Source of the DNA: Candidatus Thalassarchaeaceae archaeon
Lineage (GTDB): Archaea > Thermoplasmatota > Poseidoniia > Poseidoniales > Thalassarchaeaceae
Reading direction: 5' to 3'
NCBI GenBank assembly: GCA_023700245.1
Contig: JAJPRE010000005.1
Location: 7,106 to 71,105 of the forward strand
Length of the DNA stretch: 64,000 bases
The position numbers and the translations under genes were made by a program. Shown here one piece after another: positions 1 to 64,000 of this stretch. The number at the start of each line of letters is the position of its first letter. Within the stretch, counting starts at the first letter, position 1. The notes under the pieces were generated by a model. The model saw only the letters and a list, made by a program, of their open reading frames with translations, ran no database searches and was not told the origin of the DNA.

Positions 1-2
1 GC

Positions 3-1253
3 GTCAGAGAACAGGCAGTTGAAAAGGCAGTTCAAAATCAAATCATGACTGCATATGCAATACATGAATTGAATTCTGCAATTGCTAAAGCTGCGGCAGG
101 AAATTTCGGAGTAGACGATGCTCAACATGCATGGGATGAAGGTTGGGGATTGTACCACGGTACTGATGAAGCAGTGTCATGCTCACCATACGCAACTGGA
201 GATAAAAGAGCAGGGAATTTTGCAACTGCAGATGCGGATGGTACTTCATTAGCAAATGCAGCAATACTCGTGGCAATGAATGAAGGATTGGTTGCACTAC
301 AAGCTGAAGATCTTGCTGGCGCAACTGATGCAAGAGATGAGATAATTAAGAATTTAGTAATTATATACTCCCAGGCAACAATTCGATATGCCCACAAGAT
401 GAATACTGATTCAACAGTTGAAGCAGCACAAACACATCAATCAGAAGGTTATTCATTCTGGAGAGTAATTGAGTCTATGGTTGCTGATAGTAATCCATCA
501 CCAGGTAATGATTGCTATAATGGAGTCACAATGGCTGTAAGTGAATTACTATCGGATGAATGTGCCGGTTACATGTATGTAACAAACTATGACATAGGAG
601 ATGGTTCGGACATTTGTTATAATATGGAAATACATGAAGTTTCATCAGATGATACTGAAGTAAAGTGTGATGCTTACATGTTCTTACCAAACTATGGAGC
701 TACAGTATTTACAGGTGCATATAATTCTGTAACTCATACAATGAATTCTAGTTGGAATCAATCAATTACTGAGGGATGGAATTACTACGAAAACACCGAT
801 ATGGGAGATGGAAATTTATTCACAGGTTGCTATAATATGGTATCTCATGAAACTTCTGTCGATGATAATGCAACATGTAGTGCTTATTCATGGTTAATTG
901 ATTTTACAATGAATGATGGAGTAGATACTTGCTACAACAGTGTAACTTATTCCAGTTCAACTGTTAGTCAAGCAGTATGTGAATCATATGGATGGTATGT
1001 TAACTGGGGGGCTACAATGTTTACAGGATGCTATAATACAGTATCTCATGCTACCGATGCCGATATGACAGAAGCTAGTTGTGGAGGATTTTCATACTTT
1101 GAAGGATTTGGAACTGTAGGAATTAATGGAATATATGATTTCAGTAATGTTCCAGTAGCTGGAACTGACTATCAAGTAGCTGTTCGTGCACATCTTCAAC
1201 CAGCATGGGATATGCTAGGGATAACTACTGAAGATATTGGAATTCTTCAATGA
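3..1253 (+). CDS. 5'-truncated protein: helical domain (possibly Fea1/ISIP2a-like low-iron protein) interrupted by six ~35-aa Cys/His repeats
   Basis: The frame of ORF 45..1253 stays open back to nt 3, so the gene starts upstream of the window. Motifs AWDEGWGLYHG and PYATGDKRAGNF are present. Six tandem CYNxV(S/T)H-x8-9-C modules span aa 157-356 of the listed ORF. Confidence 0.6.
   Translation, partial: VREQAVEKAVQNQIMTAYAIHELNSAIAKAAAGNFGVDDAQHAWDEGWGLYHGTDEAVSCSPYATGDKRAGNFATADADGTSLANAAILVAMNEGLVALQAEDLAGATDARDEIIKNLVIIYSQATIRYAHKMNTDSTVEAAQTHQSEGYSFWRVIESMVADSNPSPGNDCYNGVTMAVSELLSDECAGYMYVTNYDIGDGSDICYNMEIHEVSSDDTEVKCDAYMFLPNYGATVFTGAYNSVTHTMNSSWNQSITEGWNYYENTDMGDGNLFTGCYNMVSHETSVDDNATCSAYSWLIDFTMNDGVDTCYNSVTYSSSTVSQAVCESYGWYVNWGATMFTGCYNTVSHATDADMTEASCGGFSYFEGFGTVGINGIYDFSNVPVAGTDYQVAVRAHLQPAWDMLGITTEDIGILQ
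513..1112 (+). repeat. Six tandem in-frame ~35-aa modules (CYN starts at ORF aa 157, 191, 226, 262, 296, 329)
   Basis: Read directly from the translation. The period is 33-36 aa. Module ends alternate between GDGxD and GATxFTG. The third copy lacks the Cys pair. Confidence 0.85.
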
Positions 1254-1306
1254 GATAGTTACCTAATGTGATACATGCAGATCATAGGAAATACACACTT
1301 TACGGT

Positions 1307-1400
1307 AACGGGAGTGCTTAAAACTCAGATTTCTGGAAGCAGAACAGACATCAACAGACTTCATCAAAGTTTTATGCAATTCAAATTAAGCACTCCCGTT
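1307..1400. repeat. Perfect 15-bp inverted repeat AACGGGAGTGCTTAA / TTAAGCACTCCCGTT with a 64-nt spacer, in an intergenic region
   Basis: Arms at 1307-1321 and 1386-1400 are exact reverse complements. The element lies between the stop of the first gene (1253) and the start of the transferrin-like gene (1574). Confidence 0.9.
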
Positions 1401-1573
1401 GACCAAATAATAGCACAATTAATTGAGAGGACAACGGGGCTCAATTATACTAAGAATAAAATTAAAAATTTGTAATTATATAAACTCACAATTAAATGAC
1501 TTAACATCCTAGGAGTAATTAGGCAGAAAATAAAAGTAGTTCCAATTATCGTTATCAAAAAGGTGTTTGTGAT

Positions 1574-3664
1574 ATGAAAATAACTTCAAGAATTACAATT
1601 ATTGTAACTATAATGATTTTGTCAACATTTTTCTCAGGTTGTATCGAAAGTACAAATGAGGAAGGTAATTTAGGAACGCTTGTAATTGCTTATGAGATTA
1701 AAGATAACCTAGAAGATATTGATAATAATCCTCAAATATTAGCAGACTATCTATCAGATAAATTAAATTACGATGTTTCTATTTTTAATGTAGCGTCGGA
1801 AGGTGCCATGATTGAAGCATTAAGATTCGGAAATGCCGATATTGCAGTAATGGATGCTGGATCAGGATGGATTGGTTGGCAACAACATGGATTAGAAGTT
1901 TTAGCTGCTGACTTGAATGAAGATGGAAAGTCATATTATAATTCTCATGCATGGGTGAAAAGAGATAGTGAAATAGGAGTGGCGCAAATTGATGGCGATA
2001 GATATACCGATCCATATTCATTGTTAGCGAGTAAAAATTCCTGTCATACCGGTTGGTTGAAATCAACAGGTATGTTAATCCCAATGGGATTCTTAATTGG
2101 GCACGGATATGCAAACATAATAGGGGATCCCAACGATGTTGAAACAATTAGAAATACAATATATGGTTTTTTTGGAGAGAATTCATCAATTCCTGATGTC
2201 GGTAGCCCATACTACGGAGACGAGGGTGCATTGAGATGCCTATCTGAAGGCAAAGGTGAAGTTGCATTTGCTAATGAAAATACTGTAGAAGCATATTGTG
2301 GGGCAGGTGACGGTATTGAAAAGAAAAATAACTGGTGTGGAAATTTCGAAGATTATGTTGCATTGCCCGCTTTTGGAAAGTCCCCCAGTAATCCACTGAT
2401 GTACAATCCATTTAAACTAAATAATAGTTTATTAGAAGAATTAGAAGAAGTATTAATAGAAATGGATAACGAAATTGAAGGAGTACGTATACTAAAAAAT
2501 ATATTTAATTCTTTAGGATTCATATCCACAAATGCAACAGAACATTTATCAGAATTCTCATCATTAATGTCTAATATTCCTGGAATATCAGCATATTATG
2601 ATGATAAATATGAAATAAATAACTCAATATCTCCTTCTTTAGATAAAATCAGCATAGGGTTTGAAATCAATAATATAAGTAATGATAGCAATCCTGAACT
2701 ATTAGGAAAATATTTAGAAAATACTCTTGGAGTTGAAGTAGAAGTCCACATATTTAATTCAGAAATAGAAATTCTTGACGCATTGGATGCAAATAATATT
2801 GATATCGGATTAGTCAACGAAAATGCAGCATGGTATGGTTGGAAGCAATATAGCCTAGCAGTCATGGCTGCGATAAAAGATGAAAATGGGAAGTCTAAAC
2901 ATGAATCAAAAGCATGGATTAGATCTAGTAGCGACATAGCAATCGCCCTTCTAGATGGCGATGAGGAAACTGACCCGTTTGAATTATTAAACGGTAAAAT
3001 ATCGTGTCATACTAGTTTACTAGATTCTGCAGGGACTTTCATACCATTAGGTAATTTAATTAATAACGGTTACATAAATTCATTTGAAAATGATATTGAA
3101 AATTTTAGTATAATAAATACTATTCAGACATTTCTAAGTAAAAATTCCTCAATACCTGATGAAGATGATGATTATTATGGTGAAGAGGGGGCATTAAAAT
3201 GCCTTTCAAAAGGGACAGGGGATGTAGCATTTACCAAGCATAATGCCATAGAAAAATTTTGTACTGGCCCTGAGAGTGCTGAATGGTGTCTTGATGCTGC
3301 CCAATATATATCTCTTCCAACTTTAGGAGAAATTCCTGCCAAATCTATAATTTATAATCCAAATTATTTAGATATTCAAACTAGAACTGCTATTTTGAAT
3401 TCATTAATGACACTTAATTATAAGATGTATGTTGAAAATTATTCAGTCATGGGAAATATATATACTGGATGTTATGATATTTCTGTTCATGTGATAGATG
3501 AAGAATCGCCAAAGAATAATTGCGGATCTGAAATTTTACATAATGTCTTAGAATCATCCGGAATAATTACAATTAATTCCCAGGATCACTTGGGCAAATA
3601 TTCTGAGATTATTACTAATATACCTAAAATTATAGAATATCACCAGCAACTATTACAAATATAA
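1574..3664 (+). CDS. Bilobal transferrin-like / PhnD-type substrate-binding lipoprotein
   Basis: Signal peptide with lipobox-like FFSGC. Internal duplication of lobe 1 (aa ~33-345) and lobe 2 (aa ~355-696). Both lobes carry SCHT(G/S)...(S/T)(A/T)G..IP.G and YYG(D/E)EGAL(R/K)CLS.G.G(E/D)VAF motifs, which resemble serum transferrin. A GGTG ribosome-binding site lies upstream of the ATG. Confidence 0.85.
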   Translation: MKITSRITIIVTIMILSTFFSGCIESTNEEGNLGTLVIAYEIKDNLEDIDNNPQILADYLSDKLNYDVSIFNVASEGAMIEALRFGNADIAVMDAGSGWIGWQQHGLEVLAADLNEDGKSYYNSHAWVKRDSEIGVAQIDGDRYTDPYSLLASKNSCHTGWLKSTGMLIPMGFLIGHGYANIIGDPNDVETIRNTIYGFFGENSSIPDVGSPYYGDEGALRCLSEGKGEVAFANENTVEAYCGAGDGIEKKNNWCGNFEDYVALPAFGKSPSNPLMYNPFKLNNSLLEELEEVLIEMDNEIEGVRILKNIFNSLGFISTNATEHLSEFSSLMSNIPGISAYYDDKYEINNSISPSLDKISIGFEINNISNDSNPELLGKYLENTLGVEVEVHIFNSEIEILDALDANNIDIGLVNENAAWYGWKQYSLAVMAAIKDENGKSKHESKAWIRSSSDIAIALLDGDEETDPFELLNGKISCHTSLLDSAGTFIPLGNLINNGYINSFENDIENFSIINTIQTFLSKNSSIPDEDDDYYGEEGALKCLSKGTGDVAFTKHNAIEKFCTGPESAEWCLDAAQYISLPTLGEIPAKSIIYNPNYLDIQTRTAILNSLMTLNYKMYVENYSVMGNIYTGCYDISVHVIDEESPKNNCGSEILHNVLESSGIITINSQDHLGKYSEIITNIPKIIEYHQQLLQI

Positions 3665-3820
3665 TGAGATAATCAGATTTTTAATAGTGAATATAGTTTC
3701 CCGGCAGTACCAAATAAGAGTTTAGGACCCCCTAAACTTTAGACAAAGTATTGGGAAGTGGTTTGAATATCGGCAAATAGAGTTGAAGAAATTCCTTTAG
3801 TTCGTCTAAATGATGTTTTA

Positions 3821-4480
3821 ATTGGATATAATTCCAAAAATCTACTATGTAAAATCCCAAACTTAGAAATTTGGCCAGGAGAAGTTGTTGCCATAACTGG
3901 ACCATCAGGAGTTGGAAAAACTACTTTGCTCAGAACTATAGCAGGAATCGTCTCACCATTAGAGGGCAATGTGGAAGTATGTGGTGATTTATTACCTCAT
4001 AAACCTAAAAGGGGGAGATTGGGTTACGTCCCTCAGAGACTTGGATTAGTAAGGCATGCTAGTATAATGCATAATGTCATGCTGGGGGCCACTGCTGGAA
4101 GTTCAACAATTTTTCATTCTTCGGAAGTAAAGAAGAAGGCACATCTGGCCATTGAAAGAATGGGATTAACCGACAAAATATTAGAGCCAGTTAGAAAATT
4201 ATCAGGAGGGCAACAAAGAAGAGTAGCGACTGCAAGAACTTTGGCACAGGAACCAAAATTAATACTAGCAGATGAGTTTTTGAGTGAATTAGATGAAGAA
4301 ACCATGGAGATGGTCCTAAATGAAGTATTAGAGTATGTTCGTAAAAGCGGTGCTGCATTGATTGTAGTTGAACATGACATAGCAAGGGCTAGATCAATGG
4401 CAGATAGATTATTAGTTATTGATGACGGAAGAATTAACCCGTTTATCAGAGAAGTCACTGCAATGGAGGTCAAAGTATGA
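3821..4480 (+). CDS. ABC transporter ATP-binding protein (PhnC-like); N-terminus apparently disrupted by a frameshift
   Basis: Walker A GPSGVGKTT, signature LSGGQQRR and Walker B LILADE are present. The expected N-terminal strand and A-loop Tyr (IPLVRLNDVLIGYNSKN) are encoded in a different frame at 3781-3840. The TTG at 3821 is the first possible start in the Walker A frame. Confidence 0.75.
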   Translation: MGYNSKNLLCKIPNLEIWPGEVVAITGPSGVGKTTLLRTIAGIVSPLEGNVEVCGDLLPHKPKRGRLGYVPQRLGLVRHASIMHNVMLGATAGSSTIFHSSEVKKKAHLAIERMGLTDKILEPVRKLSGGQQRRVATARTLAQEPKLILADEFLSELDEETMEMVLNEVLEYVRKSGAALIVVEHDIARARSMADRLLVIDDGRINPFIREVTAMEVKV

Positions 4481-5355
4481 TTACAATTCAGAATAAGATA
4501 TTATTCTTGTTCTTTGGCACCATATTTTTCACATTCTGGATATTGGATGGAATGGTCAATCATTGGGGAAGACTATCAGGAAGTTTTGGGAACTTAATTA
4601 CATTTTTCAATGAGTCATTATGGCCACCAGACTGGAGCGTCATTAAACCTCAAGCATATCCGGTTTGCACTGCATATCCATTATTTGATTTTACGTGTTC
4701 AACAGCATGGATTGGCATGATTGAAACGATAAAAATTGCATTTGTAGCCACAATATTGGGATCAATAATATCATTGCCATTATCTATGATTGCAGCACGT
4801 AACCTTAATTCGAAGGGTATCTCATACTTTATTAGATTCGTATTGGCAGGTGCTAGAAGTTTACCAAGCATAATATGGGCAATATTTTTTGTTATTTTAG
4901 TCGGCTTTGGGCCTTTTGCAGGAGTATTGGCTATGACAATATACACTGTTGGATACTTAGGTAAATTACAATATGAAGCAATAGAGGGGATGAATAACAT
5001 TCCTTTGGAGACTGCAAAGTCAATGGGACTATCAAAATTTGAAATTGCAATAGGAGTTGTAATACCTGAAATGGCCAATAGCTTGATATCACAAACAATT
5101 TTTATGTTTGAATATAATGTTAGACATGGCACAGTAATAGGAATAGTTGGAGCAGGTGGTATTGGATATTACATCAATCTATACCTAAAATTTCTACAAT
5201 ATGATAAAGTAATTTCTTATCTAATAATTATTTTCATTGTAGTGCTAGTAATAGACTTTATTTCAATATCGGCAAGATCATTATTTAATGAGGAAGGAGA
5301 TTTATCAAAACCGTCATGGTGGGGAGTTTTTGGATCGCCAAATAGTAAGAAATAA
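4477..5355 (+). CDS. ABC transporter permease, PhnE-like
   Basis: PhnE-type motifs: ETIKIAF...LPLSMIAARNL, SLPSIIWAIFFV, EAIEG, VGAGGIGYY. The start overlaps the ATPase stop by 4 nt (ATGA). Confidence 0.9.
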   Translation: MITIQNKILFLFFGTIFFTFWILDGMVNHWGRLSGSFGNLITFFNESLWPPDWSVIKPQAYPVCTAYPLFDFTCSTAWIGMIETIKIAFVATILGSIISLPLSMIAARNLNSKGISYFIRFVLAGARSLPSIIWAIFFVILVGFGPFAGVLAMTIYTVGYLGKLQYEAIEGMNNIPLETAKSMGLSKFEIAIGVVIPEMANSLISQTIFMFEYNVRHGTVIGIVGAGGIGYYINLYLKFLQYDKVISYLIIIFIVVLVIDFISISARSLFNEEGDLSKPSWWGVFGSPNSKK

Positions 5356-5366
5356 ATAGAAAATAT

Positions 5367-5591
5367 TCAAATATCATCGGCTATAATTCTTATTGAGCCG
5401 TCCTTATAGGAAATCTGTATATTATCTTTAACCTTGTAAGTTAATGCTGCCAATGCCTCATAAACTTCTTTTTCATCAACTTTGAAAGCTTCTGCTGCGC
5501 GTTTGGTTGACCATGGTACTTCAGTAAAATCTGAAGATGCAATCCATTTCAACATCCTAGCTTCGAAAGCAGTTAAATCCATAGAAGACAT
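5367..5591 (-). CDS. Small hypothetical protein (74 aa), possibly winged-helix-like
   Basis: ORF lying 4 nt downstream of gpsA on the same strand. No recognisable catalytic motif. Confidence 0.5.
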   Translation of the reverse strand: MSSMDLTAFEARMLKWIASSDFTEVPWSTKRAAEAFKVDEKEVYEALAALTYKVKDNIQISYKDGSIRIIADDI

Positions 5592-5595
5592 AATT

Positions 5596-6603
5596 TTAGC
5601 TCCTATACGATTCTACCATTTTTCTTACGGCATCTTCCACTTCTATTTCTCCTTCAAGTAATTCCCATAATGAAGATAAGAAGGGAGTATGGAGTTGTAA
5701 TTTTAATGCTTGATCTAAAAATGATTTAGTAGCCCTTACTCCTTCTGCAACCATGAACATATCATTTAAGGCCTGATCGAGGCTCATTCCTGAACCAAGT
5801 TTTTCACCTAATGTTCTGTTACGGCTTCTTGGGCTTGTTGCTGTAACATATAAGTCACCAATCCCAGCAGGACCAAAAGCAGTATTTTCCTTAGCACCCA
5901 TCTTTCCTAGAAGCAATATTCCTTCGCTGTATCCAGCAAGAACTAACGCTGCTTTGAGATTATCTCCACCTATTGAGTCTCTTAAACCATCAACTAGTCC
6001 GCAGGCTAATGCGACAGTGTTCTTGTACGCCCCCCATAATTCAGCCCCTATTGGATCTACAGCAGGCGTCAATATCAATGAGCTAGTAGAGAGTCTTTCT
6101 GCCACTCTTTCTGCAACGGATCTGTCATGACAGGCCACTAATGCATTTGTCAAGACTCCTCTTGCTACTTCCGGAGCAATGGTAGGGCCCGTCATAACTA
6201 CTACAGGATTATTCTTTCCAGCCGCACTTAATTTTTCCTCCAATACTTCAGATATTAGTCCATGTTTTTCTTTTTCAGGAGCCAGGCCTTTTGCCAAGTC
6301 AACTATTACATGAGATGGCCGTAAATATTGAATCATATCGTCGAAGACGGATATAATTACTGAACTAGGTAACGCCATTATGATTAATTCGCAAGTTTCT
6401 AAGATATCCGAAAGTTCCATTGTTGCTTGTAAGCCCGATAAATCATGACCTGGCAGGTACTTAGTATTCAGACTATCTTCCATTAAAGACTGATATACTT
6501 CATGTTCAACCGTCCATCCAGATACATTATGCCCATCATCTATCCATATCTTAGCAAGAGCAGTGCCCCAATTACCTAAACCTACTATACCAATTCGAGC
6601 CAT
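5596..6603 (-). CDS. gpsA: NAD(P)H-dependent glycerol-3-phosphate dehydrogenase (bacterial GpsA type)
   Basis: N-terminal Rossmann motif IGIVGLGNWGTALA and a GpsA-like C-terminal domain. The ORF extends to 6681, but the ATG at 6603 (MARIGIVG) matches the canonical GpsA N-terminus. Confidence 0.85.
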   Translation of the reverse strand: MARIGIVGLGNWGTALAKIWIDDGHNVSGWTVEHEVYQSLMEDSLNTKYLPGHDLSGLQATMELSDILETCELIIMALPSSVIISVFDDMIQYLRPSHVIVDLAKGLAPEKEKHGLISEVLEEKLSAAGKNNPVVVMTGPTIAPEVARGVLTNALVACHDRSVAERVAERLSTSSLILTPAVDPIGAELWGAYKNTVALACGLVDGLRDSIGGDNLKAALVLAGYSEGILLLGKMGAKENTAFGPAGIGDLYVTATSPRSRNRTLGEKLGSGMSLDQALNDMFMVAEGVRATKSFLDQALKLQLHTPFLSSLWELLEGEIEVEDAVRKMVESYRS

Positions 6604-6703
6604 ATCAGTAAAACCACGACATTCCATCCCTGTTATCATACTATTGGGATTAGTAACATCATACGTTGCATTCTTGACCATAAAGCGCTCGCATCATAAA
6701 TAA

Positions 6704-6788
6704 GCAGGGGTACCCGAGTGGTCAAAGGGGCTGGGTTTAGGTCCCAGTGCGTAGTGCTTCGCAGGTTCAAATCCTGTCCCCTGCACCA
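6704..6788 (+). tRNA. tRNA-Leu (anticodon UAG), class II with long variable arm and encoded CCA
   Basis: Acceptor GCAGGGG/CCCCTGC. Anticodon stem CTGGG/CCCAG with loop TTTAGGT. Variable arm about 13-16 nt. T-arm GGTTCAAATCC. Discriminator A followed by CCA. Confidence 0.9.
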
Positions 6789-6794
6789 GGAAAG

Positions 6795-9700
6795 TCATTC
6801 CAAATGTATTCTCTTTGATCGGAACTTAGCAATTTTAGTTTTTTGCCAATTAACCAATCTAAATAACATTAATATTAAGAAAATCGATATTAATGTTATT
6901 AATAAATATACATCCTGATTAAATGGCCTAGTTGGATCATATGGATGAGAATCTTGAGTATCTGGAATGTTGTCTCCATCATCATCAATATCCAATAGGT
7001 TAATTTCTCCATCATTATCTAAATCCAAGAAGTCAATTGACGAGAATTCAGGAATTTCTAACTCTTCTTCTTCCACGATATTTAGATTTGGATCCGGTAT
7101 ACATCCAATTATATTTCCAATTGCAAGTAAATGAGTAATGTCAACATATGAAGAATTCAATCCTGGTTCAAAAATACAACCATCGGAATTATCTCCTACA
7201 GAATCTCCATCAGAATCCATCCATTCCAAGGGATCATTGTCGAAAAGGTCAAAGTTGTCTCCTTTATTATCTCCATCTAAATCGCTCCATTCATTTGGAT
7301 CTAATTCAAAAGAATCATTAGAATCCTCATAGCCATCATTGTCATCATCTTTATCTAAATTATTACCTTGTGTATCTCCATCTGTATCTATATATTCAGA
7401 AGGATCAAGTGGGAACTCGTCCCCTAACAAATTACAATATTCTAAAGTAATTATATATACTGGATGGCCATTAGATAAATTGACAAAGTCTGATGGATAA
7501 ATTAGTGGATATGAGGATGGTAGATAGTTTAAAACAGAAGGATGCATTAAAGGAACTTCTTCGCCCATTGATGTTAAAATACTAAGACTACCAATATTGT
7601 GATTACTGCCATAATTATTATTTGATGAATCAACAAAGGATGTCCCAGTATTAGTATCACATACGCCATCACCATCATCATCTGCATCGAAATTATCGCC
7701 TAATTGATCCCCGTCATAATCAGACCATTCAAATTTATTAGAAGAAAATGTATCAAAGTTATCTGTTCTTCCATCATTATCATCATCCTGATCAGTATTA
7801 TCTCCAATACCATCTGAATCGGTGTCACTCCACTCAGTCCTATCTAAGGGAAAAGCATCCATAATTATTACTTGATAGACTATATTGCCATTTGAATCTA
7901 AAGTTTGTAAGGTATAAGTATCATTTACTCCGTCATTATCATCATCCGGGTCAATATTATCTGGAATTTGATCACTATCGGTGTCTGCAGAAACATTCGG
8001 ATCCAATGGATCAAAATCGATTACATCTGGTACTCCATCGTTATCATCATCTAAATCATTGATATCTACGATCGAATCTCCATCCGTATCCAATATACAG
8101 TCATTAAGAGAATTCGAAGCTGTTCGAATTGTAGATTTTAATTCTGGACATGCAATTTGATCCATTGCCATCACAGTTTCAACATAATATCCAAGTGAAG
8201 CCTCTGCACAACTTGCTAAACCTCTGATATTAGAATAATGTCCTATCTTACAAGGGGACTGATCTAGTGAAGAAGAATTTGGAGCATCGTAACCCTTGGC
8301 TGCAAGCGAACAAGATGTTTGACCAGAAGAGGGCTGATAAGTACCTGGATTACAGGGAGTTTGGAAACCTGAACCATGATTGAGATCTATATTTTCAGGA
8401 GCATTGTTATCCACAATATTTCCATTGCCTAATTGCCCATTAGAGTTATATCCCCAGCAATACAAAGTTGCATCATCCAATATTGCACAAGAATGTCTTT
8501 GCCCTACTGAAATTGATAATGCTGAACGACCAATAGGAATATCAACTTCATCGGCAATTATCCTATTATCATTAGTTCCATCTCCAAGTTGACCTTTTGC
8601 ATTATCTCCCCAGCAAATTACATTACCACCATCTAAAACTGAACAGGTATGATGGAATCCGGACTCTACAATAGATGGTATTTGATTTTCAGAGAGGGGG
8701 ACTGGATTTGGAAGATTGAAATTATCATAATTTCCATTACCTAGTTGGCCTCCTGAATTAAAGCCCCAGCAATACAATGAATTGTTAATCATAATTGAAC
8801 AAGTATGAAATGCTCCACTACTTATTGATCTAGATTGATATTGACTTCCTAATGACTTAGGAGTTAATTGCCTATCATTACTACCATCTCCAAGTTGACC
8901 ATGCCAATTATCGCCCCAACATTCAATTGAAGAGTTAATCAATATTGCACATGTGTGATATGATCCAGCAGATAATGAAATAACATCAGAGCCATCGAAT
9001 AAAATTTTAGTTGGAATATTCCTATCTGAAGTAGAGCCGTCTCCTAACTGCCCATTGGCATTTCCTCCCCAGCATTTTACAGAATTATCATCAAGAATTG
9101 AACATGTGTGCGTTTGCCCTAAAGTAATGCTTGATGCAGATCTACCATTGCCAAGTTTGACTAATGTGGGAGCCGTTCTTTCAACTGTCGTACCATCTCC
9201 CAATTGGCCTTGGGAATTGTCCCCCCAGCACCTAAGAGATCCATCATCAAAAATTGCACATGAATGTGCTAAGCCGGTAGATACAGATATTGCAATACGT
9301 CCTAATGGAGTATTTACTACAGTTGGGGTCAATTTATCATCTCTTGAACCATCTCCTAATTGTCCATTACCATTACTCCCCCAGCAACGTATAGCCCCAT
9401 CATCCAAAATTGCACAGGAATGTAAATTACCAGCGTTTACATCTGTTAAGATAGGGACATTGAACCCTGGGTCTGAACCGATGCAATCTGTTGGTGAATT
9501 TGAGCCAGTTAAAGGATTATATGTCCCTCCTGAGCATGCAATTTGTGCACTTGAACCAATTGAACTAACATAATAACCGGCATTGGCATCATCACATTTA
9601 TCCATCCCGGATAATTTTTGAAATGTACCTATTGAGCAAGGAGATTGAGAAGTTGCGCCATTTGTATCTACATAATTTCCTGGACTTGCAGGTACCTTAA

Positions 9701-12700
9701 TCAAACTTCCAGGGGTATCGACATAGAAGCCAACAGTAGCTTCTTGGCAATAATAGCGACCATATTCTCCTATTCCACAAGTGACTGCAATCGCAGGATT
9801 GTTATCATCGGAATCTGAGCCTGAAGGATAACCGTCACCATCAGCATCAGATGCTATATGTGTGTCAAAAATATTTAGAATTGAATCGTCATCTAAGTCC
9901 CTTTCTGCAGCATTTATGTATGACCACCTAGGCAAAGTAACATCTGTTGGAGATGATCCGATATCAAGAGATTGGATATCTCCTAAGCCCCAACATCGCA
10001 ACATATCATTACTTGTGGAAGAACAGGTGTAATGGCCCCCTGAAGAAACGCTTATTGGAAATTTACCGCCTGTGAAGGAGATAGCCGAAGGAGTATTTTG
10101 ACTACTATCAGTACCATCTCCTAGTTGTGAAAATGAGTTGTCCCCCCAGCATTTTAAAATATTTGTTGTATCCAAAACACAAGAATGAGAATTACCAAGA
10201 GATACTGAAGAAATTCCTGAAACTATATTTGAAATTGGAGAGTTTGAGTTTACATTTGTACCATCACCTAGTTGTCCTTCCGAATTACTACCCCAACAGC
10301 TTAGAGTAGTGTCACTAAGAATTGTGCAAGTATGCATATAACCAGTTGAAACGGCTACTGGAGTAGTAGATAGTGAGACTATAGTTGGAGTATATCTATC
10401 AGAAGTTGAAGAGTCCCCTAACTGGCCATGAGAGTTATCGCCCCAACACTTTAGATTGGGAGTATTTGTAATAGCGCAAGTATGACTTCCTCCCGTTGAA
10501 ATGGCTAATACTAAATCGGATCCCAAATCTACGGATGATGGATAATAGACAGAATTTGTAGTACCATCGCCTAACTGTCCATCAGAATTATCTCCCCAGC
10601 ATTTTAAATTAGCAGTTGCAAGTACAACACAAGTGTGATATGAACCAGCAGAAATAGTGACAGGAACATCAGAACCCAAATCAATATCCAAAGGAATTGA
10701 TGAGTCCAGTACTGAACCATCGCCCAACTGGCCTTGGGAATTACTTCCCCAACATTTTAGACTAGCATCATCCAATATTGCACAAGTATGAGAATTTCCA
10801 GAGGAAATTGAAACAGCAGTACGGCCGATGCCGAAATTCACAGGAGTCATAGTTTGTCTATCTGTAGTAGTTCCATCTCCCAATTGTCCTTCAGAATTGT
10901 CTCCCCAACAATTTACGGATGAGTCATCCAATATTGCACAAAAGTGACCATTGCCAGTTGAAAGTGTTGTTTCGGTAAATATGGAACCTTCTTGGAAACC
11001 AGGATCATTGAGGCTTCCCGAAACTGGTTGACTCATGTCAGTTAACATATAATTATCACTTACTGCTATTGCAAATTTTTGAGGACCTTCCGGAACGTTT
11101 GTCCCGGATACTATTATTTCCCAATCTCCTGCATCCGGACTATCTACTGATAGTCCTAGTAAATTATTAATATTTCCAGTTTTTTGACCATATATATTTC
11201 CGGAAGGATCTTTTAGCGTCATATCAAGATCATTGACTAGGCATTGTGTAGAACAGGAAGATACGCTGATATTATGTGAGTCAGTCCATGAAAGAATAAC
11301 ATCAAAAGAAGGAGTTCCGACAGGAATTGAGAGCCTGATTGACTTACTTTCGGAAGTTGCAATTTCTAATTGATCCAAAAAGGAGCTAGATATTGCATCT
11401 TGAACATTTATTCTTCCCCATCCTTCATGGTTATTTGGAGTTGTTTGAGCAGCGCCATTGGAGCCCCCATACTGACCTTCCATATCTACACTAGTGGCAC
11501 TAAAAATACCTTTTATAAGGGCTGAGCTTGGAGTTAAATAACCAGCATTATTCAAGTTTTCAATTAGCAGGGCAGCAGCACCCGCAGCCAAGGGAGTAGC
11601 CATTGAAGTCCCCGATTTATATGTGTAATCAGACCATTCTTCAGGATTACCGTCTCCATTCATATCAATATTTACCGGATTACCATCAGATTCACTTGAT
11701 AAAACAGAAACTACACGAGTTCCTGGGGCCACTAAATCAGGCTTTATTCTGCCATCTTGAGTTGGGCCCCTGTTGGAATTACACCAAACTCCATCAATAT
11801 TATTAGCTTCGTAATCTGAAGCAATAGGTTCAACGGGAAATTTGATTATGGTTCGCTGTCCATTCCCATCCTTTTCGAGATACAGATCACAAGTAATCAT
11901 GCTAGAAGGGCGATTATTTTCTGATGCACCAATAGAAAATCCATTTTTTGTTACTGCTTGGGGTTGTATCCAAGAAGTATCGATTTCTCCATCTGCATTA
12001 TAATCATTACCTTCATTCCCTAAAGCAAATAATATTACAAGATCTTCATAAGTATATGCTGCTTGATCTATTTGTTTTGAATACGAGGTATAATAGTTAG
12101 GACTCAAAGTTTCGGGGTCCGTGCCCCAAGAATTTGTTTGCACTCTAACGCCTGCTTCATAGGCCGGAGTTGCTATTCCTGATACAAAATTTGAAGGAGA
12201 ATAGAGGCCTGCAGGTCCACAAGGTCCTAATTCATCCATTGCATAAAACCATAATTCCGATTCATATGCCATACCTTTGAAAAATCCTCCAGAATTTGAG
12301 CCATCGCCTACTGCAGAGCCAGCAACATGAGTGCCGTGACCATTGATGTCTGCAGGATCGTCGTCGTCGCAACCCCTGCTTGCAGGCGCATTGGAGCCGG
12401 TTATGATAGTCTTTATTCTACCAGAGAAATCAGAGTTGATAGTGGGATTATTGACATTGCATGATGAAATTGAAGTACATAAGTTAGCATTATCAAGGCC
12501 TGAATCAGCAACTCCTATTATTACTCCATCTCCTGTAAGTACATTGCCAGACCCGCCCATGTAAGAAGCATCCCAAACATGATCTATGCCAAGAATTTCG
12601 GCAGCTTTATCATCAAATAGTCGTGCTGGATATTTTGGTTCCATCCACTCAACGTACTCCTGATTAGATAGCCAAAGTATTTCCTTCTCATCCACAACGA

Positions 12701-13364
12701 CTTCCGCATAAATATCTTCAAGCATCATCAAATTGATGCCATGCCCCAATAAATTATGACCTTCTTCGGGCCCGGAAAGAATAATATTAATAACAAATTT
12801 TCCCCCCTCTTTCATACTCCCATAATCTTCACCATTCATTATTGGGACCAAATCAGGGGCTAGTTTGTCAATCACATCAAGTTGAAAAGATCCGATGACC
12901 CCCAAATCTGCAAGCTCATAAGGAGATTTCTGACTGACATGACAATGGAATCCTTGAGGTGGCAAGTAAGAGTAGCATGCGATTCCTGAATCTGCCAAAC
13001 TTTCTTTCCAATTCGATGGGACTGGATAATCGTGAGCAAGCACATACCAACCATCCATAATATTTTGATTTGTAATTTTAGACCAGTCATTTATTGGCAC
13101 ATAATTAGCAGTCCTATAGAATAGGTAAGCCTCACCAATGTTATTTTTATCCTCCCAGCCATGAGAACTGTCCGATAAATCAGGAGATATTAAGAAATTA
13201 CCTTTATCATCATATTTTACAGAAATATCGGAGAGTGATTGTTGATGATTTGAAGAGTCCTTCATTGGATATTCAGATGCAGCCACGGTAAGTACCGTAG
13301 GTAAAAGAATTAACAATACAAGGGTCAAAGATATCGGAGTACTTGCCCTGCTCCCTCTACCCAT
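6795..13364 (-). CDS. Giant anchored surface protein: signal peptide, S8 subtilase, two 7-repeat RCC1-like propellers, Cys-rich ephrin-receptor-like modules, thrombospondin type-3-like Ca-binding repeats and a C-terminal TM helix
   Basis: Catalytic triad motifs VADSGLD, HGTHVAG and GTSMATP. Fourteen CWG(D/S)N..GQLGDG repeats. Many DxDxDGxxDxxDxDDDNDG repeats. C-terminal hydrophobic segment YLLITLISIFLILMLF. The ORF runs to 13436, but the ATG at 13364 gives a canonical signal peptide (MGRGSRASTPISLTLVLLILLP...). Confidence 0.9.
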   Translation of the reverse strand: MGRGSRASTPISLTLVLLILLPTVLTVAASEYPMKDSSNHQQSLSDISVKYDDKGNFLISPDLSDSSHGWEDKNNIGEAYLFYRTANYVPINDWSKITNQNIMDGWYVLAHDYPVPSNWKESLADSGIACYSYLPPQGFHCHVSQKSPYELADLGVIGSFQLDVIDKLAPDLVPIMNGEDYGSMKEGGKFVINIILSGPEEGHNLLGHGINLMMLEDIYAEVVVDEKEILWLSNQEYVEWMEPKYPARLFDDKAAEILGIDHVWDASYMGGSGNVLTGDGVIIGVADSGLDNANLCTSISSCNVNNPTINSDFSGRIKTIITGSNAPASRGCDDDDPADINGHGTHVAGSAVGDGSNSGGFFKGMAYESELWFYAMDELGPCGPAGLYSPSNFVSGIATPAYEAGVRVQTNSWGTDPETLSPNYYTSYSKQIDQAAYTYEDLVILFALGNEGNDYNADGEIDTSWIQPQAVTKNGFSIGASENNRPSSMITCDLYLEKDGNGQRTIIKFPVEPIASDYEANNIDGVWCNSNRGPTQDGRIKPDLVAPGTRVVSVLSSESDGNPVNIDMNGDGNPEEWSDYTYKSGTSMATPLAAGAAALLIENLNNAGYLTPSSALIKGIFSATSVDMEGQYGGSNGAAQTTPNNHEGWGRINVQDAISSSFLDQLEIATSESKSIRLSIPVGTPSFDVILSWTDSHNISVSSCSTQCLVNDLDMTLKDPSGNIYGQKTGNINNLLGLSVDSPDAGDWEIIVSGTNVPEGPQKFAIAVSDNYMLTDMSQPVSGSLNDPGFQEGSIFTETTLSTGNGHFCAILDDSSVNCWGDNSEGQLGDGTTTDRQTMTPVNFGIGRTAVSISSGNSHTCAILDDASLKCWGSNSQGQLGDGSVLDSSIPLDIDLGSDVPVTISAGSYHTCVVLATANLKCWGDNSDGQLGDGTTNSVYYPSSVDLGSDLVLAISTGGSHTCAITNTPNLKCWGDNSHGQLGDSSTSDRYTPTIVSLSTTPVAVSTGYMHTCTILSDTTLSCWGSNSEGQLGDGTNVNSNSPISNIVSGISSVSLGNSHSCVLDTTNILKCWGDNSFSQLGDGTDSSQNTPSAISFTGGKFPISVSSGGHYTCSSTSNDMLRCWGLGDIQSLDIGSSPTDVTLPRWSYINAAERDLDDDSILNIFDTHIASDADGDGYPSGSDSDDNNPAIAVTCGIGEYGRYYCQEATVGFYVDTPGSLIKVPASPGNYVDTNGATSQSPCSIGTFQKLSGMDKCDDANAGYYVSSIGSSAQIACSGGTYNPLTGSNSPTDCIGSDPGFNVPILTDVNAGNLHSCAILDDGAIRCWGSNGNGQLGDGSRDDKLTPTVVNTPLGRIAISVSTGLAHSCAIFDDGSLRCWGDNSQGQLGDGTTVERTAPTLVKLGNGRSASSITLGQTHTCSILDDNSVKCWGGNANGQLGDGSTSDRNIPTKILFDGSDVISLSAGSYHTCAILINSSIECWGDNWHGQLGDGSNDRQLTPKSLGSQYQSRSISSGAFHTCSIMINNSLYCWGFNSGGQLGNGNYDNFNLPNPVPLSENQIPSIVESGFHHTCSVLDGGNVICWGDNAKGQLGDGTNDNRIIADEVDIPIGRSALSISVGQRHSCAILDDATLYCWGYNSNGQLGNGNIVDNNAPENIDLNHGSGFQTPCNPGTYQPSSGQTSCSLAAKGYDAPNSSSLDQSPCKIGHYSNIRGLASCAEASLGYYVETVMAMDQIACPELKSTIRTASNSLNDCILDTDGDSIVDINDLDDDNDGVPDVIDFDPLDPNVSADTDSDQIPDNIDPDDDNDGVNDTYTLQTLDSNGNIVYQVIIMDAFPLDRTEWSDTDSDGIGDNTDQDDDNDGRTDNFDTFSSNKFEWSDYDGDQLGDNFDADDDGDGVCDTNTGTSFVDSSNNNYGSNHNIGSLSILTSMGEEVPLMHPSVLNYLPSSYPLIYPSDFVNLSNGHPVYIITLEYCNLLGDEFPLDPSEYIDTDGDTQGNNLDKDDDNDGYEDSNDSFELDPNEWSDLDGDNKGDNFDLFDNDPLEWMDSDGDSVGDNSDGCIFEPGLNSSYVDITHLLAIGNIIGCIPDPNLNIVEEEELEIPEFSSIDFLDLDNDGEINLLDIDDDGDNIPDTQDSHPYDPTRPFNQDVYLLITLISIFLILMLFRLVNWQKTKIAKFRSKRIHLE
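6942..8090 (-). repeat. Acidic Asp-rich calcium-binding repeats (thrombospondin type-3-like)
   Basis: Repeated DTDGD/DSDGIGDN/DDDNDG motifs at aa ~1783-2165. Confidence 0.75.
8421..9440 (-). repeat. RCC1-like repeat array 2 (7 repeats of ~51 aa)
   Basis: CWG motifs at aa 1351, 1403, 1455, 1506, 1556, 1609 and 1660. Confidence 0.85.
9981..10961 (-). repeat. RCC1-like repeat array 1 (7 repeats of ~51 aa)
   Basis: CWG motifs at aa 843, 895, 946, 997, 1047, 1096 and 1148 of the 2213-aa ORF. Confidence 0.85.
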
Positions 13365-13500
13365 GTTTAATGTACGTAGTAGGAAGGGCATTAAAACTAC
13401 TGATTGATTTATGTTTTTATAAGTATAATTATGCATCTTTAACTATAAAATATTAATATGCAGGGAACAGGAATATAGGCCATGACTTCTTGGGTTAAAT

Positions 13501-15624
13501 ATGAAGGGAGAGAAGATTCCGGCAATGGAAAATAATCTCCAAAATTCAGAAGAGGATTCTTTGGATAAAGAATTGGAAAAAATAAGAAATAGGAGATTAA
13601 ATGCCGACAAAACATTTCTTGTTAATACCCTCATACCTAGAAAAAGCGATGACTATACATTGATTTTTGGAGTAATATGTGGTGCAATATTCTTCGGAGG
13701 GATATTCATAACATCTTCGGGCTTAATAACTCCAGATTCAATCATGGTTGATAATAGTATATCAGGGACTTTCTTGGACTCAGAAGACTGCACAGATAGA
13801 AGATACGAAGTATACTTCGACATATTTGCAATTGATGAAAATATAAGAATTAAAAGCCATCATGTAAATGAAGAATTAACATCAATTATGATAGTTGATT
13901 TTTCAAGTAAAGACGACATAAATAATACATTAGAATATGTTTTCGGGGGTATGGGCGATCTAGAGAATACATTTGATTCCAAAAATATAAATGATGGACA
14001 TTATGAGATAATTGTCAATATTTATATCTATGATGAAGAAGTAAATCTATCACATTTATCGGAAGATATTTTATTAAAATACATAGAAAATGGCACTTAT
14101 ATTGACAATATTAGTAAAATTGTCGACCTACATATGGAGAGTAGAATCACTAATGAAATTCCCATTCTTAAAATCATAAGTTTTGGAAATTGGGGGAATT
14201 CTGAACTTCAAAAAATTCCAGAAATAAGTGACGATGAGCCTCGGGCATGTATGTCGATCCAAGAATTGGGCATTTGGGGCTGGGCGTTAATGGGATTAGA
14301 ATGGGCTGGAGGAAGAGAGACAGCAATGTTGACTGGCGGTAGTGCAGGAGTCCCTCCTTGGTGGCTAGCTTCGGTTTCACTTGGAATGTCAATATTCTTT
14401 CTATGCGTTCAATATCCGTTAATGCATAGGCTATATCATAGAGAAGTTGATGATTTATTATCAACAAGGCAAATGAAGAGGATGTTGCAAAAGGTTTTAC
14501 AAAAATCTTCTAATGAATTAAGAATTAACTTCGATTTAAATGATTTTAAAATACAAGATAGACCACTTTCAGTAGATGCATTGGTACATTACAAAACTAC
14601 AAGCAAGACAATAGCAAGTCCGATGGAAGTAAAGACTAGGATGATTACGGATATTTTAGAAGAGTTTGCAATATTTGGTGAAATGAGGCCGATTCAATTG
14701 AAATCATTATGTACGGACATAAAAGATTCAAAAGTTTCCAATATAGTAATTAATTCTCAACTAATAATTGATGATTTTGGCCAAATACCGTTATCTGAAG
14801 ATTATTCAGAATTTTTCGGATCGGTAAGTAAATTCGGCAAGTTAGAGGAAGAATTTAGGGGCGTGATGAAAAAATGGTTAAGACAAAATCATCTTGTAGA
14901 TTATGGATCAGCAATAATGTCTGACGAAGATTCCGTATTTGTCAGAGTAATCTATCAACCTGCACAAAGATTTGCTTACTTTTCATTCAAATCCAACTAT
15001 AATGAATTACAAAATAATCTTGAAAGCAAGTTAAAATTTAAATTGCAAGATCATATAGGAAATAGGACATTAATAGTGAGTGCAAGAAATGAGAAGTCGA
15101 CACTAGCGGACTATGCGAATCCCGGAAGAGTTGAGCAAGGAACAGCTGAATTATCGGGAGAGGCGATGGTTGCCAAGAGGGGAGGCATCCCGGGAGCATT
15201 GTTGCAAAATCCATTCATGGGAGATATTCTTTCTTCTGTCGAATATGTGGCACTAAAGAACCGAAAGAGAATTGATAAATATGGATTTTGGGGGCTTATA
15301 GTATTCGTTTGGATACCATTCATGGCCAGCGGAGTTCTAGTTGGTGCAATGTTAGGATTGGTGGCTAGAATGAGATTTGAGCGAGTTTTGGCTGCTTGCC
15401 TACTCGGAGGATCAGCGGCATCAATAACTTGGGCATATAGTGCAAAAGGAATAATAGAATTCATGGAAAAATATCATGCTGAAGCATTTATTCCATTCCT
15501 GATATTCTTAGTTTTTGCATTTACAATAATTCACCTTAGAAATAATAAAAGACGAAGAAGAGAGGAATTATTTAGAGATTCAATGGCATTTTTCTCTGGT
15601 TCATATCCAACTACGGATAAGTAA
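13501..15624 (+). CDS. Multi-pass membrane protein, unknown function; C-terminus resembles the small multidrug export (COG2426) family
   Basis: N-terminal TM helix, an exposed ~200-aa domain, a hydrophobic block (aa ~250-320), a ~270-aa soluble insert, and C-terminal TM helices with IPFMASGVLVGAMLGL. Divergent from the giant protease gene. Confidence 0.65.
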   Translation: MKGEKIPAMENNLQNSEEDSLDKELEKIRNRRLNADKTFLVNTLIPRKSDDYTLIFGVICGAIFFGGIFITSSGLITPDSIMVDNSISGTFLDSEDCTDRRYEVYFDIFAIDENIRIKSHHVNEELTSIMIVDFSSKDDINNTLEYVFGGMGDLENTFDSKNINDGHYEIIVNIYIYDEEVNLSHLSEDILLKYIENGTYIDNISKIVDLHMESRITNEIPILKIISFGNWGNSELQKIPEISDDEPRACMSIQELGIWGWALMGLEWAGGRETAMLTGGSAGVPPWWLASVSLGMSIFFLCVQYPLMHRLYHREVDDLLSTRQMKRMLQKVLQKSSNELRINFDLNDFKIQDRPLSVDALVHYKTTSKTIASPMEVKTRMITDILEEFAIFGEMRPIQLKSLCTDIKDSKVSNIVINSQLIIDDFGQIPLSEDYSEFFGSVSKFGKLEEEFRGVMKKWLRQNHLVDYGSAIMSDEDSVFVRVIYQPAQRFAYFSFKSNYNELQNNLESKLKFKLQDHIGNRTLIVSARNEKSTLADYANPGRVEQGTAELSGEAMVAKRGGIPGALLQNPFMGDILSSVEYVALKNRKRIDKYGFWGLIVFVWIPFMASGVLVGAMLGLVARMRFERVLAACLLGGSAASITWAYSAKGIIEFMEKYHAEAFIPFLIFLVFAFTIIHLRNNKRRRREELFRDSMAFFSGSYPTTDK

Positions 15625-15699
15625 TAATAAAAAATAAATTATATTAATAAAATAAATATTTTTGAGAATATTAGGAATCTCTTACAATGAGGAAAAAAT

Positions 15700-16479
15700 A
15701 TGAGAATAGTGACATGGAATTTGAATGGTATAAGGGCTGCTCATCGTAAAGGGCTTGATGATTTCATAGAGAAGATCGATAGTGATATTTGGCTATTCCA
15801 AGAAGTTAGAGCATTGCCTGAACAAATGCCTGATGATTGGAATCCTCCGGAAAAACATGAAATAATTTGGCATCCTGCCCAAAAAAAGGGATATTCAGGA
15901 GTCTCTACATGGTCAAGGATAGGAATTTCAGATGAGGGACGTGGAATAAAAACTAATGTAGATCCTGATGATTCAGAAGGAAGAGTGCTGCACACAAAAC
16001 ATGGCAGTTTACATTGCATCAACATATATCTTCCTAATGGTGGCGCCAATATTGAAAGGCAGAAATTCAAGGATAAATGGTTAGAAGATTTACTTATCTG
16101 GGCTAAGAAATTCATAGATATCAAAGAGCCAGTAATTATATGTGGTGATCTCAATATCGCGCATATGGAAAATGATATTTGGAATCCCTCTGGTAATAAA
16201 AATACATCAGGATTTCTAATGCATGAGAGAGAATGGTTTACTAGATTTCTATCCTCAGGTTGGCATGATTTGTTAAGAATCAAATTTGGCAAAATAAAAG
16301 GACCATATTCTTGGTGGTCTAACCGTGGACAAGCAAGAGCATTAAACAGGGGTTGGCGAATTGATTACGTGCTTGCTAATGCAGCGGCCCTGGAGATTTT
16401 TGAAGATATAGAAATATTAAGGGAGGGCGGCTTGATTGTCTCTGATCATGCTCCACTAATTGTTGATTTAAGATTATAG
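15700..16479 (+). CDS. xth: Exodeoxyribonuclease III / AP endonuclease
   Basis: MRIVTWNLNGIRAA, LFQEV, GDLNIAH and SDHAP motifs. GAGG ribosome-binding site upstream. Confidence 0.9.
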   Translation: MRIVTWNLNGIRAAHRKGLDDFIEKIDSDIWLFQEVRALPEQMPDDWNPPEKHEIIWHPAQKKGYSGVSTWSRIGISDEGRGIKTNVDPDDSEGRVLHTKHGSLHCINIYLPNGGANIERQKFKDKWLEDLLIWAKKFIDIKEPVIICGDLNIAHMENDIWNPSGNKNTSGFLMHEREWFTRFLSSGWHDLLRIKFGKIKGPYSWWSNRGQARALNRGWRIDYVLANAAALEIFEDIEILREGGLIVSDHAPLIVDLRL

Positions 16480-16540
16480 AAATATTGAATAATAAAAATT
16501 AAATTTAAAAACGATACTTTTCAAGAAAGAACCCTTTCCA

Positions 16541-17341
16541 TTGGTCATGATGAAGGGACTCGAAACACGTCTGGAGCAAATTTTACCCGGTGGAAAGGGT
16601 GTTTGGATCCCAATTGATCACGGAATTTCCAATTATCCCGAAGTGGGATTAGAAAATATTAATTCTACAATTAAAATATTAATTGATAGTGGTGTTGATG
16701 CAATAGTCCTTCACAAAGGTGTATTAAGTCATCAGAAAAAATTGACCGAATGGGATGGTTTCGTTTGTCATGTATCTGCATCAACTGTGCATGGAGGCAG
16801 TAGGTCTGGAGAAAAAGTTAGTATCGCAACCGCAGAAGAATGCTTGGACAGAGGTGCAATTGCTGTTTCTGGACAAATAAATATCGGAGACCCTTCTGAG
16901 CCGGATATGCTATTGGAAATGGGAGATTTGACAACTGATGCCTGGGCACTTGGAATGCCAGTACTGGGAATGATGTATCCGAGAGGGGTTAATATGAAAA
17001 TTGGCCCTGATGACTCAACAAATGGAGTTGCACATGCTGCAAGATTGGCATGGGAAATAGGTTGCAATGTTGTAAAGGTCCCATGGACTGGTTCAATAGA
17101 TTCATTTAGAAATGTGACAAACTCAGTACCAATACCAGTTTTGATTGCTGGAGGAATAAATGAATCGTCCTTCGGGGAATTATTAAAAATAGTAGAAAAA
17201 TCAATTCAAGCCGGCGGTAGTGGAGTCTGCATAGGCAGACAAGTATTTGGATCAGAAAACCCTGAATTATGCATTAAGGCACTTAAGGCGATAGTACATG
17301 AAGGAATTAGCGCTAAAGATGCAACTAAATTTTTAGAGTAG
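16541..17341 (+). CDS. aroA': 2-amino-3,7-dideoxy-D-threo-hept-6-ulosonate synthase (archaeal AroA', DhnA-type class I aldolase family)
   Basis: DhnA-family features (IPIDHG, VKVPW, IAGG...). Located directly upstream of DHQ synthase II, shikimate kinase and aroC. Confidence 0.7.
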   Translation: MVMMKGLETRLEQILPGGKGVWIPIDHGISNYPEVGLENINSTIKILIDSGVDAIVLHKGVLSHQKKLTEWDGFVCHVSASTVHGGSRSGEKVSIATAEECLDRGAIAVSGQINIGDPSEPDMLLEMGDLTTDAWALGMPVLGMMYPRGVNMKIGPDDSTNGVAHAARLAWEIGCNVVKVPWTGSIDSFRNVTNSVPIPVLIAGGINESSFGELLKIVEKSIQAGGSGVCIGRQVFGSENPELCIKALKAIVHEGISAKDATKFLE

Positions 17342-18294
17342 TGGAAAATATGGAGTTGTGGATTGAGGATATAAACTCTAACTCTGGCGAGTTAGGCAAT
17401 CATGCTGACCGTTTATGGAGAGGGGATGCCCCTGACGTTGCAGAAATTAATTTGAGTGATTATAAATCTCAAGAAGAAGCAATTTCAATGATAGGGATTG
17501 TACCGTGGATATTGGTTAAATGTAAAAATTGGAAAATGATACCATTGGAGAATTTGATTTCGAAATCTTTAGGCTCAGGCACTAAGATAGTAGTTTCCAT
17601 TACTGATGAAATAGATGTATTAGGAGTATCCTTCGCACTTCAACATGGAGTTGATGCATTATTATTACCTCCAATAAAAGAAATTTGGGATAAGGCTTTG
17701 AAAGTTAATGAAAGTAAGAAAAATATTAAATTTTTAGAGAAAAAAGTCACTTCAAAATTATCATGTGCTAAGGTAACTTCAATCGAGTCCGGAGGATTTG
17801 GAGAAAGAGTTTGTATTGACTTGATAGAAAGATTAATTCATGGCGAAGGAATGTTAATTGGTTCAGTATCTGAAATTCTCTGCTTAGTACATGGAGAAAC
17901 TATTCCTTCCGAATATGTCCCATCTAGGCCATTTAGAGTAAATGCAGGCCCTGTTCATTCATATATTTTAATGGCAGATGGTAGGACAAAATATCTGAAT
18001 GAATTAAAAGCAGGTAATCAAGTTACGATAATAAATTCAAAGGGTGAGGAAAGATCTGCATCGATAGGTAGAATCAAAATTGAAAGGCGACCATTCCTTA
18101 AAATTGGATATAAATATGATGAAATTCATGGTAATTTAATAACTCAACAAGCAGAAACTGTTAGAATTGTGTCCGATTTGAATCATATCAAATCTGTGAC
18201 TGAACTAGTAATTGGAGATGAATTATTGGTACGCATAGACTCAAGAATGAGGCATATTGGTAATCCGTTGATAGGAGATATAAGAGAAATATGA
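17341..18294 (+). CDS. aroB': 3-dehydroquinate synthase II (archaeal AroB')
   Basis: The RPFRVNAGPVHSY and GRIKIERRP motifs are typical of the archaeal type II DHQ synthase family. Confidence 0.85.
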   Translation: MENMELWIEDINSNSGELGNHADRLWRGDAPDVAEINLSDYKSQEEAISMIGIVPWILVKCKNWKMIPLENLISKSLGSGTKIVVSITDEIDVLGVSFALQHGVDALLLPPIKEIWDKALKVNESKKNIKFLEKKVTSKLSCAKVTSIESGGFGERVCIDLIERLIHGEGMLIGSVSEILCLVHGETIPSEYVPSRPFRVNAGPVHSYILMADGRTKYLNELKAGNQVTIINSKGEERSASIGRIKIERRPFLKIGYKYDEIHGNLITQQAETVRIVSDLNHIKSVTELVIGDELLVRIDSRMRHIGNPLIGDIREI

Positions 18295-19127
18295 ATTCTT
18301 TGGGAACTGGGGAATCCAATGGGGCAATATCCATATTACACGCACTAGGGACTGGTAAGGGCTGTTCAATAGGAGTAGAACTCTGTACTAAAGTAGAAAT
18401 AATGGATGAAAAAATAATCAACACTGAAGATAAACATGGGCTTCTTGAATCCGTGATATCTTGTTGGAAAGATGCTGGATTACCTGTTCCCGATAGATTT
18501 GGTTGGAAGGTATCTACCGATATTCCGATTGGCCAAGGATTAAAATCTAGTTCAGCACTAGCTTGTGCTGCATTAAAAGCATTAAATTCCACATTTATGA
18601 CAAAATTAGATGATTGTCAAATAATAGATTTAGCAGTAGAAGCGCAGATTCGTTCTAATTGCACAATAAGTGGAAGTATTGACGATACTTGGGCATCCAT
18701 AAGTACTGGATGGAAATTAATAGATTCTTCAAAAAAAGCCTCAAATTCTATTTTTCTCCAGGGGGACATAGAAGATAGTTTTTCCATCATAATTTGTACA
18801 AGAGGTGCAAGAAACGTGACAATAAAATCAATTTTATTTCAGGATTATCAATCATTATTTAAAAAATCATCATTAATGGTTGAAAGAGGAGAAATATTCG
18901 AAGCTATGACGACCAATGGCGTGGCAGTTGCTGGAGTTACAAATGATCATGATGCAATTAGAATATGTAATTTAGCAATAATTAATGGTGCAATATCGGC
19001 TGGAATTTCTGGCTCTGGACCTGCGATTGCAATAATTTGTTACAATGAAGATATTGATAAAATTGAAAAAATATTAACGTCTGAAAAAAGAGAGATAATT
19101 AAAACAAAATTTTTAACAAAATTATAG
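18291..19127 (+). CDS. Archaeal GHMP-type shikimate kinase
   Basis: GHMP motif PIGQGLKSSSALACAA. 4-nt overlap with aroB'. Shikimate operon context. Confidence 0.75.
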   Translation: MNSLGTGESNGAISILHALGTGKGCSIGVELCTKVEIMDEKIINTEDKHGLLESVISCWKDAGLPVPDRFGWKVSTDIPIGQGLKSSSALACAALKALNSTFMTKLDDCQIIDLAVEAQIRSNCTISGSIDDTWASISTGWKLIDSSKKASNSIFLQGDIEDSFSIIICTRGARNVTIKSILFQDYQSLFKKSSLMVERGEIFEAMTTNGVAVAGVTNDHDAIRICNLAIINGAISAGISGSGPAIAIICYNEDIDKIEKILTSEKREIIKTKFLTKL

Positions 19128-19143
19128 AAATAGGTGACATGAT

Positions 19144-20244
19144 ATGGGAATGACATTAGGTGAAAACTTACAAGTAACTCTATTTGGAGAAAGTCATGGC
19201 ATATGTGTTGGCGCATTAATAGAAGGAATGCCAGCAGGAATTCAAATTGACAAAGAATCTCTATTGAAAGATATCGCTAAGAGAAAACCTGGAAGAAGAG
19301 GATTATCAACAAGAAAAGAAATGGATAAGTGTGAAATCCTATCTGGAGTTCATAATGATTTAACTACGGGATGGCCAATATTATTATTAACAAAAAATTC
19401 AGATATTAAATCATCAGATTATGCATTCTTACCTGACCAACCGCGACCTGGTCATGCTGATATGGTTGAAAATGTTCGAACAAATGGTGCAAATGACCCG
19501 CGGGGAGGGGGATCGCAATCTGCACGTCTAACTTTTGGATTAGTAGCTGCAGGCAGTCAAATTAGAAAAATAATTGATGAAAAAGGTTGGAAATGCACTG
19601 CCCATTTACATAAAGTAGGTAATATTACTTCTAAAGCACTTTTTGAATTAGATAGAGTTACGTCCTTGGATCTTAACACTGATATGGGGAGACTGAATTG
19701 TAGAGATTCCGATGCCGCGACATTGATGTCAGACTATATCGAAGAAGTTAGAATGGATAGAGATTCAATAGGATCAGTTGTAGAGTTATTGATAGAGGGA
19801 TTACCAATTGGCCTGGGGGAACCTTGGTTTGATGGACTTGAACCTGCATTGGCCAGAGGATTAATGGCAATACCAGGTGCAAGAGCAGTAGAGTTTTCTC
19901 AAGGAATTTTGGCTTCGACTATGCGCGGTTCTGCACACAATGATTCATGGATTTATGAAAATAATATGCCTAAACTAGAAGCAGCCATCAGTGGAGATGC
20001 TGATGGTGCGCTTGGGGGACGTTCAACTGGAGCGGCGCTAAGTGTAAGGATACATTTCAAGCCCCCCAGTAGTATCCCTAGGGAACAATTCACACTACAT
20101 CTACCAAGTAAGGAAGTTCGATCCTTGAAGGTCGGAGGTAGGCATGATCCAATTCTTGGACCCAGGGCGGCACCTGTTGTAGAATCTGTAGCCCTGATAG
20201 TGATTGCTGATTTGGGAATTATTGGAAAATACATACAACCATAA
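19144..20244 (+). CDS. aroC: Chorismate synthase
   Basis: LFGESHG, RPGHAD, GGGSQSAR and GGRHDP motifs. Confidence 0.92.
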   Translation: MGMTLGENLQVTLFGESHGICVGALIEGMPAGIQIDKESLLKDIAKRKPGRRGLSTRKEMDKCEILSGVHNDLTTGWPILLLTKNSDIKSSDYAFLPDQPRPGHADMVENVRTNGANDPRGGGSQSARLTFGLVAAGSQIRKIIDEKGWKCTAHLHKVGNITSKALFELDRVTSLDLNTDMGRLNCRDSDAATLMSDYIEEVRMDRDSIGSVVELLIEGLPIGLGEPWFDGLEPALARGLMAIPGARAVEFSQGILASTMRGSAHNDSWIYENNMPKLEAAISGDADGALGGRSTGAALSVRIHFKPPSSIPREQFTLHLPSKEVRSLKVGGRHDPILGPRAAPVVESVALIVIADLGIIGKYIQP

Positions 20245-21171
20245 TCATGCTTGTTTATCTCTAAATTGTTGGACCCTGAGTGGTAAATTTACAGCAAATG
20301 CCCCACCTATAATTGTAAATATCACTATAGTTCCTAATGCTACTCCATACACACTAGTTAATTCCACGCTCTCCCTTAACCTATCTGCCGAAACTGGATT
20401 AATTATTGCGACCATTGCAGGTATTATCCTATTAATAAATAGTGTCAATAATGCAACAAATCCTGCTATAGATGGCGCTATTAGCAAAGATCTATGATAC
20501 CTTGATGTAATCTTTTGAATCCCCATAACATATACTTCCCCTGTTCGAATTGAAGTATCTAACATTGAGAATCTAATAATCCCGCTAGAGAGTTCCATGT
20601 ACATAACTAAAAATATTGCATAAAGAATTAAAAGCAATTTTTGCGCTATTTCTCCTTCGGGCAGGAAACTCAAGCCAAACTCTACTTTACTGCCTGCAAA
20701 TCTTATAGTTACAATAATTAACATTATATAAGAAACTAACAATGCTTTTTGATCTCTTTGGAAAACGCCATACATCCCCCCAATAAGTCCAATTCCTATA
20801 ATGATAAAATGAAATAAACCACCAATAAAACCAATTCCAATCATATTGGATAGAGCAAACCATGCAGTTCCAGTTACTGGAGTTATCATAAATGTTAAGA
20901 AGCACAATAAAACCAATGTTATAGATGAAGATAGTTGAAGTGAAGTAACCATCCTATCAGGTGGTAAAAATTTCATCTTACTGATTACTGGGCCGCCAAA
21001 AATAGATTCAACCCATCCAGGGATATGTACTTCAGGAATAGCATCAAGTGGAATTTCAGTATTCTGTTTAAGTTTACCAGCTGCTGCTTTCCTACTTGGT
21101 GCAGATGACCTCATAGTTTTGCTATCATATAGGTGCGCAGTAACGTTTATTTCGGCTTGATCATCGACCAT
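20245..21171 (-). CDS. Polytopic membrane protein, last gene of the MoxR-DUF58 module
   Basis: Multiple hydrophobic helices. Starts 10 nt downstream of the DUF58 gene on the same strand. Confidence 0.6.
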   Translation of the reverse strand: MVDDQAEINVTAHLYDSKTMRSSAPSRKAAAGKLKQNTEIPLDAIPEVHIPGWVESIFGGPVISKMKFLPPDRMVTSLQLSSSITLVLLCFLTFMITPVTGTAWFALSNMIGIGFIGGLFHFIIIGIGLIGGMYGVFQRDQKALLVSYIMLIIVTIRFAGSKVEFGLSFLPEGEIAQKLLLILYAIFLVMYMELSSGIIRFSMLDTSIRTGEVYVMGIQKITSRYHRSLLIAPSIAGFVALLTLFINRIIPAMVAIINPVSADRLRESVELTSVYGVALGTIVIFTIIGGAFAVNLPLRVQQFRDKQA

Positions 21172-21180
21172 AATCTCACC

Positions 21181-22500
21181 TCAAAATCCTCTTGCCCCAG
21201 ATAGTGCTGTATTCAGCATCATATCGGGCTCCCAATCCATGACAAAGGCTCCTAAACCTCTTAATTCGGCCATTAATATGTCTCTCTCAGTTTTTAATAC
21301 TTCATATCCGGTTCTATCTAATCTCCTAGCATCAAACTCAAATTCTAGACTACTTGGTGATAATATAGTTACATCAAAGTTTCTAGATCTTAAATCTCTA
21401 ACTGCATCTACTATTGTAGGATCCTCCTCAAGAGGAGTAAGGATTATTATTGGACTTCCACGATTAATGTGCGGCATTATCCTATTAGTTACTATTTTCA
21501 TAGGAGTATTACCTTTAGCCATGGCTCCAGCCAATTTTGTTAGTAAGACATATAATTGTTTTTTACCAGTATCACGATCGACAGAAGTTATTTCATCACC
21601 ATATATCACAAGTCCTACGGAATCTCTTCTCGAGAGGAAATGTTGTGATAAACTAGCTGCCGCTCTTGTACTATAAACTAAAGAATTCCTGCTTACTGGT
21701 CCAGTTTCGCTTATTTTCCTACTATCAACTATTAAAATAATATCACTTACAGCGTCCCTTTCGAACTCATTTACCATCATTTTACCATCTTGTCTGGCTG
21801 TTGCTTTCCAATTAACTTTCTTCATTGGATCTCCAGGAATATATTCTCTCAGATTATAGAAATTTGATCCTTCACCGGGATTTCTAATGTTTACTGCGCC
21901 GGTAAAAATTTTAGGTACGCGACTTTTAATCATAGCATCTTTGATATCCTCCATTTTTGGGAAAACTAGGAAATCTTCATACAAATGTATTTCTTTCTCA
22001 TTGTGAAAAAGGCCGAATGCATCTTGAACTCTAACGCATACTGGCCCTATAGTATAAAATCCGCGTAATGGAGTTTCAATAGTATAGGATATTTCTGTCT
22101 CCCTTTGAGGACCTAATTCCATTAAAACATAATTTGCACCTTTCTTGATCCTCATAACTTCTGGAACTCTATCTCTAACTTCAAGAACTTTGGACGTATT
22201 GGACCTATTTTGAAGCCTAAGAGTTACATCTACTTCGCCATCTTCAAAAATCCTAGATGAGGAAACCTTTCGCATTGCAAGAATATTCTGTAATTCAATA
22301 CCTTCATCATTTTGTAAATCATCTAATCGCCTACCTGATGAAGAAACATCAGCATGACTTGTCCTAAATGCGGCCCAAGTCAAAAAAGAGAGTAAAACTA
22401 CTGCAACAGTAACAAGTTGCTGATTTCTTAGAACTAGTCCTAATAGATATAAAGCGACGGCTAACGATGCAAACATCGCAGATTTTCGACTCCATGCCAT
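21181..22500 (-). CDS. DUF58 (vWA-like) protein
   Basis: Two N-terminal TM helices and the DUF58 signature KKVNWKATARQDGKMMVNEFERD. The ATG at 22500 has a GGAG about 11 nt upstream. The ORF track starts at TTG 22509. Confidence 0.8.
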   Translation of the reverse strand: MAWSRKSAMFASLAVALYLLGLVLRNQQLVTVAVVLLSFLTWAAFRTSHADVSSSGRRLDDLQNDEGIELQNILAMRKVSSSRIFEDGEVDVTLRLQNRSNTSKVLEVRDRVPEVMRIKKGANYVLMELGPQRETEISYTIETPLRGFYTIGPVCVRVQDAFGLFHNEKEIHLYEDFLVFPKMEDIKDAMIKSRVPKIFTGAVNIRNPGEGSNFYNLREYIPGDPMKKVNWKATARQDGKMMVNEFERDAVSDIILIVDSRKISETGPVSRNSLVYSTRAAASLSQHFLSRRDSVGLVIYGDEITSVDRDTGKKQLYVLLTKLAGAMAKGNTPMKIVTNRIMPHINRGSPIIILTPLEEDPTIVDAVRDLRSRNFDVTILSPSSLEFEFDARRLDRTGYEVLKTERDILMAELRGLGAFVMDWEPDMMLNTALSGARGF

Positions 22501-22523
22501 ATATCTCAAACTCCGTTTGAATA

Positions 22524-23579
22524 TTAAACAGTTGGTACAGGTACTGTTCTCAGGATTTCTTTAATTATATCTTCCGTACTTGCACCTTTTATTTGATGTT
22601 CAGGTTTCAATATTAACCGATGAGCAAGAGCCAGATTGGCTATTGATTTTACGTCATCAGGAGTAACGAAATCACGACCACGCATGGCAGCAGCTGCACG
22701 ACTAGTCTTCAATAGTGCTTGAGAACCACGAGGCGATGAACCAACTAAAACTTGATTATGTTCACGAGTTTGAGTAACAATTTCTACCATATACATCCTA
22801 ACTGCAGGATCTACATATACATCTTCAATTGCATTTTGCATTGCCACTACTCTTGCAGGATCAGTAATAATATCAACTTCAACTGCGTCTTTCTTTCTTA
22901 AAATACGTCGAGCTAATATCTCATCTTCATCCGCTCTACTTGGGTAGCCAACGCTCATCTTAAACATAAATCGGTCAAGTTGAGCTTCTGGAAGTGGATA
23001 GGTTCCTTCTTGCTCAACAGGATTCTGTGTTGCCATTGTAAGGAATGGTGAGGGTAATTTGTGAGTGACTGTACCAATTGTAACCTGCTTTTCTTGCATG
23101 GCTTCAAGTAGAGCGGCTTGAGTCTTAGGAGGGGCACGATTTATCTCATCGGAAAGTAAGAGATTACAGAATATTGGCCCTGGTTTAAATGTGAATTCTC
23201 CTTTCTTTGCATCATAGATATTCGTACCAGTAATATCTGCAGGAAGTAAATCTGGAGTAAATTGTACTCTCTTAAAATCACAACCAAGCGCATCGGCAAA
23301 GGTATTGGTCATCAGAGTCTTGGCTAGACCTGGATAATCTTCAAACAGAAGATTACCATTTGATAAAATATTTACTAGTACGTTATCTATAACGTGAGGT
23401 TTTCCAATAATTACTTTTTGGACTTCTAGGCCTATTGCATGTGCAATAGCTCCAACAGCAGTTAATTTTTCATTCATTTTGTTGCCGTCTCGGGCTAATT
23501 CTGCCTTCTTAGCATAAGCTGCATCGGCATTATTTGAGGGCGGTGCTGGTGGTGCATCTACAGGTGGGTTTGCATTCAT
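22524..23579 (-). CDS. MoxR-family AAA+ ATPase
   Basis: LFEDYPGLAKT (Walker A variant typical of MoxR), LLSDEINRAPPKTQAALLEAMQE and ATQNP motifs. Confidence 0.9.
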   Translation of the reverse strand: MNANPPVDAPPAPPSNNADAAYAKKAELARDGNKMNEKLTAVGAIAHAIGLEVQKVIIGKPHVIDNVLVNILSNGNLLFEDYPGLAKTLMTNTFADALGCDFKRVQFTPDLLPADITGTNIYDAKKGEFTFKPGPIFCNLLLSDEINRAPPKTQAALLEAMQEKQVTIGTVTHKLPSPFLTMATQNPVEQEGTYPLPEAQLDRFMFKMSVGYPSRADEDEILARRILRKKDAVEVDIITDPARVVAMQNAIEDVYVDPAVRMYMVEIVTQTREHNQVLVGSSPRGSQALLKTSRAAAAMRGRDFVTPDDVKSIANLALAHRLILKPEHQIKGASTEDIIKEILRTVPVPTV

Positions 23580-23602
23580 ATTTATTTCTCCATTTATTTT
23601 TA

Positions 23603-25264
23603 TTAATTATTTTTGCCCCATCGGCGGATTGCCTGCATCATCTGGCGCAACTCCTTAGGGGTGTATGTACGGCTTTGGCTATAAGCCAATTCCACAAGAC
23701 GCGGATCTCCAATCATGGATTGAACTTCTGCTGGTGGCTTTGTTGCCATTTCGTCACGAGTTAGGTCATGGTGGACCCTAATTTTTGTAAATAATGATTG
23801 TTGTACTCGAGTTCGATACGTTTTTGGATCTAGTTTGCTCGGTCTTTCGGAAAAACGAGTTAAATCAAAGACGTGCCTCCAATTTTCTTTCTGAGGCACT
23901 ATCATCATTGCAACTAGGAGCAGCAATCCTACGTTAAGAACAACTAACCATTTTAAGAACGTATTAGAAGTTAATAGTACTATAGTTCCCATTGCCTCGA
24001 CAAATGGTGCTGAAATAACTCCAGTAATATGCCTACTTTCATCGAATACTATTTGGAAATTTGATTTGTCTCCAGCATAATCTCCATTTTTTATTTGTGC
24101 AGATAAGTTAAGATTATCAAATTCCATCATATCATAAATAAGTGAATTGAAATAGATATCATTACCTAACCAGTCATTATTATTATTAATTTCTTGATTC
24201 CAACAATTTTCAACGATACACGATTCCCTTAGGCCTGTCTTTCTTGCCTCATCCAATGACCATAGACGATTGGAAAAGGCCTCTTCATCGGAAACAAAAA
24301 CAATGCTTCCAGTAACAGAAAGTTCACCAACGCCTCCGGAAAATGCGCTACCGCCACTATTGGAACTAACTTGATCCAATACCTGTATATTAGGATAATC
24401 GAAACGCATAATTAATTTTAAATCTCCAGGTGCTGGATTAAGGGGATCTCCTGCATCGCCATTTTCTTGAATATCAATAAATGCAGATGTTGAAGCTGTA
24501 CCTAGAGTCATAACATTACGATGATCGGGATCAGTTACATCTTTGGAAGAAGGTTCAAATTTCATTCCAGTAGCACCCCTTAACATAACGGGTAATCTAC
24601 AATCCACTGTATTGTATATGTCAATATTAAATTGGGAACATCCTTGCCTTAATGCACCTGGGTCCATATTTTGAACATCTTGGCCAACGGTAGCAACTGT
24701 CCAGACGTTGCGCCATGTAACTATTTCACCACCAAATGAGTCCCTTTTAACTTCGCCATTTTGATCATATTCGACCCAGTGTTGATTTTCATCCAATAAG
24801 TAATTATTAAAGAAAGTTAAGCCAAATTTATCTGCCAATCTATTTGCATTGGTGTTATCAGAAGCAACAATGACTTTTCCGCCTTTTTCAGTTACGAATT
24901 TGTAAATTTCTTCCGCTTCTGTTTCATCAATGGGCTTTTCTGGAGCGATAATCAGTAGCATAGTCCTATGCGGATCTTTCCAATCGTTAACTAACATAGG
25001 AGTAGACATAGTATTAGCTATAAAATAATCTTCTTCATCAGATAAATCAGCCCTCATATCTGTTAATTGTGCTAATTGGAGTATTTCGCCTTCTCCGATT
25101 TCATATGCAGAATATGCAGTACTTTTCCCTGCTACAAAAAACATAGGTAATATCAATAGAAGTACTATAGTAATCGAAAGTGAGCTCAACACAATTGTAG
25201 AAAACTTTTCTTCTTGTGTTTTCTCACCTGCCACTTTAATCATCTCAAAAAATGTAGGCAGCAC
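23603..25264 (-). CDS. Membrane-anchored protein with large exposed domain (possibly DUF4350-like), upstream of MoxR
   Basis: N-terminal TM helix, a ~400-aa exposed domain, a second TM helix and a basic cytoplasmic tail. GTG start. The DUF4350 assignment rests on context only. Confidence 0.6.
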   Translation of the reverse strand: MLPTFFEMIKVAGEKTQEEKFSTIVLSSLSITIVLLLILPMFFVAGKSTAYSAYEIGEGEILQLAQLTDMRADLSDEEDYFIANTMSTPMLVNDWKDPHRTMLLIIAPEKPIDETEAEEIYKFVTEKGGKVIVASDNTNANRLADKFGLTFFNNYLLDENQHWVEYDQNGEVKRDSFGGEIVTWRNVWTVATVGQDVQNMDPGALRQGCSQFNIDIYNTVDCRLPVMLRGATGMKFEPSSKDVTDPDHRNVMTLGTASTSAFIDIQENGDAGDPLNPAPGDLKLIMRFDYPNIQVLDQVSSNSGGSAFSGGVGELSVTGSIVFVSDEEAFSNRLWSLDEARKTGLRESCIVENCWNQEINNNNDWLGNDIYFNSLIYDMMEFDNLNLSAQIKNGDYAGDKSNFQIVFDESRHITGVISAPFVEAMGTIVLLTSNTFLKWLVVLNVGLLLLVAMMIVPQKENWRHVFDLTRFSERPSKLDPKTYRTRVQQSLFTKIRVHHDLTRDEMATKPPAEVQSMIGDPRLVELAYSQSRTYTPKELRQMMQAIRRWGKNN

Positions 25265-25318
25265 CTACAACAGGTTTCCGACAATAGGAGTACAAATATA
25301 TGTTATTGCGTAAAGTTC

Positions 25319-25328
25319 AAAAAAAAAA
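25319..25328 (-). terminator. T10 tract (A10 on plus strand) downstream of gene 25407..26351; candidate archaeal oligo-T terminator
   Basis: A run of 10 A on the plus strand within the 142-nt gap between two minus-strand genes. Confidence 0.35.
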
Positions 25329-25406
25329 GTTAATATATCGTATCTTGGTTTATTTTTTACATCTATGAAGTACAGCGAATTAAAAAGATATTAGTACGCA
25401 GATTTA

Positions 25407-26351
25407 TTAATTTTTTCTACTAAATGCAAGGGCAGTGAAAATGCAACAAATAATGGAAATAGGATTTAAAAATGGTAAGCTTGAACCAATTACTTCAGTG
25501 GTTGTGGTAGTAGAGTCGTCATTCGAATCAGGATCATTTTTAGTCAAAGGGGGATCTACAGCAACTTGTACATCGTCACTTACTAATGATTGGGACCCAG
25601 TATTCATCCCGCCATTAGATGCAACTGTGATTTCTACTTTACAGTTTCTTCTTGGATGACTTTCGGATGCAGACAATTCTAAATCAGATTGAGTAGATTT
25701 ACCGGGATTTAAATTTGCAGTCATTAATGAGTCGAGACCGTTATTGGGACTTAATAAGGGACAATTATCCGTTATTTCTATTTCCCCAACTCGATCTTCA
25801 ATATTTCCCTTATTAGTTACTGTGACTCTTAAAGGCATGCTTGAACCAGCATTCATAGGTCCAACTGGATCTTCAATTTCTATATCCAATAAGTAAATTA
25901 TTGGAATCATTAATTTTCCCTCTGCATCATTTGAAGAAGGAAATAATTGAGGAGTGTCCTGAATGGAGTTTAAATTGGCCGTAATAGTAAATGCTTCCTG
26001 CGCCCTGGCGGCAAAATTAAGGATATTTATATTCGAAATTTGAAGAGTGAAGGATTCATTACTTTGGCCTTCAATTGTTCCTTCTGATGGCCCGGAATAT
26101 TCACCTGGAAATGCTTTTTCATACTCAAAGGAAACATCTATAGAAAATAAACCATCATTAGTTATAGTAAACGTAATTCTTGCACTTCCATCATTAGATA
26201 ATTCAAAAGGATTACCGGAATCATCTTCCGGATATTCAATATTCAATTCCCAGGGATAAATATCGCCTTGAGAATGGACCCCTGGCAATAAGGATATCAA
26301 TATCAGACTAGTAATTATGAAAATATATGAATTTGTCAACTTATGCTCCAT
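25407..26351 (-). CDS. Secreted, C-terminally anchored protein with beta-rich (CARDB-like?) domains
   Basis: Signal peptide, Thr-rich linker (TTTTTE) and a C-terminal hydrophobic helix followed by RKN. Confidence 0.6.
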   Translation of the reverse strand: MEHKLTNSYIFIITSLILISLLPGVHSQGDIYPWELNIEYPEDDSGNPFELSNDGSARITFTITNDGLFSIDVSFEYEKAFPGEYSGPSEGTIEGQSNESFTLQISNINILNFAARAQEAFTITANLNSIQDTPQLFPSSNDAEGKLMIPIIYLLDIEIEDPVGPMNAGSSMPLRVTVTNKGNIEDRVGEIEITDNCPLLSPNNGLDSLMTANLNPGKSTQSDLELSASESHPRRNCKVEITVASNGGMNTGSQSLVSDDVQVAVDPPLTKNDPDSNDDSTTTTTEVIGSSLPFLNPISIICCIFTALAFSRKN

Positions 26352-26352
26352 A

Positions 26353-27333
26353 CTAGACCTCCAATAGGCCCTCGCACGCCCTCTTTGTTAATACTCTCAC
26401 CATTTTTCTTCTGTAAGAAGTAGAATACCAAGTATTTTGAACTGGTTTTACTGCTTTTCTTATTTGTTCTGATAGTAAAGATATGCTTGCTTTTCCATTC
26501 CAGTCGTGGATTAAATTTGAAGCCAATTCATCGTGATAGCCAGGAATAGATTCCAAACCCGTTGTAGCAACTCTTAATTCCTTAAGTTTATTATTTTCTT
26601 TCTTCCATAAGACTGCAACGCCTGCTTCAGGAAAATCCCATGATTCTCTTTGTCGCAATTTTTGATAATCACCAGACCAATTTGAAATATCTTTTGGGAT
26701 CGTTATATGAGTCAATAATTCGCCAGGAATTAATTTGTTCCTAGTCATGCCATCTAATTCAAAAAAATTATTCAATGGCATTTCTCTTTTTCCTTCTACT
26801 GAAATTAAGTGTACTTTTGCACCCATGCACATCAATACAGGGGCTAGGTCAGCTTGGTAAGTAGCAACGCATAACGTATTCTGATTTGGAATTACTCTGC
26901 AATCTGCACCCGTTCCGCAATCGCATTTGTGGCACCAATCAATAGTTTCTCTCCAATCTTCAGTTTGATTATACCAATAACATCGAGTATCGAGGCATAT
27001 ATTACCTCCAACTGTACCAGAACGGCGAATCAAAATACTTGCGATTGAATTGGCAGATTTTGCAAGAACTGGATGAGTGGTTTCGGACTCGGCTAAATCT
27101 TGAATTCTGACCATAGCCCCAATATGAGTTGGAGATAATTTAGTGAGAACATCAATTTTTGCCAAAGATATTACATTATCTTTTGGATTCAAATGCCATT
27201 TGTAATTTGGAAGAAGATCAGTTCCTCCTGCAATCCAATCAAAGTCTCCACCTTCGGATTGGATTGATTTGGCGATTTCAAATGCTTCTTCGAGACTATT
27301 TGGTGTGTGAAGTTTAAATGGGGGCATGCGCAT
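26353..27333 (-). CDS. Molybdoenzyme FAD-binding subunit (CoxM/XdhB family) with a Cys-rich insertion
   Basis: AGGTDLLP and GTVGGNI motifs. Insertion with seven Cys at aa 149-191 of the listed ORF. The ATG at 27333 lies 1 nt after the large-subunit stop. The longer ORF to 27441 overlaps the upstream gene. Confidence 0.85.
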   Translation of the reverse strand: MRMPPFKLHTPNSLEEAFEIAKSIQSEGGDFDWIAGGTDLLPNYKWHLNPKDNVISLAKIDVLTKLSPTHIGAMVRIQDLAESETTHPVLAKSANSIASILIRRSGTVGGNICLDTRCYWYNQTEDWRETIDWCHKCDCGTGADCRVIPNQNTLCVATYQADLAPVLMCMGAKVHLISVEGKREMPLNNFFELDGMTRNKLIPGELLTHITIPKDISNWSGDYQKLRQRESWDFPEAGVAVLWKKENNKLKELRVATTGLESIPGYHDELASNLIHDWNGKASISLLSEQIRKAVKPVQNTWYSTSYRRKMVRVLTKRACEGLLEV

Positions 27334-27334
27334 T

Positions 27335-30115
27335 TTAATCACTCCTGTGACGCCTTTCGGTATGTAACCATGCTCTTCCTGCCAATCTGGGATTTTGGAG
27401 ATATTCTTCTGAGGGTAACACTGAAACTTTCCAACTATCATCTATTTCATCAGGAGGTATCGTTGGATCAAGCCCAAACAATGCACCATTATGATAAGGT
27501 TCTATTTTTGATTCATTTCTCCTTTTTATATCTCTAATTTTGTGCTCACTAGCCCTTTTCTCTAATGTGAGCTGTAATTCTGATAATTCTAACCTTGGAG
27601 AGGGTAAATCTAAAGGATCTGTAATTTTTAATTTTCTACATTTCTTCTCTATATTTTTATAAAGCCTATCGGGCGTAATTGGTAACTCATCACTTCTGAT
27701 TCCTATTGCATCATAAACTGCGTTACAAACTGCAGGAAGAATGGGCAATAAAGGCCCTTCTCCAGCTTCTTTTGCTCCAAATGGCCCCTCCGGATCATTA
27801 GATTCTACGATTATCGGCACAACTTCAGGCATTTCATGTACACTTGGAATTTTATAATCTAAAAGATCAGTATTCATTAAATTTCCCGTTCTTCCATACC
27901 TCATTTCCTCAGATAATACTTGGCCCATGCCCATGTGGCAAGAACCTATGATTTGACCCTTTACGGCTAAAGGATTCAATGCCTTACCACAATCGTGGGC
28001 TGCCCAGACTTTTTTCACTTTAGTCTGCCCTGTCTCAATATCTACTTTGACTTCAGCAACATATGCTGAGAAAGAGTAAGCTGGCGCTAACCCTGCACCT
28101 GCACCTTTGTGTGCCCTTCCCATAGGAGGTGTTCGATATGCTCCCGATGCCACTAATGCACCTATCTCTTCTTGGGATTTATGTAATGCTTCTAGGTATG
28201 AAACTCCAACTGCTGGGTCGTCTTTTCTAAATATTCTTCTGTCCCCAATTACTAGTTTCTTCAATGGCGCTCCGGTAATCTTAGAAGTAGCATCTAATAA
28301 TTTATTTCTTATTTCCATTGCTGCAGAAATTGCCGCATTGGCATTCATGAACGTAACTCTTGATGAGTAAGAACCTAAATCAACAGGAGATGTATCTGTT
28401 TCTCTAGACTTTATCCTTATCATATCAAGTGGTAATCCTAAAACTTCAGCCACAGACTGGGCTACAACTGTATCAGATCCTTGACCTATATCGGCTGCGC
28501 CCGTGTGAACGGTTACTCCTCCATCCATATCTATTTTCAAATGGACAGTAGCGTGTGGAAATTTATTTGGATCCCAATGAATGGGTAAACCACTTCCGGA
28601 AATAAAGAATCCGCATCCTATTCCAATACCATGCCCTAAAGGTAATTTTCTAAACTTATCTTTCCAACCTGATTCTGTCATTACTCTTTCTAAACATTCC
28701 CTCATGCCAATACTGGTTACCCTAAACCCAGTGATAGTGGCTGAATTGGGCGGAAGAAGATTTGCTAATCTAAAAGAAATAGGATCGACATTTAATTTTT
28801 CTGAGATATCATCAATTCCCACTTCTACTGCGCATCTAGAATTTACGGCTCCATGGCCGCGCATTGCTCCACTTGCTGGCTTATTTGTCCATACTCTTGC
28901 ACCAGTATAATGGAATGCTCCGATCTCATAAGGTGCGGTATGTAATACTCCATTATAGTAAGTAGTAACATGCCCAAAAGATGCAAATGCACCACCATCT
29001 ATTAATGCATCAGTTTGTATTCCACACAATCTTCCTTCCTGATCTGCATGCAAATTCATTTCAATGTGCGAGGGATGTCTGCCCCTGTTAATCCAATAAA
29101 CCTCTTCACGATCAAAGGTAATTCTAACCGGGCGACCCGATTTACGGGCTAAAATAGATGCACACATTTCATGAGGAAACGGATCGGATTTACCTCCAAA
29201 TCCTCCCCCTACAAATGTCCTATGAACATTTATTTGATGCATAGGAATTTCCAAAACATCGGCTAGAGCCCTGTGAACATAATGAGGAACTTGCTGGGGA
29301 GTATACAATGTTAATCTGCCTGAAGGGTCCCAGTCAGCAACTACTGCATGAGGTTCCGTTGCTGCGTGGTTGACTCCATTAAAGAACCAATTTTTTTTAT
29401 GAGATGCTATAGAATTAGCTTCCATGGATTCTATATTACCAAATTCTTGAAAAACACGTTTTTGTATATTTGATTCACCTATGTGATAAATCCCTCTATC
29501 GTGAATAGGTTCATTGGAATCATTTAGTCCATCCTTCATATCATGTATTGAGTCTAAAATTTCATATTCAACATCTATTAGACGTATGGCTTCTAATGCT
29601 ATTGATTCATCTTCAGCAGCAACGCATGCAACTAAATCTCCAATGTGCCTTACTCTATCAACTGCCATTGCATGCTCATCTTTTGTTACAGGCAGGACTC
29701 CAAATTTATTACTAGCATCTTGGCCAGTTGCAATTGAGATAACTCCGGGTAATTCGATAGCTTTTGTTACATCTATTGATAATATACGGGCATAATGATG
29801 GGGGGAGCGGATAATTTTTCCTATTAGTTCATTTGATAATCTAATATCATCACCATATTTTGCTTTACCCGTAACTTTCCATTTACTATCGATAAGAGAA
29901 GTGGGCTTACCAACAACTCTACCAGTAATCAATTCATCATGCCTATGTCCTCCCCATGGTTGTTTCTTTTCACCACCTTGGCTTTCAGGAATTAATTGCT
30001 CATTCCTTGGTTCACTAAATGAATTCTTACCGCCAGAACCAGGCCTAGAAAATGATAATTTTCCTGATTGTTGCCTGTAGCCAACAATCTCCTTTTTTTT
30101 ATCCTTAGGCATCAT
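27335..30115 (-). CDS. Molybdopterin-binding large subunit, xanthine dehydrogenase / aldehyde oxidase family
   Basis: KVTGKAKYGDD, GGGFGGK and AKEAGEGP motifs. Carries a ~65-aa N-terminal and a ~130-aa C-terminal extension. No AYxCSFR motif of form I CO dehydrogenase was seen. Confidence 0.9.
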   Translation of the reverse strand: MMPKDKKKEIVGYRQQSGKLSFSRPGSGGKNSFSEPRNEQLIPESQGGEKKQPWGGHRHDELITGRVVGKPTSLIDSKWKVTGKAKYGDDIRLSNELIGKIIRSPHHYARILSIDVTKAIELPGVISIATGQDASNKFGVLPVTKDEHAMAVDRVRHIGDLVACVAAEDESIALEAIRLIDVEYEILDSIHDMKDGLNDSNEPIHDRGIYHIGESNIQKRVFQEFGNIESMEANSIASHKKNWFFNGVNHAATEPHAVVADWDPSGRLTLYTPQQVPHYVHRALADVLEIPMHQINVHRTFVGGGFGGKSDPFPHEMCASILARKSGRPVRITFDREEVYWINRGRHPSHIEMNLHADQEGRLCGIQTDALIDGGAFASFGHVTTYYNGVLHTAPYEIGAFHYTGARVWTNKPASGAMRGHGAVNSRCAVEVGIDDISEKLNVDPISFRLANLLPPNSATITGFRVTSIGMRECLERVMTESGWKDKFRKLPLGHGIGIGCGFFISGSGLPIHWDPNKFPHATVHLKIDMDGGVTVHTGAADIGQGSDTVVAQSVAEVLGLPLDMIRIKSRETDTSPVDLGSYSSRVTFMNANAAISAAMEIRNKLLDATSKITGAPLKKLVIGDRRIFRKDDPAVGVSYLEALHKSQEEIGALVASGAYRTPPMGRAHKGAGAGLAPAYSFSAYVAEVKVDIETGQTKVKKVWAAHDCGKALNPLAVKGQIIGSCHMGMGQVLSEEMRYGRTGNLMNTDLLDYKIPSVHEMPEVVPIIVESNDPEGPFGAKEAGEGPLLPILPAVCNAVYDAIGIRSDELPITPDRLYKNIEKKCRKLKITDPLDLPSPRLELSELQLTLEKRASEHKIRDIKRRNESKIEPYHNGALFGLDPTIPPDEIDDSWKVSVLPSEEYLQNPRLAGRAWLHTERRHRSD

Positions 30116-30121
30116 TATTCC

Positions 30122-30688
30122 TCACTTGACAAAACCGGGGTTTGGATTACTTAATGGCTCGGTGCCATTTAAATTTTCATTTCCGGAAGTAAGTATCTTA
30201 CTTGCAGAACGTACAGAATCAACAATTTGCTGATAGCCCGTGCATCTACATAAATTTCCCTCTATAGCATTTTTGATTTCATCATCATCAGGAGATGGAT
30301 TATTATTTAAAAGTGCAGAAATAACAACCAAAAAACCTGGAGTGCAGAATCCACATTGACTACCTCCGCATTCAGCAAAGGTTTCTTGAATAGGATGCAG
30401 ATGATGGCCTTCTGAAAGCCCTTCAACTGTTGTTATGTTAGTTTCTTGAACTTCTTGTGCTAATGTCAGACAAGATAGTTTTGGGACGCCATCGATTAAT
30501 ACTGCGCAACAGCCGCATGTCCCCATGTCGCAGCCCCTTTTTACTCCCAGTGTACCGACTTGATCACGTAGTACATCAAGAAGAATAGAATTACTATCAA
30601 TTGAGGATACAAACGATTTCCCATTTACAGTAGACTTCCAAGGAGTTTTATCCAAATTAGAAATCATTGGAAGGCGGTACTGAGACAT
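30122..30688 (-). CDS. [2Fe-2S] small subunit of the molybdoenzyme (CoxS/XdhC-small family)
   Basis: GCDMGTCGCCAV and CRCTGYQQI cluster motifs. Confidence 0.92.
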   Translation of the reverse strand: MSQYRLPMISNLDKTPWKSTVNGKSFVSSIDSNSILLDVLRDQVGTLGVKRGCDMGTCGCCAVLIDGVPKLSCLTLAQEVQETNITTVEGLSEGHHLHPIQETFAECGGSQCGFCTPGFLVVISALLNNNPSPDDDEIKNAIEGNLCRCTGYQQIVDSVRSASKILTSGNENLNGTEPLSNPNPGFVK

Positions 30689-30693
30689 GATTA

Positions 30694-31401
30694 CTAAATC
30701 CCATCCACTATAGTATTTTGAGCATTCGGTTTCAATTTGCTATTTTGGATGTCCAAATCTTCTATTGCCTTACGTATTATTGATAATTCAGCTCTTTGAA
30801 TATGCTCGCCAAGTGTGCTCCTAGCCATCCCTAATTCTTCAGATAATTCCTTCAGAGTAATTCTTGATTCTTTTTCATAATAACCTCTATAAGCAGCGTA
30901 AGTGAGTGTTTCTTTTTGCCTATTTGTCAAAGAGTCTGTCCAATCATTAATATGATTTCCTTTTAATGATTGGACACTTATCTTATCTGGTGGCATTACC
31001 GACCTTAGCAATGAAACAAAATTTCGAACTGATTCAGAAATTCCAGATATCCTCAAAATCATTCCACTATCTTTAGATATTCCATAAGGTGTTTGAACAT
31101 GAATATTGGACATTTTGATTCCAGACAATACTAATGGATGTGTACAAAGTAGGCTAACTAATATGCCATCTTCATCTTCCTCATATTGTTTAATTATTTT
31201 AAAATTGGGTAGTTTTTTGAAATCATCTAAGCCTTTATTTTTTTGAAATTTTATCTCTGCCAATTGAGTTATGCCATCCATAGAAATTGATAGGTGTCCA
31301 AGAACTTCAATTTTTTCAACTATTTTTAGAAAGTTTGCCAAATCATGTGATTTATGTAAAGAATCAAGATTCCATCGAATCGCGACCTTACGCATAATCA
31401 T
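30694..31401 (-). CDS. Archaeal HTH_10 (Bat-type) transcriptional regulator
   Basis: C-terminal LTNRQKETLTYAAYRGYYEKESRITLKELSEELGMARSTLGEHIQRAE motif. Confidence 0.8.
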   Translation of the reverse strand: MIMRKVAIRWNLDSLHKSHDLANFLKIVEKIEVLGHLSISMDGITQLAEIKFQKNKGLDDFKKLPNFKIIKQYEEDEDGILVSLLCTHPLVLSGIKMSNIHVQTPYGISKDSGMILRISGISESVRNFVSLLRSVMPPDKISVQSLKGNHINDWTDSLTNRQKETLTYAAYRGYYEKESRITLKELSEELGMARSTLGEHIQRAELSIIRKAIEDLDIQNSKLKPNAQNTIVDGI

Positions 31402-31436
31402 TTCAAGTCGGGACGATTTATTGAATCCTACTGATG

Positions 31437-32651
31437 CTAAGTCCAGTAAGATTCCCGAATTTCTTGATTAGTTTCCATACAAATGACTACATCTGAGGGC
31501 CTATTATTCATTGAATCGGTCCCATTAAGATGCCTTATTATTGGCAGAACATTGCTTTCATTGACTACGCCCCATCCAACTTGTGTACATGGTGCAACTG
31601 GAGAGATTGGCGTTGTACCTGAAAGAGGATCCCAAGTTGAGAAAGAAGGATACCATGCAGACATATTTAGTGCATCTCGGATATCATCATTTGTGATTTT
31701 AAAATTCGTCCCATTAATGATATATTTATCCCTAATCAAAGGATCTGCACCTGAAGATGAGTCATTAAATTCGTTTCGTAAATTCATTATAATTTTTGAT
31801 AACAAACCTGCAGTCCTCGGAGTGGCGAAAGAAGTTCCTGAAGTTTCATGGTATCCATCAATATCATCATGATTGGGTAAAATTTGAGTCCAATCTGCCG
31901 CCATATCTGGATATGAACCACTCATTGTTTCTTTCTGATCATCACCTTCTTCGGCATAGCCCGATATTCCAATACTCCACGGAGGCCCTGCAGTTGAATC
32001 TTGAACTGCCGGGGATGGAGAATTGTCTGCAGCACCAGTATGTATTTTTCCATTTTGAACAACAGCAACTTTAGTTGCGTCTTCGATACCAGGCACTGGG
32101 ACAGATCCAATAGGCCCGAAACTAGTAGTTATTATGTCTACAAGAGGTTGATTCGCCGCCGCTAAGACAGCCTCATCACTAAATCCTTCTACAAAGAATA
32201 TTACTGCATCCGGATTAGCATTCAGTACTGCACCTGTAACAGCCGTCCCATGCCCATCAGCAGGATCATCCAAAATTGGAATATCTGTATCATCATCAGG
32301 AGAAGTTCCGATAATTCTAGTCCCTTGGAACCACACAATATCTGTAGAAGTAATTAAGTCCCAACATGATTCTTTATCAGATTGATATCTTTCTTCCCAT
32401 GTTCCATTAGATGCGATATCACAAATCATTGTAACTCCTAATCCATTCAAAAGCCAATCTGGATAATCTTCCTCCATAATAAAATGATCATGATATACAT
32501 TTATGCCGGTGTCGACAGGAGCAACTACACTATAAGAGCCGAAAGTATTTGCAACATTTATTGGCTGATATTCTCCTTCTTTATCATCAAGACAACCTGA
32601 TAACGGAGCCAAAATAAAAATAATTGAGAGAGATATAGCGGTACTGCGCAT
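31437..32651 (-). CDS. Secreted S8 subtilisin-like serine protease (lipoprotein-like signal)
   Basis: PVDTGIN (Asp), DGHGTAVTG (His) and SGTSFATPRTAG (Ser) motifs. Signal peptide ends in LSGC. The ATG at 32651 avoids overlap with xdhC. Confidence 0.85.
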   Translation of the reverse strand: MRSTAISLSIIFILAPLSGCLDDKEGEYQPINVANTFGSYSVVAPVDTGINVYHDHFIMEEDYPDWLLNGLGVTMICDIASNGTWEERYQSDKESCWDLITSTDIVWFQGTRIIGTSPDDDTDIPILDDPADGHGTAVTGAVLNANPDAVIFFVEGFSDEAVLAAANQPLVDIITTSFGPIGSVPVPGIEDATKVAVVQNGKIHTGAADNSPSPAVQDSTAGPPWSIGISGYAEEGDDQKETMSGSYPDMAADWTQILPNHDDIDGYHETSGTSFATPRTAGLLSKIIMNLRNEFNDSSSGADPLIRDKYIINGTNFKITNDDIRDALNMSAWYPSFSTWDPLSGTTPISPVAPCTQVGWGVVNESNVLPIIRHLNGTDSMNNRPSDVVICMETNQEIRESYWT

Positions 32652-32676
32652 ATCTTTCCGTCTGATACCGCACTTT

Positions 32677-33519
32677 TCATTCTTCGGAATCATTGTGAAG
32701 TTTTTCAAAAGATATTATTTCAGCACAAACTGCTATTGCTATCTCTTCAGGAGAATGTGCCCCGATAGAAAGTCCGATTGGGCAACGAGTTGCATCAATA
32801 AGAGATTGGCGAATATTTGAATCCAATGCGGCTTTCTTGAATGCACTCCATTTAGATTTAGACCCTATAGCGCCCAATCTAGCCCTAGAATCAATATTTA
32901 ATAATGATAAAATACCGATTAACATATCTTGATCAAGGCTCCAATCATGGCCAAGTAATAGAATATCAGAAAATCTATTTAAAGAATTATTATCTTCATT
33001 TTTTAAGAATTCGTCTATTGAGTAATTATGAATTTCTTCTGCAAAGGGAAATCGGTCAGAGTTGGCATAATCTTCTCGGACATCAAAGACGCTATGTGCC
33101 CAACCCAATGTATCTGAAGCCAATGCAATAGCTAAACCTACATGGCCACCCCCCACAATCAAAATATGCGGCATTGAGTCTATTACTTCCATGGCCACCC
33201 TTACTTGCCCTCCGCAAAGGCTGTCCAATGGTATTACTTCTTTGCCTTTGCCATCTTTGTATAATAAAAAGGTATTAATCTCCCCTCCTTTTGACGACAT
33301 AGGTTTTGATTCGTTTAGGAGTTTAGTTAGGGCTATTTCTATTTTTAACTCCAGACCGGCCCCTCCAACTGTACCATATTTTTCTCCATTTTTGATTAAT
33401 GCTAATTTTGCACCAGGCTTACCAGGTACACTTCCTTTTGAATCAATTATGGTTGCAATTGCAACACTATATCCTTGATTTAATTTATCCATAGTCCACG
33501 CAAGAACTGCTCGCGTCAT
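32677..33519 (-). CDS. xdhC: XdhC/CoxI-family molybdoenzyme maturation factor
   Basis: N-terminal VAIATIIDSKGSVPGKPGAKLAL, a GGGHVG Rossmann-like C-domain and the cluster context. Confidence 0.8.
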   Translation of the reverse strand: MTRAVLAWTMDKLNQGYSVAIATIIDSKGSVPGKPGAKLALIKNGEKYGTVGGAGLELKIEIALTKLLNESKPMSSKGGEINTFLLYKDGKGKEVIPLDSLCGGQVRVAMEVIDSMPHILIVGGGHVGLAIALASDTLGWAHSVFDVREDYANSDRFPFAEEIHNYSIDEFLKNEDNNSLNRFSDILLLGHDWSLDQDMLIGILSLLNIDSRARLGAIGSKSKWSAFKKAALDSNIRQSLIDATRCPIGLSIGAHSPEEIAIAVCAEIISFEKLHNDSEE

Positions 33520-33531
33520 GGCCCTCTCAAG

Positions 33532-33553
33532 TTAATCAGGTATTTCTGATTAA
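33532..33553. promoter_or_regulatory. Perfect 8-bp inverted repeat TTAATCAG-N6-CTGATTAA just upstream of xdhC
   Basis: Arms at 33532-33539 and 33546-33553. The element lies 13-34 nt upstream of the xdhC ATG (33519). Confidence 0.3.
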
Positions 33554-33611
33554 TCTATGATTTTTATAAATAATAATAAAAATCTAAATTTAAAAAAATA
33601 AATAATTTAAA

Positions 33612-34196
33612 TTATTTAATATTTTTTAAGTACTTGAGTAATATTTTTACATCATTTTCTGTATCTACATTCAAATGTAAGTATTCGTCATCTACTACAA
33701 ATTTTTTGGGAATAACTATTTCTCGTAATGGAGTCTCTGATTTTGAATTTATCACCTTACTGATATCCTGCCTTGACAAAATTAAAGGATGCCCTCCTTT
33801 TCCATCTTTAGCAGGGCATGATGTATATTTTATATTGATTAATTTTGATAATGTTGTATCAGAAAATCCAGGCCTATCAATTGGTACAACAATTACTCTA
33901 GAGTCAGCAAGTAATTTTTCTTCAAGATAATTTAATCCTAATTTTAGCGTTCCTGTCCGACCTAATTCAGGAGTTTTATTTATTATTACTTTTACTGATT
34001 GAAAAGATTTATTGATTTCATCTGATAATTCTGTATTGGTAATTATTATTATTTCTAAATGAAATTTTCTTATTTTGTTAACTATATATTTAATTAAATA
34101 TTCCCCATTAATATCTATTAATGACTTTGGTCTTCCAAGCCTTTTACTACGGCCTGCAGCCAATATTATACAAAATGGAAGTTTAGTATTCGACAT
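33612..34196 (-). CDS. mocA: Molybdenum cofactor nucleotidyltransferase (MocA/MobA-like)
   Basis: ILAAGRSKRLGRPKSL N-terminal motif and the cluster context. Confidence 0.75.
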   Translation of the reverse strand: MSNTKLPFCIILAAGRSKRLGRPKSLIDINGEYLIKYIVNKIRKFHLEIIIITNTELSDEINKSFQSVKVIINKTPELGRTGTLKLGLNYLEEKLLADSRVIVVPIDRPGFSDTTLSKLINIKYTSCPAKDGKGGHPLILSRQDISKVINSKSETPLREIVIPKKFVVDDEYLHLNVDTENDVKILLKYLKNIK

Positions 34197-34216
34197 ATGG
34201 GCTCCAAATACTTTGT

Positions 34217-35149
34217 TTAAGAAACTACAAAAAATAAATATACAATATATCCAATAACCATCGTAAATCCTATTTCTTTACCAATTTCTTTGTTACTAAA
34301 CAACATTGCACATACCAGCCCTGAAGAAAATAATAGAATCCATATATCCCTTCCTGCAAAACTAGAATCGACAATTATTCCCCCTCCATAGATTGCAGCA
34401 ATACCCAATATCCCCAAAATGTTCATCACGTTTGATCCCAAAACATTTCCCAATGCAACACCTCCTTGCCCCCTTAGAGCAGAAATCACCGTAACGGCAA
34501 ACTCTGGTAATGAAGTTCCGAGAGCGATGATAGTTAAGCCAATTACAGATTCATTTAATGTATATTTTACCATGATTCCCTCTACTCCTTCCATTAATAA
34601 ATTAGCACCAAACATAACCATTAATCCTCCAGAAAGTAGTGCAATTGATGCAGAATAGGAATTATTGGCCAACCATGAATCAGGATTCTCCTCAGGGATA
34701 TCTAGATTTTTAGCATGATTATATGAATAAGCATAAAATGTAACCAATAATATAAGCATAAATAATCCAATAAATAATGGTATTTCCCCATATAGTGTCG
34801 CTATTACCAAAATTAAAGTAGCTACTAAAACGGCCATTGCATCTCTCCTTATTCCTCTTCCAGGAGATTCTGAAGCACCTAGAATTGCCGCAGTACCAAG
34901 AACCAACATCACATTGGAAATATTTGATCCAATTATTCCACCAACAGCAATATCTGGAGTTCCTTCTTCTAATGCTTTCAAAACTACAGCAAGTTCTGGC
35001 AGAGAAGTTCCAATAGCTACAATGGTAAAACCGACTAAAAGCGGAGGGATATTTAATTTAGTGGCTAAAGTAACTGCCCCCTGGACAAAAACTTCGGCAC
35101 CGGAAATTAACAATATGAAACCCGCAATAATGAGTAACTCATCTGTCAT
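34217..35149 (-). CDS. Ca2+/cation antiporter (CaCA family, YrbG-like)
   Basis: Two alpha-repeats GTSLPELAV and GTSLPEFAV, with about 10 TM helices. Confidence 0.9.
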   Translation of the reverse strand: MTDELLIIAGFILLISGAEVFVQGAVTLATKLNIPPLLVGFTIVAIGTSLPELAVVLKALEEGTPDIAVGGIIGSNISNVMLVLGTAAILGASESPGRGIRRDAMAVLVATLILVIATLYGEIPLFIGLFMLILLVTFYAYSYNHAKNLDIPEENPDSWLANNSYSASIALLSGGLMVMFGANLLMEGVEGIMVKYTLNESVIGLTIIALGTSLPEFAVTVISALRGQGGVALGNVLGSNVMNILGILGIAAIYGGGIIVDSSFAGRDIWILLFSSGLVCAMLFSNKEIGKEIGFTMVIGYIVYLFFVVS

Positions 35150-35161
35150 CTGTAAACTAAC

Positions 35162-35173
35162 GGGAGCGCTCCC
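35162..35173. promoter_or_regulatory. GC-rich 12-bp palindrome GGGAGCGCTCCC upstream of the CaCA gene
   Basis: Perfect palindrome in the 44-nt gap between two minus-strand genes. It is preceded by AAC, giving AACGGGAG, the same 8-mer that begins the left arm of the 1307-1400 inverted repeat. Confidence 0.3.
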
Positions 35174-35193
35174 TACTGAAGACTATTTGCTAA

Positions 35194-38061
35194 TTACTGA
35201 GTGCATAAACTCCTAATATGCCTAATTACTAAGTCATATGTGGGAATTGTGTAATCTTCCAATGGAGGGGAAAATGGTACTGGAGTATCTAAAGCCCCTA
35301 TTACTACTGGAGGGGATTCTAAATTCCAGAATGTTTCTTCTAAGATTCTACTGGAAATCGTATGAGCTAAACCTCCAGTCCACTGAGACTCTTGTAAGAC
35401 TATTAATCTAGAAGTTCGACAAACAGATTGGACGCAAGTTTTGGAATCAAAAGGCAATAATGTTCTCAAATCTATTACTTCTACTTCTATTTTTTCTTTA
35501 GCTGCATGTTTAGCAGCTTTCAATGCTACGTGCACCATTGCACCCCACGTAACAATTGTAATATCTGTCCCTCCTCGAATAACTCTGGCTTGACCAATAG
35601 AATTTTGCCCATTTGCGAGCCTTTTATGAACAGAATCTGTATTAACTAACTGATTAATATTATCTCCCCATCCAGTAATTCCTCCTCGTAATCCATAAAG
35701 CCCTAGATGTTCTAAGAATACAACGGGATCGGGTAATGCATGCCCCTCGATTAGCATATCAAAAGCATCTTGAGGACTACTGGGGAATACAATAATTAGG
35801 CCTGGATCATTAATAAACCATGATTCAATCATATTTGCATGAAATGGCCCACTTCTAGTTTTTCCACCTAGAGGTATTCTCACAGTCAAAGGAACGCTTG
35901 CACCCCATCTCCAACGTAATTGTGCAGCATTATTCACCAATGCATTCATTGCAAGCGCTGCAAATCCTCCAAATTGAATTTCTGCGATGGGCCTCAAACC
36001 TCCTAATGCGGCGCCTGTTGCAGAGTTGATTATTATTGATTCTGAAAGTGGCATATCGAGTAATTTGTCAGAATGCCCTTTTGCTTTTAATGATAAATTC
36101 ATGCCAAATGCACCTGCAATTTCCATATCTTCACCCATAAAAATAATATTTTCTGAATATTTATCTGCTAAAGCGGCCATAGAATTCTGAATTGCACGGC
36201 TAAATGTCCAAGAGTTTGGGGCATCGGAAAATTTGAACAAAGATTCTCCTGGCCGTAACGGTGATTGAGTTTTTTGACTAGTAGATTTTAATCTATCAAT
36301 TTGTTGAGTATGAGTTGGAGCATCGGTTAGGGATGTAATTCCCTTTGTAACGGTATTCGCCTCTGGCCAAGGCATATGTTCCATTTCCTTGCGCGAATTT
36401 TTAACATATATTTCTTCCTTCGATTGTATATTTTCCAATTCTTTCTCGTTTACTCCTAAAGAAATCAATAAATTATGATGATTTGGTATAGGATCTTTTA
36501 ATGACCAATAATTAAGAAGGTCACGTCCCACATAGCCTGGAGGATTGCCTGAAATCGCCCCCAAATACAAATCATCATGATGATGCGCGTGTCCGCATCC
36601 TCTCATAGTTTCGACATGTATCAAAGTTGCACCCCCCCCATCCAATGAAAATTCCCTTGCTACTGCAGTAGATGAGAAAAATTGTGCAGGATCGGATCCA
36701 TCGATTGTCCATGATGGAATCCCCATTGCGATGCCTTTGTCTCCGTATGTTTCCGAACCTGATTGACTTGAAGAAAACGTATCTAAGGCTATTTGATTAT
36801 TTTGTATCATATAACATATTGGGAGGCCCCTTGCTCCGGCAAAATTCATTGCTTCCCAAAATTCTCCACTACTACTACAGCCCTCTCCAACTGGTGCTAA
36901 ATGAAACCTCTCTCTTTGTAATCTATTCGATGCCAATGCAACTCCAGTCAATGTAGCACTTGCAATAGGTAAAGGTGCAGTTGGAGGCAAAATTCCTTTT
37001 TCCCAGTTTCCAATATGTAAATCTCTACCTCCATGGCCGGAATGCCCTCCATCCATGTAGGATCCAGATTTACCCATTTGTGCAGAAAATATTTCCAATG
37101 GAGTTTGTCCCATTGCTAGAGCTAAGCCCGTATCTCTAATCATAGGGGCTATAGCATCAGGAAAATCAATATTTTCTGAATTGGCATCATAATTATTCCT
37201 GAGTGCTGAAGCACAGGCTACAATACCTTCTTGCCAAGTTGAACGAAAACCTTTGCCTGTAAATTTACCGCCATCTGGAAGAGGTACTCCGTTTGTATAA
37301 AGGTCTTTCAAATGTTCATCGAGAATTCGAGTTCTTAGCATCCATTTTTGCCAGGTTAATCTTTGATTCATTGTTATCGAATTTTTATAAGCCAATCTTC
37401 TAAGGCATAATGATATATCTATTAAAAATCTAGAAGCCCTTCTTTTTAAGAATAAATTACCATCTCTTCGAGGTATAATTTCACTTTCCCCAAGATTTAG
37501 AAAGGAAGGGTTGAATAATCTTTCTTCCAACGCTTTGTCAAGATTTTTAATAAAATTAATAGAAAAATCATGAAATTCTTGGCCATCGAATTCATCAATA
37601 GGATTAGATTTACCCCATGATTGAGAAATTAAATTTAGATGGCCATCATGTCTTTCTGCAACAAATCTCAATAATTCATTTATTACCTCATTTTTACATA
37701 ATTTACTCGTAAATAATAAGGATTTTTTAGGAATCCACGAATCGCCCCAGATAATTGGCATTACACTTTGCTTAGAGTCCAGTGACGTGGTGTCTAAGTG
37801 ATCAATCTCCAAAAATTTTTTATTTCTCTGAGTTATTTCATGAGTTAATTGTTCATTTGTAACTGTTATGGGCCTTTCCCATATATTTACACTACGATTT
37901 CTCCCTTGACCAGTATTTGATCTATCGATTGTTACTCTCGCCCTAGTATTGCATTTTTCACATTGTCTGTCCAATTTTATAGTACTTTGATTACGAGTTT
38001 TCCAAATTTGATAATTATCACAAAATGGACATTGCCAAATGCCGTGCCGGGCCACCACCAT
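35194..38061 (-). CDS. Fused 2-oxoacid dehydrogenase E1 alpha+beta (TPP-dependent) with an N-terminal Zn-ribbon-containing extension
   Basis: CPFC-x19-CEKC at aa 11-37. TPP motif GEGCSSSGEFWEAMNFAGARGLPICYMIQNN. E1-beta-like region GEDMEIAGAFG...IAEIQF. Confidence 0.85.
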   Translation of the reverse strand: MVVARHGIWQCPFCDNYQIWKTRNQSTIKLDRQCEKCNTRARVTIDRSNTGQGRNRSVNIWERPITVTNEQLTHEITQRNKKFLEIDHLDTTSLDSKQSVMPIIWGDSWIPKKSLLFTSKLCKNEVINELLRFVAERHDGHLNLISQSWGKSNPIDEFDGQEFHDFSINFIKNLDKALEERLFNPSFLNLGESEIIPRRDGNLFLKRRASRFLIDISLCLRRLAYKNSITMNQRLTWQKWMLRTRILDEHLKDLYTNGVPLPDGGKFTGKGFRSTWQEGIVACASALRNNYDANSENIDFPDAIAPMIRDTGLALAMGQTPLEIFSAQMGKSGSYMDGGHSGHGGRDLHIGNWEKGILPPTAPLPIASATLTGVALASNRLQRERFHLAPVGEGCSSSGEFWEAMNFAGARGLPICYMIQNNQIALDTFSSSQSGSETYGDKGIAMGIPSWTIDGSDPAQFFSSTAVAREFSLDGGGATLIHVETMRGCGHAHHHDDLYLGAISGNPPGYVGRDLLNYWSLKDPIPNHHNLLISLGVNEKELENIQSKEEIYVKNSRKEMEHMPWPEANTVTKGITSLTDAPTHTQQIDRLKSTSQKTQSPLRPGESLFKFSDAPNSWTFSRAIQNSMAALADKYSENIIFMGEDMEIAGAFGMNLSLKAKGHSDKLLDMPLSESIIINSATGAALGGLRPIAEIQFGGFAALAMNALVNNAAQLRWRWGASVPLTVRIPLGGKTRSGPFHANMIESWFINDPGLIIVFPSSPQDAFDMLIEGHALPDPVVFLEHLGLYGLRGGITGWGDNINQLVNTDSVHKRLANGQNSIGQARVIRGGTDITIVTWGAMVHVALKAAKHAAKEKIEVEVIDLRTLLPFDSKTCVQSVCRTSRLIVLQESQWTGGLAHTISSRILEETFWNLESPPVVIGALDTPVPFSPPLEDYTIPTYDLVIRHIRSLCTQ

Positions 38062-38111
38062 ACGCGTCGCAATCGATACTTATACAACAAATGTTCGGTT
38101 AACTGGTAATT

Positions 38112-38213
38112 ATTATACCGCAAATATCTTAATTCAACAATAATTTGCATAGATATTGTAATTTTAAAAGATAATACCACTATTAAAGCGAGTACTTATA
38201 ATTATAATACCAC
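38112..38213. repeat. Three copies of AT(A/T)ATACC(A/G)C in the promoter region of the E1 fusion gene
   Basis: ATAATACCAC occurs at 38171-38180 and 38204-38213. The variant ATTATACCGC occurs at 38112-38121. Confidence 0.5.
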
Positions 38214-38215
38214 AA

Positions 38216-39340
38216 TTAATATTTTTTAACATTTGAATCAATAGTATCTGACCAACTTAAGATCCCACCTTTGAGATTAAACACTGCATTTTTCCCCCAA
38301 CCAGATTTAAAAAGAAGCCTTTGTATGGCTGCGGACCTTACTCCTGACCTACAATATATGACTAAATCTACATTTTTGGGTATTTCTGAAAATCTATCTG
38401 ATACGTTTGAATGCTCGATTCTCAAATTAGTTCCAGAAATACTTGCTATTAGTTCCTCATCCGCCCTCCTAACATCTAAAAGGAATGGTTTCCAACCATT
38501 TTCTTTTTTATTTTTAAACTCAAGTGGCGTAATTTCTAATGCATTATTTTCCTCATTACTCATACAATATTCAGCCTCCGGAGACAACTCGGTAACCAAT
38601 GGCCTAGAGACATTAGCATTAAATTTTAGTATCCTTGAAGACATATTTAAAGCATTAAAAACTAATAATTTACCAGATAAAATATCTCCAATTTCAAGAA
38701 TTATCTTGATAGCTTCCGCAGATTGTATAGAGCCGATGATTCCGGGGAGAACGCCGAGGACGCCCGCCTCTGCGCAATTTGGGGCTAGCTCAATAGGTGG
38801 CATTTCAGGAAATAAATCTCTATAATTTAATCCCTTTTCTAAATTAAAAACTGAAACTTGACCTTCAAATTGATGTATGCTGCCAAATATCCAAGGTTTA
38901 CCTAATATTTCACAGGCATCATTAATTAGGTACCTAGTCGTGAAATTATCAGTACCATCAATTATTATATCAAATTGATTAATTATATGTAATGCATTGC
39001 CCATATTAATTCTTGAATTGAATGTCGTAATTGAAATTTCAGGATTTAGATCCAACAACCTTTCCTTTGCCGATAATACTTTAGAAAAACCTAATCTGTT
39101 GGTTCCGTGAATTACTTGCCTTTGGAGATTTGTAATTTCAACAATATCATCATCAATTATTCCTATTTTTCCAATTCCTGCTGCTGCCAAATATAATAAA
39201 GACGGGGAGCCTAAACCTCCAGCTCCAACTACTAAAATTGATGAGTTTTTTAATTTCTGTTGACCTTTTACTCCGACATGTGGAAGAGTTAGATGCCTAG
39301 CATACCTAACCTTTTCAGAATCGGACAATGGTTCATTCAT
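38216..39340 (-). CDS. moeB: MoeB/ThiF-type E1-like adenylyltransferase fused to a C-terminal rhodanese domain (MOCS3/Uba4-like)
   Basis: VVGAGGLGSP nucleotide motif and a C-terminal rhodanese active-site loop CRSGVRS. Confidence 0.85.
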   Translation of the reverse strand: MNEPLSDSEKVRYARHLTLPHVGVKGQQKLKNSSILVVGAGGLGSPSLLYLAAAGIGKIGIIDDDIVEITNLQRQVIHGTNRLGFSKVLSAKERLLDLNPEISITTFNSRINMGNALHIINQFDIIIDGTDNFTTRYLINDACEILGKPWIFGSIHQFEGQVSVFNLEKGLNYRDLFPEMPPIELAPNCAEAGVLGVLPGIIGSIQSAEAIKIILEIGDILSGKLLVFNALNMSSRILKFNANVSRPLVTELSPEAEYCMSNEENNALEITPLEFKNKKENGWKPFLLDVRRADEELIASISGTNLRIEHSNVSDRFSEIPKNVDLVIYCRSGVRSAAIQRLLFKSGWGKNAVFNLKGGILSWSDTIDSNVKKY

Positions 39341-39397
39341 GTTTGGCGCGGATGGTGTCTAAATTTGTTCTCTTCGGTCAAAGTAATAAAAAAATAA

Positions 39398-39775
39398 TCA
39401 TAATATAAATATCCTCAGAGAGGCTACAAACCAGCCAGTAATTCCCCAAATCTTAGTGATTTTACTTGCAAGTACTGGATCTATATCTAATTTTAAAAAT
39501 TGATTCAAAATTCTCTTTATGTAGTTTTGACCTAACGGATCATCGGCACGTGGAATTTTTCTAAATTTTCTTTCCATGTCCGTTAAAATACAATAGCCAT
39601 CTCTGATTAACCAACAAAATTCTGTCAAGCCATAGAGAATAAATACTCCCCACCACATCCATTCATATGGTCCAATCCACATAAATGCACAAAAAATAGT
39701 AATAAATAGATGTAATAAATAGAATAAGTCTGCTATTCTATTATTTATCCAACTTATTTCAGTTTCACTTGACAA
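39398..39775 (-). CDS. Small membrane protein, unknown function
   Basis: Three or four hydrophobic helices. GAGGTG lies 6 nt upstream of a TTG start. Confidence 0.5.
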   Translation of the reverse strand: MSSETEISWINNRIADLFYLLHLFITIFCAFMWIGPYEWMWWGVFILYGLTEFCWLIRDGYCILTDMERKFRKIPRADDPLGQNYIKRILNQFLKLDIDPVLASKITKIWGITGWFVASLRIFIL

Positions 39776-39785
39776 TTATGCACCT

Positions 39786-40715
39786 CTAATGTTGATCTTC
39801 TAACCATTTTTCAGCATCCATGGCTGCTTGACAACCCATTCCTGCAGCAGTAATAGCTTGCCTATATCTTGTATCGACTACATCTCCTGCTGCGAAAACG
39901 CCCTGGATATTTGTCATAGTATGCTCTTTGGCGAGTATGTATCCTGTTTCGTCAATCTCAATTTGTCCCTCTAAGAATTTTGTTATTGGCTTATGCCCTA
40001 TGGCAATAAATGCCCCAGAGCAATATATTTCTTCCATTTCTCCGCCCCTCGTATCTTCAAGAATTGCTCCTGAGAGTCCCTTTTCATCAGAATTCCATGA
40101 TTTAATAGATTTAAATGTCTTGATTTCAATTTTTGGGTTATTAAATGCTCTTTCGTACATCACTTTGGAAGCCTTAAAATTATCACTACGATGAATTATA
40201 GTCACTTTACTTGCAAATCTGGTCAAGAATGTGGCCTCCTCCATGGCTGAGTCTCCGCCACCGATTACAAGTACTTCCTCATCCCTAAAAAACGCACCAT
40301 CGCAGGTTGCGCAAGTACTGATTCCTCTCCCTTTTTGCTCTTCCTCTCCTTCTGCCCCCAACCAGATTGATTCAGCACCAGTGCAAATTATTATACATTT
40401 AGACTGGAAAATTTCTCCTTCAACCCACACCTTGAATGGCCATTCAGAAAAATTAACCTTTTCTACATTTTTATCTTCTACCTCTAAACCAAATTTTTCA
40501 GCCTGTTCACGGAGTTGTAGCATCATTTCCGGACCACCAATGCCTTCAGGATATCCAGGAAAGTTTTCGATATCCGAAGTAAGCATAAGTTGCCCTCCCG
40601 ACATATATCCAGCAAACATCAATGGATCGAGTAAAGCCCTAGCAGTGTAAAGGCCTGCTGTATAACCTGCTGGGCCGGAACCTATTATAATCACATTACG
40701 TATATTGTCAGCCAT
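39786..40715 (-). CDS. trxB: Thioredoxin-disulfide reductase
   Basis: IIGSGPAGYTA, redox CATCDG and GGGDSAMEEA motifs. Confidence 0.92.
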   Translation of the reverse strand: MADNIRNVIIIGSGPAGYTAGLYTARALLDPLMFAGYMSGGQLMLTSDIENFPGYPEGIGGPEMMLQLREQAEKFGLEVEDKNVEKVNFSEWPFKVWVEGEIFQSKCIIICTGAESIWLGAEGEEEQKGRGISTCATCDGAFFRDEEVLVIGGGDSAMEEATFLTRFASKVTIIHRSDNFKASKVMYERAFNNPKIEIKTFKSIKSWNSDEKGLSGAILEDTRGGEMEEIYCSGAFIAIGHKPITKFLEGQIEIDETGYILAKEHTMTNIQGVFAAGDVVDTRYRQAITAAGMGCQAAMDAEKWLEDQH

Positions 40716-40760
40716 GTAATATCCAAAGGGGATTGTCTTTTGAACATTGACTAAAAAAAA

Positions 40761-41159
40761 TTATTTTGACATCTCTGCTATTGCATTTACTGCAGCCCTT
40801 GCATGAGGTTCTAATCTTGGAGAAATATGCTCCTTAAGAGCTCCTGGACCTATGATTCCTAGACCTATCGGCTTGCTATATTTTAATTGGATATCAATTA
40901 TAGATTTTATTACTGCTTGGCCCATTACTAAACCATGTTTAGTCTCCCCATTCTCTATTATTCCCAAAGTTATTGCTGCATTTAAATTACCAGAACTCAA
41001 CATTCTATCTAGTGCAAGAGGAATTTCCATAGCTCCGGGAACCCATTTTATCTCAGATATCTCAATGTCTTGAATGTTAGATTCATCTTTGGCATAAACC
41101 AACATTCTTTCGATTTGTTTTTTATGAAAGGAAGTACAAACGACACCTATTTTCATCAT
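40761..41159 (-). CDS. ribH: 6,7-dimethyl-8-ribityllumazine synthase
   Basis: MKIGVV..., about 132 aa as in the archaeal-size lumazine synthase family, within the rib operon. GGTGA precedes the ATG at 41159. The ORF track start at 41174 overlaps ribE. Confidence 0.8.
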   Translation of the reverse strand: MMKIGVVCTSFHKKQIERMLVYAKDESNIQDIEISEIKWVPGAMEIPLALDRMLSSGNLNAAITLGIIENGETKHGLVMGQAVIKSIIDIQLKYSKPIGLGIIGPGALKEHISPRLEPHARAAVNAIAEMSK

Positions 41160-41160
41160 A

Positions 41161-41781
41161 TCACCTTTTTTCAAAATGTGGCTGATTTTTTAGCATCTTA
41201 GATACCGTTGCCACCACTGCTTGAGTCATTGAATCAATTTCTATATTTACTTTACTACCTTTTATTTTTGATTGAATTGTAGTTCTTTCCAATGTTTCTG
41301 GAATTAGATGTATAGAAAAATAATCATCATATACTTCGCCGATAGTTAAACTAATTCCATCTATTGCGATATATCCTTTTTCCATAATAAAAGGTTTTAA
41401 TTTATTATTTATTGATATTTCTAAGTCTACTCCTTCGCCGATTTTTTCATAATTATTAATCAATGCAGTGCTCATTATATGGCCTGATAATATATGCCCT
41501 CCCAATTCATCACCGATTTTCAATGCCCTTTCTAAATTTACTTTATCGCCTGCTTGTAAATTTCCTAATGTAGAACGCTCCAAAGTTTCTTTTATAGCAT
41601 CAAATGTCACAATGGTGCCTATTTTTTTAACCACAGTCATGCATACGCCATCGATTGATACACTAGCTCCATTTTCTAAATTATTACTTCTTAATCCCAT
41701 ATCTACAGAGATGCTATTGGTAGTTTCTTTTTTTTCAATTATGGATACAGTTCCAATTCCTTGTATGATGCCAGTAAACAT
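41161..41781 (-). CDS. ribE: Riboflavin synthase, bacterial/eukaryotic type (two lumazine-binding repeats)
   Basis: MFTGIIQGIGTV start and the internal repeat GHIMS. The ATG at 41781 directly follows the ribL stop. Confidence 0.88.
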   Translation of the reverse strand: MFTGIIQGIGTVSIIEKKETTNSISVDMGLRSNNLENGASVSIDGVCMTVVKKIGTIVTFDAIKETLERSTLGNLQAGDKVNLERALKIGDELGGHILSGHIMSTALINNYEKIGEGVDLEISINNKLKPFIMEKGYIAIDGISLTIGEVYDDYFSIHLIPETLERTTIQSKIKGSKVNIEIDSMTQAVVATVSKMLKNQPHFEKR

Positions 41782-41782
41782 A

Positions 41783-42250
41783 CTAATCTTCCTCGAATGG
41801 TGCACCTTCATTACTTGGCCAAATATCTAAAATTTTTGCAATTATTTTTCTTGTTCCATCTAAGTCATCAGAAAGTCCTTCAACCCTTAAAACCTCAATT
41901 TCATCATATCCGTTTTTTATTAGACCGGATTTTATCGAAGAAATTGAATGTTTCTGATCATATCCCAATGCTATTTTATCTGGATTTATAGACTTTAATA
42001 TCTCAAAAATTGGAACTTCTGGAGGGTTTCCGATTATAGATATATCTACAGGTTTTAACCCTCCAACCATACGACGTCTTAAGTCATGATTAGTGATAGG
42101 CTCATGTTTACGTTTCCTAACTGTTTCATCATGGGCAACTACAACTATTAATTCATCTCCAAGAGATTTAGCTTGTTCCAAGTAGTGTAGGTGCCCAGCA
42201 TGTAGTAAATCAAAAACTCCTACAGCCATAACAGTTACCAATTGAATCAA
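41783..42250 (-). CDS. ribL: Archaeal FAD synthetase (cytidylyltransferase-like RibL)
   Basis: GVFDLLHAGHLHYLEQAK nucleotidyltransferase motif, about 150 aa, within the rib operon. Confidence 0.8.
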   Translation of the reverse strand: MIQLVTVMAVGVFDLLHAGHLHYLEQAKSLGDELIVVVAHDETVRKRKHEPITNHDLRRRMVGGLKPVDISIIGNPPEVPIFEILKSINPDKIALGYDQKHSISSIKSGLIKNGYDEIEVLRVEGLSDDLDGTRKIIAKILDIWPSNEGAPFEED

Positions 42251-42261
42251 TCCATTTAATC

Positions 42262-42972
42262 TTATTTTATCTTAAAGGCTTCTAAGATGTCTTTTCCCAT
42301 TAACATAGGGATATCATGATTTTTCGCATATTCCATTGCATCGGATACAGATAATGCCCCATCTCCATCCGGTTGTAACATTTCTGCACCAATAGTACAG
42401 GGAGGAAGGCCTGCTAAACGTGCTATTGAGACTGCTAGTTCAGTATGGCCTTGCCTAGAGCTTAATCCGCCCGGAGATTCACGGCAAAGAGGTATGTGCC
42501 CAGGAGTACGAAATTCATCACCAAGTAATTTCATAGCGCCCTCATTGCTTGTATTTGAAGATAATAATTCACTTGCCAATTCTCCAAATCTACGTGTTGT
42601 CAGTGCACGGTCTTTGTCAGTTATTCCAGTGAAGGTTTTTCTATGATTCAATGAGAGTGTGAATGCAGATTTTGAATCATATCTTAAATCATCAGTTATA
42701 AGTTCGCCTAGTACGGGATTCGTTTCAACTAATTTGGGATTTGAATGAATATCTTGTAACCAAGGTAATCCAAATAAATCACCAATTTCATTTCCTATTG
42801 CAAGAAAAAGTAGGCCACCACAATCCTGCCTTAATCTTCTAATTATTTTTGGAGTTGCGCATGATGCAGGCCATAAGAGATCGGTTTCTTGCTCCCTAAA
42901 TGAAGAGTCAAAAATCATTACGGGATTTCCCTTTGAGAATGCCTCAACCGCCGCGGCGATAACTGACTCCAT
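42262..42972 (-). CDS. ribB: 3,4-dihydroxy-2-butanone 4-phosphate synthase
   Basis: FREQETDLLWPA and GHTELAVSIARLAGLPP motifs. The ATG at 42972 (MESVIAAAVEAF) fits the family N-terminus. The ORF track starts at TTG 43023. Confidence 0.88.
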   Translation of the reverse strand: MESVIAAAVEAFSKGNPVMIFDSSFREQETDLLWPASCATPKIIRRLRQDCGGLLFLAIGNEIGDLFGLPWLQDIHSNPKLVETNPVLGELITDDLRYDSKSAFTLSLNHRKTFTGITDKDRALTTRRFGELASELLSSNTSNEGAMKLLGDEFRTPGHIPLCRESPGGLSSRQGHTELAVSIARLAGLPPCTIGAEMLQPDGDGALSVSDAMEYAKNHDIPMLMGKDILEAFKIK

Positions 42973-43029
42973 GGCCCCCGGAGGGCGTCCACATACCAAT
43001 TCTTTTCGGTCAGAAAGTATCAATTCAGA

Positions 43030-43923
43030 ATGTCTCTTCGGCTCACCATGGTGAAACTAATTCAAGTTGAAGTTCCCCTGAAAATAGATTTGGCTGGAAG
43101 TTGGACCGATATTCAACCATATGCATCTGATTTTGGTGGTGAAGTAGTTAATTTTGCAATTAACGTCAATATCAATTGTGAAATAGAAGTTGAAAATGGA
43201 GATTTAAAAAAAGTAAAATATTCTACTGAAATGCCTATTGATTTAGAGCTAAAAACAACTAATGGAGTTGATTTTAAATTTTTAACAAAAATAACTGAAG
43301 GAATTAAATCTTTGGAGTATCTCAATAAATTTACTCACGAATTAGAGAATTTAATAAAAAATACTGGAAATATTCATGTACCATGGATAAATTCTAGAGG
43401 CGGATTTAATCATACTTTATTTTTAGGTAAAGAGATTGAACCTATGCCTTTTGAACCAATGAAATCGTCAAAAAATTGGTTAAAAAAACATTTTATTATC
43501 ATTTATAGCGATATTGATAATAACACAAGTGAAATCCATAAAGATGTGTGGAATAGATATGAAAATAAAGATGAAGAAGTTCTCAAAGGTTTACATTGTT
43601 TAAGGGCGGCAGCCAGAGTAATGGCCAATGGCCTTCAAAAGGACCGTAGAGAATTGGTAGTCAATGCACTAAAAGAAATATCAGCAGGTATTGATTTGAT
43701 AAGTCCTGAAATTCATAGACCATTTAGAGACGTGATGGATCCATTGGTCAATAATAAAAGTGTAATAGCATGGAAAGCACTTAGTTCATGCGGAGGAAAA
43801 ACATTAGGAGTATTGTGTTCACCAAATGGGAGGGAGGCAACCATAAAGAGAATTGAGGAAATGGGATGGCAGAATATAGAATGGGACTACAACGAACATG
43901 GGATAAAAGTAGTTAAAAAATAA
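43030..43923 (+). CDS. Divergent GHMP-kinase-like protein lacking the canonical phosphate-binding motif
   Basis: N-terminal PLKIDLAGSWTDIQPY resembles fucokinase-type GHMP motif I. The C-terminal AWKALSSCGGKTLGVL sits in place of motif III. No PxGSGLGSSxA motif II was found. Confidence 0.5.
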   Translation: MSLRLTMVKLIQVEVPLKIDLAGSWTDIQPYASDFGGEVVNFAINVNINCEIEVENGDLKKVKYSTEMPIDLELKTTNGVDFKFLTKITEGIKSLEYLNKFTHELENLIKNTGNIHVPWINSRGGFNHTLFLGKEIEPMPFEPMKSSKNWLKKHFIIIYSDIDNNTSEIHKDVWNRYENKDEEVLKGLHCLRAAARVMANGLQKDRRELVVNALKEISAGIDLISPEIHRPFRDVMDPLVNNKSVIAWKALSSCGGKTLGVLCSPNGREATIKRIEEMGWQNIEWDYNEHGIKVVKK

Positions 43924-43961
43924 TTCATATATCAGAAATATCTAACTTTGGGACACCAAGT

Positions 43962-46900
43962 ATGAAACGTCTTAATATGTCCGTACTTATTATGATGCGC
44001 CGTAGAGGGTTTTTGGCTTCAGTGCTCATCATAGTTCTGATAGTCCCGCTGGCTTCATCTTCAATATTGCCATCTAAAAAAACAGATGGCGGGCTAGATG
44101 CTGACGGAGAATGGCAGAGTAGTATGGAATCTGGCATCCACAACGATTGGTGGCTAGATTGGAGCAGAGATAAAAACAATAATATGTTAGATGATAGATT
44201 AGAATGGTTATTGGATCAAACTGCTGAAATTCAACATAATTGGTGGAAAAGAGCACCTAATGGTAGTTCAAGAGTAATAGTAGATTATGATCATCACCCT
44301 AGTAATAAAGACATAGAGGCACTAGAGAATATTGGGGCAGAAGTAACATTTAGGCCAATTTATCTTGATAGTCTAATCATAACAATACCATTTGAACCTA
44401 TTTTGAACATAAATGGGATTCGCTCATTACAAGGAGTAGTGATGATTGAAGATTTAGGGTTGGCAGAACCAAATATGAATGAAGCAGTTCCTAATATGGG
44501 AGTAAATGGAGTTTGGGAAGATTTTGGATTAGACGGTACTGGTTCAACTATAGCAATTCTAGATACTGGAATTAGAGGAGATCATGAAGGACTAAATGAT
44601 ATGGATGACGATCCCCTAACATGCATAAGTGAGCCTCCTGACCCCTTAAATCCAAATCCCGAACCAATATCAGATTGCGACCCGAAAATAATAGGATTTT
44701 TTGATGCTGTATTCACTGATGATGAACAAGATCCAGCATCATCATATGATTCTGGGACACATGGCAGTCATGTTGCTGGAATTGCAGCCGGAAGTGGAGG
44801 AGGGCAAGCCGATCCGGTTAGTGGAATGAGATATATTGGAGCTGCTCCAGGTGCATTTCTAATAAATATATTAGCTTGCTGCGATGGAGACATTGAAGAT
44901 ATCATTCAAGGTGCAGAATGGGCCATAGAAAATAAAGAAAAATATGGCATAGATATTTTGACATCTTCACTTGGTGAACAACAAGTTGAGATTCATTTTG
45001 ATAATGATGGTAGTTCGGCATGGAGTAGGCAGATGGATTATGTTGTTGAATCTGGAATAATTACCACATTATCTGCTGGAAATGAATTTGGAGGAGCTAC
45101 TTTTGCTGGCTGTAATACAATCGATAGCCCCGGTGATGCAGAATTGCCAGTAACTGTTGGAAGTTTAGATAAAGATCTTGGTTTGGCAATTTATAGTAGT
45201 AGAGGATATACTTCTGATTTACGAGTGAAGCCTGATGTAGCAGTAATAGGATCAAATATAATGGCCCCGGATGCTGCGACGAGTGATGGATATACTAGTA
45301 AATCTGGAACAAGTATGGCAACTCCTTTGATGGCAGGAATTGCGGCCTTAATGGTACAAGCAAATCCCGATTTGACTCCTGAAGAATTTAAAGACATCAT
45401 TCGTGCAGATTCTATTGAAAGGGAGTTGACCCTGCTTAATGACCCAGGATTAAATGATTGTAGTATAATTGAGACTAGGCCAGATAATGAATTTGGATAC
45501 GGGCAGGCAGACCCTGTAAAATTTGTAGAATCAGCAGGAAGTATCGATCGTTCGCTCAATATTTCAATGAATATAGAGACTTTACAGGAAATAGGTAACC
45601 AGAGTTATGTTGGAGGATTTTCTTCTGGGGCAGCACCTGGGCAAGGAGAAGTCCAAGTAAGAGTTGGCGGAGGTATTTGGAAAGGTGCGGCTGATCTTAC
45701 TGGAGATTGGAGTGAATGGAGATTAAAACTTGAGCCTCATGAACAATCTGGGAACTCTACAATATATGCAAGGTTAGTGATGAGTGAGGATAGTATTTCT
45801 CCCGTGGATGCGAAAAGAGTTATACTTATTGATGGAGTATCCAAAAGTGGAATTGTAAATGGAGAATTGATATCAATGGGATCATTTATATTCTTTTTTC
45901 CATTTATTATAGTCCTAGGAATATTAGCATATGTGATGATTAATGAACGATGGGTAGATAAAATGAAGTCTAATAAGACATCAAATAATGTTGATTTAGT
46001 ATCAAATTATTCAAAAATAAATACGGAGTCATTTAACATATTTATTTGGTTTGAAAAAATAAATAAAGAATGGAACAATGGGGCTTCATTGATTGAGAAC
46101 CAATTTAGAAGATATATTTCTTTGTGTGTTTTATATATTGCCCAAGGATTACCTGCAGGTTTTACATATGTAGCATTTGTAGCGTATCTTACTGATAATG
46201 GAACTCCTCCTGCAGATATAGCGATATTATTTGCAACTGTTGCCCTTCCTTGGACATTCAAATTTATTTGGGGGCCATTAATTGACTTGCTCGTGATTCC
46301 TGAATATGGGATAAGACGCCCTTGGATCTTATTTGCACAATCTGGAATGGTAATATCTTTATCGACATTGTTATTTATTCCAAATATTATTGATTCCATA
46401 GCATTAGTAACGATATTATTATTTATTCATAATCTATTTTCATCGCTACAAGATGTAAGCGTAGATGCTTTGGCTGTTGACGTATTAAGGCCGGATGAAG
46501 TTGCTAAAGCAAATGGATTTATGTTTGCATCTAAGAGAGGTGGAATGATTTTTGGTGGGGCAGTTCTAGGCCTATTGGTTGTACCTTATGGCATCAAATC
46601 TGCAATAATGCTACAAATACCAATATTAATAATTATGATGAGTTTGCCACTTTTCCTACGCGAGAAACCAGAGAATAAACTATTCCCATGGGAAAGTAGC
46701 AGAGAAGAAAATGAAATAACTGTACAGGAAGATGAAGTGATTAAAAGTTCAGAATTGACATGGGAGGGAGATGATAATCCACGGTTCAAAGGTGCTAGAT
46801 GGGCAGCAAATAACATATATTACAATAAAATTAGTATTACTGCTGCATTTTTGTGGATTGGAATTATTACATGGGTATTTGGAGGTGCAATAAATATAAT

Positions 46901-47828
46901 TCATTTGATCGGGCACCCATATCCTGATGGAGTATTTCATGGCCCATTAGTTACATTATCATATGTTGGAACATTTGGATCATACTGTATCCTCACATCA
47001 ATAATAATGATGATAATGGAGGCATTAGGAACTAAATTACCAATTGTCACTAGCCCCTTAGCATTTTCATCACCGGAATCTAAAAAGAATATTGCTACAA
47101 CAATTTACCATATTGTTCAAGGTTTTTCAACAAGATCTTCATTTCTTTTAATATTCTTATGCCTGCTTTCTGATCTTGCATTGTTTGTTGATCCAATTGT
47201 AATTGATATTTTTATTAATGAGGCTGGATGGTCTCAAGGAAAATACAATGCCATAGTTGGTGGAATTGTAGTATTATTCACAATGTTAGGCCAAGTAATC
47301 GGCGGAATCATAGGAGATAGGTTTGGAGTAAGGGAAGTTGCCATGGTTGGATTTACCCTTCTTGCTTTGGCTAATGCTGGTCTAGCATTATTGAATGGGT
47401 ACTGGACGGATACGACTATAATGACATTTTATCTATGTATTAAAGCAGTAATATATGGAATAGCATGGATATGCGTAATATCTGTTTCAATGCGATTAAC
47501 ATTCAGTAAAGCTGGAGGTACTCAATTTACTGCGTACATGTCAATGTTCAATCTTTCTGCAGTTTTTGCATACCTATTTTCTGGTAAAATGATTGCTGCC
47601 TTTGATTATCTGACTATGTTATACATAGGTGCAGCATTAACTATGATATCTGTAATTATGCTAGTATTCATAGATCCAGATGAAACTGATAGAGTTTTGG
47701 AAGGTAAGTTAGATCAAGAAGATAATGGAGAAAATGGAGGGGACTTTGGAGAAGGACTTTGGCCAACTGATGAAGAGTTAATTGATACAGACATCCTCGG
47801 AGGTAATGATAATGTTACAATTGCATGA
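43962..47828 (+). CDS. S8 subtilisin-like protease fused to an AmpG/PAT-family MFS permease
   Basis: Single 1288-aa ORF. Signal or anchor at aa 16-33. Catalytic motifs AILDTG (D201), SGTHGSHVAG (H267) and SGTSMATPLMAG (S451). TM anchor at aa ~637-660. MFS part from aa ~716 carries the AmpG-like motifs QGLPAGF, FKFIWGPLIDL, GIRRPWIL and SSLQDVSVDALAVDVL. Confidence 0.85.
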   Translation: MKRLNMSVLIMMRRRGFLASVLIIVLIVPLASSSILPSKKTDGGLDADGEWQSSMESGIHNDWWLDWSRDKNNNMLDDRLEWLLDQTAEIQHNWWKRAPNGSSRVIVDYDHHPSNKDIEALENIGAEVTFRPIYLDSLIITIPFEPILNINGIRSLQGVVMIEDLGLAEPNMNEAVPNMGVNGVWEDFGLDGTGSTIAILDTGIRGDHEGLNDMDDDPLTCISEPPDPLNPNPEPISDCDPKIIGFFDAVFTDDEQDPASSYDSGTHGSHVAGIAAGSGGGQADPVSGMRYIGAAPGAFLINILACCDGDIEDIIQGAEWAIENKEKYGIDILTSSLGEQQVEIHFDNDGSSAWSRQMDYVVESGIITTLSAGNEFGGATFAGCNTIDSPGDAELPVTVGSLDKDLGLAIYSSRGYTSDLRVKPDVAVIGSNIMAPDAATSDGYTSKSGTSMATPLMAGIAALMVQANPDLTPEEFKDIIRADSIERELTLLNDPGLNDCSIIETRPDNEFGYGQADPVKFVESAGSIDRSLNISMNIETLQEIGNQSYVGGFSSGAAPGQGEVQVRVGGGIWKGAADLTGDWSEWRLKLEPHEQSGNSTIYARLVMSEDSISPVDAKRVILIDGVSKSGIVNGELISMGSFIFFFPFIIVLGILAYVMINERWVDKMKSNKTSNNVDLVSNYSKINTESFNIFIWFEKINKEWNNGASLIENQFRRYISLCVLYIAQGLPAGFTYVAFVAYLTDNGTPPADIAILFATVALPWTFKFIWGPLIDLLVIPEYGIRRPWILFAQSGMVISLSTLLFIPNIIDSIALVTILLFIHNLFSSLQDVSVDALAVDVLRPDEVAKANGFMFASKRGGMIFGGAVLGLLVVPYGIKSAIMLQIPILIIMMSLPLFLREKPENKLFPWESSREENEITVQEDEVIKSSELTWEGDDNPRFKGARWAANNIYYNKISITAAFLWIGIITWVFGGAINIIHLIGHPYPDGVFHGPLVTLSYVGTFGSYCILTSIIMMIMEALGTKLPIVTSPLAFSSPESKKNIATTIYHIVQGFSTRSSFLLIFLCLLSDLALFVDPIVIDIFINEAGWSQGKYNAIVGGIVVLFTMLGQVIGGIIGDRFGVREVAMVGFTLLALANAGLALLNGYWTDTTIMTFYLCIKAVIYGIAWICVISVSMRLTFSKAGGTQFTAYMSMFNLSAVFAYLFSGKMIAAFDYLTMLYIGAALTMISVIMLVFIDPDETDRVLEGKLDQEDNGENGGDFGEGLWPTDEELIDTDILGGNDNVTIA

Positions 47829-48102
47829 ATGGATTGAAAAAACTGAGACTGATTTCATATTATTTTCACAGACAATTTGCCCATATTGTAATTTGGCAAA
47901 GAGATTATTAAAATCAAAAAAATTATCATTTACCGAAGTAAATCTTGACCATCATGAAGGATTAAGAGATTCAGTAGTAATGGAAACGGGGCATAGGACC
48001 GTACCAGCAGTATTTGATTTAAGGAATTCTAAACCATTATTTATCGGAGGTTCGGACCATTTAATAAGGTATTTTAAGGACACAAAAAACGTTAAAAAAT
48101 AG
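47806..48102 (+). CDS. Glutaredoxin
   Basis: CPYC active site in a thioredoxin-fold context (ILFSQTICPYCNLAKRLL) and TVPAVF. The start overlaps the 3' end of the upstream gene. Confidence 0.8.
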   Translation: MIMLQLHEWIEKTETDFILFSQTICPYCNLAKRLLKSKKLSFTEVNLDHHEGLRDSVVMETGHRTVPAVFDLRNSKPLFIGGSDHLIRYFKDTKNVKK

Positions 48103-48137
48103 ATATAGACCACCATAATTGGAACAAAGATATATTA

Positions 48138-48719
48138 TTATTGACTGGCAATAGATTGGATGCTTGTTTTGAGTTTATCTAATTGTGATATATCTACCAT
48201 GTGTCCTTTTTGATGCCTTAATTTTGTTACTTTCCATCCTCCTTTCTCAAATACTTCGATATGTTTTTCAGCCACTGAAATTGGTATTATTTTATCTTTT
48301 TCACCATGCATCCAAACTACTGGCCTTTGCCAAATATTTGACATTGCGGATTCTAATCCCAAAGGATTAATTGACATAGTTCCAATTAGAACTAGTCCCA
48401 AAATACGATCCTGTATACTTCGTTCCATCATCATGGAAGCCATTGCACCTCCTTGTGAAAAGCCACCTACAATCAATGGACCCTCAGGTAATTCTTCAAT
48501 TAATTTAGTTAGTGAATCATATACTTGGAGTGCATAATCATCATAATTTATGTCATCTTCTTCTTTGATCCACCATGCATATCCTCCTAAATTTGGATGT
48601 GAAATTGTTGCCTGAGGGCAATATACTTCCCAATTATTTGGAACTAATTGATTTGCAAGTGGCATCATTTTTTCAGAAGTTCCTGACATCCCATGTAGCA
48701 TAACCAGTGTCCCTGACAT
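48138..48719 (-). CDS. Alpha/beta hydrolase (phospholipase/carboxylesterase family)
   Basis: Nucleophile elbow GFSQGG, with HG near the N-terminus and the C-terminus. Confidence 0.8.
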   Translation of the reverse strand: MSGTLVMLHGMSGTSEKMMPLANQLVPNNWEVYCPQATISHPNLGGYAWWIKEEDDINYDDYALQVYDSLTKLIEELPEGPLIVGGFSQGGAMASMMMERSIQDRILGLVLIGTMSINPLGLESAMSNIWQRPVVWMHGEKDKIIPISVAEKHIEVFEKGGWKVTKLRHQKGHMVDISQLDKLKTSIQSIASQ

Positions 48720-48729
48720 CTATTTTTCC

Positions 48730-49686
48730 TCAAATAGACCAAGATTGGGTTATACCGCCTGCCACTATAAATCTAAAATAGCTTTCACCACTAAATGTCA
48801 GAGTTAGAGTATATTCCTCCGAAGGATACGGTATAGTCCCAAGTGTCCCCGATTCTGTTGAACCTGGTCCCCAAACCCGTTCAAGTACTGATATTGATAG
48901 GTGGTCCCTAAGAGTCATCGATATCGATGAAGATCCCCCCCCACAATTTGCATCTAAGAAATATATCATCTCGTCCCATGCACCATCATTTGGATGATCA
49001 CTGACCAAGAATGAGTCTTGTACTTCTGCGTCTGGACCATTGCTTTCCCAAATATCGCTAAAAAGATCACCTCCCCTTACAAAATAAACATCTCCTGAAT
49101 GCCCAGTTCCTGAATCTACTTGCATCATCTTTAGATTTTCGACATTGTTTGAATCTGTCCAAATAAAGGTTGAAAAGAATTTAATATTAGAATCAAATGT
49201 ATATACTAATTTTGAACCATCATTAGATGATGCGTGAATAACTGCTAAATTTGAATCTAAAGAAACCACAATTGCACTCCATTCAATAGTAAACAAAGAA
49301 AAATCCCAAGATTTTTCAACTTCTAATGGAAAATTAAGTACTTGCTGTGCAACGCCGTTTTCAAATGCACTTAGATGATCATGCGTCATCCTTCCAAGAA
49401 AAGGATTATGATTCAGAACAGCATGACGGCGAGCTTCAGTTAAACTAGAGATTGTCAGCATATATGCAGTATTATCTTCTTCTGTATCTGAAGCAACAAC
49501 AAGTCTTGCAGTATCGTCATTATAATCAGGAGTGGAAAATGTATACAACCAATAATCTCCAATATTCCAAGTTGGTACTTCAATTTCATCTTTAGAATTG
49601 GATATAGTATCATTATTTTGCGTACATCCAGATAAAGGCATAACGAGTATTAATATCGTCAAACCAATTATGACTGACTGTTTCAT
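48730..49686 (-). CDS. Secreted lipoprotein, unknown function
   Basis: Signal MKQSVIIGLTILILVMPLSGC. No recognisable domain. Confidence 0.6.
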   Translation of the reverse strand: MKQSVIIGLTILILVMPLSGCTQNNDTISNSKDEIEVPTWNIGDYWLYTFSTPDYNDDTARLVVASDTEEDNTAYMLTISSLTEARRHAVLNHNPFLGRMTHDHLSAFENGVAQQVLNFPLEVEKSWDFSLFTIEWSAIVVSLDSNLAVIHASSNDGSKLVYTFDSNIKFFSTFIWTDSNNVENLKMMQVDSGTGHSGDVYFVRGGDLFSDIWESNGPDAEVQDSFLVSDHPNDGAWDEMIYFLDANCGGGSSSISMTLRDHLSISVLERVWGPGSTESGTLGTIPYPSEEYTLTLTFSGESYFRFIVAGGITQSWSI

Positions 49687-49731
49687 AACAACTCGTGAAG
49701 CCAATTATTCAAGAGGTTGGCGGTAAGAAGA

Positions 49732-51828
49732 TTAGAAACCCAAGAGGCCGCCAGCAGTTAATTCTCCAGTACCTGCTAAAACAACTGCCACTATAGACAT
49801 TAATTTAATTAGAATATTTAAAGAAGGCCCAGAAGTATCTTTGAAAGGATCTCCAATTGTATCTCCTATGATTGCAGCATCGTGAGCTGAATCTCCTTTT
49901 TCAGCACCTTTGATATGCCCTTGTTCTATTGCTTTCTTTGCATTATCCCATGCCCCACCTGCATTTGCCATGAATAGAGCCATCAAAACACCCGTTACGA
50001 GAGAGCCAGCGAGAAGGCCCCCTAGTGCGTCCCAACCTAGTAGTACTCCAACTAATACTGGAGCGATTATTGCAACTAATCCCGGTCCAACCATTTCCCT
50101 AAGTGCTGCTTGTGTTGAAATATCAATACATTTTTTAGAATCCGGTTTTACTCCCTCCTTGCCTTCCAGGAGGCCAGGAATTTCTTTAAATTGCCTTCTG
50201 ATCTCAATAACCATTTCTTGAGCGGCTTTTCCTACTGAAGTCATTGTCATTGCAGCAACCACAAATGGCAATGCCCCTCCAATTAAGAGACCAACTACGA
50301 CCATAGGATTTGTTGAGATGTCTAAATCTAAACCTATTCCGCCATCTACTATGGAAGCATTAACTGCACTAGAATAGGCTGCAAATAATGCTAGTGCAGT
50401 TAATGCTGCTGAGCCAATAGCAAATCCTTTACCTACTGCTGCAGTCGTATTTCCAATTGAATCTAGTTCATCAGTAATTGCACGAACCTCTGGACCTAAT
50501 CTACTCATTTCGGCAATACCTCCAGCGTTATCAGCAACAGGACCATAGGCATCTACAGTCATTGTTACTCCAACGGTAGCTAACATACCCATAGCAGCCA
50601 TTGCAATGCCATAGAGACCCATTTCATCTCCACCCATGAATTGATTTGCTCCCAATATACCAACAGAAATTAAGACTATAGGAAGGAATGTAGACATCAT
50701 ACCTATTGAGAGTCCTGCTATAGCATTAGTTGCAGGTCCTGTTTTTGACATTTCTCCAATATGAGAAATTGATCTAGTCGGGATACCAAAAACTGGTTCA
50801 ATACCTGTGTAGTATTCAGTAACTAATCCAATCATTATACCAATGATGCTTCCAAGAACAACCGAATGCATGACACCCAATTCAACATCGATTAAACCTT
50901 GATTAATAGCCAAATATCCTCCTGCCCAGAATAAAATAGCAGCAATGAATGTAGTATTCCTTAATGCAGCTGCTGCATTGGATCCATTCTTCAAGAAAGT
51001 CATTGAGAATACGCCTATTATAGATGCTACGTAACCAATTAATCCAAGCATAATTGGCATCAACACATAGTCTACAGACATTTCATCTGAATTACTTGCA
51101 ATAATCATTGCAGCAATTATTGAGCCGACAAAAGATTCGAAAATATCTGCACCCATTCCTGCAACATCTCCAACGTTATCTCCAACGTTATCTGCAATTA
51201 CGCCTGGGTTTCTTGGATCATCTTCTGGAATGCCAGCTTCTACTTTACCAACTAAATCTGCCCCAACATCAGCAGCTTTGGTATATATCCCACCACCTAC
51301 ACGAGCGAAGAGTGCGATTGATGAAGCCCCCATTCCGAAACCTGCAGCTGCTGAAAGATTACTAGATGCATCATCAGCACCTAGCCAAAAAGCGATCAAC
51401 GAAATTCCTAGTAATCCAAGCCCTCCAACTGAGAGGCCCATAACTGCACCTCCATTATATGATACAGATAATGCTCCTGCTTGGCCACCATTCTTAGCAG
51501 CCATTGCAGTTCTTCCATTAGCTGAAGTTGCGGCCCTCATACCTGAAAAGCCTGCAAGTACAGATGCGAATGCACCTGCAAAGAATGCGATTGAAGTCTC
51601 AAAGCCATTTAAGGCTAATAAAAGGGCCCCTACAACTGCTACAAATATACTTAGAACTTTATATTCTGCATATAAAAAAGCCATAGCCCCATCTTGAATT
51701 TCTTGAGTGATGTCGGCTACTACTTCATTATCTATTTCGACACTGTTTACTTTTCTGTATAATCCAAATGCTATTGCTAAACCAATAAGACCTGTGACTG
51801 CTGCTATTAAGGGTATATTATCCATCAT
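49732..51828 (-). CDS. hppA: Membrane-bound cation-translocating pyrophosphatase (K+-dependent sequence type)
   Basis: [19 protein letters not shown] and [20 protein letters not shown] motifs. [16 protein letters not shown] has Ala at the K+-dependence position. Confidence 0.95.
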
Positions 51829-51893
51829 ATTATCTACCTACGGTCACGCCGACCCAAGTCTTACTTATAATCGGAATCCTGATTATACACCAG

Positions 51894-52808
51894 TTAGAGT
51901 CCATCTCTGCTATCATATTTTAAAACCAAGTTTGCAAATGATGATAATATTTCAGCCCCATCGTGTTCTCCTTTGAATGATTTAAATTCATCTTCGCTTA
52001 TATGGCCCCACTCGTATGCTCTTTTTATCCTATTTTTTGCTGCTTCGGGATGAAATTGGAGCCCCCATGCAGGTAATGGATTTCCTTGGTCATCATTTAC
52101 TCTAACTGCCGTAATTTTATTATGAGTAGTTGTTGCTAGAATATCAAGACGAAATGGAACTGACATTACATGATCTTGATGAGTGTAAAGTCCTGGAATA
52201 TTGTCTCCAGGAATTAAATGAGATGTTAATAACTTATCTTCTTTACCGATTTTGGTAAGTTCTAATTCCCAAATACCACTTGATAGTGAATCATGCCTTT
52301 CGACCTTGCCTCCGAATGAATGGCAAAGTAATTGATGCCCGAAACATATTCCGAGTGTTGGAATTCCAGAGTTTGAAGATGTTTGCATGAGTAATGCTGA
52401 AGGTGCCATCCATTCTTCCCATATGCTCACATTTCTTCTAGATCCAGAACAAACAACTACATCTATATTCAAGTCTTCAAGCCAACATTTCATATTATGA
52501 TAATCTGCTATCATTGGCATAATGATCCTGCGGAAAGGTACTTTTTTATTTTCTAATTCTACTTCCAATATGCTCCAAAATGGAAATTCATCGCCCCAGT
52601 TTGGGACATCTTCTTTCGTTAATGTAATATCAGGATTTGAATTTAATTTCTTATTATAAATTGGAGATTGCATTTGAGGAGTGATCAATAGAACTTCAAC
52701 ATCTGAAGATTTTAAAAATGGCCTTACAACTTCTTGATTTCCTCCGTGTCCAAATTCAGAACGTTCTACTAATAGGTCAAGAATTAGTATTCGCGTAAGT
52801 GCTACCAC
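51894..52808 (-). CDS. Class I glutamine amidotransferase-like protein
   Basis: GICFGHQLL (nucleophile Cys) and LQFHPE motifs. Confidence 0.8.
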   Translation of the reverse strand: MVALTRILILDLLVERSEFGHGGNQEVVRPFLKSSDVEVLLITPQMQSPIYNKKLNSNPDITLTKEDVPNWGDEFPFWSILEVELENKKVPFRRIIMPMIADYHNMKCWLEDLNIDVVVCSGSRRNVSIWEEWMAPSALLMQTSSNSGIPTLGICFGHQLLCHSFGGKVERHDSLSSGIWELELTKIGKEDKLLTSHLIPGDNIPGLYTHQDHVMSVPFRLDILATTTHNKITAVRVNDDQGNPLPAWGLQFHPEAAKNRIKRAYEWGHISEDEFKSFKGEHDGAEILSSFANLVLKYDSRDGL

Positions 52809-52873
52809 AGATAACCGTAGAGGAAGTGTTTGAAAGCCTCGCCCCTCTTCGATTGGTTCGGAGTAGTCATTAA

Positions 52874-53158
52874 ATGGTAGACAAACAAATGATTTTGGAG
52901 TCAGTTGGACCTGTTCAGGCCATATTAGATGCGCATGACGGAGTAGTGAACATTATCGATACTACTGGTGGGATTATCATGATATCATTAGAAGGAGGAT
53001 GTACTGGATGTAGTGCAACTCCAATGACTGCAATGCAAATATATTATTCATTAATGAAACTTGATGAGGTACAGGATGTTATTTTCGTAAATGGTGAATT
53101 ACCGGCATATATGCGTTCTTTTATTGATGATAAATTAAATGGCGAGAATAAAGAATAA
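52874..53158 (+). CDS. NifU-like (Nfu C-terminal) Fe-S cluster scaffold domain protein
   Basis: GGCTGCSATPMT CxxC motif in a ~90-aa protein. Confidence 0.8.
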   Translation: MVDKQMILESVGPVQAILDAHDGVVNIIDTTGGIIMISLEGGCTGCSATPMTAMQIYYSLMKLDEVQDVIFVNGELPAYMRSFIDDKLNGENKE

Positions 53159-53160
53159 TT

Positions 53161-53496
53161 TTATTTATCTCTGCGTTTTTTCATTATTTCATGGGGATTA
53201 ATTTCACCTTGGACATCTTTTCCTTTGATATTTAACGAAGCAGTGAGTGCAACTATTATTGCCAAAATTGCTAAAGGCCTCGCAGCATTCCTTGATTCCC
53301 ATAATTCCCCTCCAAGATAATGCAATAAGAACAACATAATTGCTGATGTCCAGCATAATGACATAATGACTCTTTGAGTAATTATTTCACCATTTTGTGA
53401 ACGTGCTAATGTGCCAATTGAAATCCATAAGAAAAGAGCGGCCCCACAAAGAGTTAGAGAAATATTCTCCAGCAGATCTAACATTTCCATAGCCAC
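53161..53496 (-). CDS. Small membrane protein, unknown function
   Basis: Three hydrophobic helices. No homology recognised. Confidence 0.45.
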   Translation of the reverse strand: MAMEMLDLLENISLTLCGAALFLWISIGTLARSQNGEIITQRVIMSLCWTSAIMLFLLHYLGGELWESRNAARPLAILAIIVALTASLNIKGKDVQGEINPHEIMKKRRDK

Positions 53497-53584
53497 TCGT
53501 AATGGTCTTCACTTGTTTAGATTAGGGAGATTAGCACACAATCAAGGGACAGAATCAAGTTGAATGACTATTTGACTTAAAAAT

Positions 53585-55519
53585 ATGGTGAACATTTCCG
53601 CATGGTCACTTCCAAAAACAAAAAGAATAGTTTCGCCATATATTACTAAATCACAATTGGCAACAGTACTTGAACAAGCTGCCGTCCTATTGGAATTAGA
53701 TGGAGCTAATAGATTTAGAGTAATAGCCTATCAAAATGCAAGTCGGGCGCTTTCATCTTTAGAAGAAGATCTTCTAAAAGTAATAATTGATAATAGAATA
53801 ACAGACATTAAAGGAATTGGTAAAGGAATTGGAGGATTGATTGAAGAAGCAGTTCTAGAAGGAACATGGGGGGGCTTGTATGACCTCTATGGAAGAGTCC
53901 CCCGTGGCTTAGTAGAAATGGTCGGAATTCCAGGATTGGGCCCTAAAAGGGCACGACAATTATATGAGAAATTAGGAATTGATTCTGTAGAATCACTGAA
54001 ATTTGCTTGTTCGAATGATCATATTTCTTCTTTATCAGGTTTTGGAAAAAAAAGTCAAGAAAAATATCTTGAAGGAATTGATTTACTTAGGCGATACCAA
54101 GGCAGGAGTAGGATGGATGTTGGATTAGCATACGGACACGCATTGGAAAGAAGAATATCAAATATCCCTAGGGTAGTAAAGGTAGAATTGGCAGGTAGTG
54201 CAAGAAGAAAGAGAGAGACTATAGGCGATTTAGACATAGTACTTGGAGCAAAACCGGATGATCAAGCAGGAATAATTAAAGAAATAATGAATTTTCCAGG
54301 AATAGCAGAAATTAAGGGACAGGGTAGTTCCAAAATTAGTCTTATTTTAGAAGCAGAGATGCTTGTAGAAAAAATTAATGTTTCAGGAATAGACATTGGA
54401 TTAGCGGAAACTCTTGTTGAAAGAAGTTTGGACGCCACAATAGATGCTCAAATTAGAATTGTTGATCCAGAATCATTTCCATTCACGCTAGCCTATTTTA
54501 CTGGATCAAAAGAGCATAATATAAGGATGAGGCAAATTGCCATTAATAAGGGCTTACGTTTAAATGAATTTGGATTATTTTCAGAAGAGGAAGCTGGCAG
54601 TAAGATAGGTAAAGAAGCTGCGAAAAATACACTTATATGTTCTACAGAAGAGGATATTTATCATCATTTAGGACTAAGATGGGTGCCCCCAGAATTACGT
54701 GAAGATATGGGAGAAATTGAAGCATCTGCAAATAATAATTTACCAAATCTGATAAAGGTTGAGGACTTAAGAGGATCTTTTCACAATCACACAATTGCTT
54801 CGGATGGAAATGCTACTTTAGAAGAAATGAGTAATTATGCAATCAAAATGGGATGGGAATATCTAGGAATTGCTGATCATTCAGAGTCGTTAAATATAGG
54901 TGGAAAATCCATAGGAATTGCAAGTGAAGATATTTTAAAGCAAAAATTAGAAATTCAAAATTTAAATAAAAAATGGATAGAGCAAGATGTAGAATTTAGG
55001 ATTTTTCATGGTTCGGAATGCGATATAATGCCTGATGGAAGATTGGATTATTCTGATGAAATTAGATCTTCATTATCGCATATCGTCGGATCAGTTCATG
55101 CATTAGGGAGTTGGCGCAATAGAGATGAATATACAAATACTGAGGCATTGATAAATGCAATTGAAGATCCAACATTTACAATATTAGGACATCCAACTGG
55201 AAGGATACTACAAGGAAGAGAGGGATTTCCTGTAGATATGCATGCTATTTTACGGAGAATGGGCGAAATCAATGCAGAAGGAATACTTAAGGCGGTTGAA
55301 ATTAATGCTTCTCCATATCGCCTCGACATGGATTGGAGATTATGTAAATACGCCAAAGAACTTGGAGTCCCTGTCTGCATTAATCCTGATGCCCATAACC
55401 CCGAAGGTTTGAATGACATATGGTTCGGCACTCAAATTGCTAGAAAAGGATGGTTGGAAAAAGAGGATATTTTGAATACTAAATCTGCCAGTGAAATTGA
55501 AAGGCTACTTGGTCAATAA
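53585..55519 (+). CDS. polX: Family X DNA polymerase with C-terminal PHP domain
   Basis: HhH motifs (GIGKG, GLGPKRA), nucleotidyltransferase GSARRKRETIGDLDIVL and PHP motifs HNHT, ADHS, GSE.D. Confidence 0.9.
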   Translation: MVNISAWSLPKTKRIVSPYITKSQLATVLEQAAVLLELDGANRFRVIAYQNASRALSSLEEDLLKVIIDNRITDIKGIGKGIGGLIEEAVLEGTWGGLYDLYGRVPRGLVEMVGIPGLGPKRARQLYEKLGIDSVESLKFACSNDHISSLSGFGKKSQEKYLEGIDLLRRYQGRSRMDVGLAYGHALERRISNIPRVVKVELAGSARRKRETIGDLDIVLGAKPDDQAGIIKEIMNFPGIAEIKGQGSSKISLILEAEMLVEKINVSGIDIGLAETLVERSLDATIDAQIRIVDPESFPFTLAYFTGSKEHNIRMRQIAINKGLRLNEFGLFSEEEAGSKIGKEAAKNTLICSTEEDIYHHLGLRWVPPELREDMGEIEASANNNLPNLIKVEDLRGSFHNHTIASDGNATLEEMSNYAIKMGWEYLGIADHSESLNIGGKSIGIASEDILKQKLEIQNLNKKWIEQDVEFRIFHGSECDIMPDGRLDYSDEIRSSLSHIVGSVHALGSWRNRDEYTNTEALINAIEDPTFTILGHPTGRILQGREGFPVDMHAILRRMGEINAEGILKAVEINASPYRLDMDWRLCKYAKELGVPVCINPDAHNPEGLNDIWFGTQIARKGWLEKEDILNTKSASEIERLLGQ

Positions 55520-55554
55520 CGAACATTCACATATCATCGGGTCAATGGGTAAAT

Positions 55555-55761
55555 ATGGGAATTGCACGCGGGGTAGTTTTTGCTGGAGTTGCATTTCTTC
55601 CTAGCCTTGTTTTGGGCCTAATCCTATACATCGTATTAGGAGGTAATACGGGTAGTTCCGTCGGAGGGGCAGATTTCATGTATGGGCCATGTTATGGGGT
55701 ACCGTTTATTTGTATCCTTTCTGCATTTGTAATGGGAATATCTGCTGATGTGAGAGAATAG
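55555..55761 (+). CDS. Small membrane protein (68 aa), unknown
   Basis: Two hydrophobic helices. Tightly placed between polX and nth. Confidence 0.4.
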   Translation: MGIARGVVFAGVAFLPSLVLGLILYIVLGGNTGSSVGGADFMYGPCYGVPFICILSAFVMGISADVRE

Positions 55762-55762
55762 A

Positions 55763-56407
55763 ATGCTGAGATCGCAAAAGGCTAAAAAAATTGGCATCTT
55801 ATTAGATGAAATGTATCCAAAGCAACCCATACCCTTAGATCATAAAGATATCTATACCTTATTAGTGGCTGTAATGCTTTCTGCACAAACAACAGACAAA
55901 AAGGTAAATCAGGTCACTCCAAATCTTTTCAAAATTGCAGATAACCCAGAAAGTATGAGTAAGTTGGAAGTTGACGAAATTAGGGAAATTATTCGTGAAG
56001 TTGGGCTAGCTCCAACTAAAGCGAAGAATTTGAAAAAAATGGCCCTACAAATATTAGATAATAATGGAGAAATATATCCGGATTGGGATTTTCTAGAATC
56101 ACTGGCAGGAGTTGGCCATAAAACAGCAGGAGTAGTGATGGCTCAAGGATTTGGTAAAACAGCTTTTCCAATTGATACGCACATACACAGATTGGCGACT
56201 AGATGGGGCCTAACAAATGGTAAAAATGTAAAAAAAACAGAATATGATTTAAAGAAGGTTTTTCAAGAAGATACTTGGAATAGACGGCATTTGCAAATAA
56301 TTTATTTTGGAAGAGAACATTGCCCAGCATTACGGCATGATTTGACTCAATGTCCGATATGTTCATGGGCGGCTACAAAAAAAAGAATACATGAAGAGAG
56401 GAAATAA
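55763..56407 (+). CDS. nth: Endonuclease III
   Basis: SAQTTD, the HhH-GPD motifs GVGHKTAGVV and DTHIHR, and a C-terminal Cys-x6-Cys-x2-Cys cluster region. Confidence 0.92.
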   Translation: MLRSQKAKKIGILLDEMYPKQPIPLDHKDIYTLLVAVMLSAQTTDKKVNQVTPNLFKIADNPESMSKLEVDEIREIIREVGLAPTKAKNLKKMALQILDNNGEIYPDWDFLESLAGVGHKTAGVVMAQGFGKTAFPIDTHIHRLATRWGLTNGKNVKKTEYDLKKVFQEDTWNRRHLQIIYFGREHCPALRHDLTQCPICSWAATKKRIHEERK

Positions 56408-56408
56408 A

Positions 56409-56990
56409 ATGGATAGATTTGAAGGTAGGATTTCAGCTTCATCATTTTCAACAGGAGAAAAAATTGTGATAGGAGACTGGAGTAAATCTCCTCTTGGAAA
56501 ATTTGTAAATATTATGTGGGCCAGACCTAATGGAAGGAGAATTTTAATCTCTCCTTCAGAAAAATGTGCCGAATATGTATCAAAAATATATTCATTTGAA
56601 GAAGTTATAATTCAGCCCATAGAAATAAAGAGGTATGCTAATAAAATTGAAATAAAGACTTTGGATTTGAAATTAATATTAGAATGGAGAGGGTTTTTTC
56701 CACTTCCAATAAATAGGCCAAGATGGTTCATATCTACAATAGAGAATTTTATAGGGAATCTTGTATTTGGTTCAAAAACCTATGGAAAAACAAGAGATGG
56801 GCGTAAAGAATGGTATATGATAAAAGGAATTTCTTTAATATCAAAGGCATATGGCGAGAATAAGGGAGAATCTTTTGGAACTATTGAACATCGTAAAATT
56901 CCGACACTATTTGGATTCAGTGAACCTCCAAAAAGACCATCATCAGTAAAGGTTGTTTCCTTAATAGAGAAAACTAGACTTGATGTGTGA
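56409..56990 (+). CDS. Hypothetical protein
   Basis: ORF with an AGAGGAAA ribosome-binding site upstream of the ATG at 56409. No recognised domain. Confidence 0.5.
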   Translation: MDRFEGRISASSFSTGEKIVIGDWSKSPLGKFVNIMWARPNGRRILISPSEKCAEYVSKIYSFEEVIIQPIEIKRYANKIEIKTLDLKLILEWRGFFPLPINRPRWFISTIENFIGNLVFGSKTYGKTRDGRKEWYMIKGISLISKAYGENKGESFGTIEHRKIPTLFGFSEPPKRPSSVKVVSLIEKTRLDV

Positions 56991-57008
56991 TGACTCATAC
57001 GAGTACCT

Positions 57009-57491
57009 ATGGTAGAAACGACAGAATTGGAAGTTGGAGATATTGCGCCCGAATTTGAATGCTTGATAACAGATGGAACATTAATCAATCTTAAAGATGT
57101 TTTAAACGATGGTAGGGGAGTGATTCTATATTTCTATCCCAGAGATAATACTCCTGGATGTACCATACAAGCGTGTGATTTTAGAGATAATTTTAGCAGA
57201 CTTGATAATTCAGGATGGAAGGTAATTGGAGTTTCTACTGATACTCCCAAAAGCCATGAAAAGTTCATAAATAAGTATGATTTACCCTTTGATTTAATTG
57301 TTGATGAGGATTCATCTTTACATAAAAAATATGGCACATGGGGGAAAAGAAACATGTATGGAAAGGAATATATGGGTTGTTTAAGATCAACATTTGTCAT
57401 ATCAAAAGATGGAAAAATCATGTCATCCATGTATGGAGTTAGTGCAAAGGGGCATGTAGATAAATTGATTACACAATTAGGAGTTGAATAA
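57009..57491 (+). CDS. bcp: Peroxiredoxin, Bcp type
   Basis: FYPRDNTPGCTIQAC active-site motif. Confidence 0.9.
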   Translation: MVETTELEVGDIAPEFECLITDGTLINLKDVLNDGRGVILYFYPRDNTPGCTIQACDFRDNFSRLDNSGWKVIGVSTDTPKSHEKFINKYDLPFDLIVDEDSSLHKKYGTWGKRNMYGKEYMGCLRSTFVISKDGKIMSSMYGVSAKGHVDKLITQLGVE

Positions 57492-57493
57492 TT

Positions 57494-57727
57494 ATGATGA
57501 TAGGTGAAAGGAGAGAGGTCGTTGAACGTTTTTTAGAAAGATGTATTATATATTCAAATGCATCAATAGAACGTAAAGAAGGCAGAAATGATAATTTAGA
57601 AGATATAAATAAATGGAAGGCATATAGAGATTTTATGCAAATAACTGTAAAAGAGATACGAGCAAAGGAATTGGATACTTGGCTTGAAGATGGCCCAGTC
57701 TCTTATGAGCCCGGAACAGAAAAATAA
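57494..57727 (+). CDS. Small hypothetical protein (77 aa)
   Basis: ORF starting 3 nt after bcp. Charged and helical-looking. Confidence 0.45.
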   Translation: MMIGERREVVERFLERCIIYSNASIERKEGRNDNLEDINKWKAYRDFMQITVKEIRAKELDTWLEDGPVSYEPGTEK

Positions 57728-57735
57728 ACTTGCCT

Positions 57736-58191
57736 TCAAGTAATATTTGATAGGCCAAGAATATGTTTGTGCGTGTCGACCCTCATATTCAAACCAGGAA
57801 CCATCAGAAGAGTATCAGATTCATTTAATGCAAAAACATTTAATCCATTATTTTCTGCTAGTTGACGTATTTCCCTACTACATTTTGCAGTTTGTGAAGG
57901 CATATGAATTAATTCTTTTAAATTAAATAAAAGTAAATTGCCATTGATTAATTCTTTATCCATGCCGATTAAATTTAATCTACGTAAATTATCCGGTTTG
58001 AGATATATTACTTTATGAGTCGGTTTAACTATCATTTTGTTAGTCCATTCAGAAATACGATTATCCGATAAATGTATAATACTATCTCCAGCTTGTGGAT
58101 TAGGAAAATTTGATTGAACCATTTCATCATTTTCTAAATGTTTTTTTAAGTTTGGATTGGGCAATCCTAACAGACGGAAAAGGTTGACCAT
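57736..58191 (-). CDS. Possible SepF-like cell-division protein
   Basis: N-terminal amphipathic MVNLFRLLGL (candidate membrane-targeting helix), a linker, and a ~80-aa C-domain with a SepF-like pattern (VIYLKP...LINGNLLLFNL...ENNGLNVFALNESDTLLMVP). Confidence 0.4.
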   Translation of the reverse strand: MVNLFRLLGLPNPNLKKHLENDEMVQSNFPNPQAGDSIIHLSDNRISEWTNKMIVKPTHKVIYLKPDNLRRLNLIGMDKELINGNLLLFNLKELIHMPSQTAKCSREIRQLAENNGLNVFALNESDTLLMVPGLNMRVDTHKHILGLSNIT

Positions 58192-58205
58192 GATAGCCGT
58201 GATAA

Positions 58206-61200
58206 CTACTCCTCAAAGAGTGCTTCGATGTCATCTTCGGATAACATGACATTTGAGGCGGGTATTTCTTTTTCCAATGCACTAGAATCATTGGGATGGT
58301 TATTTTTTAATTCTGAAATATCAGATGCTATATCTACATTGTTAATTGATTTATTGGAACTAATAGAATCAAATATTTCGTTTAAATCTGAATCTTTTAA
58401 TTTATTATTTGTTATTTTATCATCTTCCTTATTTCTATATCTAATTGATAAAAATACTCCTCCAGTAGATATTAGGATTAAAAGTAAGATTGTGGAAGAA
58501 TTTTCTTTTATGCTATTTTCAAAATTAAGCGGTGCTTTTGACACATCAACGACCATAGTTATTGAATTGCTCTCAGATTCATCATAAACAGTCAATTTTA
58601 CTACTTTTTTACCTTCATCATCATAAAATACCTGTATCCATCTTCCGATCATGTCAACATCATTAGAAGGATTACCATCGCCATCAGAATCTAATGAAGT
58701 ATCAATATCCCAATGATAAATCATATTTTCTATATCGAATTCAGAATCAATAGTCCCGTTAGCAGATAAAGAAATAGCCTGTCCTTGTTGAAGATTTAGG
58801 CTATTTGTTGATGCTACAGCCATGGGCCTAGTGTTTCGAACATCAATATCTATTTTGGCGGAATCTCTGCTACCATCATCATCTGTAACATGAAAAACTA
58901 TAAAATCTGGAGCCGATACAGAATCTTCCCAAATATATGATATGTAAGTAGAGTTGAAATCGCAATCATCATCCTCGTTTCCGAACAAGTCAGAATTAAC
59001 CAATGGATCAATATCAAAGCATGAAGTCAGAGAATCTACATCATTAGAAGTATCCATAACTCCAATATTAAAAATCAATTCTTCTCCTTCTTGTACAGGT
59101 AATCTTGGACTAATAGAGACAATATAAGGAGCAATATTTTCAATTTCTATGGGTATAATCAATGTTTTTGTATCTCCTTCGAAGATAGCAGATTCATTAT
59201 CATTATCAAGAATTTGTAAAGTTGCTAGTTGGAGCCCTGCAAATGTGTAAGTATGATTTATCTCGCCCATAATACCATAATTAGTTAATTCCAATTCAGG
59301 ATTATTTTCAGCATCTGGAGACCATATATATTGAAGAGAGTCCATGTCATTCTCTGAATCTGTAACCCATGCTTTTAAAGTTAGGATTTCTCCTTCTTTG
59401 GCTACAAAAACTCCCCTATTATCAGGTGTTATCTTATTTGGACCAGACCAAACTTCAATTTTCGGATCAAAAGGTGCAATGTTAGTGACCATGACTGAAG
59501 AAGAGGCATATGTAATTGCCCCGTCATCATCAATTGCGGATACATTAATACTAAATTCTCCCTCATTAACAGGGGTAAGAGTGCACTTAGTACTTATTAG
59601 CCCTTCCTTACAATTAGGATTATCCCATAAAATGTCAACCGGAGAATTCGGGGATTGTGTATCTAAATCGATTCTGTCACTAATTTCAAATGTAACTTCA
59701 GAAAATACTGTAATTGATGTTTTGTCCGAAATTAATGTTATTTGAGGAGGCCTATTTACAACTGAAATAGAAGACATAAAAGAGTCTTGGTCGTTTTCTT
59801 CATCAGTAATTGTCAACAGTATCTGAAAATGACCATCATCATCCCATGTAGCCTCATAAATACAATCTTCTTCAAAAAAGTTTTCGAAAATATTTATTGA
59901 TATTTCAATATAAAAATCACAAACATATGAGCCCCCATCAGAGTCATAAGAGGAAGTTCCATTCAGAGATGTTTCATCCAATGTTAGTACTTCGACTGGA
60001 TGTTCCAAGGCTGCAATTGGAATTGTACCTATAAAAAGAGTAAAAATTCCATAATTATTGGATTTATTTCCATCTTGGATGAGAGTTTCGTCAGGATCAA
60101 CTAAAAATTCCAAATAGACTGACCCATGTGATTGTTGAAATGGGACTGTCCAATTTACTTCTATCCTAGATTCTTGAAGACTTGCCAAGGGAGGGACTAT
60201 CGCAAATAGTGTATTCCCATCAGGAGAATCAATTTTAAGATTAGAGGAAGGAGAAGATATTAGCCCCTTATTGGCCACAGGTACTGAAAATACTAGTATA
60301 TCCCCATAAACAGCGGTAAAACCAATGTTCGTATCTAGAGTCAGAGTACTATTATTTCTAGTTCGTTGGACGGTTACTCCTTCGGCCCTTGTTACCAAAT
60401 CAATTTCATGTATGTTTAAATTTGTACTAACTGATGCCGCCCCCAATATTGGTGAAGATTGATTGGCCCAAACAATAATTCCATGACTTGCTAAATCATC
60501 CACTGAAGCGGTTGAATCAGTACTGTTTCCAGTATTAAATTCTAAGTAATAAGAACCATTTTGATCAGTAGTAAAACTTCTTACGTCATCTTCTATTTCA
60601 TATCTAAATTGTAGTTCTAAATCCGAAACAGGCGTACCTTGATTAGTCACATTTATCCATGCATATATGTCAGCATCAATAGGAGATAATGGGTATTCTA
60701 AATCTATATTAATTTCTTTAAATCTTGTCACTGGTTGGTATGCAACTAATTCATGTACTGCTTTAAATCCTAGACTTTGAGTAAAAGAAGATTTAATATT
60801 TCCATTTATTGCAGGGCAATACCACCTATATCCTGATTCTTCGCCATCACTATTGTAAGTTGTAATGTTATATGATTGCCCACAACCAGCATAACTTACG
60901 CCTGAAAAGCCTTGAGAGACAGTTTGCCATGAAGAAGTATTATCGTCTTCAGAATTATCAGGAATATCAACATAATTACTAGAGCCGCCGTATGTAGTTT
61001 CTTGATGATAATCAGAAGCCCATAATTCACCCACATTCAATGGAAAGTCCAAGCCTTCAAGTGCAGGAGAATAACTATTATTTATTATTAAATCTGCCAC
61101 ATCTTCGTTTACGCAAAACCATAGAAAATTTGCACAAAAATCAATCTCTACTGATGCTTCTTGTGAAACAATTGCCATATCTGAAGCACGTATTATTTCA

Positions 61201-61601
61201 ATTGTATTCATGTTAACTGAGATATCGCCATTTATGCCATCTAATTCTACATCATTGGCCCCATATTCTCCAATTGATTCAACTTGGTAAGTTAATGATG
61301 ATTGATTATCTATGATTGATAAGAATATTGAAGTTACAGTTTGATCCAATGTCCCATTGAGATAATTTACAGTAGTAGATATCCCAGAAGAAGTTATGAA
61401 GTCCCCCACATCCAAATATCCAGTATACATCCAATTATCATTAATTTGCCATGTTTGGACATCAACTATTCCGGATTGAGAATTAGCTTCTACGCCATAT
61501 ACAAGGTCTTCATCTAATTGTTTTTGATCAAGAATATTAGATAAAAGAGGTAAAATTAGAATTAAACAAATAAAAAATGTAATTCGGCAAGACTTCTTCA
61601 T
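58206..61601 (-). CDS. Large anchored surface protein with several PKD/Ig-like domains and an acidic cytoplasmic tail
   Basis: Signal peptide from the ATG at 61601 (MKKSCRITFFICLILILPLL). Repeated ...DDDG...V.V.N..P modules. TM helix STILLLILISTGGVFLSI, then a ~95-aa Ser/Asp/Asn/Glu-rich tail. Confidence 0.8.
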   Translation of the reverse strand: MKKSCRITFFICLILILPLLSNILDQKQLDEDLVYGVEANSQSGIVDVQTWQINDNWMYTGYLDVGDFITSSGISTTVNYLNGTLDQTVTSIFLSIIDNQSSLTYQVESIGEYGANDVELDGINGDISVNMNTIEIIRASDMAIVSQEASVEIDFCANFLWFCVNEDVADLIINNSYSPALEGLDFPLNVGELWASDYHQETTYGGSSNYVDIPDNSEDDNTSSWQTVSQGFSGVSYAGCGQSYNITTYNSDGEESGYRWYCPAINGNIKSSFTQSLGFKAVHELVAYQPVTRFKEINIDLEYPLSPIDADIYAWINVTNQGTPVSDLELQFRYEIEDDVRSFTTDQNGSYYLEFNTGNSTDSTASVDDLASHGIIVWANQSSPILGAASVSTNLNIHEIDLVTRAEGVTVQRTRNNSTLTLDTNIGFTAVYGDILVFSVPVANKGLISSPSSNLKIDSPDGNTLFAIVPPLASLQESRIEVNWTVPFQQSHGSVYLEFLVDPDETLIQDGNKSNNYGIFTLFIGTIPIAALEHPVEVLTLDETSLNGTSSYDSDGGSYVCDFYIEISINIFENFFEEDCIYEATWDDDGHFQILLTITDEENDQDSFMSSISVVNRPPQITLISDKTSITVFSEVTFEISDRIDLDTQSPNSPVDILWDNPNCKEGLISTKCTLTPVNEGEFSINVSAIDDDGAITYASSSVMVTNIAPFDPKIEVWSGPNKITPDNRGVFVAKEGEILTLKAWVTDSENDMDSLQYIWSPDAENNPELELTNYGIMGEINHTYTFAGLQLATLQILDNDNESAIFEGDTKTLIIPIEIENIAPYIVSISPRLPVQEGEELIFNIGVMDTSNDVDSLTSCFDIDPLVNSDLFGNEDDDCDFNSTYISYIWEDSVSAPDFIVFHVTDDDGSRDSAKIDIDVRNTRPMAVASTNSLNLQQGQAISLSANGTIDSEFDIENMIYHWDIDTSLDSDGDGNPSNDVDMIGRWIQVFYDDEGKKVVKLTVYDESESNSITMVVDVSKAPLNFENSIKENSSTILLLILISTGGVFLSIRYRNKEDDKITNNKLKDSDLNEIFDSISSNKSINNVDIASDISELKNNHPNDSSALEKEIPASNVMLSEDDIEALFEE

Positions 61602-61639
61602 GGGCCTTTGTAGGGGCCCCACTGAATAAAACTTGGTTT

Positions 61640-62359
61640 TTAAGAATACAGTAAATCTGCTAATTCATCTTGAATAAATTGTACAGCTTCTAATATCTCA
61701 TCTTTGTGTCTTGCACCAGTTATAACCATCTTTCCACTTCCAAATATTAGGCAAACTACTTTTGGATAGTCAAGACGGTAGATCAATCCAGGAAACTGTT
61801 CCGGCTCATATTCTACCTTATCGAAGGGTAGGTGAAATGTTAAATTGTTTAGATTTAATTTTCTTGGTAATCCTGCTAAGCGTTCTCCAGCTTTAACGCC
61901 CCTTACCCTTGGATCTTCATCTTTTACTTCTTGATCTGTAGCGGCTCTTAGCCCTCCATCTTCTTCTACTAATTTACAATTTTGATCATCTCTTTCTGCT
62001 ATTTGATCATAATCTTCGGGATAATATAAAGAGTATGTGGCAACCATATTTTGAACCTCAATTTCAACATCCTTTAGATCCCATGTATCTATTCCTGCTG
62101 CCCTTAAGTCCTCAGTCATTCTTTTTATTCCAGTATGGATATTATCTTCATTCTTACCTCCTGTACAAACTGCCCTACCCGAACGGAACATTAGAATTGC
62201 TAATTTAGGATCTACGACTCTGTAAACTACTCCTGGGAATTGTTCTGGCTCATATTCACAATTCAATTGGATAGCAATATCTGGTAAGTCTAATTCTTCT
62301 GCGACTCTTGTGGATGCAACTACATTTACAACAGTCAAACGTTCTTCGTCACTAAGCAT
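61640..62359 (-). CDS. tbp: TATA-box binding protein with a ~55-aa insertion in the second repeat
   Basis: Two repeats each with EYEPEQFPG and (F)(R/G)SG(R/K).V.TG(G/A). The protein is 239 aa. Confidence 0.9.
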   Translation of the reverse strand: MLSDEERLTVVNVVASTRVAEELDLPDIAIQLNCEYEPEQFPGVVYRVVDPKLAILMFRSGRAVCTGGKNEDNIHTGIKRMTEDLRAAGIDTWDLKDVEIEVQNMVATYSLYYPEDYDQIAERDDQNCKLVEEDGGLRAATDQEVKDEDPRVRGVKAGERLAGLPRKLNLNNLTFHLPFDKVEYEPEQFPGLIYRLDYPKVVCLIFGSGKMVITGARHKDEILEAVQFIQDELADLLYS

Positions 62360-62381
62360 AAAGGTCCCAGCGTAATGTTAC

Positions 62382-62399
62382 TTATAAAGGATATTTAAA
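62382..62399 (-). promoter_or_regulatory. Candidate TATA box(es) upstream of tbp (TTTATAA / TTTAAATAT on the minus strand)
   Basis: AT-rich TATA-like elements 23-40 nt upstream of the tbp ATG. This would imply a very short or absent leader. Confidence 0.3.
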
Positions 62400-62435
62400 A
62401 AAAATCATCAGTAATTATCTAAATTAAAAGATAAT

Positions 62436-63410
62436 TTACTTTAAAATACATACGCCCTTAGAGCCTAATTTTGAAATTAAGGGTGAACCACCAGCTATTT
62501 CTATTTCTTCTGCGACTCTTTGTGGATTTCTTGACAGTGCGACAATACATCCTCCCCCTCCTGCACCCGTCATCTTTGCACCTAATGAATAAGGTCTAAC
62601 TGCATCCACTAATCTATCTAGAGAAGGGGTGCTGACTTCTAAATTCTGAAGTTTGGCATGGCAAGCATCCATCGCAATACCAACAGCTTCAAAATTACCA
62701 ATAGAAAGTGCAGTTAGGCCTGTTGTAGTTATACTTGCTATTGCCTCCATCTCTTGGAATTTATTAGGATTATATGTTAATAAATTTGAAACTCCTGATA
62801 CCATTTTTCCAGTTGGAGAAGCATCGCCTGTAAAGCCCAGAATTAAATAGACATCATTCGATTTATTCTGAATATTAACTTTATTTATACTCCATTTACG
62901 TTCGCCTTCAGGAGTTTTTAAAATTGAGTGAAAAATATTTGTAGTATCATCCACTTCTTTGCCTGAAACGACAATGCAACCCCCTAAAGCACTAGCGGCA
63001 GTATCAGTTGGGCTGGCCCTTCCTTCTTGCGAAATAGCTTCTGCAGAGTGGCCCATTTTTGCCAATTTTATAATATCTAATTCTTCGTCATTTCCCAAGT
63101 ATATTTGTAATGCAGCACCAAATGCAACAGATAATGCTGCTGAAGATCCCAATCCGGCTGCAGAAAATAATTCACTTTTTATCTTAATATTTAGAGGATG
63201 GCCTTCATATTTGAACAGATCGTATAATATATGTGAAATATGAGGATGTTGATTTGGAATGAATGGCGAACCTTCAATCAACCATTCATCAGATTGTTCC
63301 AAAGAAACCTGTACCCCTTGATCTATCGCAACTGCTACTGCAGGGTGCCCATAAACAACGGCATGCTCCCCGAATAGAATACATTTCCCAGGAGCAAAGG
63401 CAACCGCCAT
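62436..63410 (-). CDS. mvk: Mevalonate kinase
   Basis: APGKCILFGEHAVVYG, GHMP motif AAGLGSSAALSVA and TGAGGGGC. Confidence 0.9.
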   Translation of the reverse strand: MAVAFAPGKCILFGEHAVVYGHPAVAVAIDQGVQVSLEQSDEWLIEGSPFIPNQHPHISHILYDLFKYEGHPLNIKIKSELFSAAGLGSSAALSVAFGAALQIYLGNDEELDIIKLAKMGHSAEAISQEGRASPTDTAASALGGCIVVSGKEVDDTTNIFHSILKTPEGERKWSINKVNIQNKSNDVYLILGFTGDASPTGKMVSGVSNLLTYNPNKFQEMEAIASITTTGLTALSIGNFEAVGIAMDACHAKLQNLEVSTPSLDRLVDAVRPYSLGAKMTGAGGGGCIVALSRNPQRVAEEIEIAGGSPLISKLGSKGVCILK

Positions 63411-63539
63411 GCCCTTCCGAAGTGTGCATAGGAGATTATCATTAGGGAATTAATAAATAAATTAAATCATAGAGCGATTGTTTCAATAGGTTCGACTCTG
63501 CGCATGTATTACCACCAAACGAATATAGGAGATTAAATT

Positions 63540-64000
63540 ATGAAACATCCTCTTCTAATTCACTATGGACCAATTCCAGGTTGGTTAATTTTAATTATCA
63601 TAGGTAGCGTTGCTGTAACTTTTTTCCTATATCAAGTAATTAAAGCAACAAGGTTAGTATTATTAGGAGCTCCTGATGATAGGTTTGATTCCTGGGGCTT
63701 AAGATTCAAAGAATTACTAGTTGGCTGGCTAGGGCAAAAAAAGGTATTGAGAGATAAAATTGCTGGTACAATGCATGTTCTGATGTTTTGGGGATTCTTG
63801 ATGCTAGCAACCGATATGTTTGATTTGGCATCTGCTAATTTTTTCTCTAATCACATAATTCCTCAATTACTTATTGGCCCTTGGAATGGGATAGTAGAAT
63901 TGGGATATACATCAGCATTTATTGGTGCAGTGGCTGCATTAATACGAAGAGTTGTTTTTACACCTGAAAAGCTAAAGGGTAAATCTCAATTAGAGGGAAA
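63540..64000 (+). CDS. 3'-truncated membrane protein, probably the membrane N-domain of an HdrD/GlpC-like Fe-S oxidoreductase
   Basis: ATG at 63540 preceded by TAGGAGAT. Open to the window end. Hydrophobic helices with the pattern GTMHVLMFWGFL, typical of membrane-anchored Fe-S oxidoreductases. Confidence 0.5.
   Translation, partial: MKHPLLIHYGPIPGWLILIIIGSVAVTFFLYQVIKATRLVLLGAPDDRFDSWGLRFKELLVGWLGQKKVLRDKIAGTMHVLMFWGFLMLATDMFDLASANFFSNHIIPQLLIGPWNGIVELGYTSAFIGAVAALIRRVVFTPEKLKGKSQLEG

What the first reader, a model, noticed from the sequence alone, without database searches (positions are those of the whole stretch)
3..5355. Transferrin-like binding protein wired to a PhnC/PhnE-type ABC importer in an archaeon: candidate new metal/anion uptake system
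Four co-directional genes make up the locus. The first is a 5'-truncated protein whose helices AWDEGWGLYHG and PYATGDKRAGNF remind me of Fea1/ISIP2a low-iron-inducible algal proteins; this is from memory and unverified. The second is a 696-aa lipoprotein made of two homologous lobes, each with transferrin hallmark motifs. The third is a PhnC-like ATPase and the fourth a PhnE-like permease (AARNL, VGAGGIGY). Transferrin-family proteins are essentially eukaryotic and work without an ABC partner, while PhnD-type binding proteins are single-lobed. A bilobal transferrin-like binding protein feeding a PhnCE-type importer would be a mechanistic hybrid. It would also fit the published proposal, from diatom phytotransferrin work, that transferrins and phytotransferrins derive from PhnD-like anion-binding proteins.
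Basis: partly seen in the sequence, partly recalled or inferred. Interest (0 to 1): 0.8.

Follow-up and report, generated by a model that had tools for sequence, protein, structure and literature searches.

The report
Archaeal transferrin feeding an ABC importer
A gene cluster that marine Group II archaea are said to use for phosphonate uptake encodes a two-lobed transferrin relative, an algal-type iron-capture lipoprotein and an ABC pump behind an iron-repressor binding site, so it is most likely an unrecognised iron-uptake system, although this genome's copy has lost several of the classical iron-binding residues.

Summary
Window 3..5355 holds four co-directional genes:
- a 5'-cut FEA1-related lipoprotein;
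- a 696-aa lipoprotein with two homologous lobes that passes both Pfam Transferrin and Phosphonate-bd;
- a PhnC-like ATPase;
- a PhnE permease.

The binding protein's solved relatives, by sequence and by fold, are all transferrins. It fails NCBI's PhnD models.

The family spans Poseidoniales (396 relatives in species genomes). In 66 of 71 loci it sits directly before the ATPase and permease. Most members carry the full transferrin site, Asp/Tyr/Thr/Lys/Tyr/His, in both lobes. The window's protein is a derived form: the N-lobe reads D-Y-T-K-D-N and the C-lobe N-H-T-D-E-K.

Four lines point to iron rather than phosphonate:
- A fixed palindrome, TTTAGG-N4-CCTAAA, occurs in 80 of 86 loci (window 3721-3736). 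It equals one dimer's share of the DtxR/IdeR iron box.
- A DtxR-type repressor gene sits divergently beside it in four loci.
- FEA1, a FecCD-type transporter, flavodoxin and a HugZ-like gene are neighbours in relatives.
- No phosphonate catabolism gene was found nearby.

I found no paper describing this. MGII genomics lists it as phosphonate transport. Verdict: a new variant of a known kind, interest high. The substrate of this particular copy is uncertain.

The parts
3..1253 (+). g1: FEA1-related (Fea1/ISIP2a family) surface lipoprotein. It is 5'-truncated by the window edge and lacks about 134 N-terminal residues, including the signal peptide and lipobox.
   Evidence: Pfam Fea1 E 4.6e-9, above the gathering score. 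NCBIfam NF038033 scores 221 bits on the fragment and 370 bits against a cut-off of 250 on the full-length orthologue L004:8053-9702, which is 94% identical. dN/dS against L004 is 0.10.
513..1130 (+). Six tandem modules of about 34 aa with the pattern 'G-C-Y-N-x-V-x-H ... C' (a Cys pair) in the C-terminal half of g1.
   Evidence: Motif positions are at aa 171, 205, 239, 276, 310 and 343 of the partial protein. They are modelled as beta-hairpin repeats. tblastn links them to the C-lobe insert of the trilobal relative.
1574..3664 (+). g2: bilobal transferrin-family lipoprotein, the substrate-binding protein of the ABC importer.
   Evidence: Pfam Transferrin and Phosphonate-bd are both above cut-off. 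The PDB sequence hits shown (best 60 of 97) are all transferrin-family proteins, the best being melanotransferrin at 4e-20, or 1.5e-30 with the family profile. The AF2 model has pLDDT 79.9, and the Foldseek top 50 are all transferrins, E 3e-29.
1667..2608 (+). N-lobe (aa 32-345). The ligand-equivalent positions are D94, Y122, T159, K163, D216 and N273, which is 2 of the 4 transferrin metal ligands plus the Thr/basic anion site.
   Evidence: Positions were mapped through the lactoferrin and ovotransferrin alignments and checked on an axolotl serotransferrin. dN/dS is 0.11.
2639..3661 (+). C-lobe (aa 356-696). The ligand-equivalent positions are N415, H443, T480, D484, E537 and K590, so the metal and anion site is degenerate, yet the lobe is under purifying selection.
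   Evidence: dN/dS is 0.14-0.22. It falls in a clade of degenerate C-lobes with 100% bootstrap support.
3440..3529 (+). A single copy of the Cys-pair module (YTGCYDISVH...C) inserted in the C-lobe. The same module is repeated in g1.
   Evidence: C633, H639 and C650 are invariant in the family alignment. This stretch has low pLDDT in the model.
3700..3720 (+). Conserved A/T-rich element CCCGGCAGTACCAAATAAGAG just upstream of the palindrome. It is a candidate archaeal BRE/TATA for an internal promoter of g3-g4.
   Evidence: It is conserved as ..CAATACCAAATA.. in MGIIb loci whose flanking sequence has diverged. Its role as a promoter is inferred.
3721..3736 (.). 16-bp palindrome TTTAGGACCCCCTAAA, a candidate operator for a DtxR-family iron-dependent repressor.
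   Evidence: It is the only exact match in the 64 kb window, where 0.38 are expected by chance. There are 168 sites with a fixed 4-nt spacer in 80 of 86 loci, at fixed promoter-proximal positions. In L046, L057, L058 and L061 the sites lie between the binding-protein gene and a divergent DtxR-family gene.
3767..4480 (+). g3: PhnC-like ABC ATPase. The reading frame opens at ATA 3767, after TGA 3764-3766. There is no ATG, GTG or TTG before the Walker A motif.
   Evidence: Pfam ABC_tran. The best NCBIfam hit is PhnC at 148 bits. It is 31% identical to E. coli PhnC, E 2e-34. In the first 159 nt, dN is 0 and dS is 0.17.
4477..5355 (+). g4: PhnE-type permease. Its start overlaps the g3 stop by 4 nt.
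   Evidence: NCBIfam PhnE equivalog scores 221.8 bits against a cut-off of 216.7. Pfam BPD_transp_1 also matches.

Best explanation
The locus is an iron-regulated ABC importer whose extracellular receptor is a membrane-anchored transferrin homologue. It is most likely a high-affinity uptake system for inorganic ferric iron.

Proposed mechanism for the family:
1. The lipoprotein sits on the outer face of the single archaeal membrane.
2. Each intact lobe closes on Fe(III) using Asp, two Tyr and His. A synergistic carbonate is held by Thr, a Lys (in place of transferrin's Arg) and a helix N-terminus.
3. The loaded protein docks on a PhnE-type permease dimer. A PhnC-type ATPase dimer drives import.
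4. A DtxR-type repressor bound to TTTAGG-N4-CCTAAA operators shuts the genes off when iron is sufficient.

In the window's lineage (a subclade of Thalassarchaeaceae, MGIIb) a FEA1/ISIP2a-type lipoprotein gene has been added in front. The C-lobe has lost its site, and the N-lobe keeps only Asp, one Tyr, Thr and Lys, with Asp and Asn replacing the second Tyr and the His. I infer that FEA1 now takes part in iron capture. The altered transferrin would then act as the shuttle or docking partner to the permease, perhaps with changed affinity or metal preference.

Shown here: homology, architecture, synteny, residue patterns, operator distribution, and regulator adjacency in relatives.

Inferred: the substrate, the role of carbonate, repression by iron, and the hand-over from FEA1.
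For: **Transferrin identity**
- Pfam Transferrin scores 88.7 bits against a cut-off of 20.3.
- The PDB sequence hits shown (best 60 of 97) are all transferrin-family proteins, at E 4e-20 for the single sequence and 1.5e-30 for the family profile.
- The Foldseek top 50 are all transferrins, E 3e-29.
- E. coli PhnD matches only weakly, at 8.5 bits against the lobe profile.
- The PhnD equivalog and the phosphonate-binding subfamily cut-offs are both failed.

**Metal site in the family**
- 74 of 120 homologues, and 47 of the 68 loci with enough upstream flank, carry D-Y-T-K-Y-H in both lobes.
- The same six positions read D-Y-T-K-Y-H in the N-lobe of an axolotl serotransferrin (Thr-Arg-Tyr recovered in its C-lobe) and D-Y-T-R/K-Y-H in ichthyosporean proteins.

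**Coupling to the importer**
- The binding-protein gene is followed directly by the ATPase and permease genes in 66 of 71 loci.

**Iron regulation**
- The palindrome is at window 3721-3736 and at 168 sites in 80 of 86 loci.
- Two copies lie upstream of FEA1 in the 92%-identical relative L004.
- TTAGGCTAACCTAA in L061 equals positions 6-19 of the IdeR/DtxR iron box (the iron-box sequence is from my own knowledge).
- A divergent DtxR-family gene is present in four loci. It keeps the Fe-type primary-site residues Met10, Cys102, Glu105 and His106.

**Iron neighbours**
- FEA1 lies directly upstream in 23 loci.
- L075 reads FEA1, transferrin-like protein, Peripla_BP_2, FecCD, ATPase, flavodoxin, HugZ-like, PhnC-like, PhnE-like.
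- The trilobal homologue sits next to a FecCD-type system.

**No phosphonate link**
- No phosphonate catabolism genes were found in the window ORFs scanned or within 10 kb in three relatives.

**Both lobes and FEA1 are under purifying selection**.
Against: - No binding or transport data exist.
- The window's own protein lacks the second Tyr and the His in the N-lobe, and all four ligands in the C-lobe. Ferric binding by this copy is doubtful on transferrin precedent.
- Pfam Phosphonate-bd scores slightly higher than Transferrin (104.9 against 88.7 bits). The permease is a bona fide PhnE by NCBI's cut-off, and no PhnE-type permease is known to me to move iron.
- DtxR-family repressors can also sense Mn. 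NCBIfam's best (sub-threshold) hit for the regulator is MntR.
- No regulator gene was found in the window ORFs scanned, which covered only part of the 64 kb.
- The palindrome also occurs between an rfbA-like gene and a membrane-protein gene in five related loci.
- The association between FEA1 and a degenerate lobe is not corrected for phylogeny.
Confidence: 0.62

Rival explanations
1. It is what it is annotated as: a phosphonate, phosphite or phosphate ABC importer (PhnCDE type). The binding protein would simply be a duplicated, divergent PhnD, and the resemblance to transferrin would reflect only the shared ancestry of the two families.
For: Pfam Phosphonate-bd is the top hit at 104.9 bits, and PhnE passes its equivalog cut-off. 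PhnC is the best ATPase model. JGI and NCBI name relatives as phosphate/phosphonate binding proteins. Tully 2019 lists phosphonate transport as a core MGII trait (PMC6336850).
Against: The binding protein fails the PhnD equivalog (53 bits against 261) and the phosphonate-binding subfamily (74 against 112). Similarity to E. coli PhnD is confined to about 100 N-terminal residues. All PDB hits shown are transferrin-family proteins. The complete Asp/Tyr/Tyr/His set is conserved across the family. The operators and the adjacent regulator are DtxR-type rather than phosphate-type. The neighbours are FEA1, FecCD, flavodoxin and HugZ-like genes. No C-P lyase or phosphonatase gene was found nearby.
Confidence: 0.1
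2. It is a metal importer, but in this lineage for a metal other than ferric iron, such as Mn(II), Fe(II) or another hard cation. The replaced ligands would have retuned the N-lobe to an all-oxygen/amide site (Asp, Tyr, Asp, Asn plus an anion).
For: The window clade reads D-Y-T-K-D-N in the N-lobe. This is conserved in P0001 and P0002, with dN/dS 0.11, so the change is maintained rather than decay. DtxR-family regulators include Mn sensors, and the best NCBIfam hit for the regulator is MntR, though sub-threshold. Other MGIIb subclades show further variant sets: DYTNHN, DYTKFD and DYTHFD.
Against: The regulator keeps the Fe-type Met10/Cys102 primary site. The variant binding proteins are the ones paired with FEA1, a family known from low-iron responses in algae (PMC7676907). 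The operator and the gene order are unchanged from canonical loci.
Confidence: 0.15
3. In the window lineage the transferrin-like protein no longer binds a ligand itself. It serves only as an adaptor that docks an FEA1-iron complex onto the permease.
For: There is a strong association between an upstream FEA1 gene and loss of ligand residues: 18 of 19 degenerate loci have FEA1 against 3 of 49 canonical loci, Fisher p 2e-12. The degenerate C-lobe is under purifying selection. A Cys-pair module is shared by FEA1 and the C-lobe.
Against: The N-lobe still keeps Asp, Tyr, Thr and Lys at the cleft. In most FEA1-linked loci the N-lobe is fully canonical. No interaction evidence exists. The statistic ignores shared ancestry.
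Confidence: 0.1

Closest known systems
Eukaryotic transferrins (serum transferrin, lactoferrin, ovotransferrin, melanotransferrin; Pfam PF00405)
   Same: They are homologous by sequence and fold, with two homologous lobes. Across the archaeal family the same Asp/Tyr/Tyr/His metal ligands and the same Thr-at-helix-N-terminus anion site sit at the same alignment positions. One degenerate lobe also occurs in some eukaryotic members; melanotransferrin is the example I have in mind (own knowledge).
   Different: The archaeal proteins are lipid-anchored and genetically coupled to an ABC permease and ATPase, instead of being soluble proteins taken up by receptor-mediated endocytosis. Lys replaces the anion-binding Arg. 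The lobe duplication is independent of the eukaryotic one: the MGII N- and C-lobes form a clade with 97% bootstrap support. The window copy lacks two (N-lobe) and four (C-lobe) of the ligands.
PhnCDE phosphonate ABC importer (E. coli PhnD/PhnC/PhnE; also PtxB/HtxB-type phosphite systems)
   Same: The gene order is binding protein, ATPase, permease. The permease passes the PhnE equivalog, PhnC is the best ATPase model, and the binding protein matches Pfam Phosphonate-bd.
   Different: The binding protein is two-lobed and fails the PhnD equivalog and subfamily cut-offs. It carries transferrin metal ligands, is under DtxR-type operators, and has no phosphonate catabolic neighbours.
FbpABC / FutABC / HitABC ferric-ion ABC importers ('bacterial transferrin' FbpA)
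   Same: This is the closest working analogy. A class II binding protein holds naked Fe(III) with tyrosinates and a synergistic anion, then delivers it to an ABC permease under iron repression (own knowledge).
   Different: FbpA belongs to a different binding-protein family, and no such Pfam family was hit at E<=1. It is single-lobed, and it works in a Gram-negative periplasm downstream of outer-membrane receptors. Here the protein faces sea water directly.
Diatom phytotransferrin ISIP2a and Chlamydomonas FEA1 (Pfam PF07692)
   Same: g1 is a member of this family by profile. Both are surface-anchored and linked to low-iron uptake of unchelated ferric iron (PMC7676907).
   Different: The archaeal protein is a lipoprotein with six added Cys-pair repeats, encoded in an operon with an ABC importer. 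The algal proteins work by endocytosis or with FTR1/FOX1. The model is all-helical plus beta hairpins, with no PDB match.
DtxR/IdeR iron-dependent repressor regulons
   Same: The operator half-sites are TTAGG/CCTAA with a 4-nt spacer, which is what one repressor dimer covers in the 19-bp iron box. The adjacent regulator has the Fe_dep_repress, Fe_dep_repr_C and FeoA-like domains and the Met/Cys/Glu/His primary site.
   Different: The sites are single-dimer 16-bp palindromes, usually in pairs 35-44 bp apart, rather than the overlapping double-dimer 19-bp box. Binding and metal response are untested.

Membership tests
Transferrin family (PF00405) | Profile match above the curated cut-off | tested here: met
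   88.7 bits against 20.3, in three stretches. The family profile against PDB gives 1.5e-30, and the best 60 of 97 hits are all transferrin-family proteins.
Transferrin family (PF00405) | Transferrin fold, with two homologous lobes | tested here: met
   The lobes are 37% identical, E 1e-73. The Foldseek top 50 are all transferrins at full length, E 3e-29. The global TM-score is only 0.3-0.4; I attribute this to a different lobe orientation but did not test it.
Transferrin family (PF00405) | Four metal ligands (Asp, Tyr, Tyr, His) in a lobe | tested here: not met
   In the window protein the N-lobe has D94 and Y122 but D216 and N273. The C-lobe has N415, H443, E537 and K590. The feature is met in both lobes of 74 of 120 homologues.
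Transferrin family (PF00405) | Synergistic-anion site: Thr plus Arg at the N-terminus of helix 5 | tested here: inconclusive
   T159 and T480 are present. Arg is replaced by K163 in the N-lobe, as in nearly all archaeal and many ichthyosporean lobes, and by D484 in the C-lobe.
Transferrin family (PF00405) | Reversible Fe(III)-carbonate binding | not testable with these tools
   Needs recombinant protein, spectroscopy and titration.
PhnD phosphonate-binding protein (TIGR03431 / TIGR01098 / PF12974) | NCBIfam equivalog and subfamily cut-offs | tested here: not met
   PhnD scores 53.3 bits against 261.1. The phosphate/phosphite/phosphonate subfamily scores 74 against 112. A canonical relative also fails, at 68 and 100.6 bits.
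PhnD phosphonate-binding protein (TIGR03431 / TIGR01098 / PF12974) | Pfam Phosphonate-bd match | tested here: met
   104.9 bits against 27, in two stretches.
PhnD phosphonate-binding protein (TIGR03431 / TIGR01098 / PF12974) | Genomic link to phosphonate catabolism (C-P lyase, phosphonatase) | tested here: not met
   None was found among 30 window ORFs scanned, nor within 10 kb either side in L001, L004 and L006. Whole genomes were not searched.
PhnCE-type ABC importer core | PhnE permease equivalog | tested here: met
   221.8 bits against 216.7.
PhnCE-type ABC importer core | PhnC ATPase equivalog | tested here: not met
   It is the best hit but scores 147.9 bits against 266.1. It is 31% identical to E. 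coli PhnC.
FEA1-related lipoprotein (NF038033) / Fea1 (PF07692) | Profile match above cut-off | tested here: met
   Pfam scores 36.3 bits against 25 on the fragment. NF038033 scores 221 against 250 on the fragment, and 370 on the full-length 94%-identical orthologue.
FEA1-related lipoprotein (NF038033) / Fea1 (PF07692) | Signal peptide with lipobox | tested here: inconclusive
   The N-terminus lies outside the window. The orthologue in L004 begins MNYKKNKTITIMAVLLFATSAFAGC.
DtxR/IdeR iron regulon | Operator with TTAGG/CCTAA half-sites in promoter regions | tested here: met
   Window 3721-3736. There are 168 sites in 80 of 86 loci with a fixed N4 spacer, and two copies lie upstream of FEA1 in L004.
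DtxR/IdeR iron regulon | Cognate DtxR-family repressor | tested here: inconclusive
   None was found in the window ORFs scanned. One is present divergently beside the operators in L046, L057, L058 and L061, with the Fe-type primary-site residues. Binding is untested.
FbpA/FutA ferric binding proteins | Membership of the SBP_bac_1/6/11-type families | tested here: not met
   No such family appears among the Pfam hits at E<=1.

The most novel reading that the evidence does not exclude
Planktonic archaea carry true, ABC-coupled, iron-repressed transferrins, in single-, double- and triple-lobed forms. The groups involved are Poseidoniales and MGIII, with single-lobe forms in Nitrosopumilus and Heimdallarchaeota MAGs. 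These proteins would be the missing prokaryotic stage of transferrin evolution. In this reading:
- holozoan and animal transferrins are sister to, or nested within, the archaeal forms;
- the two-lobe architecture arose twice, independently;
- in one MGIIb lineage, including this window, a phytotransferrin-family lipoprotein and a ligand-stripped transferrin have become a two-protein relay for iron.

The 'phosphonate transporter' counted in the MGII core genome would then be their main, carbonate-dependent iron uptake route.
Probability: 0.35. Interest if true: 0.85.

Novelty: new variant of a known kind. Interest (0 to 1): 0.75.

Why it matters
- **An unrecognised iron route.** Marine Group II archaea are among the most abundant surface-ocean heterotrophs, and no dedicated iron uptake route has been described for them in the papers I could search. 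For Nitrosopumilus, one paper states outright that Fe-specific transporters are absent (PMC6776035).
- **Annotation and ecology.** If this operon is an iron importer, a trait listed as phosphonate transport in MGII pangenomes is mis-assigned. Archaeal iron acquisition would then share the carbonate dependence, and the sensitivity to acidification, shown for diatom phytotransferrin.
- **Transferrin evolution.** It supplies a concrete prokaryotic, transporter-coupled stage. Intact single-lobe and multi-lobe forms are available for experiment.
- **A candidate operator.** The operator motif gives a direct handle for mapping iron regulons in uncultured archaea.

Tried and rejected
- **RNA reading of the g2-g3 spacer.** Rfam found nothing in 1-7000 except a tRNA. 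Folding 3665-3770 gave z = -1.3. The hairpin reading of the palindrome was dropped for two reasons. The same 16-mer lies upstream of the first gene's promoter, in untranscribed DNA. Both half-sites are also kept letter for letter across MGIIa, MGIIb and MGIII while the spacer varies. Half-site invariance within matched sites is by construction of the pattern. The argument therefore rests on recurrence at the same position in 80 of 86 loci.
- **Sigma-70 promoter and terminator scan.** It was uninformative for an archaeon.
- **Regulator or phosphonate genes in the window.** 30 ORFs were scanned and none was found. The scan is not exhaustive.
- **FEA1 fold assignment.** There was no PDB sequence hit and no Foldseek hit with E<0.8.
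- **Lobe-by-lobe superposition on PhnD against transferrin.** Not done. Model coordinates are not exposed, and the PDB hit lists are saturated by transferrins. Profile scores against E. coli PhnD were used instead.
- **Literature.** No paper was found on archaeal or prokaryotic transferrin homologues. Several hits were artefacts of 'transferring'. McQuaid 2018 is not in the library and was cited only through PMC7676907.
- **Unused tools.** The third homology search, the viral and metagenome scans and RNA model building were not needed.

Full report
**1. What is in the window**

Positions 3..5355 carry four co-directional genes on the + strand.

- **g1 (3..1253)** is cut at its 5' end by the window edge. 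It matches Pfam Fea1 above the gathering score (36.3 bits against 25). It also matches NCBIfam NF038033, 'FEA1-related lipoprotein', at 221 bits. The full-length orthologue in a close relative (L004:8053-9702, 550 aa, 94% identical over the shared part) starts with a signal peptide and lipobox. It scores 370 bits against a cut-off of 250.
- **g2 (1574..3664)** is a 696-aa lipoprotein (…FFSGC). Its halves are 37% identical, E 1e-73.
- **g3** is an ABC ATPase whose best model is PhnC, at 148 bits and below the cut-off.
- **g4 (4477..5355)** passes the PhnE equivalog, 221.8 bits against 216.7. The g3 stop and the g4 start overlap.

The closest genomes are Thalassarchaeaceae (MGIIb) MAGs: L007 at 95% and L008 (UBA557) at 92%.

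**2. The binding protein is a transferrin relative rather than an ordinary PhnD**

- Pfam gives both Phosphonate-bd (104.9 bits) and Transferrin (88.7 bits), each well above its cut-off.
- NCBI's curated PhnD equivalog (53 against 261) and the broader phosphate/phosphite/phosphonate subfamily (74 against 112) are both failed.
- Against all PDB sequences, the 60 best of 97 hits are all transferrin-family proteins. They include melanotransferrin, ovotransferrin, lactoferrin, serotransferrin and saxiphilin. The E-value is 4e-20 for the single sequence and 1.5e-30 for a 29-member family profile.
- An AlphaFold2 model (pLDDT 79.9, pTM 0.71) finds only transferrins in its top 50 Foldseek hits. These are aligned over the full length, E 3e-29. 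The global TM-score is low at 0.3-0.4. I attribute this to a different relative orientation of the lobes, which I did not test.
- E. coli PhnD, fetched for comparison, aligns only over the first ~100-130 residues. BLASTP gives E 3e-4, and the lobe profile gives 8.5 bits.

**3. The metal site**

I mapped the transferrin ligand positions through the printed alignments. Lactoferrin Tyr92 and Tyr192 and ovotransferrin Tyr524 served as anchors (the ligand numbering is from my own knowledge). I then read these positions in all homologues.

The six positions are Asp63, Tyr95, Thr120, Arg124, Tyr188 and His249 in human N-lobe numbering.

- 74 of 120 close homologues read D-Y-T-K-Y-H in both lobes.
- The three-lobed relative P0003 reads D-Y-T-K-Y-H in all three lobes.
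- Single-lobe archaeal forms read the same.
- Ichthyosporean multi-lobe proteins read D-Y-T-K/R-Y-H.
- An axolotl serotransferrin reads D-Y-T-K-Y-H in its N-lobe, with Thr-Arg-Tyr recovered in its C-lobe, which validates the mapping.

The family as a whole therefore has the complete transferrin iron-plus-anion site, with Lys in place of Arg.

The window's protein does not. Its N-lobe reads D94-Y122-T159-K163-D216-N273. Its C-lobe reads N415-H443-T480-D484-E537-K590. This pattern is shared with P0001 and P0002. Both lobes remain under purifying selection against L004 and L008, with dN/dS 0.11 and 0.14-0.22. The changes are therefore maintained, not decay.

**4. Distribution and synteny**

- An exhaustive search of 1.84 billion cluster representatives found only 329 related representatives.
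- A scan of one genome per GTDB species found 396 coding relatives. The best 80 are nearly all labelled Poseidoniales or an equivalent name: MGIIa, MGIIb and one MGIII. They include the original MG-II genome CM001443. Two have bacterial titles, which I take to be mis-binned contigs.
- The binding-protein gene is directly followed by the ATPase and permease genes in 66 of 71 loci with enough downstream sequence.
- Tully 2019 lists 'transport of phosphonates' among core MGII traits (PMC6336850). I presume this refers to the same operon.
- None of the Pfam-annotated neighbourhoods, nor the 30 further window ORFs I scanned, contains a C-P lyase or phosphonatase gene.

**5. Evidence for iron from regulation**

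The g2-g3 spacer holds a sequence conserved well beyond its surroundings. It consists of an A/T-rich element followed by the palindrome TTTAGGACCCCCTAAA at 3721-3736.

- The pattern TTAGG-N(3-6)-CCTAA occurs once in the 64 kb window, where 0.38 are expected by chance.
- It occurs in 80 of the 86 loci, and 168 of 170 sites have exactly four spacer bases. The flanking T and A extend the palindrome in about 90% of sites.
- The sites sit at fixed places. Two copies, 35-44 bp apart, lie just upstream of the first gene of the operon. That first gene is FEA1 where it is present. In L004 there are two identical TTTAGGGCACCCTAAA sites 44 bp apart that flank a TATA-like element. MGIIb loci have one more copy before the ATPase gene.
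- TTAGG-N4-CCTAA is the part of the 19-bp DtxR/IdeR iron box TTAGGTTAGGCTAACCTAA covered by one repressor dimer (own knowledge). One site in L061 reads TTAGGCTAACCTAA, identical to box positions 6-19.

The palindromes lie in the shared intergenic region.

- Pfam confirms the Fe_dep_repress, Fe_dep_repr_C and FeoA-like domains.
- The protein keeps Met10, Cys102, Glu105 and His106. This primary-site set distinguishes iron-sensing DtxR/IdeR from manganese-sensing MntR (the distinction is from my own knowledge).
- NCBIfam does not resolve the metal; all its hits are below cut-off.

**6. Evidence for iron from neighbours**

FEA1 lies directly upstream in 23 loci.

In L075, and by homology in L077 and L078, the operon reads as follows:
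1. FEA1
2. canonical bilobal transferrin-like protein
3. a CarboxypepD_reg-domain surface protein
4. Peripla_BP_2
5. FecCD
6. ATPase
7. flavodoxin
8. a PNPOx/DUF2470 (HugZ-like) protein
9. PhnC-like ATPase
10. PhnE-like permease

The three-lobed P0003 is likewise followed by a Peripla_BP_2/FecCD/ATPase set.

In several FEA1-type loci a second operon carries the same palindrome. It encodes a membrane-anchored single-lobe paralogue with the full D-Y-T-K-Y-H set and a GSDH-like lipoprotein. The window has no such paralogue.

**7. FEA1 and lobe degeneration go together**

Among loci with more than 2.5 kb of upstream sequence:
- 46 of the 49 with canonical lobes lack FEA1;
- 18 of the 19 with a degenerate C-lobe or an altered N-lobe have FEA1.

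Fisher's exact test gives p = 2e-12, not corrected for shared ancestry. The degenerate C-lobes form one clade with 100% bootstrap support. This may therefore be one or a few evolutionary events.

g1 and the C-lobe of g2 also share a ~30-aa Cys-pair module (G-C-Y-N/D-x-V/I-x-H … C). It occurs six times in g1 and once in g2.

The FEA1 model (pLDDT 78.9) is a bundle of long helices followed by beta-hairpin repeats. It has no PDB match. It is not a periplasmic-binding-protein fold. In this archaeal protein I therefore see no support for a PhnD-like origin of phytotransferrins. PMC7676907 attributes that idea to McQuaid 2018.

**8. Evolution (rough)**

I built a neighbour-joining tree of 70 lobes, rooted on E. 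coli PhnD, with 100 bootstraps.

- Eukaryotic lobes (an axolotl serotransferrin plus Ichthyosporea) are monophyletic in 87%.
- All MGII N- and C-lobes, plus the single-lobe paralogues, are monophyletic in 97%. The archaeal duplication is therefore independent of the eukaryotic one.
- A single-lobe D-Y-T-G-Y-H group lies outside everything else in 96%. It includes proteins labelled Nitrosopumilus and Heimdallarchaeota.
- Whether eukaryotes are sister to the archaeal forms or nested within them is unresolved, at 17%.

**9. Conclusion**

The best-supported reading is an iron-repressed ABC importer with a surface-anchored transferrin homologue as receptor.

For the family, Fe(III) with a synergistic anion is the likely substrate. 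For this window's copy the substrate is uncertain, because two N-lobe ligands and the whole C-lobe site are replaced. An FEA1-assisted relay, or a shifted metal preference, are live alternatives.

The plain phosphonate reading is not excluded, but it is now the weaker one.

Within the searchable literature I found no description of archaeal transferrins (ten searches, listed under Tried and rejected). Subscription-only papers could not be checked.

Noticed in passing
window 3750-3930: The ATPase gene has no ATG, GTG or TTG start before its Walker A motif. The frame opens at ATA 3767, right after TGA 3764-3766, and the first canonical start is TTG 3926. The same arrangement is found in L004, L007 and L008, and gene callers truncate the product to 184 aa. 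Between genomes, the first 159 nt show dN = 0 and dS = 0.17, so they are translated. L009 and other relatives have a normal ATG or TTG. The real initiation codon is unknown; ATA 3767, ATT 3791 or something else are possible.
   Followed up: partly
window 3700-3736; L004 7966-8025; L061 7922-7986: The 16-bp palindrome TTTAGG-N4-CCTAAA recurs at promoter-proximal positions of this operon throughout Poseidoniales and MGIII, with 168 sites in 80 of 86 loci. It also lies between an rfbA-like gene and a membrane-protein gene in L069, L072, L074, L076 and L080, about 5.8 kb upstream. The regulon may therefore be wider than iron uptake.
   Followed up: partly
window 513-1130 and 3440-3529: A ~30-34-aa Cys-pair module (G-C-Y-N/D-x-V-x-H … C) is repeated six times in the FEA1-like protein and inserted once in the C-lobe of the transferrin-like protein. 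It is invariant in the family, has no Pfam family, and its function is unknown.
   Followed up: partly
L016 11910-14207 (- strand); also L017, L018, L023, L038, L044, L049, L086: A second operon has the same palindrome in front. It encodes a membrane-anchored single-lobe transferrin-like paralogue (356 aa, full D-Y-T-K-Y-H set) and a GSDH-like (PQQ-type beta-propeller) lipoprotein, next to a GDPD-family gene. It is not present in the window.
   Followed up: partly
L075 3434-15066: A probable iron-acquisition island: FEA1, bilobal transferrin-like protein, a 786-aa CarboxypepD_reg protein, Peripla_BP_2, FecCD, ATPase, flavodoxin, a PNPOx/DUF2470 (HugZ-like) protein, PhnC-like ATPase and PhnE-like permease.
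   Followed up: partly
P0003 / L002 2018-5488: A three-lobed version (1156 aa, all lobes D-Y-T-K-Y-H) exists in Tara metagenomes. Ichthyosporean proteins have 2-5 lobes, for example Chromosphaera perkinsii P0129 at 1894 aa. Other hits of up to 2661 aa, with up to 13 matched stretches, were not identified.
   Followed up: partly
P0243, P0267: Single-lobe relatives reading D-Y-T-G-Y-H are labelled Nitrosopumilus and Heimdallarchaeota in NCBI. A published study states that N. maritimus SCM1 lacks Fe-specific transporters (PMC6776035). Whether SCM1 itself has this gene was not checked.
   Followed up: no
L004 5900-7891 (- strand); homologues in most MGIIb loci: A conserved ~650-aa protein with no Pfam or NCBIfam match is transcribed divergently from the operon and shares the operator-bearing intergenic region. 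It lies just outside the window.
   Followed up: no
window 5367-5591 (-): A 74-aa ORF lies between the permease gene and gpsA. ORFs of 71-74 aa with no family match are called at the same position in L004 and L006.
   Followed up: no
window 5596-6681 (-), 6704-6788 (+), 6795-13436 (-): Downstream neighbours are a GpsA-type NAD-dependent glycerol-3-phosphate dehydrogenase (its synteny with the operon is conserved across the order), a tRNA-Leu, and a 2213-aa protein. The orthologue of that large protein in L004 matches subtilisin (S8) and RCC1 repeats.
   Followed up: no
L001 12100-12940 and 14070-15080: The ATPase and gpsA genes of this 1.49-Mb long-read contig are split by frameshifts. These are probably assembly errors rather than pseudogenes.
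   Followed up: no
L023, L068 (record titles): Two contigs carrying typical MGII versions of the operon are deposited under Rhodobacteraceae and Rhodobiaceae MAG names. This is probably mis-binning.
   Followed up: no

What the first reader, a model, noticed from the sequence alone, without database searches (positions are those of the whole stretch)
1670..3661. Ligand-motif asymmetry between the two lobes of the transferrin-like protein
I compared lobe 1 with human serotransferrin N-lobe motifs recalled from memory. ADIAVMDAGSG matches ADAVTLDAGLV, so the Asp ligand is kept. KSYYNSHAWVKRDS matches FYYAVAVVKK, the first Tyr ligand. NSCHTGWLKSTGMLIPMG matches KSCHTGLGRSAGWNIPIG, so the anion-binding Thr is kept and the Arg position is Lys. 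SPYYGDEGALRCLSEGKGEVAF matches [20 protein letters not shown], the second Tyr. The His-ligand segment (VPSH in transferrin) reads SPSN here. Lobe 2 keeps ISCHTSLLDSAGTFIPLG and DYYGEEGALKCLSKGTGDVAFTKH. However, it has LVNENAA at the Asp segment and SKHESKAW at the YY segment. Lobe 1 therefore looks like an Asp/Tyr/Tyr plus synergistic-anion site, and lobe 2 looks degenerate or repurposed.
Basis: partly seen in the sequence, partly recalled or inferred. Interest (0 to 1): 0.7.

Follow-up and report, generated by a model that had tools for sequence, protein, structure and literature searches.

The report
Lopsided transferrin-like iron binder in archaeon
A marine archaeon carries a two-lobed, transferrin-like surface protein in which one lobe has lost its whole metal site and the other has lost half of it. 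This happened only in lineages that also gained an algal-type iron-capture gene next door, and the archaeal transport system it belongs to has been read as a phosphonate importer but looks more like an iron importer.

Summary
The quoted motifs are all present in a 696-aa lipoprotein (window 1574-3664), and the lobe asymmetry is real. One assignment is out of register. The second transferrin Tyr ligand (hTf Tyr188, lactoferrin Tyr192) aligns with D216, not with Y213/Y214. The His ligand position is N273.

- Lobe 1 keeps Asp94, Tyr122 and the anion site T159/K163, which is two of four protein ligands.
- Lobe 2 keeps none of the four (N415, H443, E537, K590), and its anion Lys is D484.

The protein belongs to a family found across Poseidoniales (Marine Group II archaea). 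In 59 of 80 species both lobes carry the full Asp/Tyr/Tyr/His plus Thr/Lys set.

Degenerate lobe 2 occurs almost only where a FEA1-related lipoprotein gene lies directly upstream: 16 of 18 degenerate loci against 3 of 47 complete ones. This rests on one or two evolutionary events. The FEA1 gene comes with a conserved structured RNA.

Both lobes are under purifying selection. By sequence the nearest relatives are eukaryotic transferrins, not PhnD.

My best reading is that this is the binding protein of a PhnC/PhnE-type importer that probably carries ferric iron. Lobe 1 would be a modified site and lobe 2 a non-binding module. No binding has been measured.

The parts
1..1253 (+). 3' part of a FEA1-related (phytotransferrin-family) lipoprotein gene, cut by the window start. 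Its C-terminal half holds about 6 Cys-rich repeats (CYNxVxH...C).
   Evidence: Pfam Fea1 4.1e-08. NCBIfam NF038033 scores 197 bits for the truncated copy. The full-length orthologue in L001 scores 370 bits against a cut-off of 250. The frame is open to base 3.
1297..1412 (+). Conserved structured RNA element between the FEA1-like gene and the binding-protein gene. No Rfam family matches it.
   Evidence: 88-97% identical in 5 loci whose spacers are otherwise diverged. Fold energy -35.2 kcal/mol, z -6.5. A covariance model finds it in 12 further FEA1-linked loci (plus one weak match) and in none of the 31 FEA1-less loci searched. Five stem pairs show compensatory changes, and the G-U wobbles fit only the + strand.
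1574..3664 (+). Gene for a 696-aa two-lobed transferrin-type substrate-binding lipoprotein.
   Evidence: Pfam PF12974 at 104.9 bits and PF00405 at 88.7 bits. Best PDB sequence hits are all transferrins, E 4e-20 and weaker. AF2 model pLDDT 84. The Foldseek top 50 are all eukaryotic transferrins, E 1e-28 to 1e-22.
1574..1642 (+). Signal peptide ending in the lipobox FFSG-C23.
   Evidence: Read directly from the sequence. G22 and C23 are invariant in 43 homologues.
1670..2620 (+). Lobe 1 (aa 33-349). Ligand-position codons: D94 1853-1855, Y122 1937-1939, T159 2048-2050, K163 2060-2062, D216 2219-2221 (Tyr188 position), N273 2390-2392 (His249 position).
   Evidence: The secondary-structure positions match the transferrin topology.
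2639..3661 (+). Lobe 2 (aa 356-696). Equivalent codons: N415 2816-2818, H443 2900-2902, T480 3011-3013, D484 3023-3025, E537 3182-3184, K590 3341-3343.
   Evidence: Lobe-to-lobe alignment, signatures, dN/dS 0.14-0.26.
3422..3523 (+). Beta-hairpin insertion of about 31 aa found only in lobe 2, with the motif TGCYDISVH...C. The same motif is repeated in the FEA1-like protein's C-terminal half.
   Evidence: Insertion relative to lobe 1. T631, C633, Y634, H639 and C650 are invariant in the family. Strands 617-642 in the model. The FEA1 repeats are seen in the translation.
3719..3738 (+). Perfect 8-bp hairpin (AGTTTAGG/CCTAAACT) between the binding-protein gene and the ATPase gene.
   Evidence: It is conserved in L001, L008 and L009.
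3767..4480 (+). PhnC-like ABC ATPase. The reading frame has no ATG, GTG or TTG before the Walker A motif.
   Evidence: Best NCBIfam hit TIGR02315 at 147.9 bits, below the cut-off of 266. The frame and the conservation in four species are shown.
4477..5355 (+). PhnE-type ABC permease.
   Evidence: TIGR01097 at 221.8 bits against a cut-off of 216.7.

Best explanation
The ORF encodes a membrane-anchored, two-lobed, transferrin-type substrate-binding protein. It serves an ABC importer built from PhnC- and PhnE-type subunits in a Marine Group IIb archaeon (Thalassarchaeaceae).

In the ancestral and still commonest form of this family, each lobe carries the complete transferrin site: Asp, Tyr, Tyr and His, plus Thr and Lys at a helix N-terminus for a synergistic anion. 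I infer that this form captures Fe(III) with carbonate at two clefts and passes it to the permease.

In the lineage that holds the window, a gene for a FEA1-related lipoprotein was inserted directly upstream, together with a structured RNA. FEA1 belongs to the ferric-iron-binding family of algal FEA1/ISIP2a 'phytotransferrin'.

In that lineage lobe 2 lost every ligand and the anion Lys. I infer that it is kept only as a structural or docking module. Lobe 1 kept Asp94, Tyr122, Thr159 and Lys163 but later lost the second Tyr (D216) and the His (N273).

I infer that lobe 1 is the only remaining binding cleft. It would be a weaker or re-tuned Fe(III)-anion site that works with, or takes iron from, the FEA1-like protein.

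Shown here: homology, ligand mapping, conservation pattern, synteny and selection. Inferred: the substrate (iron), the hand-off from FEA1, and the role of lobe 2.
For: 1. Ligand mapping. The family profile aligns on lactoferrin D60, Y92, T117, R121, Y192 and H253. The query has D94, Y122, T159, K163, D216 and N273 in lobe 1, and N415, H443, T480, D484, E537 and K590 in lobe 2.

2. Family state. Of 80 GTDB Poseidoniales species, 59 have DYTKYH (or EYTKYH) in both lobes. In these the two lobes are 53-72% identical to each other (63-72% in all but one) and evolve at equal rates.

3. Link to FEA1. With enough upstream flank to judge, counts are: degenerate lobe 2 with FEA1, 16; degenerate without FEA1, 2; complete with FEA1, 3; complete without FEA1, 44 (uncorrected Fisher p = 2e-10). 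The locus is the same in all cases, flanked by the same genes, so these are orthologues.

4. Order of events. All 12 species with an altered lobe 1 also have a degenerate lobe 2. None of the 59 species with a complete lobe 2 has an altered lobe 1.

5. Retained residues. D94, Y122 and T159 are kept in every FEA1-linked species, while the same positions in lobe 2 drifted. This argues that lobe 1 still binds something.

6. Selection. dN/dS is 0.08-0.16 in lobe 1 and 0.14-0.26 in lobe 2.

7. Nearest relatives. Profile hits in the PDB are transferrins, E down to 1.7e-36 among the 60 listed, with no PhnD or PtxB among them. hhalign to E. coli PhnD gives only 58% probability over 81 columns. An exhaustive phmmer search finds only 288 clusters, and the nearest non-archaeal ones are ichthyosporean multi-lobe transferrins.

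8. FEA1 identity and iron. The upstream gene passes the NCBIfam equivalog cut-off. FEA1/ISIP2a bind ferric iron (PMC7676907).

9. Phosphonate use. No phosphonate-consuming archaea were found among single-cell genomes whose archaeal fraction is 80% MGII (bioRxiv 10.1101/2020.11.04.368217). Yet 'transport of phosphonates' is listed in the MGII core genome (PMC6336850).
Against: - No binding has been measured for any family member.
- From my own knowledge of hTf N-lobe mutagenesis, loss of Tyr188 abolishes iron binding. D216 together with N273 could therefore mean that lobe 1 no longer binds Fe(III).
- The transporter subunits are PhnC/PhnE-type, a family known for phosphorus oxyanions.
- At the single-lobe fold level, PtxB, AioX and ArrX oxyanion binders match as well as transferrin N-lobes do.
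- The FEA1 association rests on one or two evolutionary events, so it is a lineage correlation, not a replicated one.
- Three species pair FEA1 with a fully intact binding protein (L076, L078, L079).
- Model coordinates could not be inspected, so the geometry of the cleft is untested.
Confidence: 0.5

Rival explanations
1. One reading: lobe 1 is a canonical Asp/Tyr/Tyr plus carbonate ferric site lacking only the His, and lobe 2 is dead.
For: D94, Y122, T159 and K163 are present and invariant or nearly so. A conserved YY pair sits at 213/214.
Against: Y213/Y214 align with hTf Y185/F186. The ligand column is D216 in the query but Tyr in more than 90% of relatives.
Confidence: 0.07
2. The protein is a true PhnD-like binder of phosphonate, phosphite or phosphate, as databases and the MGII literature assume. 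The transferrin-like motifs would be shared ancestry without metal binding.
For: PF12974 is the top Pfam hit. The partners are PhnE (above the equivalog cut-off) and a PhnC-like ATPase. Single-lobe Foldseek puts PtxB first. Y122 aligns with PhnD Tyr93, a phosphonate contact in my recollection of the PhnD structure work. The Thr/helix-N-terminus anion site is retained.
Against: TIGR03431 PhnD scores 53 against a cut-off of 261, and TIGR01098 scores 74 against 112. The family conserves exactly the four transferrin metal ligands in both lobes. No phosphonate catabolic genes lie in the 64-kb window among the genes scanned. MGII lack phosphonate consumption pathways (bioRxiv 10.1101/2020.11.04.368217). 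An iron-family FEA1 gene is adjacent.
Confidence: 0.13
3. In the query neither lobe binds a small ligand any longer. The protein has become a docking adaptor that receives the iron-loaded FEA1-like lipoprotein at the permease.
For: Two of four ligands are lost in lobe 1 and all in lobe 2. Both lobes are still under purifying selection. Ligand erosion is seen only in FEA1-linked lineages. Both proteins share the CYxxSxH...C module.
Against: D94, Y122 and T159 are retained in every FEA1-linked species while the lobe-2 equivalents drifted. That is hard to explain if the lobe-1 cleft were idle.
Confidence: 0.15
4. Lobe 1 has switched to another substrate that suits an Asp/Tyr/Asp/Asn site with a Thr/Lys anion pocket, such as a divalent metal, another hard cation or a metal-organic complex.
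For: The ligand set changed from 2 Tyr + His + Asp to Tyr + 2 Asp + Asn, and this is fixed in all five sequences of the query's clade (query, L001/L002, L008, L009), which are 92-95% identical to the query. Other FEA1-linked clades show other replacements (His or Phe at 216; Asp or Gln at 273), which suggests tuning and not one new optimum.
Against: The variety of replacements between sister clades looks more like relaxed constraint than convergence on a new site. There is no contextual clue to another substrate.
Confidence: 0.1

Closest known systems
Vertebrate transferrins (serotransferrin, lactoferrin, ovotransferrin)
   Same: Two homologous lobes, each a two-domain cleft. The same motifs are present (ADxxxLD, YY, SCHTG...(R/K)SAG, Y(Y/F)GYSGA(F/L)(K/R)CL...GDVAF, PSH). 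The family-wide ligand set is Asp/Tyr/Tyr/His plus Thr and a basic residue. They are the best sequence and whole-protein fold matches.
   Different: This is an archaeal lipoprotein encoded with an ABC ATPase and permease, not a secreted glycoprotein taken up through a receptor. Lys replaces the anion Arg. The lobe duplication is independent, since archaeal lobes cluster together. Lobe 2 carries an extra Cys/His hairpin. The query itself lacks Tyr188 and His249 equivalents in lobe 1 and all ligands in lobe 2.
Melanotransferrin and insect transferrin-1 (transferrins with one inactive or non-canonical lobe)
   Same: One lobe keeps a site while the other has lost its ligands but is retained. Melanotransferrin is the top hit. 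By my own knowledge, Manduca Tf1 (6WB6, found) shows that the coordination set can vary.
   Different: In the query the surviving lobe is itself reduced to Asp plus one Tyr. The loss correlates with gain of a neighbouring FEA1-like gene, which has no counterpart in animals.
PhnD / PtxB / AioX-type oxyanion-binding proteins (Pfam PF12974)
   Same: The same fold at lobe level. The same partner permease family, PhnE. A shared Tyr on the hinge strand, Y122 = PhnD Y93, and an anion pocket at a helix N-terminus.
   Different: It fails the PhnD equivalog and subfamily cut-offs. No solved PhnD-type chain appears among the 60 listed profile hits. It is duplicated into two lobes and carries the transferrin metal ligands.
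FEA1 / ISIP2a phytotransferrin of algae
   Same: The upstream gene is a FEA1-family member. That family binds ferric iron at the cell surface (PMC7676907).
   Different: Here it is a prokaryotic lipoprotein with extra Cys-rich repeats, placed in a cassette with an ABC importer instead of an endocytic pathway.
Bacterial ferric-binding proteins FbpA/FutA
   Same: The proposed job is the same: a binding protein delivering Fe(III) plus an anion to an ABC importer.
   Different: There is no sequence relationship. No SBP_bac-type Pfam hit was found, and the permease family differs.

Membership tests
Transferrin family (Pfam PF00405) | Sequence match above the curated threshold | tested here: met
   88.7 bits against a gathering score of 20.3, in 3 stretches. 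The lobe profile hits lactoferrin at E 1.7e-36.
Transferrin family (Pfam PF00405) | Two homologous lobes, each with a two-domain cleft fold | tested here: met
   Internal lobe alignment. AF2 model pLDDT 84. The Foldseek top 50 are all two-lobed transferrins.
Transferrin family (Pfam PF00405) | Asp, Tyr, Tyr and His metal ligands in a lobe | tested here: not met
   Query lobe 1 has D94, Y122, D216 and N273 (2 of 4). Lobe 2 has N415, H443, E537 and K590 (0 of 4). The feature is met in both lobes of 59 of 80 related species.
Transferrin family (Pfam PF00405) | Synergistic-anion site: Thr plus Arg at a helix N-terminus | tested here: inconclusive
   Lobe 1 has T159 and K163, with Lys for Arg; K163 is invariant and T159 is T in 120 of 121 homologues. 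In lobe 2 T480 is kept but the basic residue is D484.
Transferrin family (Pfam PF00405) | Reversible Fe(III)-carbonate binding | not testable with these tools
   Needs purified protein.
PhnD phosphonate-binding protein (TIGR03431 / TIGR01098 / PF12974) | Score above the curated equivalog or subfamily cut-off | tested here: not met
   TIGR03431 scores 53.3 against 261.1, and TIGR01098 scores 74 against 112. The broad Pfam domain PF12974 is met (104.9 against 27).
PhnD phosphonate-binding protein (TIGR03431 / TIGR01098 / PF12974) | Encoded with PhnC and PhnE | tested here: met
   PhnE TIGR01097 scores 221.8 against 216.7. For the ATPase, PhnC is the best hit but below cut-off, 147.9 against 266.1.
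PhnD phosphonate-binding protein (TIGR03431 / TIGR01098 / PF12974) | Phosphonate-contact residues | tested here: inconclusive
   hhalign to E. coli PhnD covers only 81 columns at 58% probability. Y122 aligns with PhnD Y93, while PhnD Y47 aligns with M93. The remaining contacts could not be aligned.
PhnD phosphonate-binding protein (TIGR03431 / TIGR01098 / PF12974) | Linked phosphonate catabolic genes | tested here: not met
   None among the 30 large ORFs scanned between 13.5 and 52.8 kb, nor in the 80 related loci mapped.
FEA1-related lipoprotein (NCBIfam NF038033), for the upstream gene | Score above the equivalog cut-off of 250 bits | tested here: met
   The window copy is truncated by the window edge and scores 197 bits. 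The 94%-identical full-length orthologue in L001 scores 370 bits.

The most novel reading that the evidence does not exclude
The 'phosphonate transporter' counted in the core genome of Marine Group II archaea would in fact be a transferrin-based Fe(III) uptake system. Its two-lobed binding protein would be the closest prokaryotic relative of eukaryotic transferrins. In the window's lineage the system would have been rebuilt into a two-protein relay: a phytotransferrin-like FEA1 lipoprotein captures iron and hands it to a transferrin-like receptor lobe, under control of a new structured RNA.
Probability: 0.3. Interest if true: 0.85.

Novelty: new variant of a known kind. Interest (0 to 1): 0.68.

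Why it matters
Marine Group II archaea are among the most abundant archaea in surface seawater, where iron is scarce. If their core 'PhnCDE' system imports iron through a transferrin-type protein, several things follow.

- Genome-based budgets of who uses phosphonate and who competes for inorganic iron would need revising.
- It would explain why these archaea carry a 'phosphonate' importer without phosphonate catabolism.
- It would give a prokaryotic context for the origin of transferrins and their link to phytotransferrins.

The window's variant is a natural experiment. Ligand loss in one lobe, then partial loss in the other, after a second iron-binding protein arrived, shows which parts of the site are dispensable.

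Tried and rejected
- MAFFT --auto shifted the lobes against each other in 49 sequences and gave false gaps. I replaced it with L-INS-i.
- Whole-protein Foldseek TM-scores are low (about 0.3) because the relative lobe orientation in the model differs. I therefore modelled lobe 1 alone. That model is only moderate (pLDDT 76), and its fold matches cannot separate PtxB-type binders from transferrin lobes.
I repeated it with lobes cut from the session's protein hits.
- hhalign to E. coli PhnD aligned only the first domain, so PhnD contact residues beyond Tyr47 and Tyr93 could not be mapped.
- I considered reading the intergenic RNA as a minus-strand C/D-box sRNA (Rfam SNORD113, 23.4 bits, below gathering). 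I rejected it because four G-U wobbles in the closing stem would be A-C mismatches on that strand.
- I considered lobe 2 as a decaying remnant and rejected it because dN/dS is well below 1.
- I considered the FEA1-linked proteins as paralogues and rejected it because the flanking genes are the same.
- Searches with transferrin and iron terms found no paper describing a transferrin-type or iron-binding protein in MGII. Searches found only the phosphonate-transport reading.
- No second copy of the gene lies in the window.
Full report
**What is at the coordinates**

Window 1574-3664 (+) is one ORF of 696 aa. It begins with a hydrophobic signal ending in FFSG-C23, a lipobox whose Gly and Cys are invariant in relatives. 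Pfam finds PF12974 (phosphonate-binding, 104.9 bits) and PF00405 (transferrin, 88.7 bits).

Against the sequences of solved structures, all 60 listed of the 97 hits are transferrins, led by melanotransferrin at 4e-20. Upstream lies the 3' part of a FEA1-related lipoprotein gene, cut by the window edge. Downstream lie a PhnC-like ATPase and a PhnE permease.

Relatives at 92-95% identity come from Thalassarchaeaceae, which is Marine Group IIb in the order Poseidoniales.

**Checking the observation**

All nine quoted strings are present at the stated residues. I tested the mapping onto transferrin ligands in two ways.

- HMMER aligns the query to melanotransferrin so that D94 falls on D78 and Y121/Y122 fall on Y107/Y108. 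The ligand Y210 falls on D216.
- A profile built from 32 lobes of the family aligns to equine lactoferrin precisely on D60, Y92, T117, R121, Y192 and H253.

In the query these columns are D94, Y122, T159, K163, D216 and N273.

Y213/Y214 correspond to hTf Y185/F186, and the ligand column holds Asp216.

The lobe-to-lobe alignment gives N415, H443, T480, D484, E537 and K590 for lobe 2. All four ligands are gone, and the anion Lys has become Asp.

In the AF2 model (pLDDT 84) these residues sit where transferrin ligands sit, as I recall that topology. One follows a strand just before a helix, two lie on or between the hinge strands, and one lies at a helix N-terminus, in both lobes. I could not inspect coordinates.

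**The family**

A word-indexed search found 643 relatives, nearly all about 700 aa. A scan of one genome per GTDB species found 396 loci, of which the best 80 were kept. Nearly all come from Poseidoniales or unclassified archaeal MAGs, and two records carry bacterial MAG titles.

In 59 of these 80 species both lobes read D-Y-T-K-Y-H (or E-Y-T-K-Y-H) at the six positions. In such proteins the two lobes are 53-72% identical to each other (63-72% in all but one), and they diverge at equal rates between MGIIa and MGIIb.

In a lobe tree the archaeal N- and C-lobes cluster together, apart from eukaryotic lobes. The duplication is therefore independent of the animal one.

An exhaustive phmmer search of 1.84 billion representatives with lobe 1 found only 288 clusters at E <= 0.001. 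Beyond Poseidoniales these are:

- single-lobe Thermoplasmatota binding proteins;
- multi-lobe transferrins of ichthyosporean protists (Chromosphaera with 5 lobes, Creolimax with 3, Amoebidium, Ichthyophonus), most of them carrying the same D-Y-T-K/R-Y-H pattern.

Classical PhnD is distant. It fails the NCBIfam cut-offs, and hhalign gives 58% probability over 81 columns. At the fold level a single lobe matches PtxB, AioX and ArrX as well as it matches transferrin N-lobes. So the fold is shared, and it is the sequence motifs that are transferrin-specific.

**Where the asymmetry comes from**

Twenty of the 80 species have a degenerate lobe 2. The cassette sits at the same chromosomal place in all cases: a conserved divergent 650-aa gene, then the binding protein, PhnC and PhnE, then a glycerol-3-phosphate-dehydrogenase-like gene. 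These are therefore orthologues.

The difference is a FEA1-related lipoprotein gene inserted just upstream. For loci with enough flank to judge:

| Lobe 2 state | FEA1 upstream | No FEA1 |
|---|---|---|
| Degenerate | 16 | 2 |
| Complete | 3 | 44 |

The uncorrected Fisher p is 2e-10. On a neighbour-joining tree the degenerate forms fall in one or two clades. The correlation therefore rests on few events and is not proof of cause.

Within those clades the erosion continues in a telling order. All 12 species with an altered lobe 1 already have a degenerate lobe 2. The altered positions are the second Tyr (to D, H or F), the His (to N, Q or D) and sometimes the Lys. D94, Y122 and T159 never change.

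The window's own clade (query, L001, L002, L008 and L009) has D216 and N273. Its sister clade, at 65% identity, still has Tyr at 216.

**Is lobe 2 junk?**

It is not. Between the window and three relatives, dN/dS is 0.08-0.16 for lobe 1 and 0.14-0.26 for lobe 2. Yet the former ligand positions differ among clades (NHTDEK, AIPDDK, NSSDDD, ESNDDD, DYSSNS, TNTDAT), so no new common site has formed.

The one widely shared change is the anion Lys becoming Asp. As speculation only, that carboxylate could occupy the old anion pocket.

**Mechanism**

I read the ancestral protein as a tandem two-site Fe(III)-carbonate binding protein feeding a PhnE/PhnC-type importer. Three observations support this.

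- It has exactly the transferrin ligand and anion set.
- By sequence its closest relatives outside the archaea are iron-binding transferrins.
- Phosphonate catabolism is absent from MGII (bioRxiv 10.1101/2020.11.04.368217), even though 'transport of phosphonates' is listed in their core genome (PMC6336850).

FEA1/ISIP2a proteins bind ferric iron at algal surfaces, and they have been linked by phylogeny to the same ancestral binding-protein stock as transferrin (PMC7676907, citing McQuaid 2018).

In the window's lineage I infer that the FEA1-like lipoprotein took over part of iron capture. That would have relaxed the constraint on the binding protein. Lobe 2 became a non-binding module, and lobe 1 a reduced site (Asp, Tyr, anion pocket, plus Asp216 and Asn273).

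I cannot tell whether that site still holds Fe(III). From my own knowledge of hTf mutagenesis, loss of Tyr188 is severe. I give the whole reading a confidence of 0.5.

**Comparison with known systems**

The protein works like, and is related to, transferrins. The query itself fails the defining four-ligand test in both lobes, so I file it as a divergent member of an archaeal transferrin-type family and not as a functional transferrin.

It is not a PhnD equivalog. The one-active-lobe pattern parallels melanotransferrin and insect transferrins. The coupling to a FEA1-like gene and to an ABC importer has no described counterpart in the papers I could search.

**Side findings**

- A 116-nt structured RNA lies between the FEA1-like gene and the binding-protein gene. 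It is supported by covariation and found only in FEA1-linked loci.
- The ATPase frame has no canonical start codon in four species, yet it is conserved.
- A Cys/His hairpin module is shared by lobe 2 and the FEA1-like protein's repeats.
- Single-lobe complete copies lie next to the cassette in other genomes.

Noticed in passing
window 1297-1412 (+): A conserved structured RNA of about 116 nt lies between the FEA1-like gene and the binding-protein gene. Its closing stem of 11-18 bp has 5 covarying pairs and plus-strand G-U wobbles, and it has conserved boxes (ACTTnnACGGYAAYG, CATCAW, CACAYTCAATTT, CGTTRACC). No Rfam family matches. A covariance model finds it at the same spot in 12 further FEA1-linked loci (plus one weak match) and in none of the 31 FEA1-less loci searched.
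   Followed up: partly
window 3767-3925 (start of the ATPase gene): The PhnC-like ATPase frame has no ATG, GTG or TTG between the upstream in-frame stop (3764-3766) and the Walker A motif. The same holds in L001, L008 and L009, with synonymous differences between them, so the gene looks functional and may start at ATA or ATT. Gene callers truncate it to 184 aa.
   Followed up: partly
window 3422-3523 and window about 450-1200: A small Cys/His module (TGCYxxSxH...C, a beta hairpin in the model) is inserted once in lobe 2 of the binding protein. It is repeated about six times in the C-terminal half of the neighbouring FEA1-like protein. It is invariant in the binding-protein family even where FEA1 is absent, and no Pfam family covers it.
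   Followed up: partly
L006 13188-14237 (-); L039 213-1211; L045 223-1221; L087 2506-3513: Single-lobe (about 350 aa) transferrin-type binding proteins with a complete D-Y-T-K-Y-H site lie close to the FEA1-linked cassette in other genomes, in some next to a GSDH-family gene. The window has no such copy, and the rest of its genome could not be checked.
   Followed up: partly
P0127 (1894 aa), P0137 (1046 aa), P0145, P0156, P0163: The nearest non-archaeal relatives of the archaeal lobes are multi-lobe transferrins of ichthyosporean protists (Chromosphaera with 5 lobes, Creolimax with 3). Most have Lys, not Arg, at the anion position, like the archaeal family. The direction of any gene transfer was not resolved.
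   Followed up: partly
L001 3900-5891 (-) and the same position in most related loci (outside the window, upstream of its first base): A gene of about 650 aa with no Pfam match is transcribed divergently from the cassette. It is conserved at this position in both MGIIa and MGIIb loci, so it may be functionally linked.
   Followed up: no
window 3719-3738: A perfect 8-bp hairpin (AGTTTAGG/CCTAAACT) lies between the binding-protein stop codon and the ATPase gene, and it is conserved in close relatives. It may be a site for setting the ratio of binding protein to membrane subunits.
   Followed up: no
window 43962-47828 (+) and 6795-13436 (-): Two unusual large proteins. One is a 1288-aa fusion of a subtilase (Peptidase_S8) with a Major Facilitator transporter domain. 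The other is a 2213-aa protein whose 92%-identical locus orthologue (L001) carries subtilase and RCC1-repeat Pfam domains.
   Followed up: no

What the first reader, a model, noticed from the sequence alone, without database searches (positions are those of the whole stretch)
43962..47828. Subtilisin-like protease covalently fused to an AmpG/PAT-family MFS permease
A single uninterrupted 1288-aa ORF encodes an N-terminal signal or anchor and a complete S8 protease (D201, H267, S451 in canonical motifs). A beta-rich domain, a TM helix (aa ~637-660) and a ~55-aa linker follow. The last part is an MFS domain with strong AmpG-like motifs: QGLPAGF, FKFIWGPLIDL, GIRRPWILFAQ and SSLQDVSVDALAVDVLRPDE, the last compared with E. 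coli AmpG SASQDIVFDAWKTDVLPAEE recalled from memory. The topology is self-consistent: the protease is outside, the anchor helix returns the chain to the cytoplasm, and an MFS domain normally begins on the cytoplasmic side. The AmpG family belongs to the peptide/acetyl-CoA/drug transporter group. The fusion would place extracellular proteolysis directly at the mouth of a putative peptide importer, which would suit a protein-scavenging planktonic cell. I know of no characterised protease-MFS fusion.
Basis: partly seen in the sequence, partly recalled or inferred. Interest (0 to 1): 0.7.

Follow-up and report, generated by a model that had tools for sequence, protein, structure and literature searches.

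The report
Surface protease fused to membrane transporter
Abundant marine planktonic archaea (Marine Groups II and III) make one conserved protein that joins an outward-facing protein-cutting enzyme to an AmpG-like membrane transporter, probably so that digestion products are taken up before they drift away; no paper found here describes it.

Summary
Window 43962-47828 (+) is one uninterrupted 1288-aa ORF. It encodes a signal peptide, a propeptide-like region, a complete S8 subtilase (D201/H267/N374/S451), a small beta domain, one anchor helix, a variable about 50-aa linker, and a 12+2-helix MFS whose closest relatives by sequence and fold are AmpG and SLC33A1.

The fusion is not an assembly artefact. 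74 of 80 species-representative Poseidoniales genomes carry one open frame with both halves, and 5 of the other 6 are cut by contig ends. A 46%-identical version occurs in Marine Group III.

Both modules are strongly conserved (75-85% identity) and the linker is not (27%). AmpG's motif-A adaptation and its Lys/Asp-Asp proton-coupling cluster are invariant, but sugar-pocket residues differ and the curated AmpG cut-off is missed. It is AmpG-like, not an AmpG orthologue.

New finding: the same anchor-MFS scaffold also carries an M28 metallopeptidase, an unknown all-beta "domain A", a cupredoxin, or another unknown domain. The M28 and domain-A versions sit at the same syntenic locus.

Best reading, with roughly even odds: tethered extracellular proteolysis coupled to proton-driven import of the products. 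Transport, substrate and direction are untested. No paper describing the fusion was found.

The parts
43962..47828 (+). Whole gene: 1288-aa S8 protease - anchor helix - AmpG-like MFS fusion, stop codon included
   Evidence: Uninterrupted ORF. Full-length homologues at 55-96% identity in at least 80 Poseidoniales species genomes.
43962..44069 (+). aa 1-36: N-terminal signal peptide or signal anchor (positive n-region RRR, hydrophobic core 12-39, PLASS)
   Evidence: Hydropathy peak of 2.55 at 18-36. Region identity is only 38%. The twin arginine is not conserved in homologues (consensus MxGRxAA), so Sec export is more likely than Tat; this is inference.
44070..44501 (+). aa 37-180: conserved N-extension plus a propeptide-like beta-alpha-beta region, a probable intramolecular chaperone or inhibitor of the subtilase
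   Evidence: 63-68% conserved. It is the only part of the ectodomain that AF2 folded (strand-helix-strand-strand, pLDDT 65-84). The nearest solved protease, Tk-SP (3afg), is a pro-subtilase. No Pfam I9 hit, so the assignment is inferred.
44502..45503 (+). aa 181-514: S8 subtilase catalytic domain; D201, H267, S451 and oxyanion N374
   Evidence: PF00082 at 192-514, E 1.3e-42. PDB 3afg E 1.2e-40. The triad and Asn are invariant in 75 sequences. This is the most conserved region, at 85%.
45504..45851 (+). aa 515-630: small beta-rich domain after the protease, in the position of the C-terminal beta-jelly-roll of Tk-SP
   Evidence: 76% conserved. Beta strands in the AF2 model, at low confidence. 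No Pfam or PDB profile match.
45852..45953 (+). aa 631-664: single anchor transmembrane helix (core 642-660) followed by the invariant E662-R663-W664 and K667
   Evidence: Strongest hydropathy peak, 2.78. Helix 642-661 in the AF2 model. Invariant F644, P647, F648, E662, R663, W664 and K667. The same helix precedes the MFS in every paralogue.
45954..46106 (+). aa 665-715: variable cytoplasmic linker
   Evidence: Only 27% identity across the family. Length varies among homologues.
46107..46661 (+). aa 716-900: MFS N-half (TM1-6) with the AmpG-type motif A (K767, W770, P772, D775, R785, R786, W788) and the TM4 acidic cluster D831/D835/D840
   Evidence: TIGR00901, MFS_1 and Acatn hits. Alignment to E. 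coli AmpG 9c3f. Residue roles from PMC11568325. Invariant in 75 sequences.
46662..47111 (+). aa 901-1050: acidic central loop plus two extra, poorly conserved transmembrane helices (about 956-984 and 1001-1023) inserted between the MFS halves
   Evidence: Hydropathy. AF2 helices at 959-984 and 993-1021. 31-41% identity. An internal two-helix insertion is described for P. aeruginosa and A. baumannii AmpG (PMC11568325). It is absent from the M28, cupredoxin and domain-B paralogues.
47112..47681 (+). aa 1051-1240: MFS C-half (TM7-12)
   Evidence: Second MFS_1 stretch and TIGR00901 coverage to 1236. 77% conserved. Only weakly alignable to AmpG (5.8 bits).
47682..47825 (+). aa 1241-1288: acidic, variable cytoplasmic tail, after the conserved DPDExDRVLEG
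   Evidence: 17 D+E against 2 K+R. 36% identity. pLDDT below 50.

Best explanation
The gene encodes a single polytopic surface protein of a Marine Group II (Poseidoniales) archaeon. After Sec export and probable signal-peptide cleavage, a pro-subtilase ectodomain (propeptide-like region, S8 catalytic domain, small beta domain) sits outside the cell. One anchor helix brings the chain back in, and a flexible linker of about 50 residues on the cytoplasmic side leads into a 14-helix (12+2) proton-coupled MFS permease of the AmpG/PAT lineage. I propose that the tethered protease cuts dissolved or particulate protein at the cell surface, and that the adjoining permease imports the resulting oligopeptides (possibly glycopeptides) before they diffuse away. 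That would be a covalent form of 'hydrolyse and capture' for a cell that has no outer membrane or periplasm to retain products. Shown here: the architecture, its topological coherence, its conservation, and the integrity of the catalytic and transport residues. Inferred: coupling, substrate, direction of transport, and that the mature protein stays in one piece.
For: (1) One ORF with both domains above the Pfam thresholds. (2) Fused in 74 of 80 species-representative genomes, including single-cell genomes and a PacBio MAG; five of the other six are cut by contig ends and one only failed my motif pattern. Also fused in Marine Group III at 46% identity. No split version was seen among the best 150 of 1.84 billion representatives. 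(3) Both modules are under strong constraint (S8 85%, MFS halves 75-77% identity) while the linker is free (27%), as expected for two working modules joined by a tether. (4) D201, H267, N374 and S451 are invariant. So are the AmpG functional residues K62, W65, P67, D70, R80, R81, W83, D125 and D129, here K767, W770, P772, D775, R785, R786, W788, D831 and D835. This argues for an active proton-coupled transporter rather than a dead anchor. (5) An unrelated peptidase fold, M28, with all metal ligands invariant, is fused in the same way to the same MFS family in about 57 clusters. It sits at a syntenic locus: Grx, FSH1 hydrolase, a 320-aa unknown, H+-PPase at 69% identity, and GATase. (6) S08A and M28A are reported as dominant and highly transcribed extracellular peptidases of MG-II and MG-III (PMC4660358; PMC6864105). 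(7) A precedent exists for coupling an extracytoplasmic hydrolase to an AmpG-family importer, non-covalently: A. baumannii AmpG1 and Slt (PMC13507758). (8) Characterised bacterial relatives named in the hits (AmpG, RhtX/FptX) are importers of large amide-rich substrates; this rests on established knowledge.
Against: There is no transport or protease assay. The transporter family itself does not indicate peptides: AmpG recognises mainly the disaccharide (PMC11568325), and here Y152 is K858, K132 is A838 and Y59 is W764. The C-half is barely alignable to AmpG, and TIGR00901 is missed by a wide margin (147 against 350 bits). The same scaffold also carries a cupredoxin, an unknown beta domain A and an unknown domain B. 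Domain-A versions nest inside the S8 clade at the identical locus, so a peptidase is not obligatory for the scaffold. SLC33A1, another relative, moves substrate out of the cytosol, so direction is open. The full-length AF2 model was poor (pLDDT 49.6), so nothing can be said about whether the active site faces the transporter mouth. Subtilases autoprocess, so the ectodomain might be shed.
Confidence: 0.5

Rival explanations
1. Display scaffold. The anchor-MFS module is mainly a stable membrane platform on which Poseidoniia display interchangeable ectodomains (S8, M28, cupredoxin, domains A and B). The transporter has its own unrelated substrate, and the protease simply works as a cell-bound exoenzyme.
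For: At least five different ectodomain types sit on the same scaffold, two of them not peptidases. The NJ tree suggests ectodomains were swapped between MFS clades and within one orthologous locus. The genomic neighbourhood is housekeeping and gives no peptide-uptake context.
Against: A single anchor helix is already present and would be enough for display, so a conserved 14-helix permease is an expensive extra. The fusion has been kept without a single split over divergence down to 46-55% identity. Two unrelated peptidases converge on the same transporter family.
Confidence: 0.22
2. Export or envelope maintenance. The MFS moves a molecule outward (a precursor peptide, or a lipid-linked or envelope component), and the fused protease or aminopeptidase matures or remodels it, or the S-layer, outside the cell. 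This would be analogous to peptidase-containing ABC exporters, or to LanT/LanP.
For: MFS direction cannot be read from sequence. The relative SLC33A1 exports acetyl-CoA from the cytosol (hits). 14-helix efflux pumps (EfpA, QacA) are among the structural neighbours. Protease-transporter fusions with a maturation role are known (PCATs; established knowledge).
Against: No biosynthetic or precursor genes lie nearby, and synteny is with riboflavin, GHMP-kinase, Grx and H+-PPase genes. The closest relatives by sequence and fold are importers (AmpG first). Order-wide conservation fits core nutrition better than a specialised product. M28 is an exopeptidase typical of nutrient trimming.
Confidence: 0.13
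3. Processed precursor. The fusion is only a biogenesis device. The subtilase autoprocesses and is released as a soluble secreted protease, leaving an independent transporter.
For: Subtilases remove their own propeptides, and Tk-SP-type enzymes mature by autoprocessing (established knowledge; nearest PDB 3afg). The region between the beta domain and the anchor is variable.
Against: There is no conserved cleavage motif at the junction. Release would forfeit the advantage of tethering in dilute seawater. The same signal peptide-ectodomain-anchor-MFS design is used for non-proteolytic ectodomains that cannot release themselves.
Confidence: 0.1
4. Artefact. Two adjacent genes were merged by a sequencing or assembly error.
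For: None found.
Against: The same continuous frame occurs in 74 independent genomes from many studies and technologies. The junction region (anchor helix with the ERW motif) is itself conserved.
Confidence: 0.01

Closest known systems
AmpG anhydromuropeptide permease (E. coli; PDB 9c3f, 9j9z, 8zgz; TCDB 2.A.1.25 PAT family)
   Same: Best sequence match in the PDB (E 2.8e-10) and best Foldseek match (E 1.3e-12). It shares the AmpG-specific motif A adaptation, Lys62 and the Asp125/Asp129 carboxyl pair. It has 14 helices, with the extra pair inserted between the halves as in the P. aeruginosa and A. baumannii AmpG proteins.
   Different: 147 bits against the curated 350 for TIGR00901. Y152 is K, K132 is A and Y59 is W, and the C-half is barely alignable. 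The host is an archaeon, for which no murein is expected. It has an N-terminal 640-aa ectodomain plus an extra anchor helix that AmpG lacks.
A. baumannii AmpG1-Slt coupling (PMC13507758)
   Same: An AmpG-family importer is physically coupled to the extracytoplasmic hydrolase that makes its substrate. This is the same logic as proposed here.
   Different: That coupling is non-covalent, through a periplasmic domain of the permease. The enzyme is a lytic transglycosylase, and the work was done in a bacterium with experimental support. Here the coupling is covalent, the enzyme is a protease, and nothing has been tested.
Tk-SP, subtilisin-like protease of Thermococcus kodakarensis (PDB 3afg)
   Same: Closest solved protease (E 1.2e-40). 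It is an archaeal pro-subtilase with a C-terminal beta domain.
   Different: Tk-SP is a soluble secreted enzyme without a membrane anchor or transporter.
Peptidase-containing ABC transporters (PCAT/AMS bacteriocin exporters, C39 peptidase domain)
   Same: The classical example of a protease covalently fused to a transporter (established knowledge).
   Different: In those, the peptidase is cytoplasmic, the transporter is a primary ABC exporter, and the role is leader-peptide removal during export. Here the protease is extracellular and the transporter is a secondary MFS carrier that is probably an importer.
SLC33A1/AT-1 acetyl-CoA transporter and the BT1 and RhtX/FptX relatives
   Same: Members of the same MFS lineage are hit by the N-half: Acatn (E 9e-7), RhtX/FptX (94 bits), and BT1 in homologues.
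   Different: All are far below the family cut-offs, have different substrates, and have no ectodomain.

Membership tests
Subtilase, peptidase family S8 (PF00082) | Pfam profile above the gathering score | tested here: met
   146.5 bits against 21.8, covering model positions 1-288 of 288.
Subtilase, peptidase family S8 (PF00082) | Catalytic triad in Asp-His-Ser order within the DTG, HGxH and GTSMAxP motifs, plus the oxyanion Asn | tested here: met
   D201, H267, S451 and N374; invariant in 75 sequences.
Subtilase, peptidase family S8 (PF00082) | Proteolytic activity | not testable with these tools
   Needs expression and assay.
Major facilitator superfamily (PF07690) | Profile above the gathering score and a 6+6 helix organisation | tested here: met
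   101.2 bits against 33.4. Six plus six helices with a two-helix insert, from hydropathy and the AF2 model at pLDDT 60-88. MFS structures fill the Foldseek list.
Major facilitator superfamily (PF07690) | Motif A between TM2 and TM3 (central Asp plus Arg pair) | tested here: met
   WGPLID775...GIR785R786PW788 aligned to AmpG W65...D70...R80R81GW83; invariant.
AmpG family sensu stricto (TIGR00901 / NF008238) | Curated NCBIfam cut-off | tested here: not met
   TIGR00901 147 against 350 bits; PRK11010 53 against 756; PRK11902 75 against 656.
AmpG family sensu stricto (TIGR00901 / NF008238) | N-domain proton and substrate cluster Lys62, Asp125, Asp129, Lys132 (PMC11568325) | tested here: inconclusive
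   K767, D831 and D835 are conserved and invariant; Lys132 is replaced by the invariant A838.
AmpG family sensu stricto (TIGR00901 / NF008238) | Disaccharide-pocket residues Tyr59 and Tyr152, and C-domain Lys235/Asp238/Glu336 | tested here: not met
   Y59 is W764 and Y152 is K858. The position of K235 is acidic (D/E1071). The C-half alignment scores only 5.8 bits, so the C-domain mapping is weak.
AmpG family sensu stricto (TIGR00901 / NF008238) | Two extra helices beyond the 12 MFS helices | tested here: met
   Helices at about 956-984 and 1001-1023 between the halves, in the arrangement PMC11568325 describes for P. aeruginosa and A. baumannii AmpG.
AmpG family sensu stricto (TIGR00901 / NF008238) | Transport of GlcNAc-1,6-anhydroMurNAc(-peptides) | not testable with these tools
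   Implausible in an archaeon without murein (established knowledge), but not tested.
Peptidase-containing transporter of the PCAT type | Cytoplasmic C39 peptidase fused to an ABC exporter | tested here: not met
   There is no C39 or ABC domain. The protease is S8 and lies between a signal peptide and an anchor helix, that is, outside the cell.

The most novel reading that the evidence does not exclude
Poseidoniia (Marine Groups II and III) have evolved a modular class of 'ecto-enzyme-transporters'. An AmpG-like proton symporter carries, on an extra anchor helix, exchangeable extracellular cassettes: S8 endoprotease, M28 aminopeptidase, a jelly-roll-like binding domain, or a cupredoxin. These cassettes generate or capture the transporter's substrate at its mouth. 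Cassettes have been swapped repeatedly, even within one orthologous locus. If so, this would be a new, covalent solution to the diffusion-loss problem of extracellular digestion in free-living plankton, and a main route of protein-carbon uptake by some of the most abundant archaea in the surface ocean.
Probability: 0.35. Interest if true: 0.85.

Novelty: new variant of a known kind. Interest (0 to 1): 0.66.

Why it matters
Marine Group II archaea are among the most abundant uncultured plankton, and they are thought to live on dissolved and particulate protein. How they keep the products of extracellular digestion without a periplasm is not known.

A conserved protein that welds the dominant extracellular peptidases (S8, and in other lineages M28) to a proton-driven permease gives that question a concrete, testable molecular candidate. 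It also means that genes counted in surveys as 'extracellular S8/M28 peptidases' are in part transporter fusions.

For transporter biology, this would be an unusual case of a secondary carrier covalently joined to an extracytoplasmic hydrolase, with evidence that the ectodomain is an exchangeable cassette.

Tried and rejected
(1) The full-length AF2 model (aa 89-1288, 40-sequence MSA) was poor: mean pLDDT 49.6, with the S8 domain unfolded. It was used only for helix counting in the MFS part and for a cautious Foldseek run, and no inter-domain geometry was drawn from it.

(2) The AF2 model of paralogue 'domain A' had pLDDT 49 and was all-beta. Foldseek gave only weak matches to CBM/lectin jelly-rolls (E about 1e-4, TM 0.2-0.5). 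I treat this as a hint, not an assignment.

(3) Domain A as a remnant of the S8 ectodomain or its beta domain: rejected. BLASTP gave E 0.9 and hhalign probability 0.1. Pfam and PDB profile searches were negative.

(4) Tat export: the window protein has RRRGFL, but the twin arginine is not conserved in the family consensus, so this is not adopted.

(5) Operon-based functional inference: the neighbours are riboflavin synthesis, a GHMP kinase, glutaredoxin, an alpha/beta-hydrolase, H+-PPase and PolX. None gives a functional link.

(6) Other members of this MFS family in the 64-kb window: none.

(7) Foreign origin of one half: the GC difference between the halves (0.389 against 0.344) is what a hydrophobic membrane domain would give, and both halves are conserved in synteny, so this was not pursued.

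(8) Nine literature searches found no description of the fusion.


Full report
**1. The observation**

Window 43962..47828 (+) is a single ATG-initiated ORF of 1288 codons with no internal stop.

- Pfam finds Peptidase_S8 over 192-514 (E 1.3e-42, full model length), MFS_1 (E 7.4e-29) and Acatn (E 9e-7).
- NCBIfam's best hit for the C-terminal half is TIGR00901, 'AmpG family muropeptide MFS transporter', over residues 716-1236 (E 6.4e-43). The score of 147 bits is far below the curated 350-bit cut-off. RhtX/FptX follows at 94 bits.

**2. Anatomy and topology**

Hydropathy and the helices of a moderately confident AF2 model of the membrane part (pLDDT 60-88) give the following layout:

| Residues | Feature |
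|---|---|
| 1-36 | Signal peptide |
| 37-180 | Conserved N-extension and a propeptide-like beta-alpha-beta unit |
| 181-514 | S8 domain |
| 515-630 | Small beta domain |
| 642-660 | Isolated, very hydrophobic anchor helix, followed by the invariant ERW and K667 |
| 665-715 | Variable linker |
| 716-900 | MFS TM1-6 |
| 901-1050 | Acidic loop with two extra helices (about 956-984 and 1001-1023) |
| 1051-1240 | MFS TM7-12 |
| 1241-1288 | Acidic tail |

The ectodomain is strongly acidic (99 D+E against 36 K+R). Its position between a signal peptide and an anchor helix puts it outside the cell. The odd extra helix then lets the MFS start from the cytoplasmic side, as MFS proteins do. This topology is inferred from sequence and has not been measured.

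The nearest solved protease is Tk-SP, the pro-subtilase with a C-terminal beta domain from Thermococcus (3afg, E 1.2e-40). The nearest solved transporters are AmpG (9c3f, 9j9z, 8zbb, 8zgz) and then SLC33A1. This holds by sequence and, with the caveat of a low-confidence overall model, by Foldseek.

**3. It is real and conserved**

- A word-indexed search returned 784 relatives. The best 120 are all 1255-1317 aa, 63-96% identical, and carry both S8 and MFS Pfam domains. Source names are Euryarchaeota, Methanobacteriota or Candidatus Thalassarchaeaceae MAGs. JGI's automatic name is 'subtilisin family serine protease/MFS family permease'.
- In one genome per GTDB species, 136 relatives were confirmed. 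All but one of the best 80 are from Poseidoniales, Thalassarchaeaceae or more broadly labelled marine archaeal MAGs; the exception, L066, carries a Neomarinimicrobiota label (see section 8). They include single-cell genomes (AG-422-I22, AG-343-E09) and a PacBio MAG with a 533-kb contig. The closest genome is UBA557 at 96%.
- I re-read those loci. 74 of 80 have one open frame containing both S8 and MFS signature motifs. Five of the other six are cut by contig ends, and one 1293-aa frame merely failed my pattern.
- An exhaustive HMMER pass over 1.84 billion 50%-identity representatives found the double-domain architecture in only two clusters. P0121 represents MGII. P0123, at 46% identity, has member names that include 'Marine Group III euryarchaeote' and 'Candidatus Poseidoniia'. 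Any other protein matching both halves would have ranked near the top, so the fusion appears confined to the class Poseidoniia.

**4. Both halves look functional**

- Identity to the window protein across 23 diverse homologues is 85% (S8), 76% (beta domain), 75% (MFS N-half) and 77% (MFS C-half). It is only 27% in the linker, 36% in the extra helices and 36% in the tail.
- D201, H267, N374 and S451 are invariant in 75 sequences.
- I used the residue roles defined for E. coli AmpG (PMC11568325) and the alignment. The AmpG-type motif A and the proton and substrate cluster are retained and invariant: K62=K767, W65=W770, P67=P772, D70=D775, R80/R81=R785/R786, W83=W788, D125=D831, D129=D835, D134=D840.
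- By contrast K132 is A838, Y152 is K858 and Y59 is W764. The C-half, which in MFS proteins contributes much of the specificity, aligns to AmpG at only 5.8 bits.
- That paper also notes that P. aeruginosa and A. baumannii AmpG carry their two extra helices between the halves, as this protein does.

My conclusion is that this is a working proton-coupled carrier of the AmpG lineage. It is not an AmpG orthologue and not a muropeptide carrier.

**5. The same scaffold carries other ectodomains**

This is the most informative result. Just below the S8 fusions are proteins whose MFS part is 40-65% identical to the window's but which have other N-terminal extensions. Each has its own signal peptide and the same anchor helix and acidic linker.

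- *P0130:* Peptidase_M28 plus MFS. About 57 clusters at 90% identity, 844-960 aa, 55-100% identical, from marine Euryarchaeota or Thermoplasmatota MAGs. All M28 metal-ligand and catalytic motifs are invariant: H116/D118, D142/D143, E176/E177, D210, H297.
- *A second M28 group of about 890 aa:* one member is named Thalassarchaeaceae. These have a much more divergent AmpG-like membrane part.
- *P0132:* a cupredoxin plus MFS.
- *P0124, P0125, P0131 and P0427-P0436:* an unknown all-beta 'domain A' of about 210 aa plus MFS.
- *P0129:* a different unknown domain plus MFS.

**6. Positional equivalence**

The window's gene order is rib operon (ribB and others), a GHMP-kinase-like gene (43030-43923), the fusion, a glutaredoxin overlapping its 3' end, an FSH1-type alpha/beta-hydrolase, a 324-aa unknown, H+-PPase, a GATase and PolX.

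- The domain-A-MFS gene P0428, on a 1.5-Mb contig, sits in exactly this order, gene for gene. So does a 1229-aa S8-MFS variant.
- The M28-MFS gene has the same downstream block: Grx 47%, hydrolase 40%, unknown 52%, H+-PPase 69% and GATase 36% identity to the window's proteins. A homologue of the GHMP-like gene lies 5 kb upstream.
- The cupredoxin-MFS lies elsewhere, next to acyl-CoA and 3-hydroxyacyl-CoA dehydrogenases. The MGIII S8-MFS is also elsewhere.
- A neighbour-joining tree of the MFS core, with no support values and therefore only indicative, places the domain-A proteins of 882 and 770 aa inside the MGII S8 clade. It puts M28, cupredoxin, domain B and another domain-A protein in a second clade, the MGIII S8 fusion outside both, and stand-alone 430-460-aa MFS proteins further out.

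Ectodomains therefore behave as cassettes that have been exchanged on a conserved anchor-MFS scaffold, including within one orthologous locus.

**7. How it most likely works**

A tethered ecto-enzyme generates, or in some paralogues perhaps captures, substrate at the entrance of a proton-driven importer. For this gene that means protein is cut to oligopeptides (possibly glycopeptides) that are then taken up.

Arguments for this reading:
- The fusion has been kept without exception across deep divergence.
- Both modules are under constraint and the tether is free.
- The transport machinery is intact, so this is not a dead anchor.
- Two unrelated peptidase folds converge on the same transporter family and locus.
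- S08A and M28A are reported as dominant and highly transcribed extracellular peptidases in MG-II and MG-III (PMC4660358; see also PMC6864105).
- There is an experimental precedent for coupling a periplasmic hydrolase to an AmpG-family importer (A. baumannii AmpG1-Slt, PMC13507758).

Arguments against, or still open:
- The transporter family does not itself indicate peptides.
- Non-peptidase ectodomains exist on the same scaffold.
- Direction of transport is not known.
- Shedding of the protease is possible.
- I could not obtain a structural model good enough to examine docking.

The rivals are a display scaffold (0.22), export or envelope maturation (0.13), a processed precursor (0.10) and an artefact (0.01). 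They are set out in the Rival explanations section with their refuting results.

**8. Comparison with what is known, and novelty**

Each domain is a member of a known superfamily: S8 membership is met on every tested feature, and MFS membership is met. AmpG membership in the strict sense fails the curated cut-off and the sugar-pocket residues, although the mechanism-related N-domain features are shared.

The known protease-transporter fusions (PCATs) differ in every respect: a cytoplasmic C39 peptidase, an ABC transporter, and export. The architecture is present in public databases under automatic names. Nine full-text searches found no paper that describes or discusses it. Li et al. 2015, which highlights S08A and M28A in these archaea, does not use the word 'transporter' at all.

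I rate it a new variant of a known kind: known modules in a new, order-wide, apparently modular combination. I give it moderately high interest because of the ecological weight of the organisms.

**9. Limits**

- There is no experimental evidence.
- Both AF2 models were low-confidence.
- The tree has no support values.
- Family-level taxonomy (MGIIa against MGIIb) of the M28 and domain-A lineages could not be resolved from the record names.
- Within-genome co-occurrence of the paralogues could not be tested.

Noticed in passing
L084-L086 (gene at L084:6001-8610); proteins P0130, P0349-P0404: A second conserved fusion family: Peptidase_M28 ectodomain, anchor helix and the same AmpG-like MFS (844-960 aa, about 57 clusters). 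It lies at a locus syntenic with the window's S8-MFS locus (Grx, FSH1 hydrolase, 320-aa unknown, H+-PPase, GATase). The M28 metal ligands are invariant.
   Followed up: partly
L087:6001-8649 (P0428); also P0124, P0125, P0131, P0427-P0436, P0439-P0455: An unknown all-beta 'domain A' of about 210 aa replaces the S8 ectodomain on the orthologous anchor-MFS gene, at exactly the same rib-GHMP-[gene]-Grx-hydrolase-unknown-H+-PPase locus. It has no Pfam or PDB homologue. A low-confidence AF2 model weakly resembles CBM/lectin jelly-rolls.
   Followed up: partly
L090/L091:6001-7983 (P0326, P0132): A cupredoxin (plastocyanin/azurin-type) ectodomain fused to the same MFS family (660 aa), on contigs of 0.8-1.2 Mb. 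It sits between an acyl-CoA dehydrogenase and a 3-hydroxyacyl-CoA dehydrogenase. Why a copper protein is tethered to this carrier is unexplained.
   Followed up: no
P0407-P0422, for example P0413 (890 aa, named Candidatus Thalassarchaeaceae): M28 ectodomain and anchor helix joined to a very divergent AmpG-like membrane domain. The PFFLRPLWAQPVDR...GRRRSW motif is retained, there is only a weak Acatn hit, and the MFS core is 16-17% identical to the window's.
   Followed up: partly
window 48730-49704 (-): A conserved 324-aa neighbour with no Pfam family. It has an N-terminal hydrophobic segment ending in a lipobox-like LSGC. It is present next to the fusion in 65 of 80 S8-MFS loci, and also at the M28-MFS and domain-A-MFS loci.
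   Followed up: partly
window 47782-48102 (+): A glutaredoxin-like ORF (106 aa from a TTG start) overlaps the last 47 nt of the fusion gene. The overlap and orientation are conserved in S8-MFS and domain-A-MFS loci, but the gene is inverted at the M28-MFS locus.
   Followed up: partly
window 43030-43923 (+): A 297-aa ORF 38 nt upstream of the fusion has no Pfam hit itself, but it is 46% identical to a neighbour annotated GHMP_kinases_N in L001. An AT-rich TATA-like stretch (ttcatatat, 43923-43932) lies in the short intergenic gap.
   Followed up: partly
L010 and L027 (both from MAG UBA181): Two S8-MFS genes only 74.5% identical are assigned to one MAG. They are either true paralogues or a mixed bin. 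The two TMED192 loci (L053, L055) are 100% identical and so are probably duplicated contigs.
   Followed up: partly
L066 (contig NZWI01000049.1): An S8-MFS gene (66% identity) lies on a 24-kb contig of a MAG labelled Candidatus Neomarinimicrobiota. This is probably a mis-binned Poseidoniales contig. The locus GC is 53%, against 37% for the window.
   Followed up: no
window 6704-6788 (+): tRNA-Leu, the only RNA gene found in the window by Rfam and ARAGORN.
   Followed up: no
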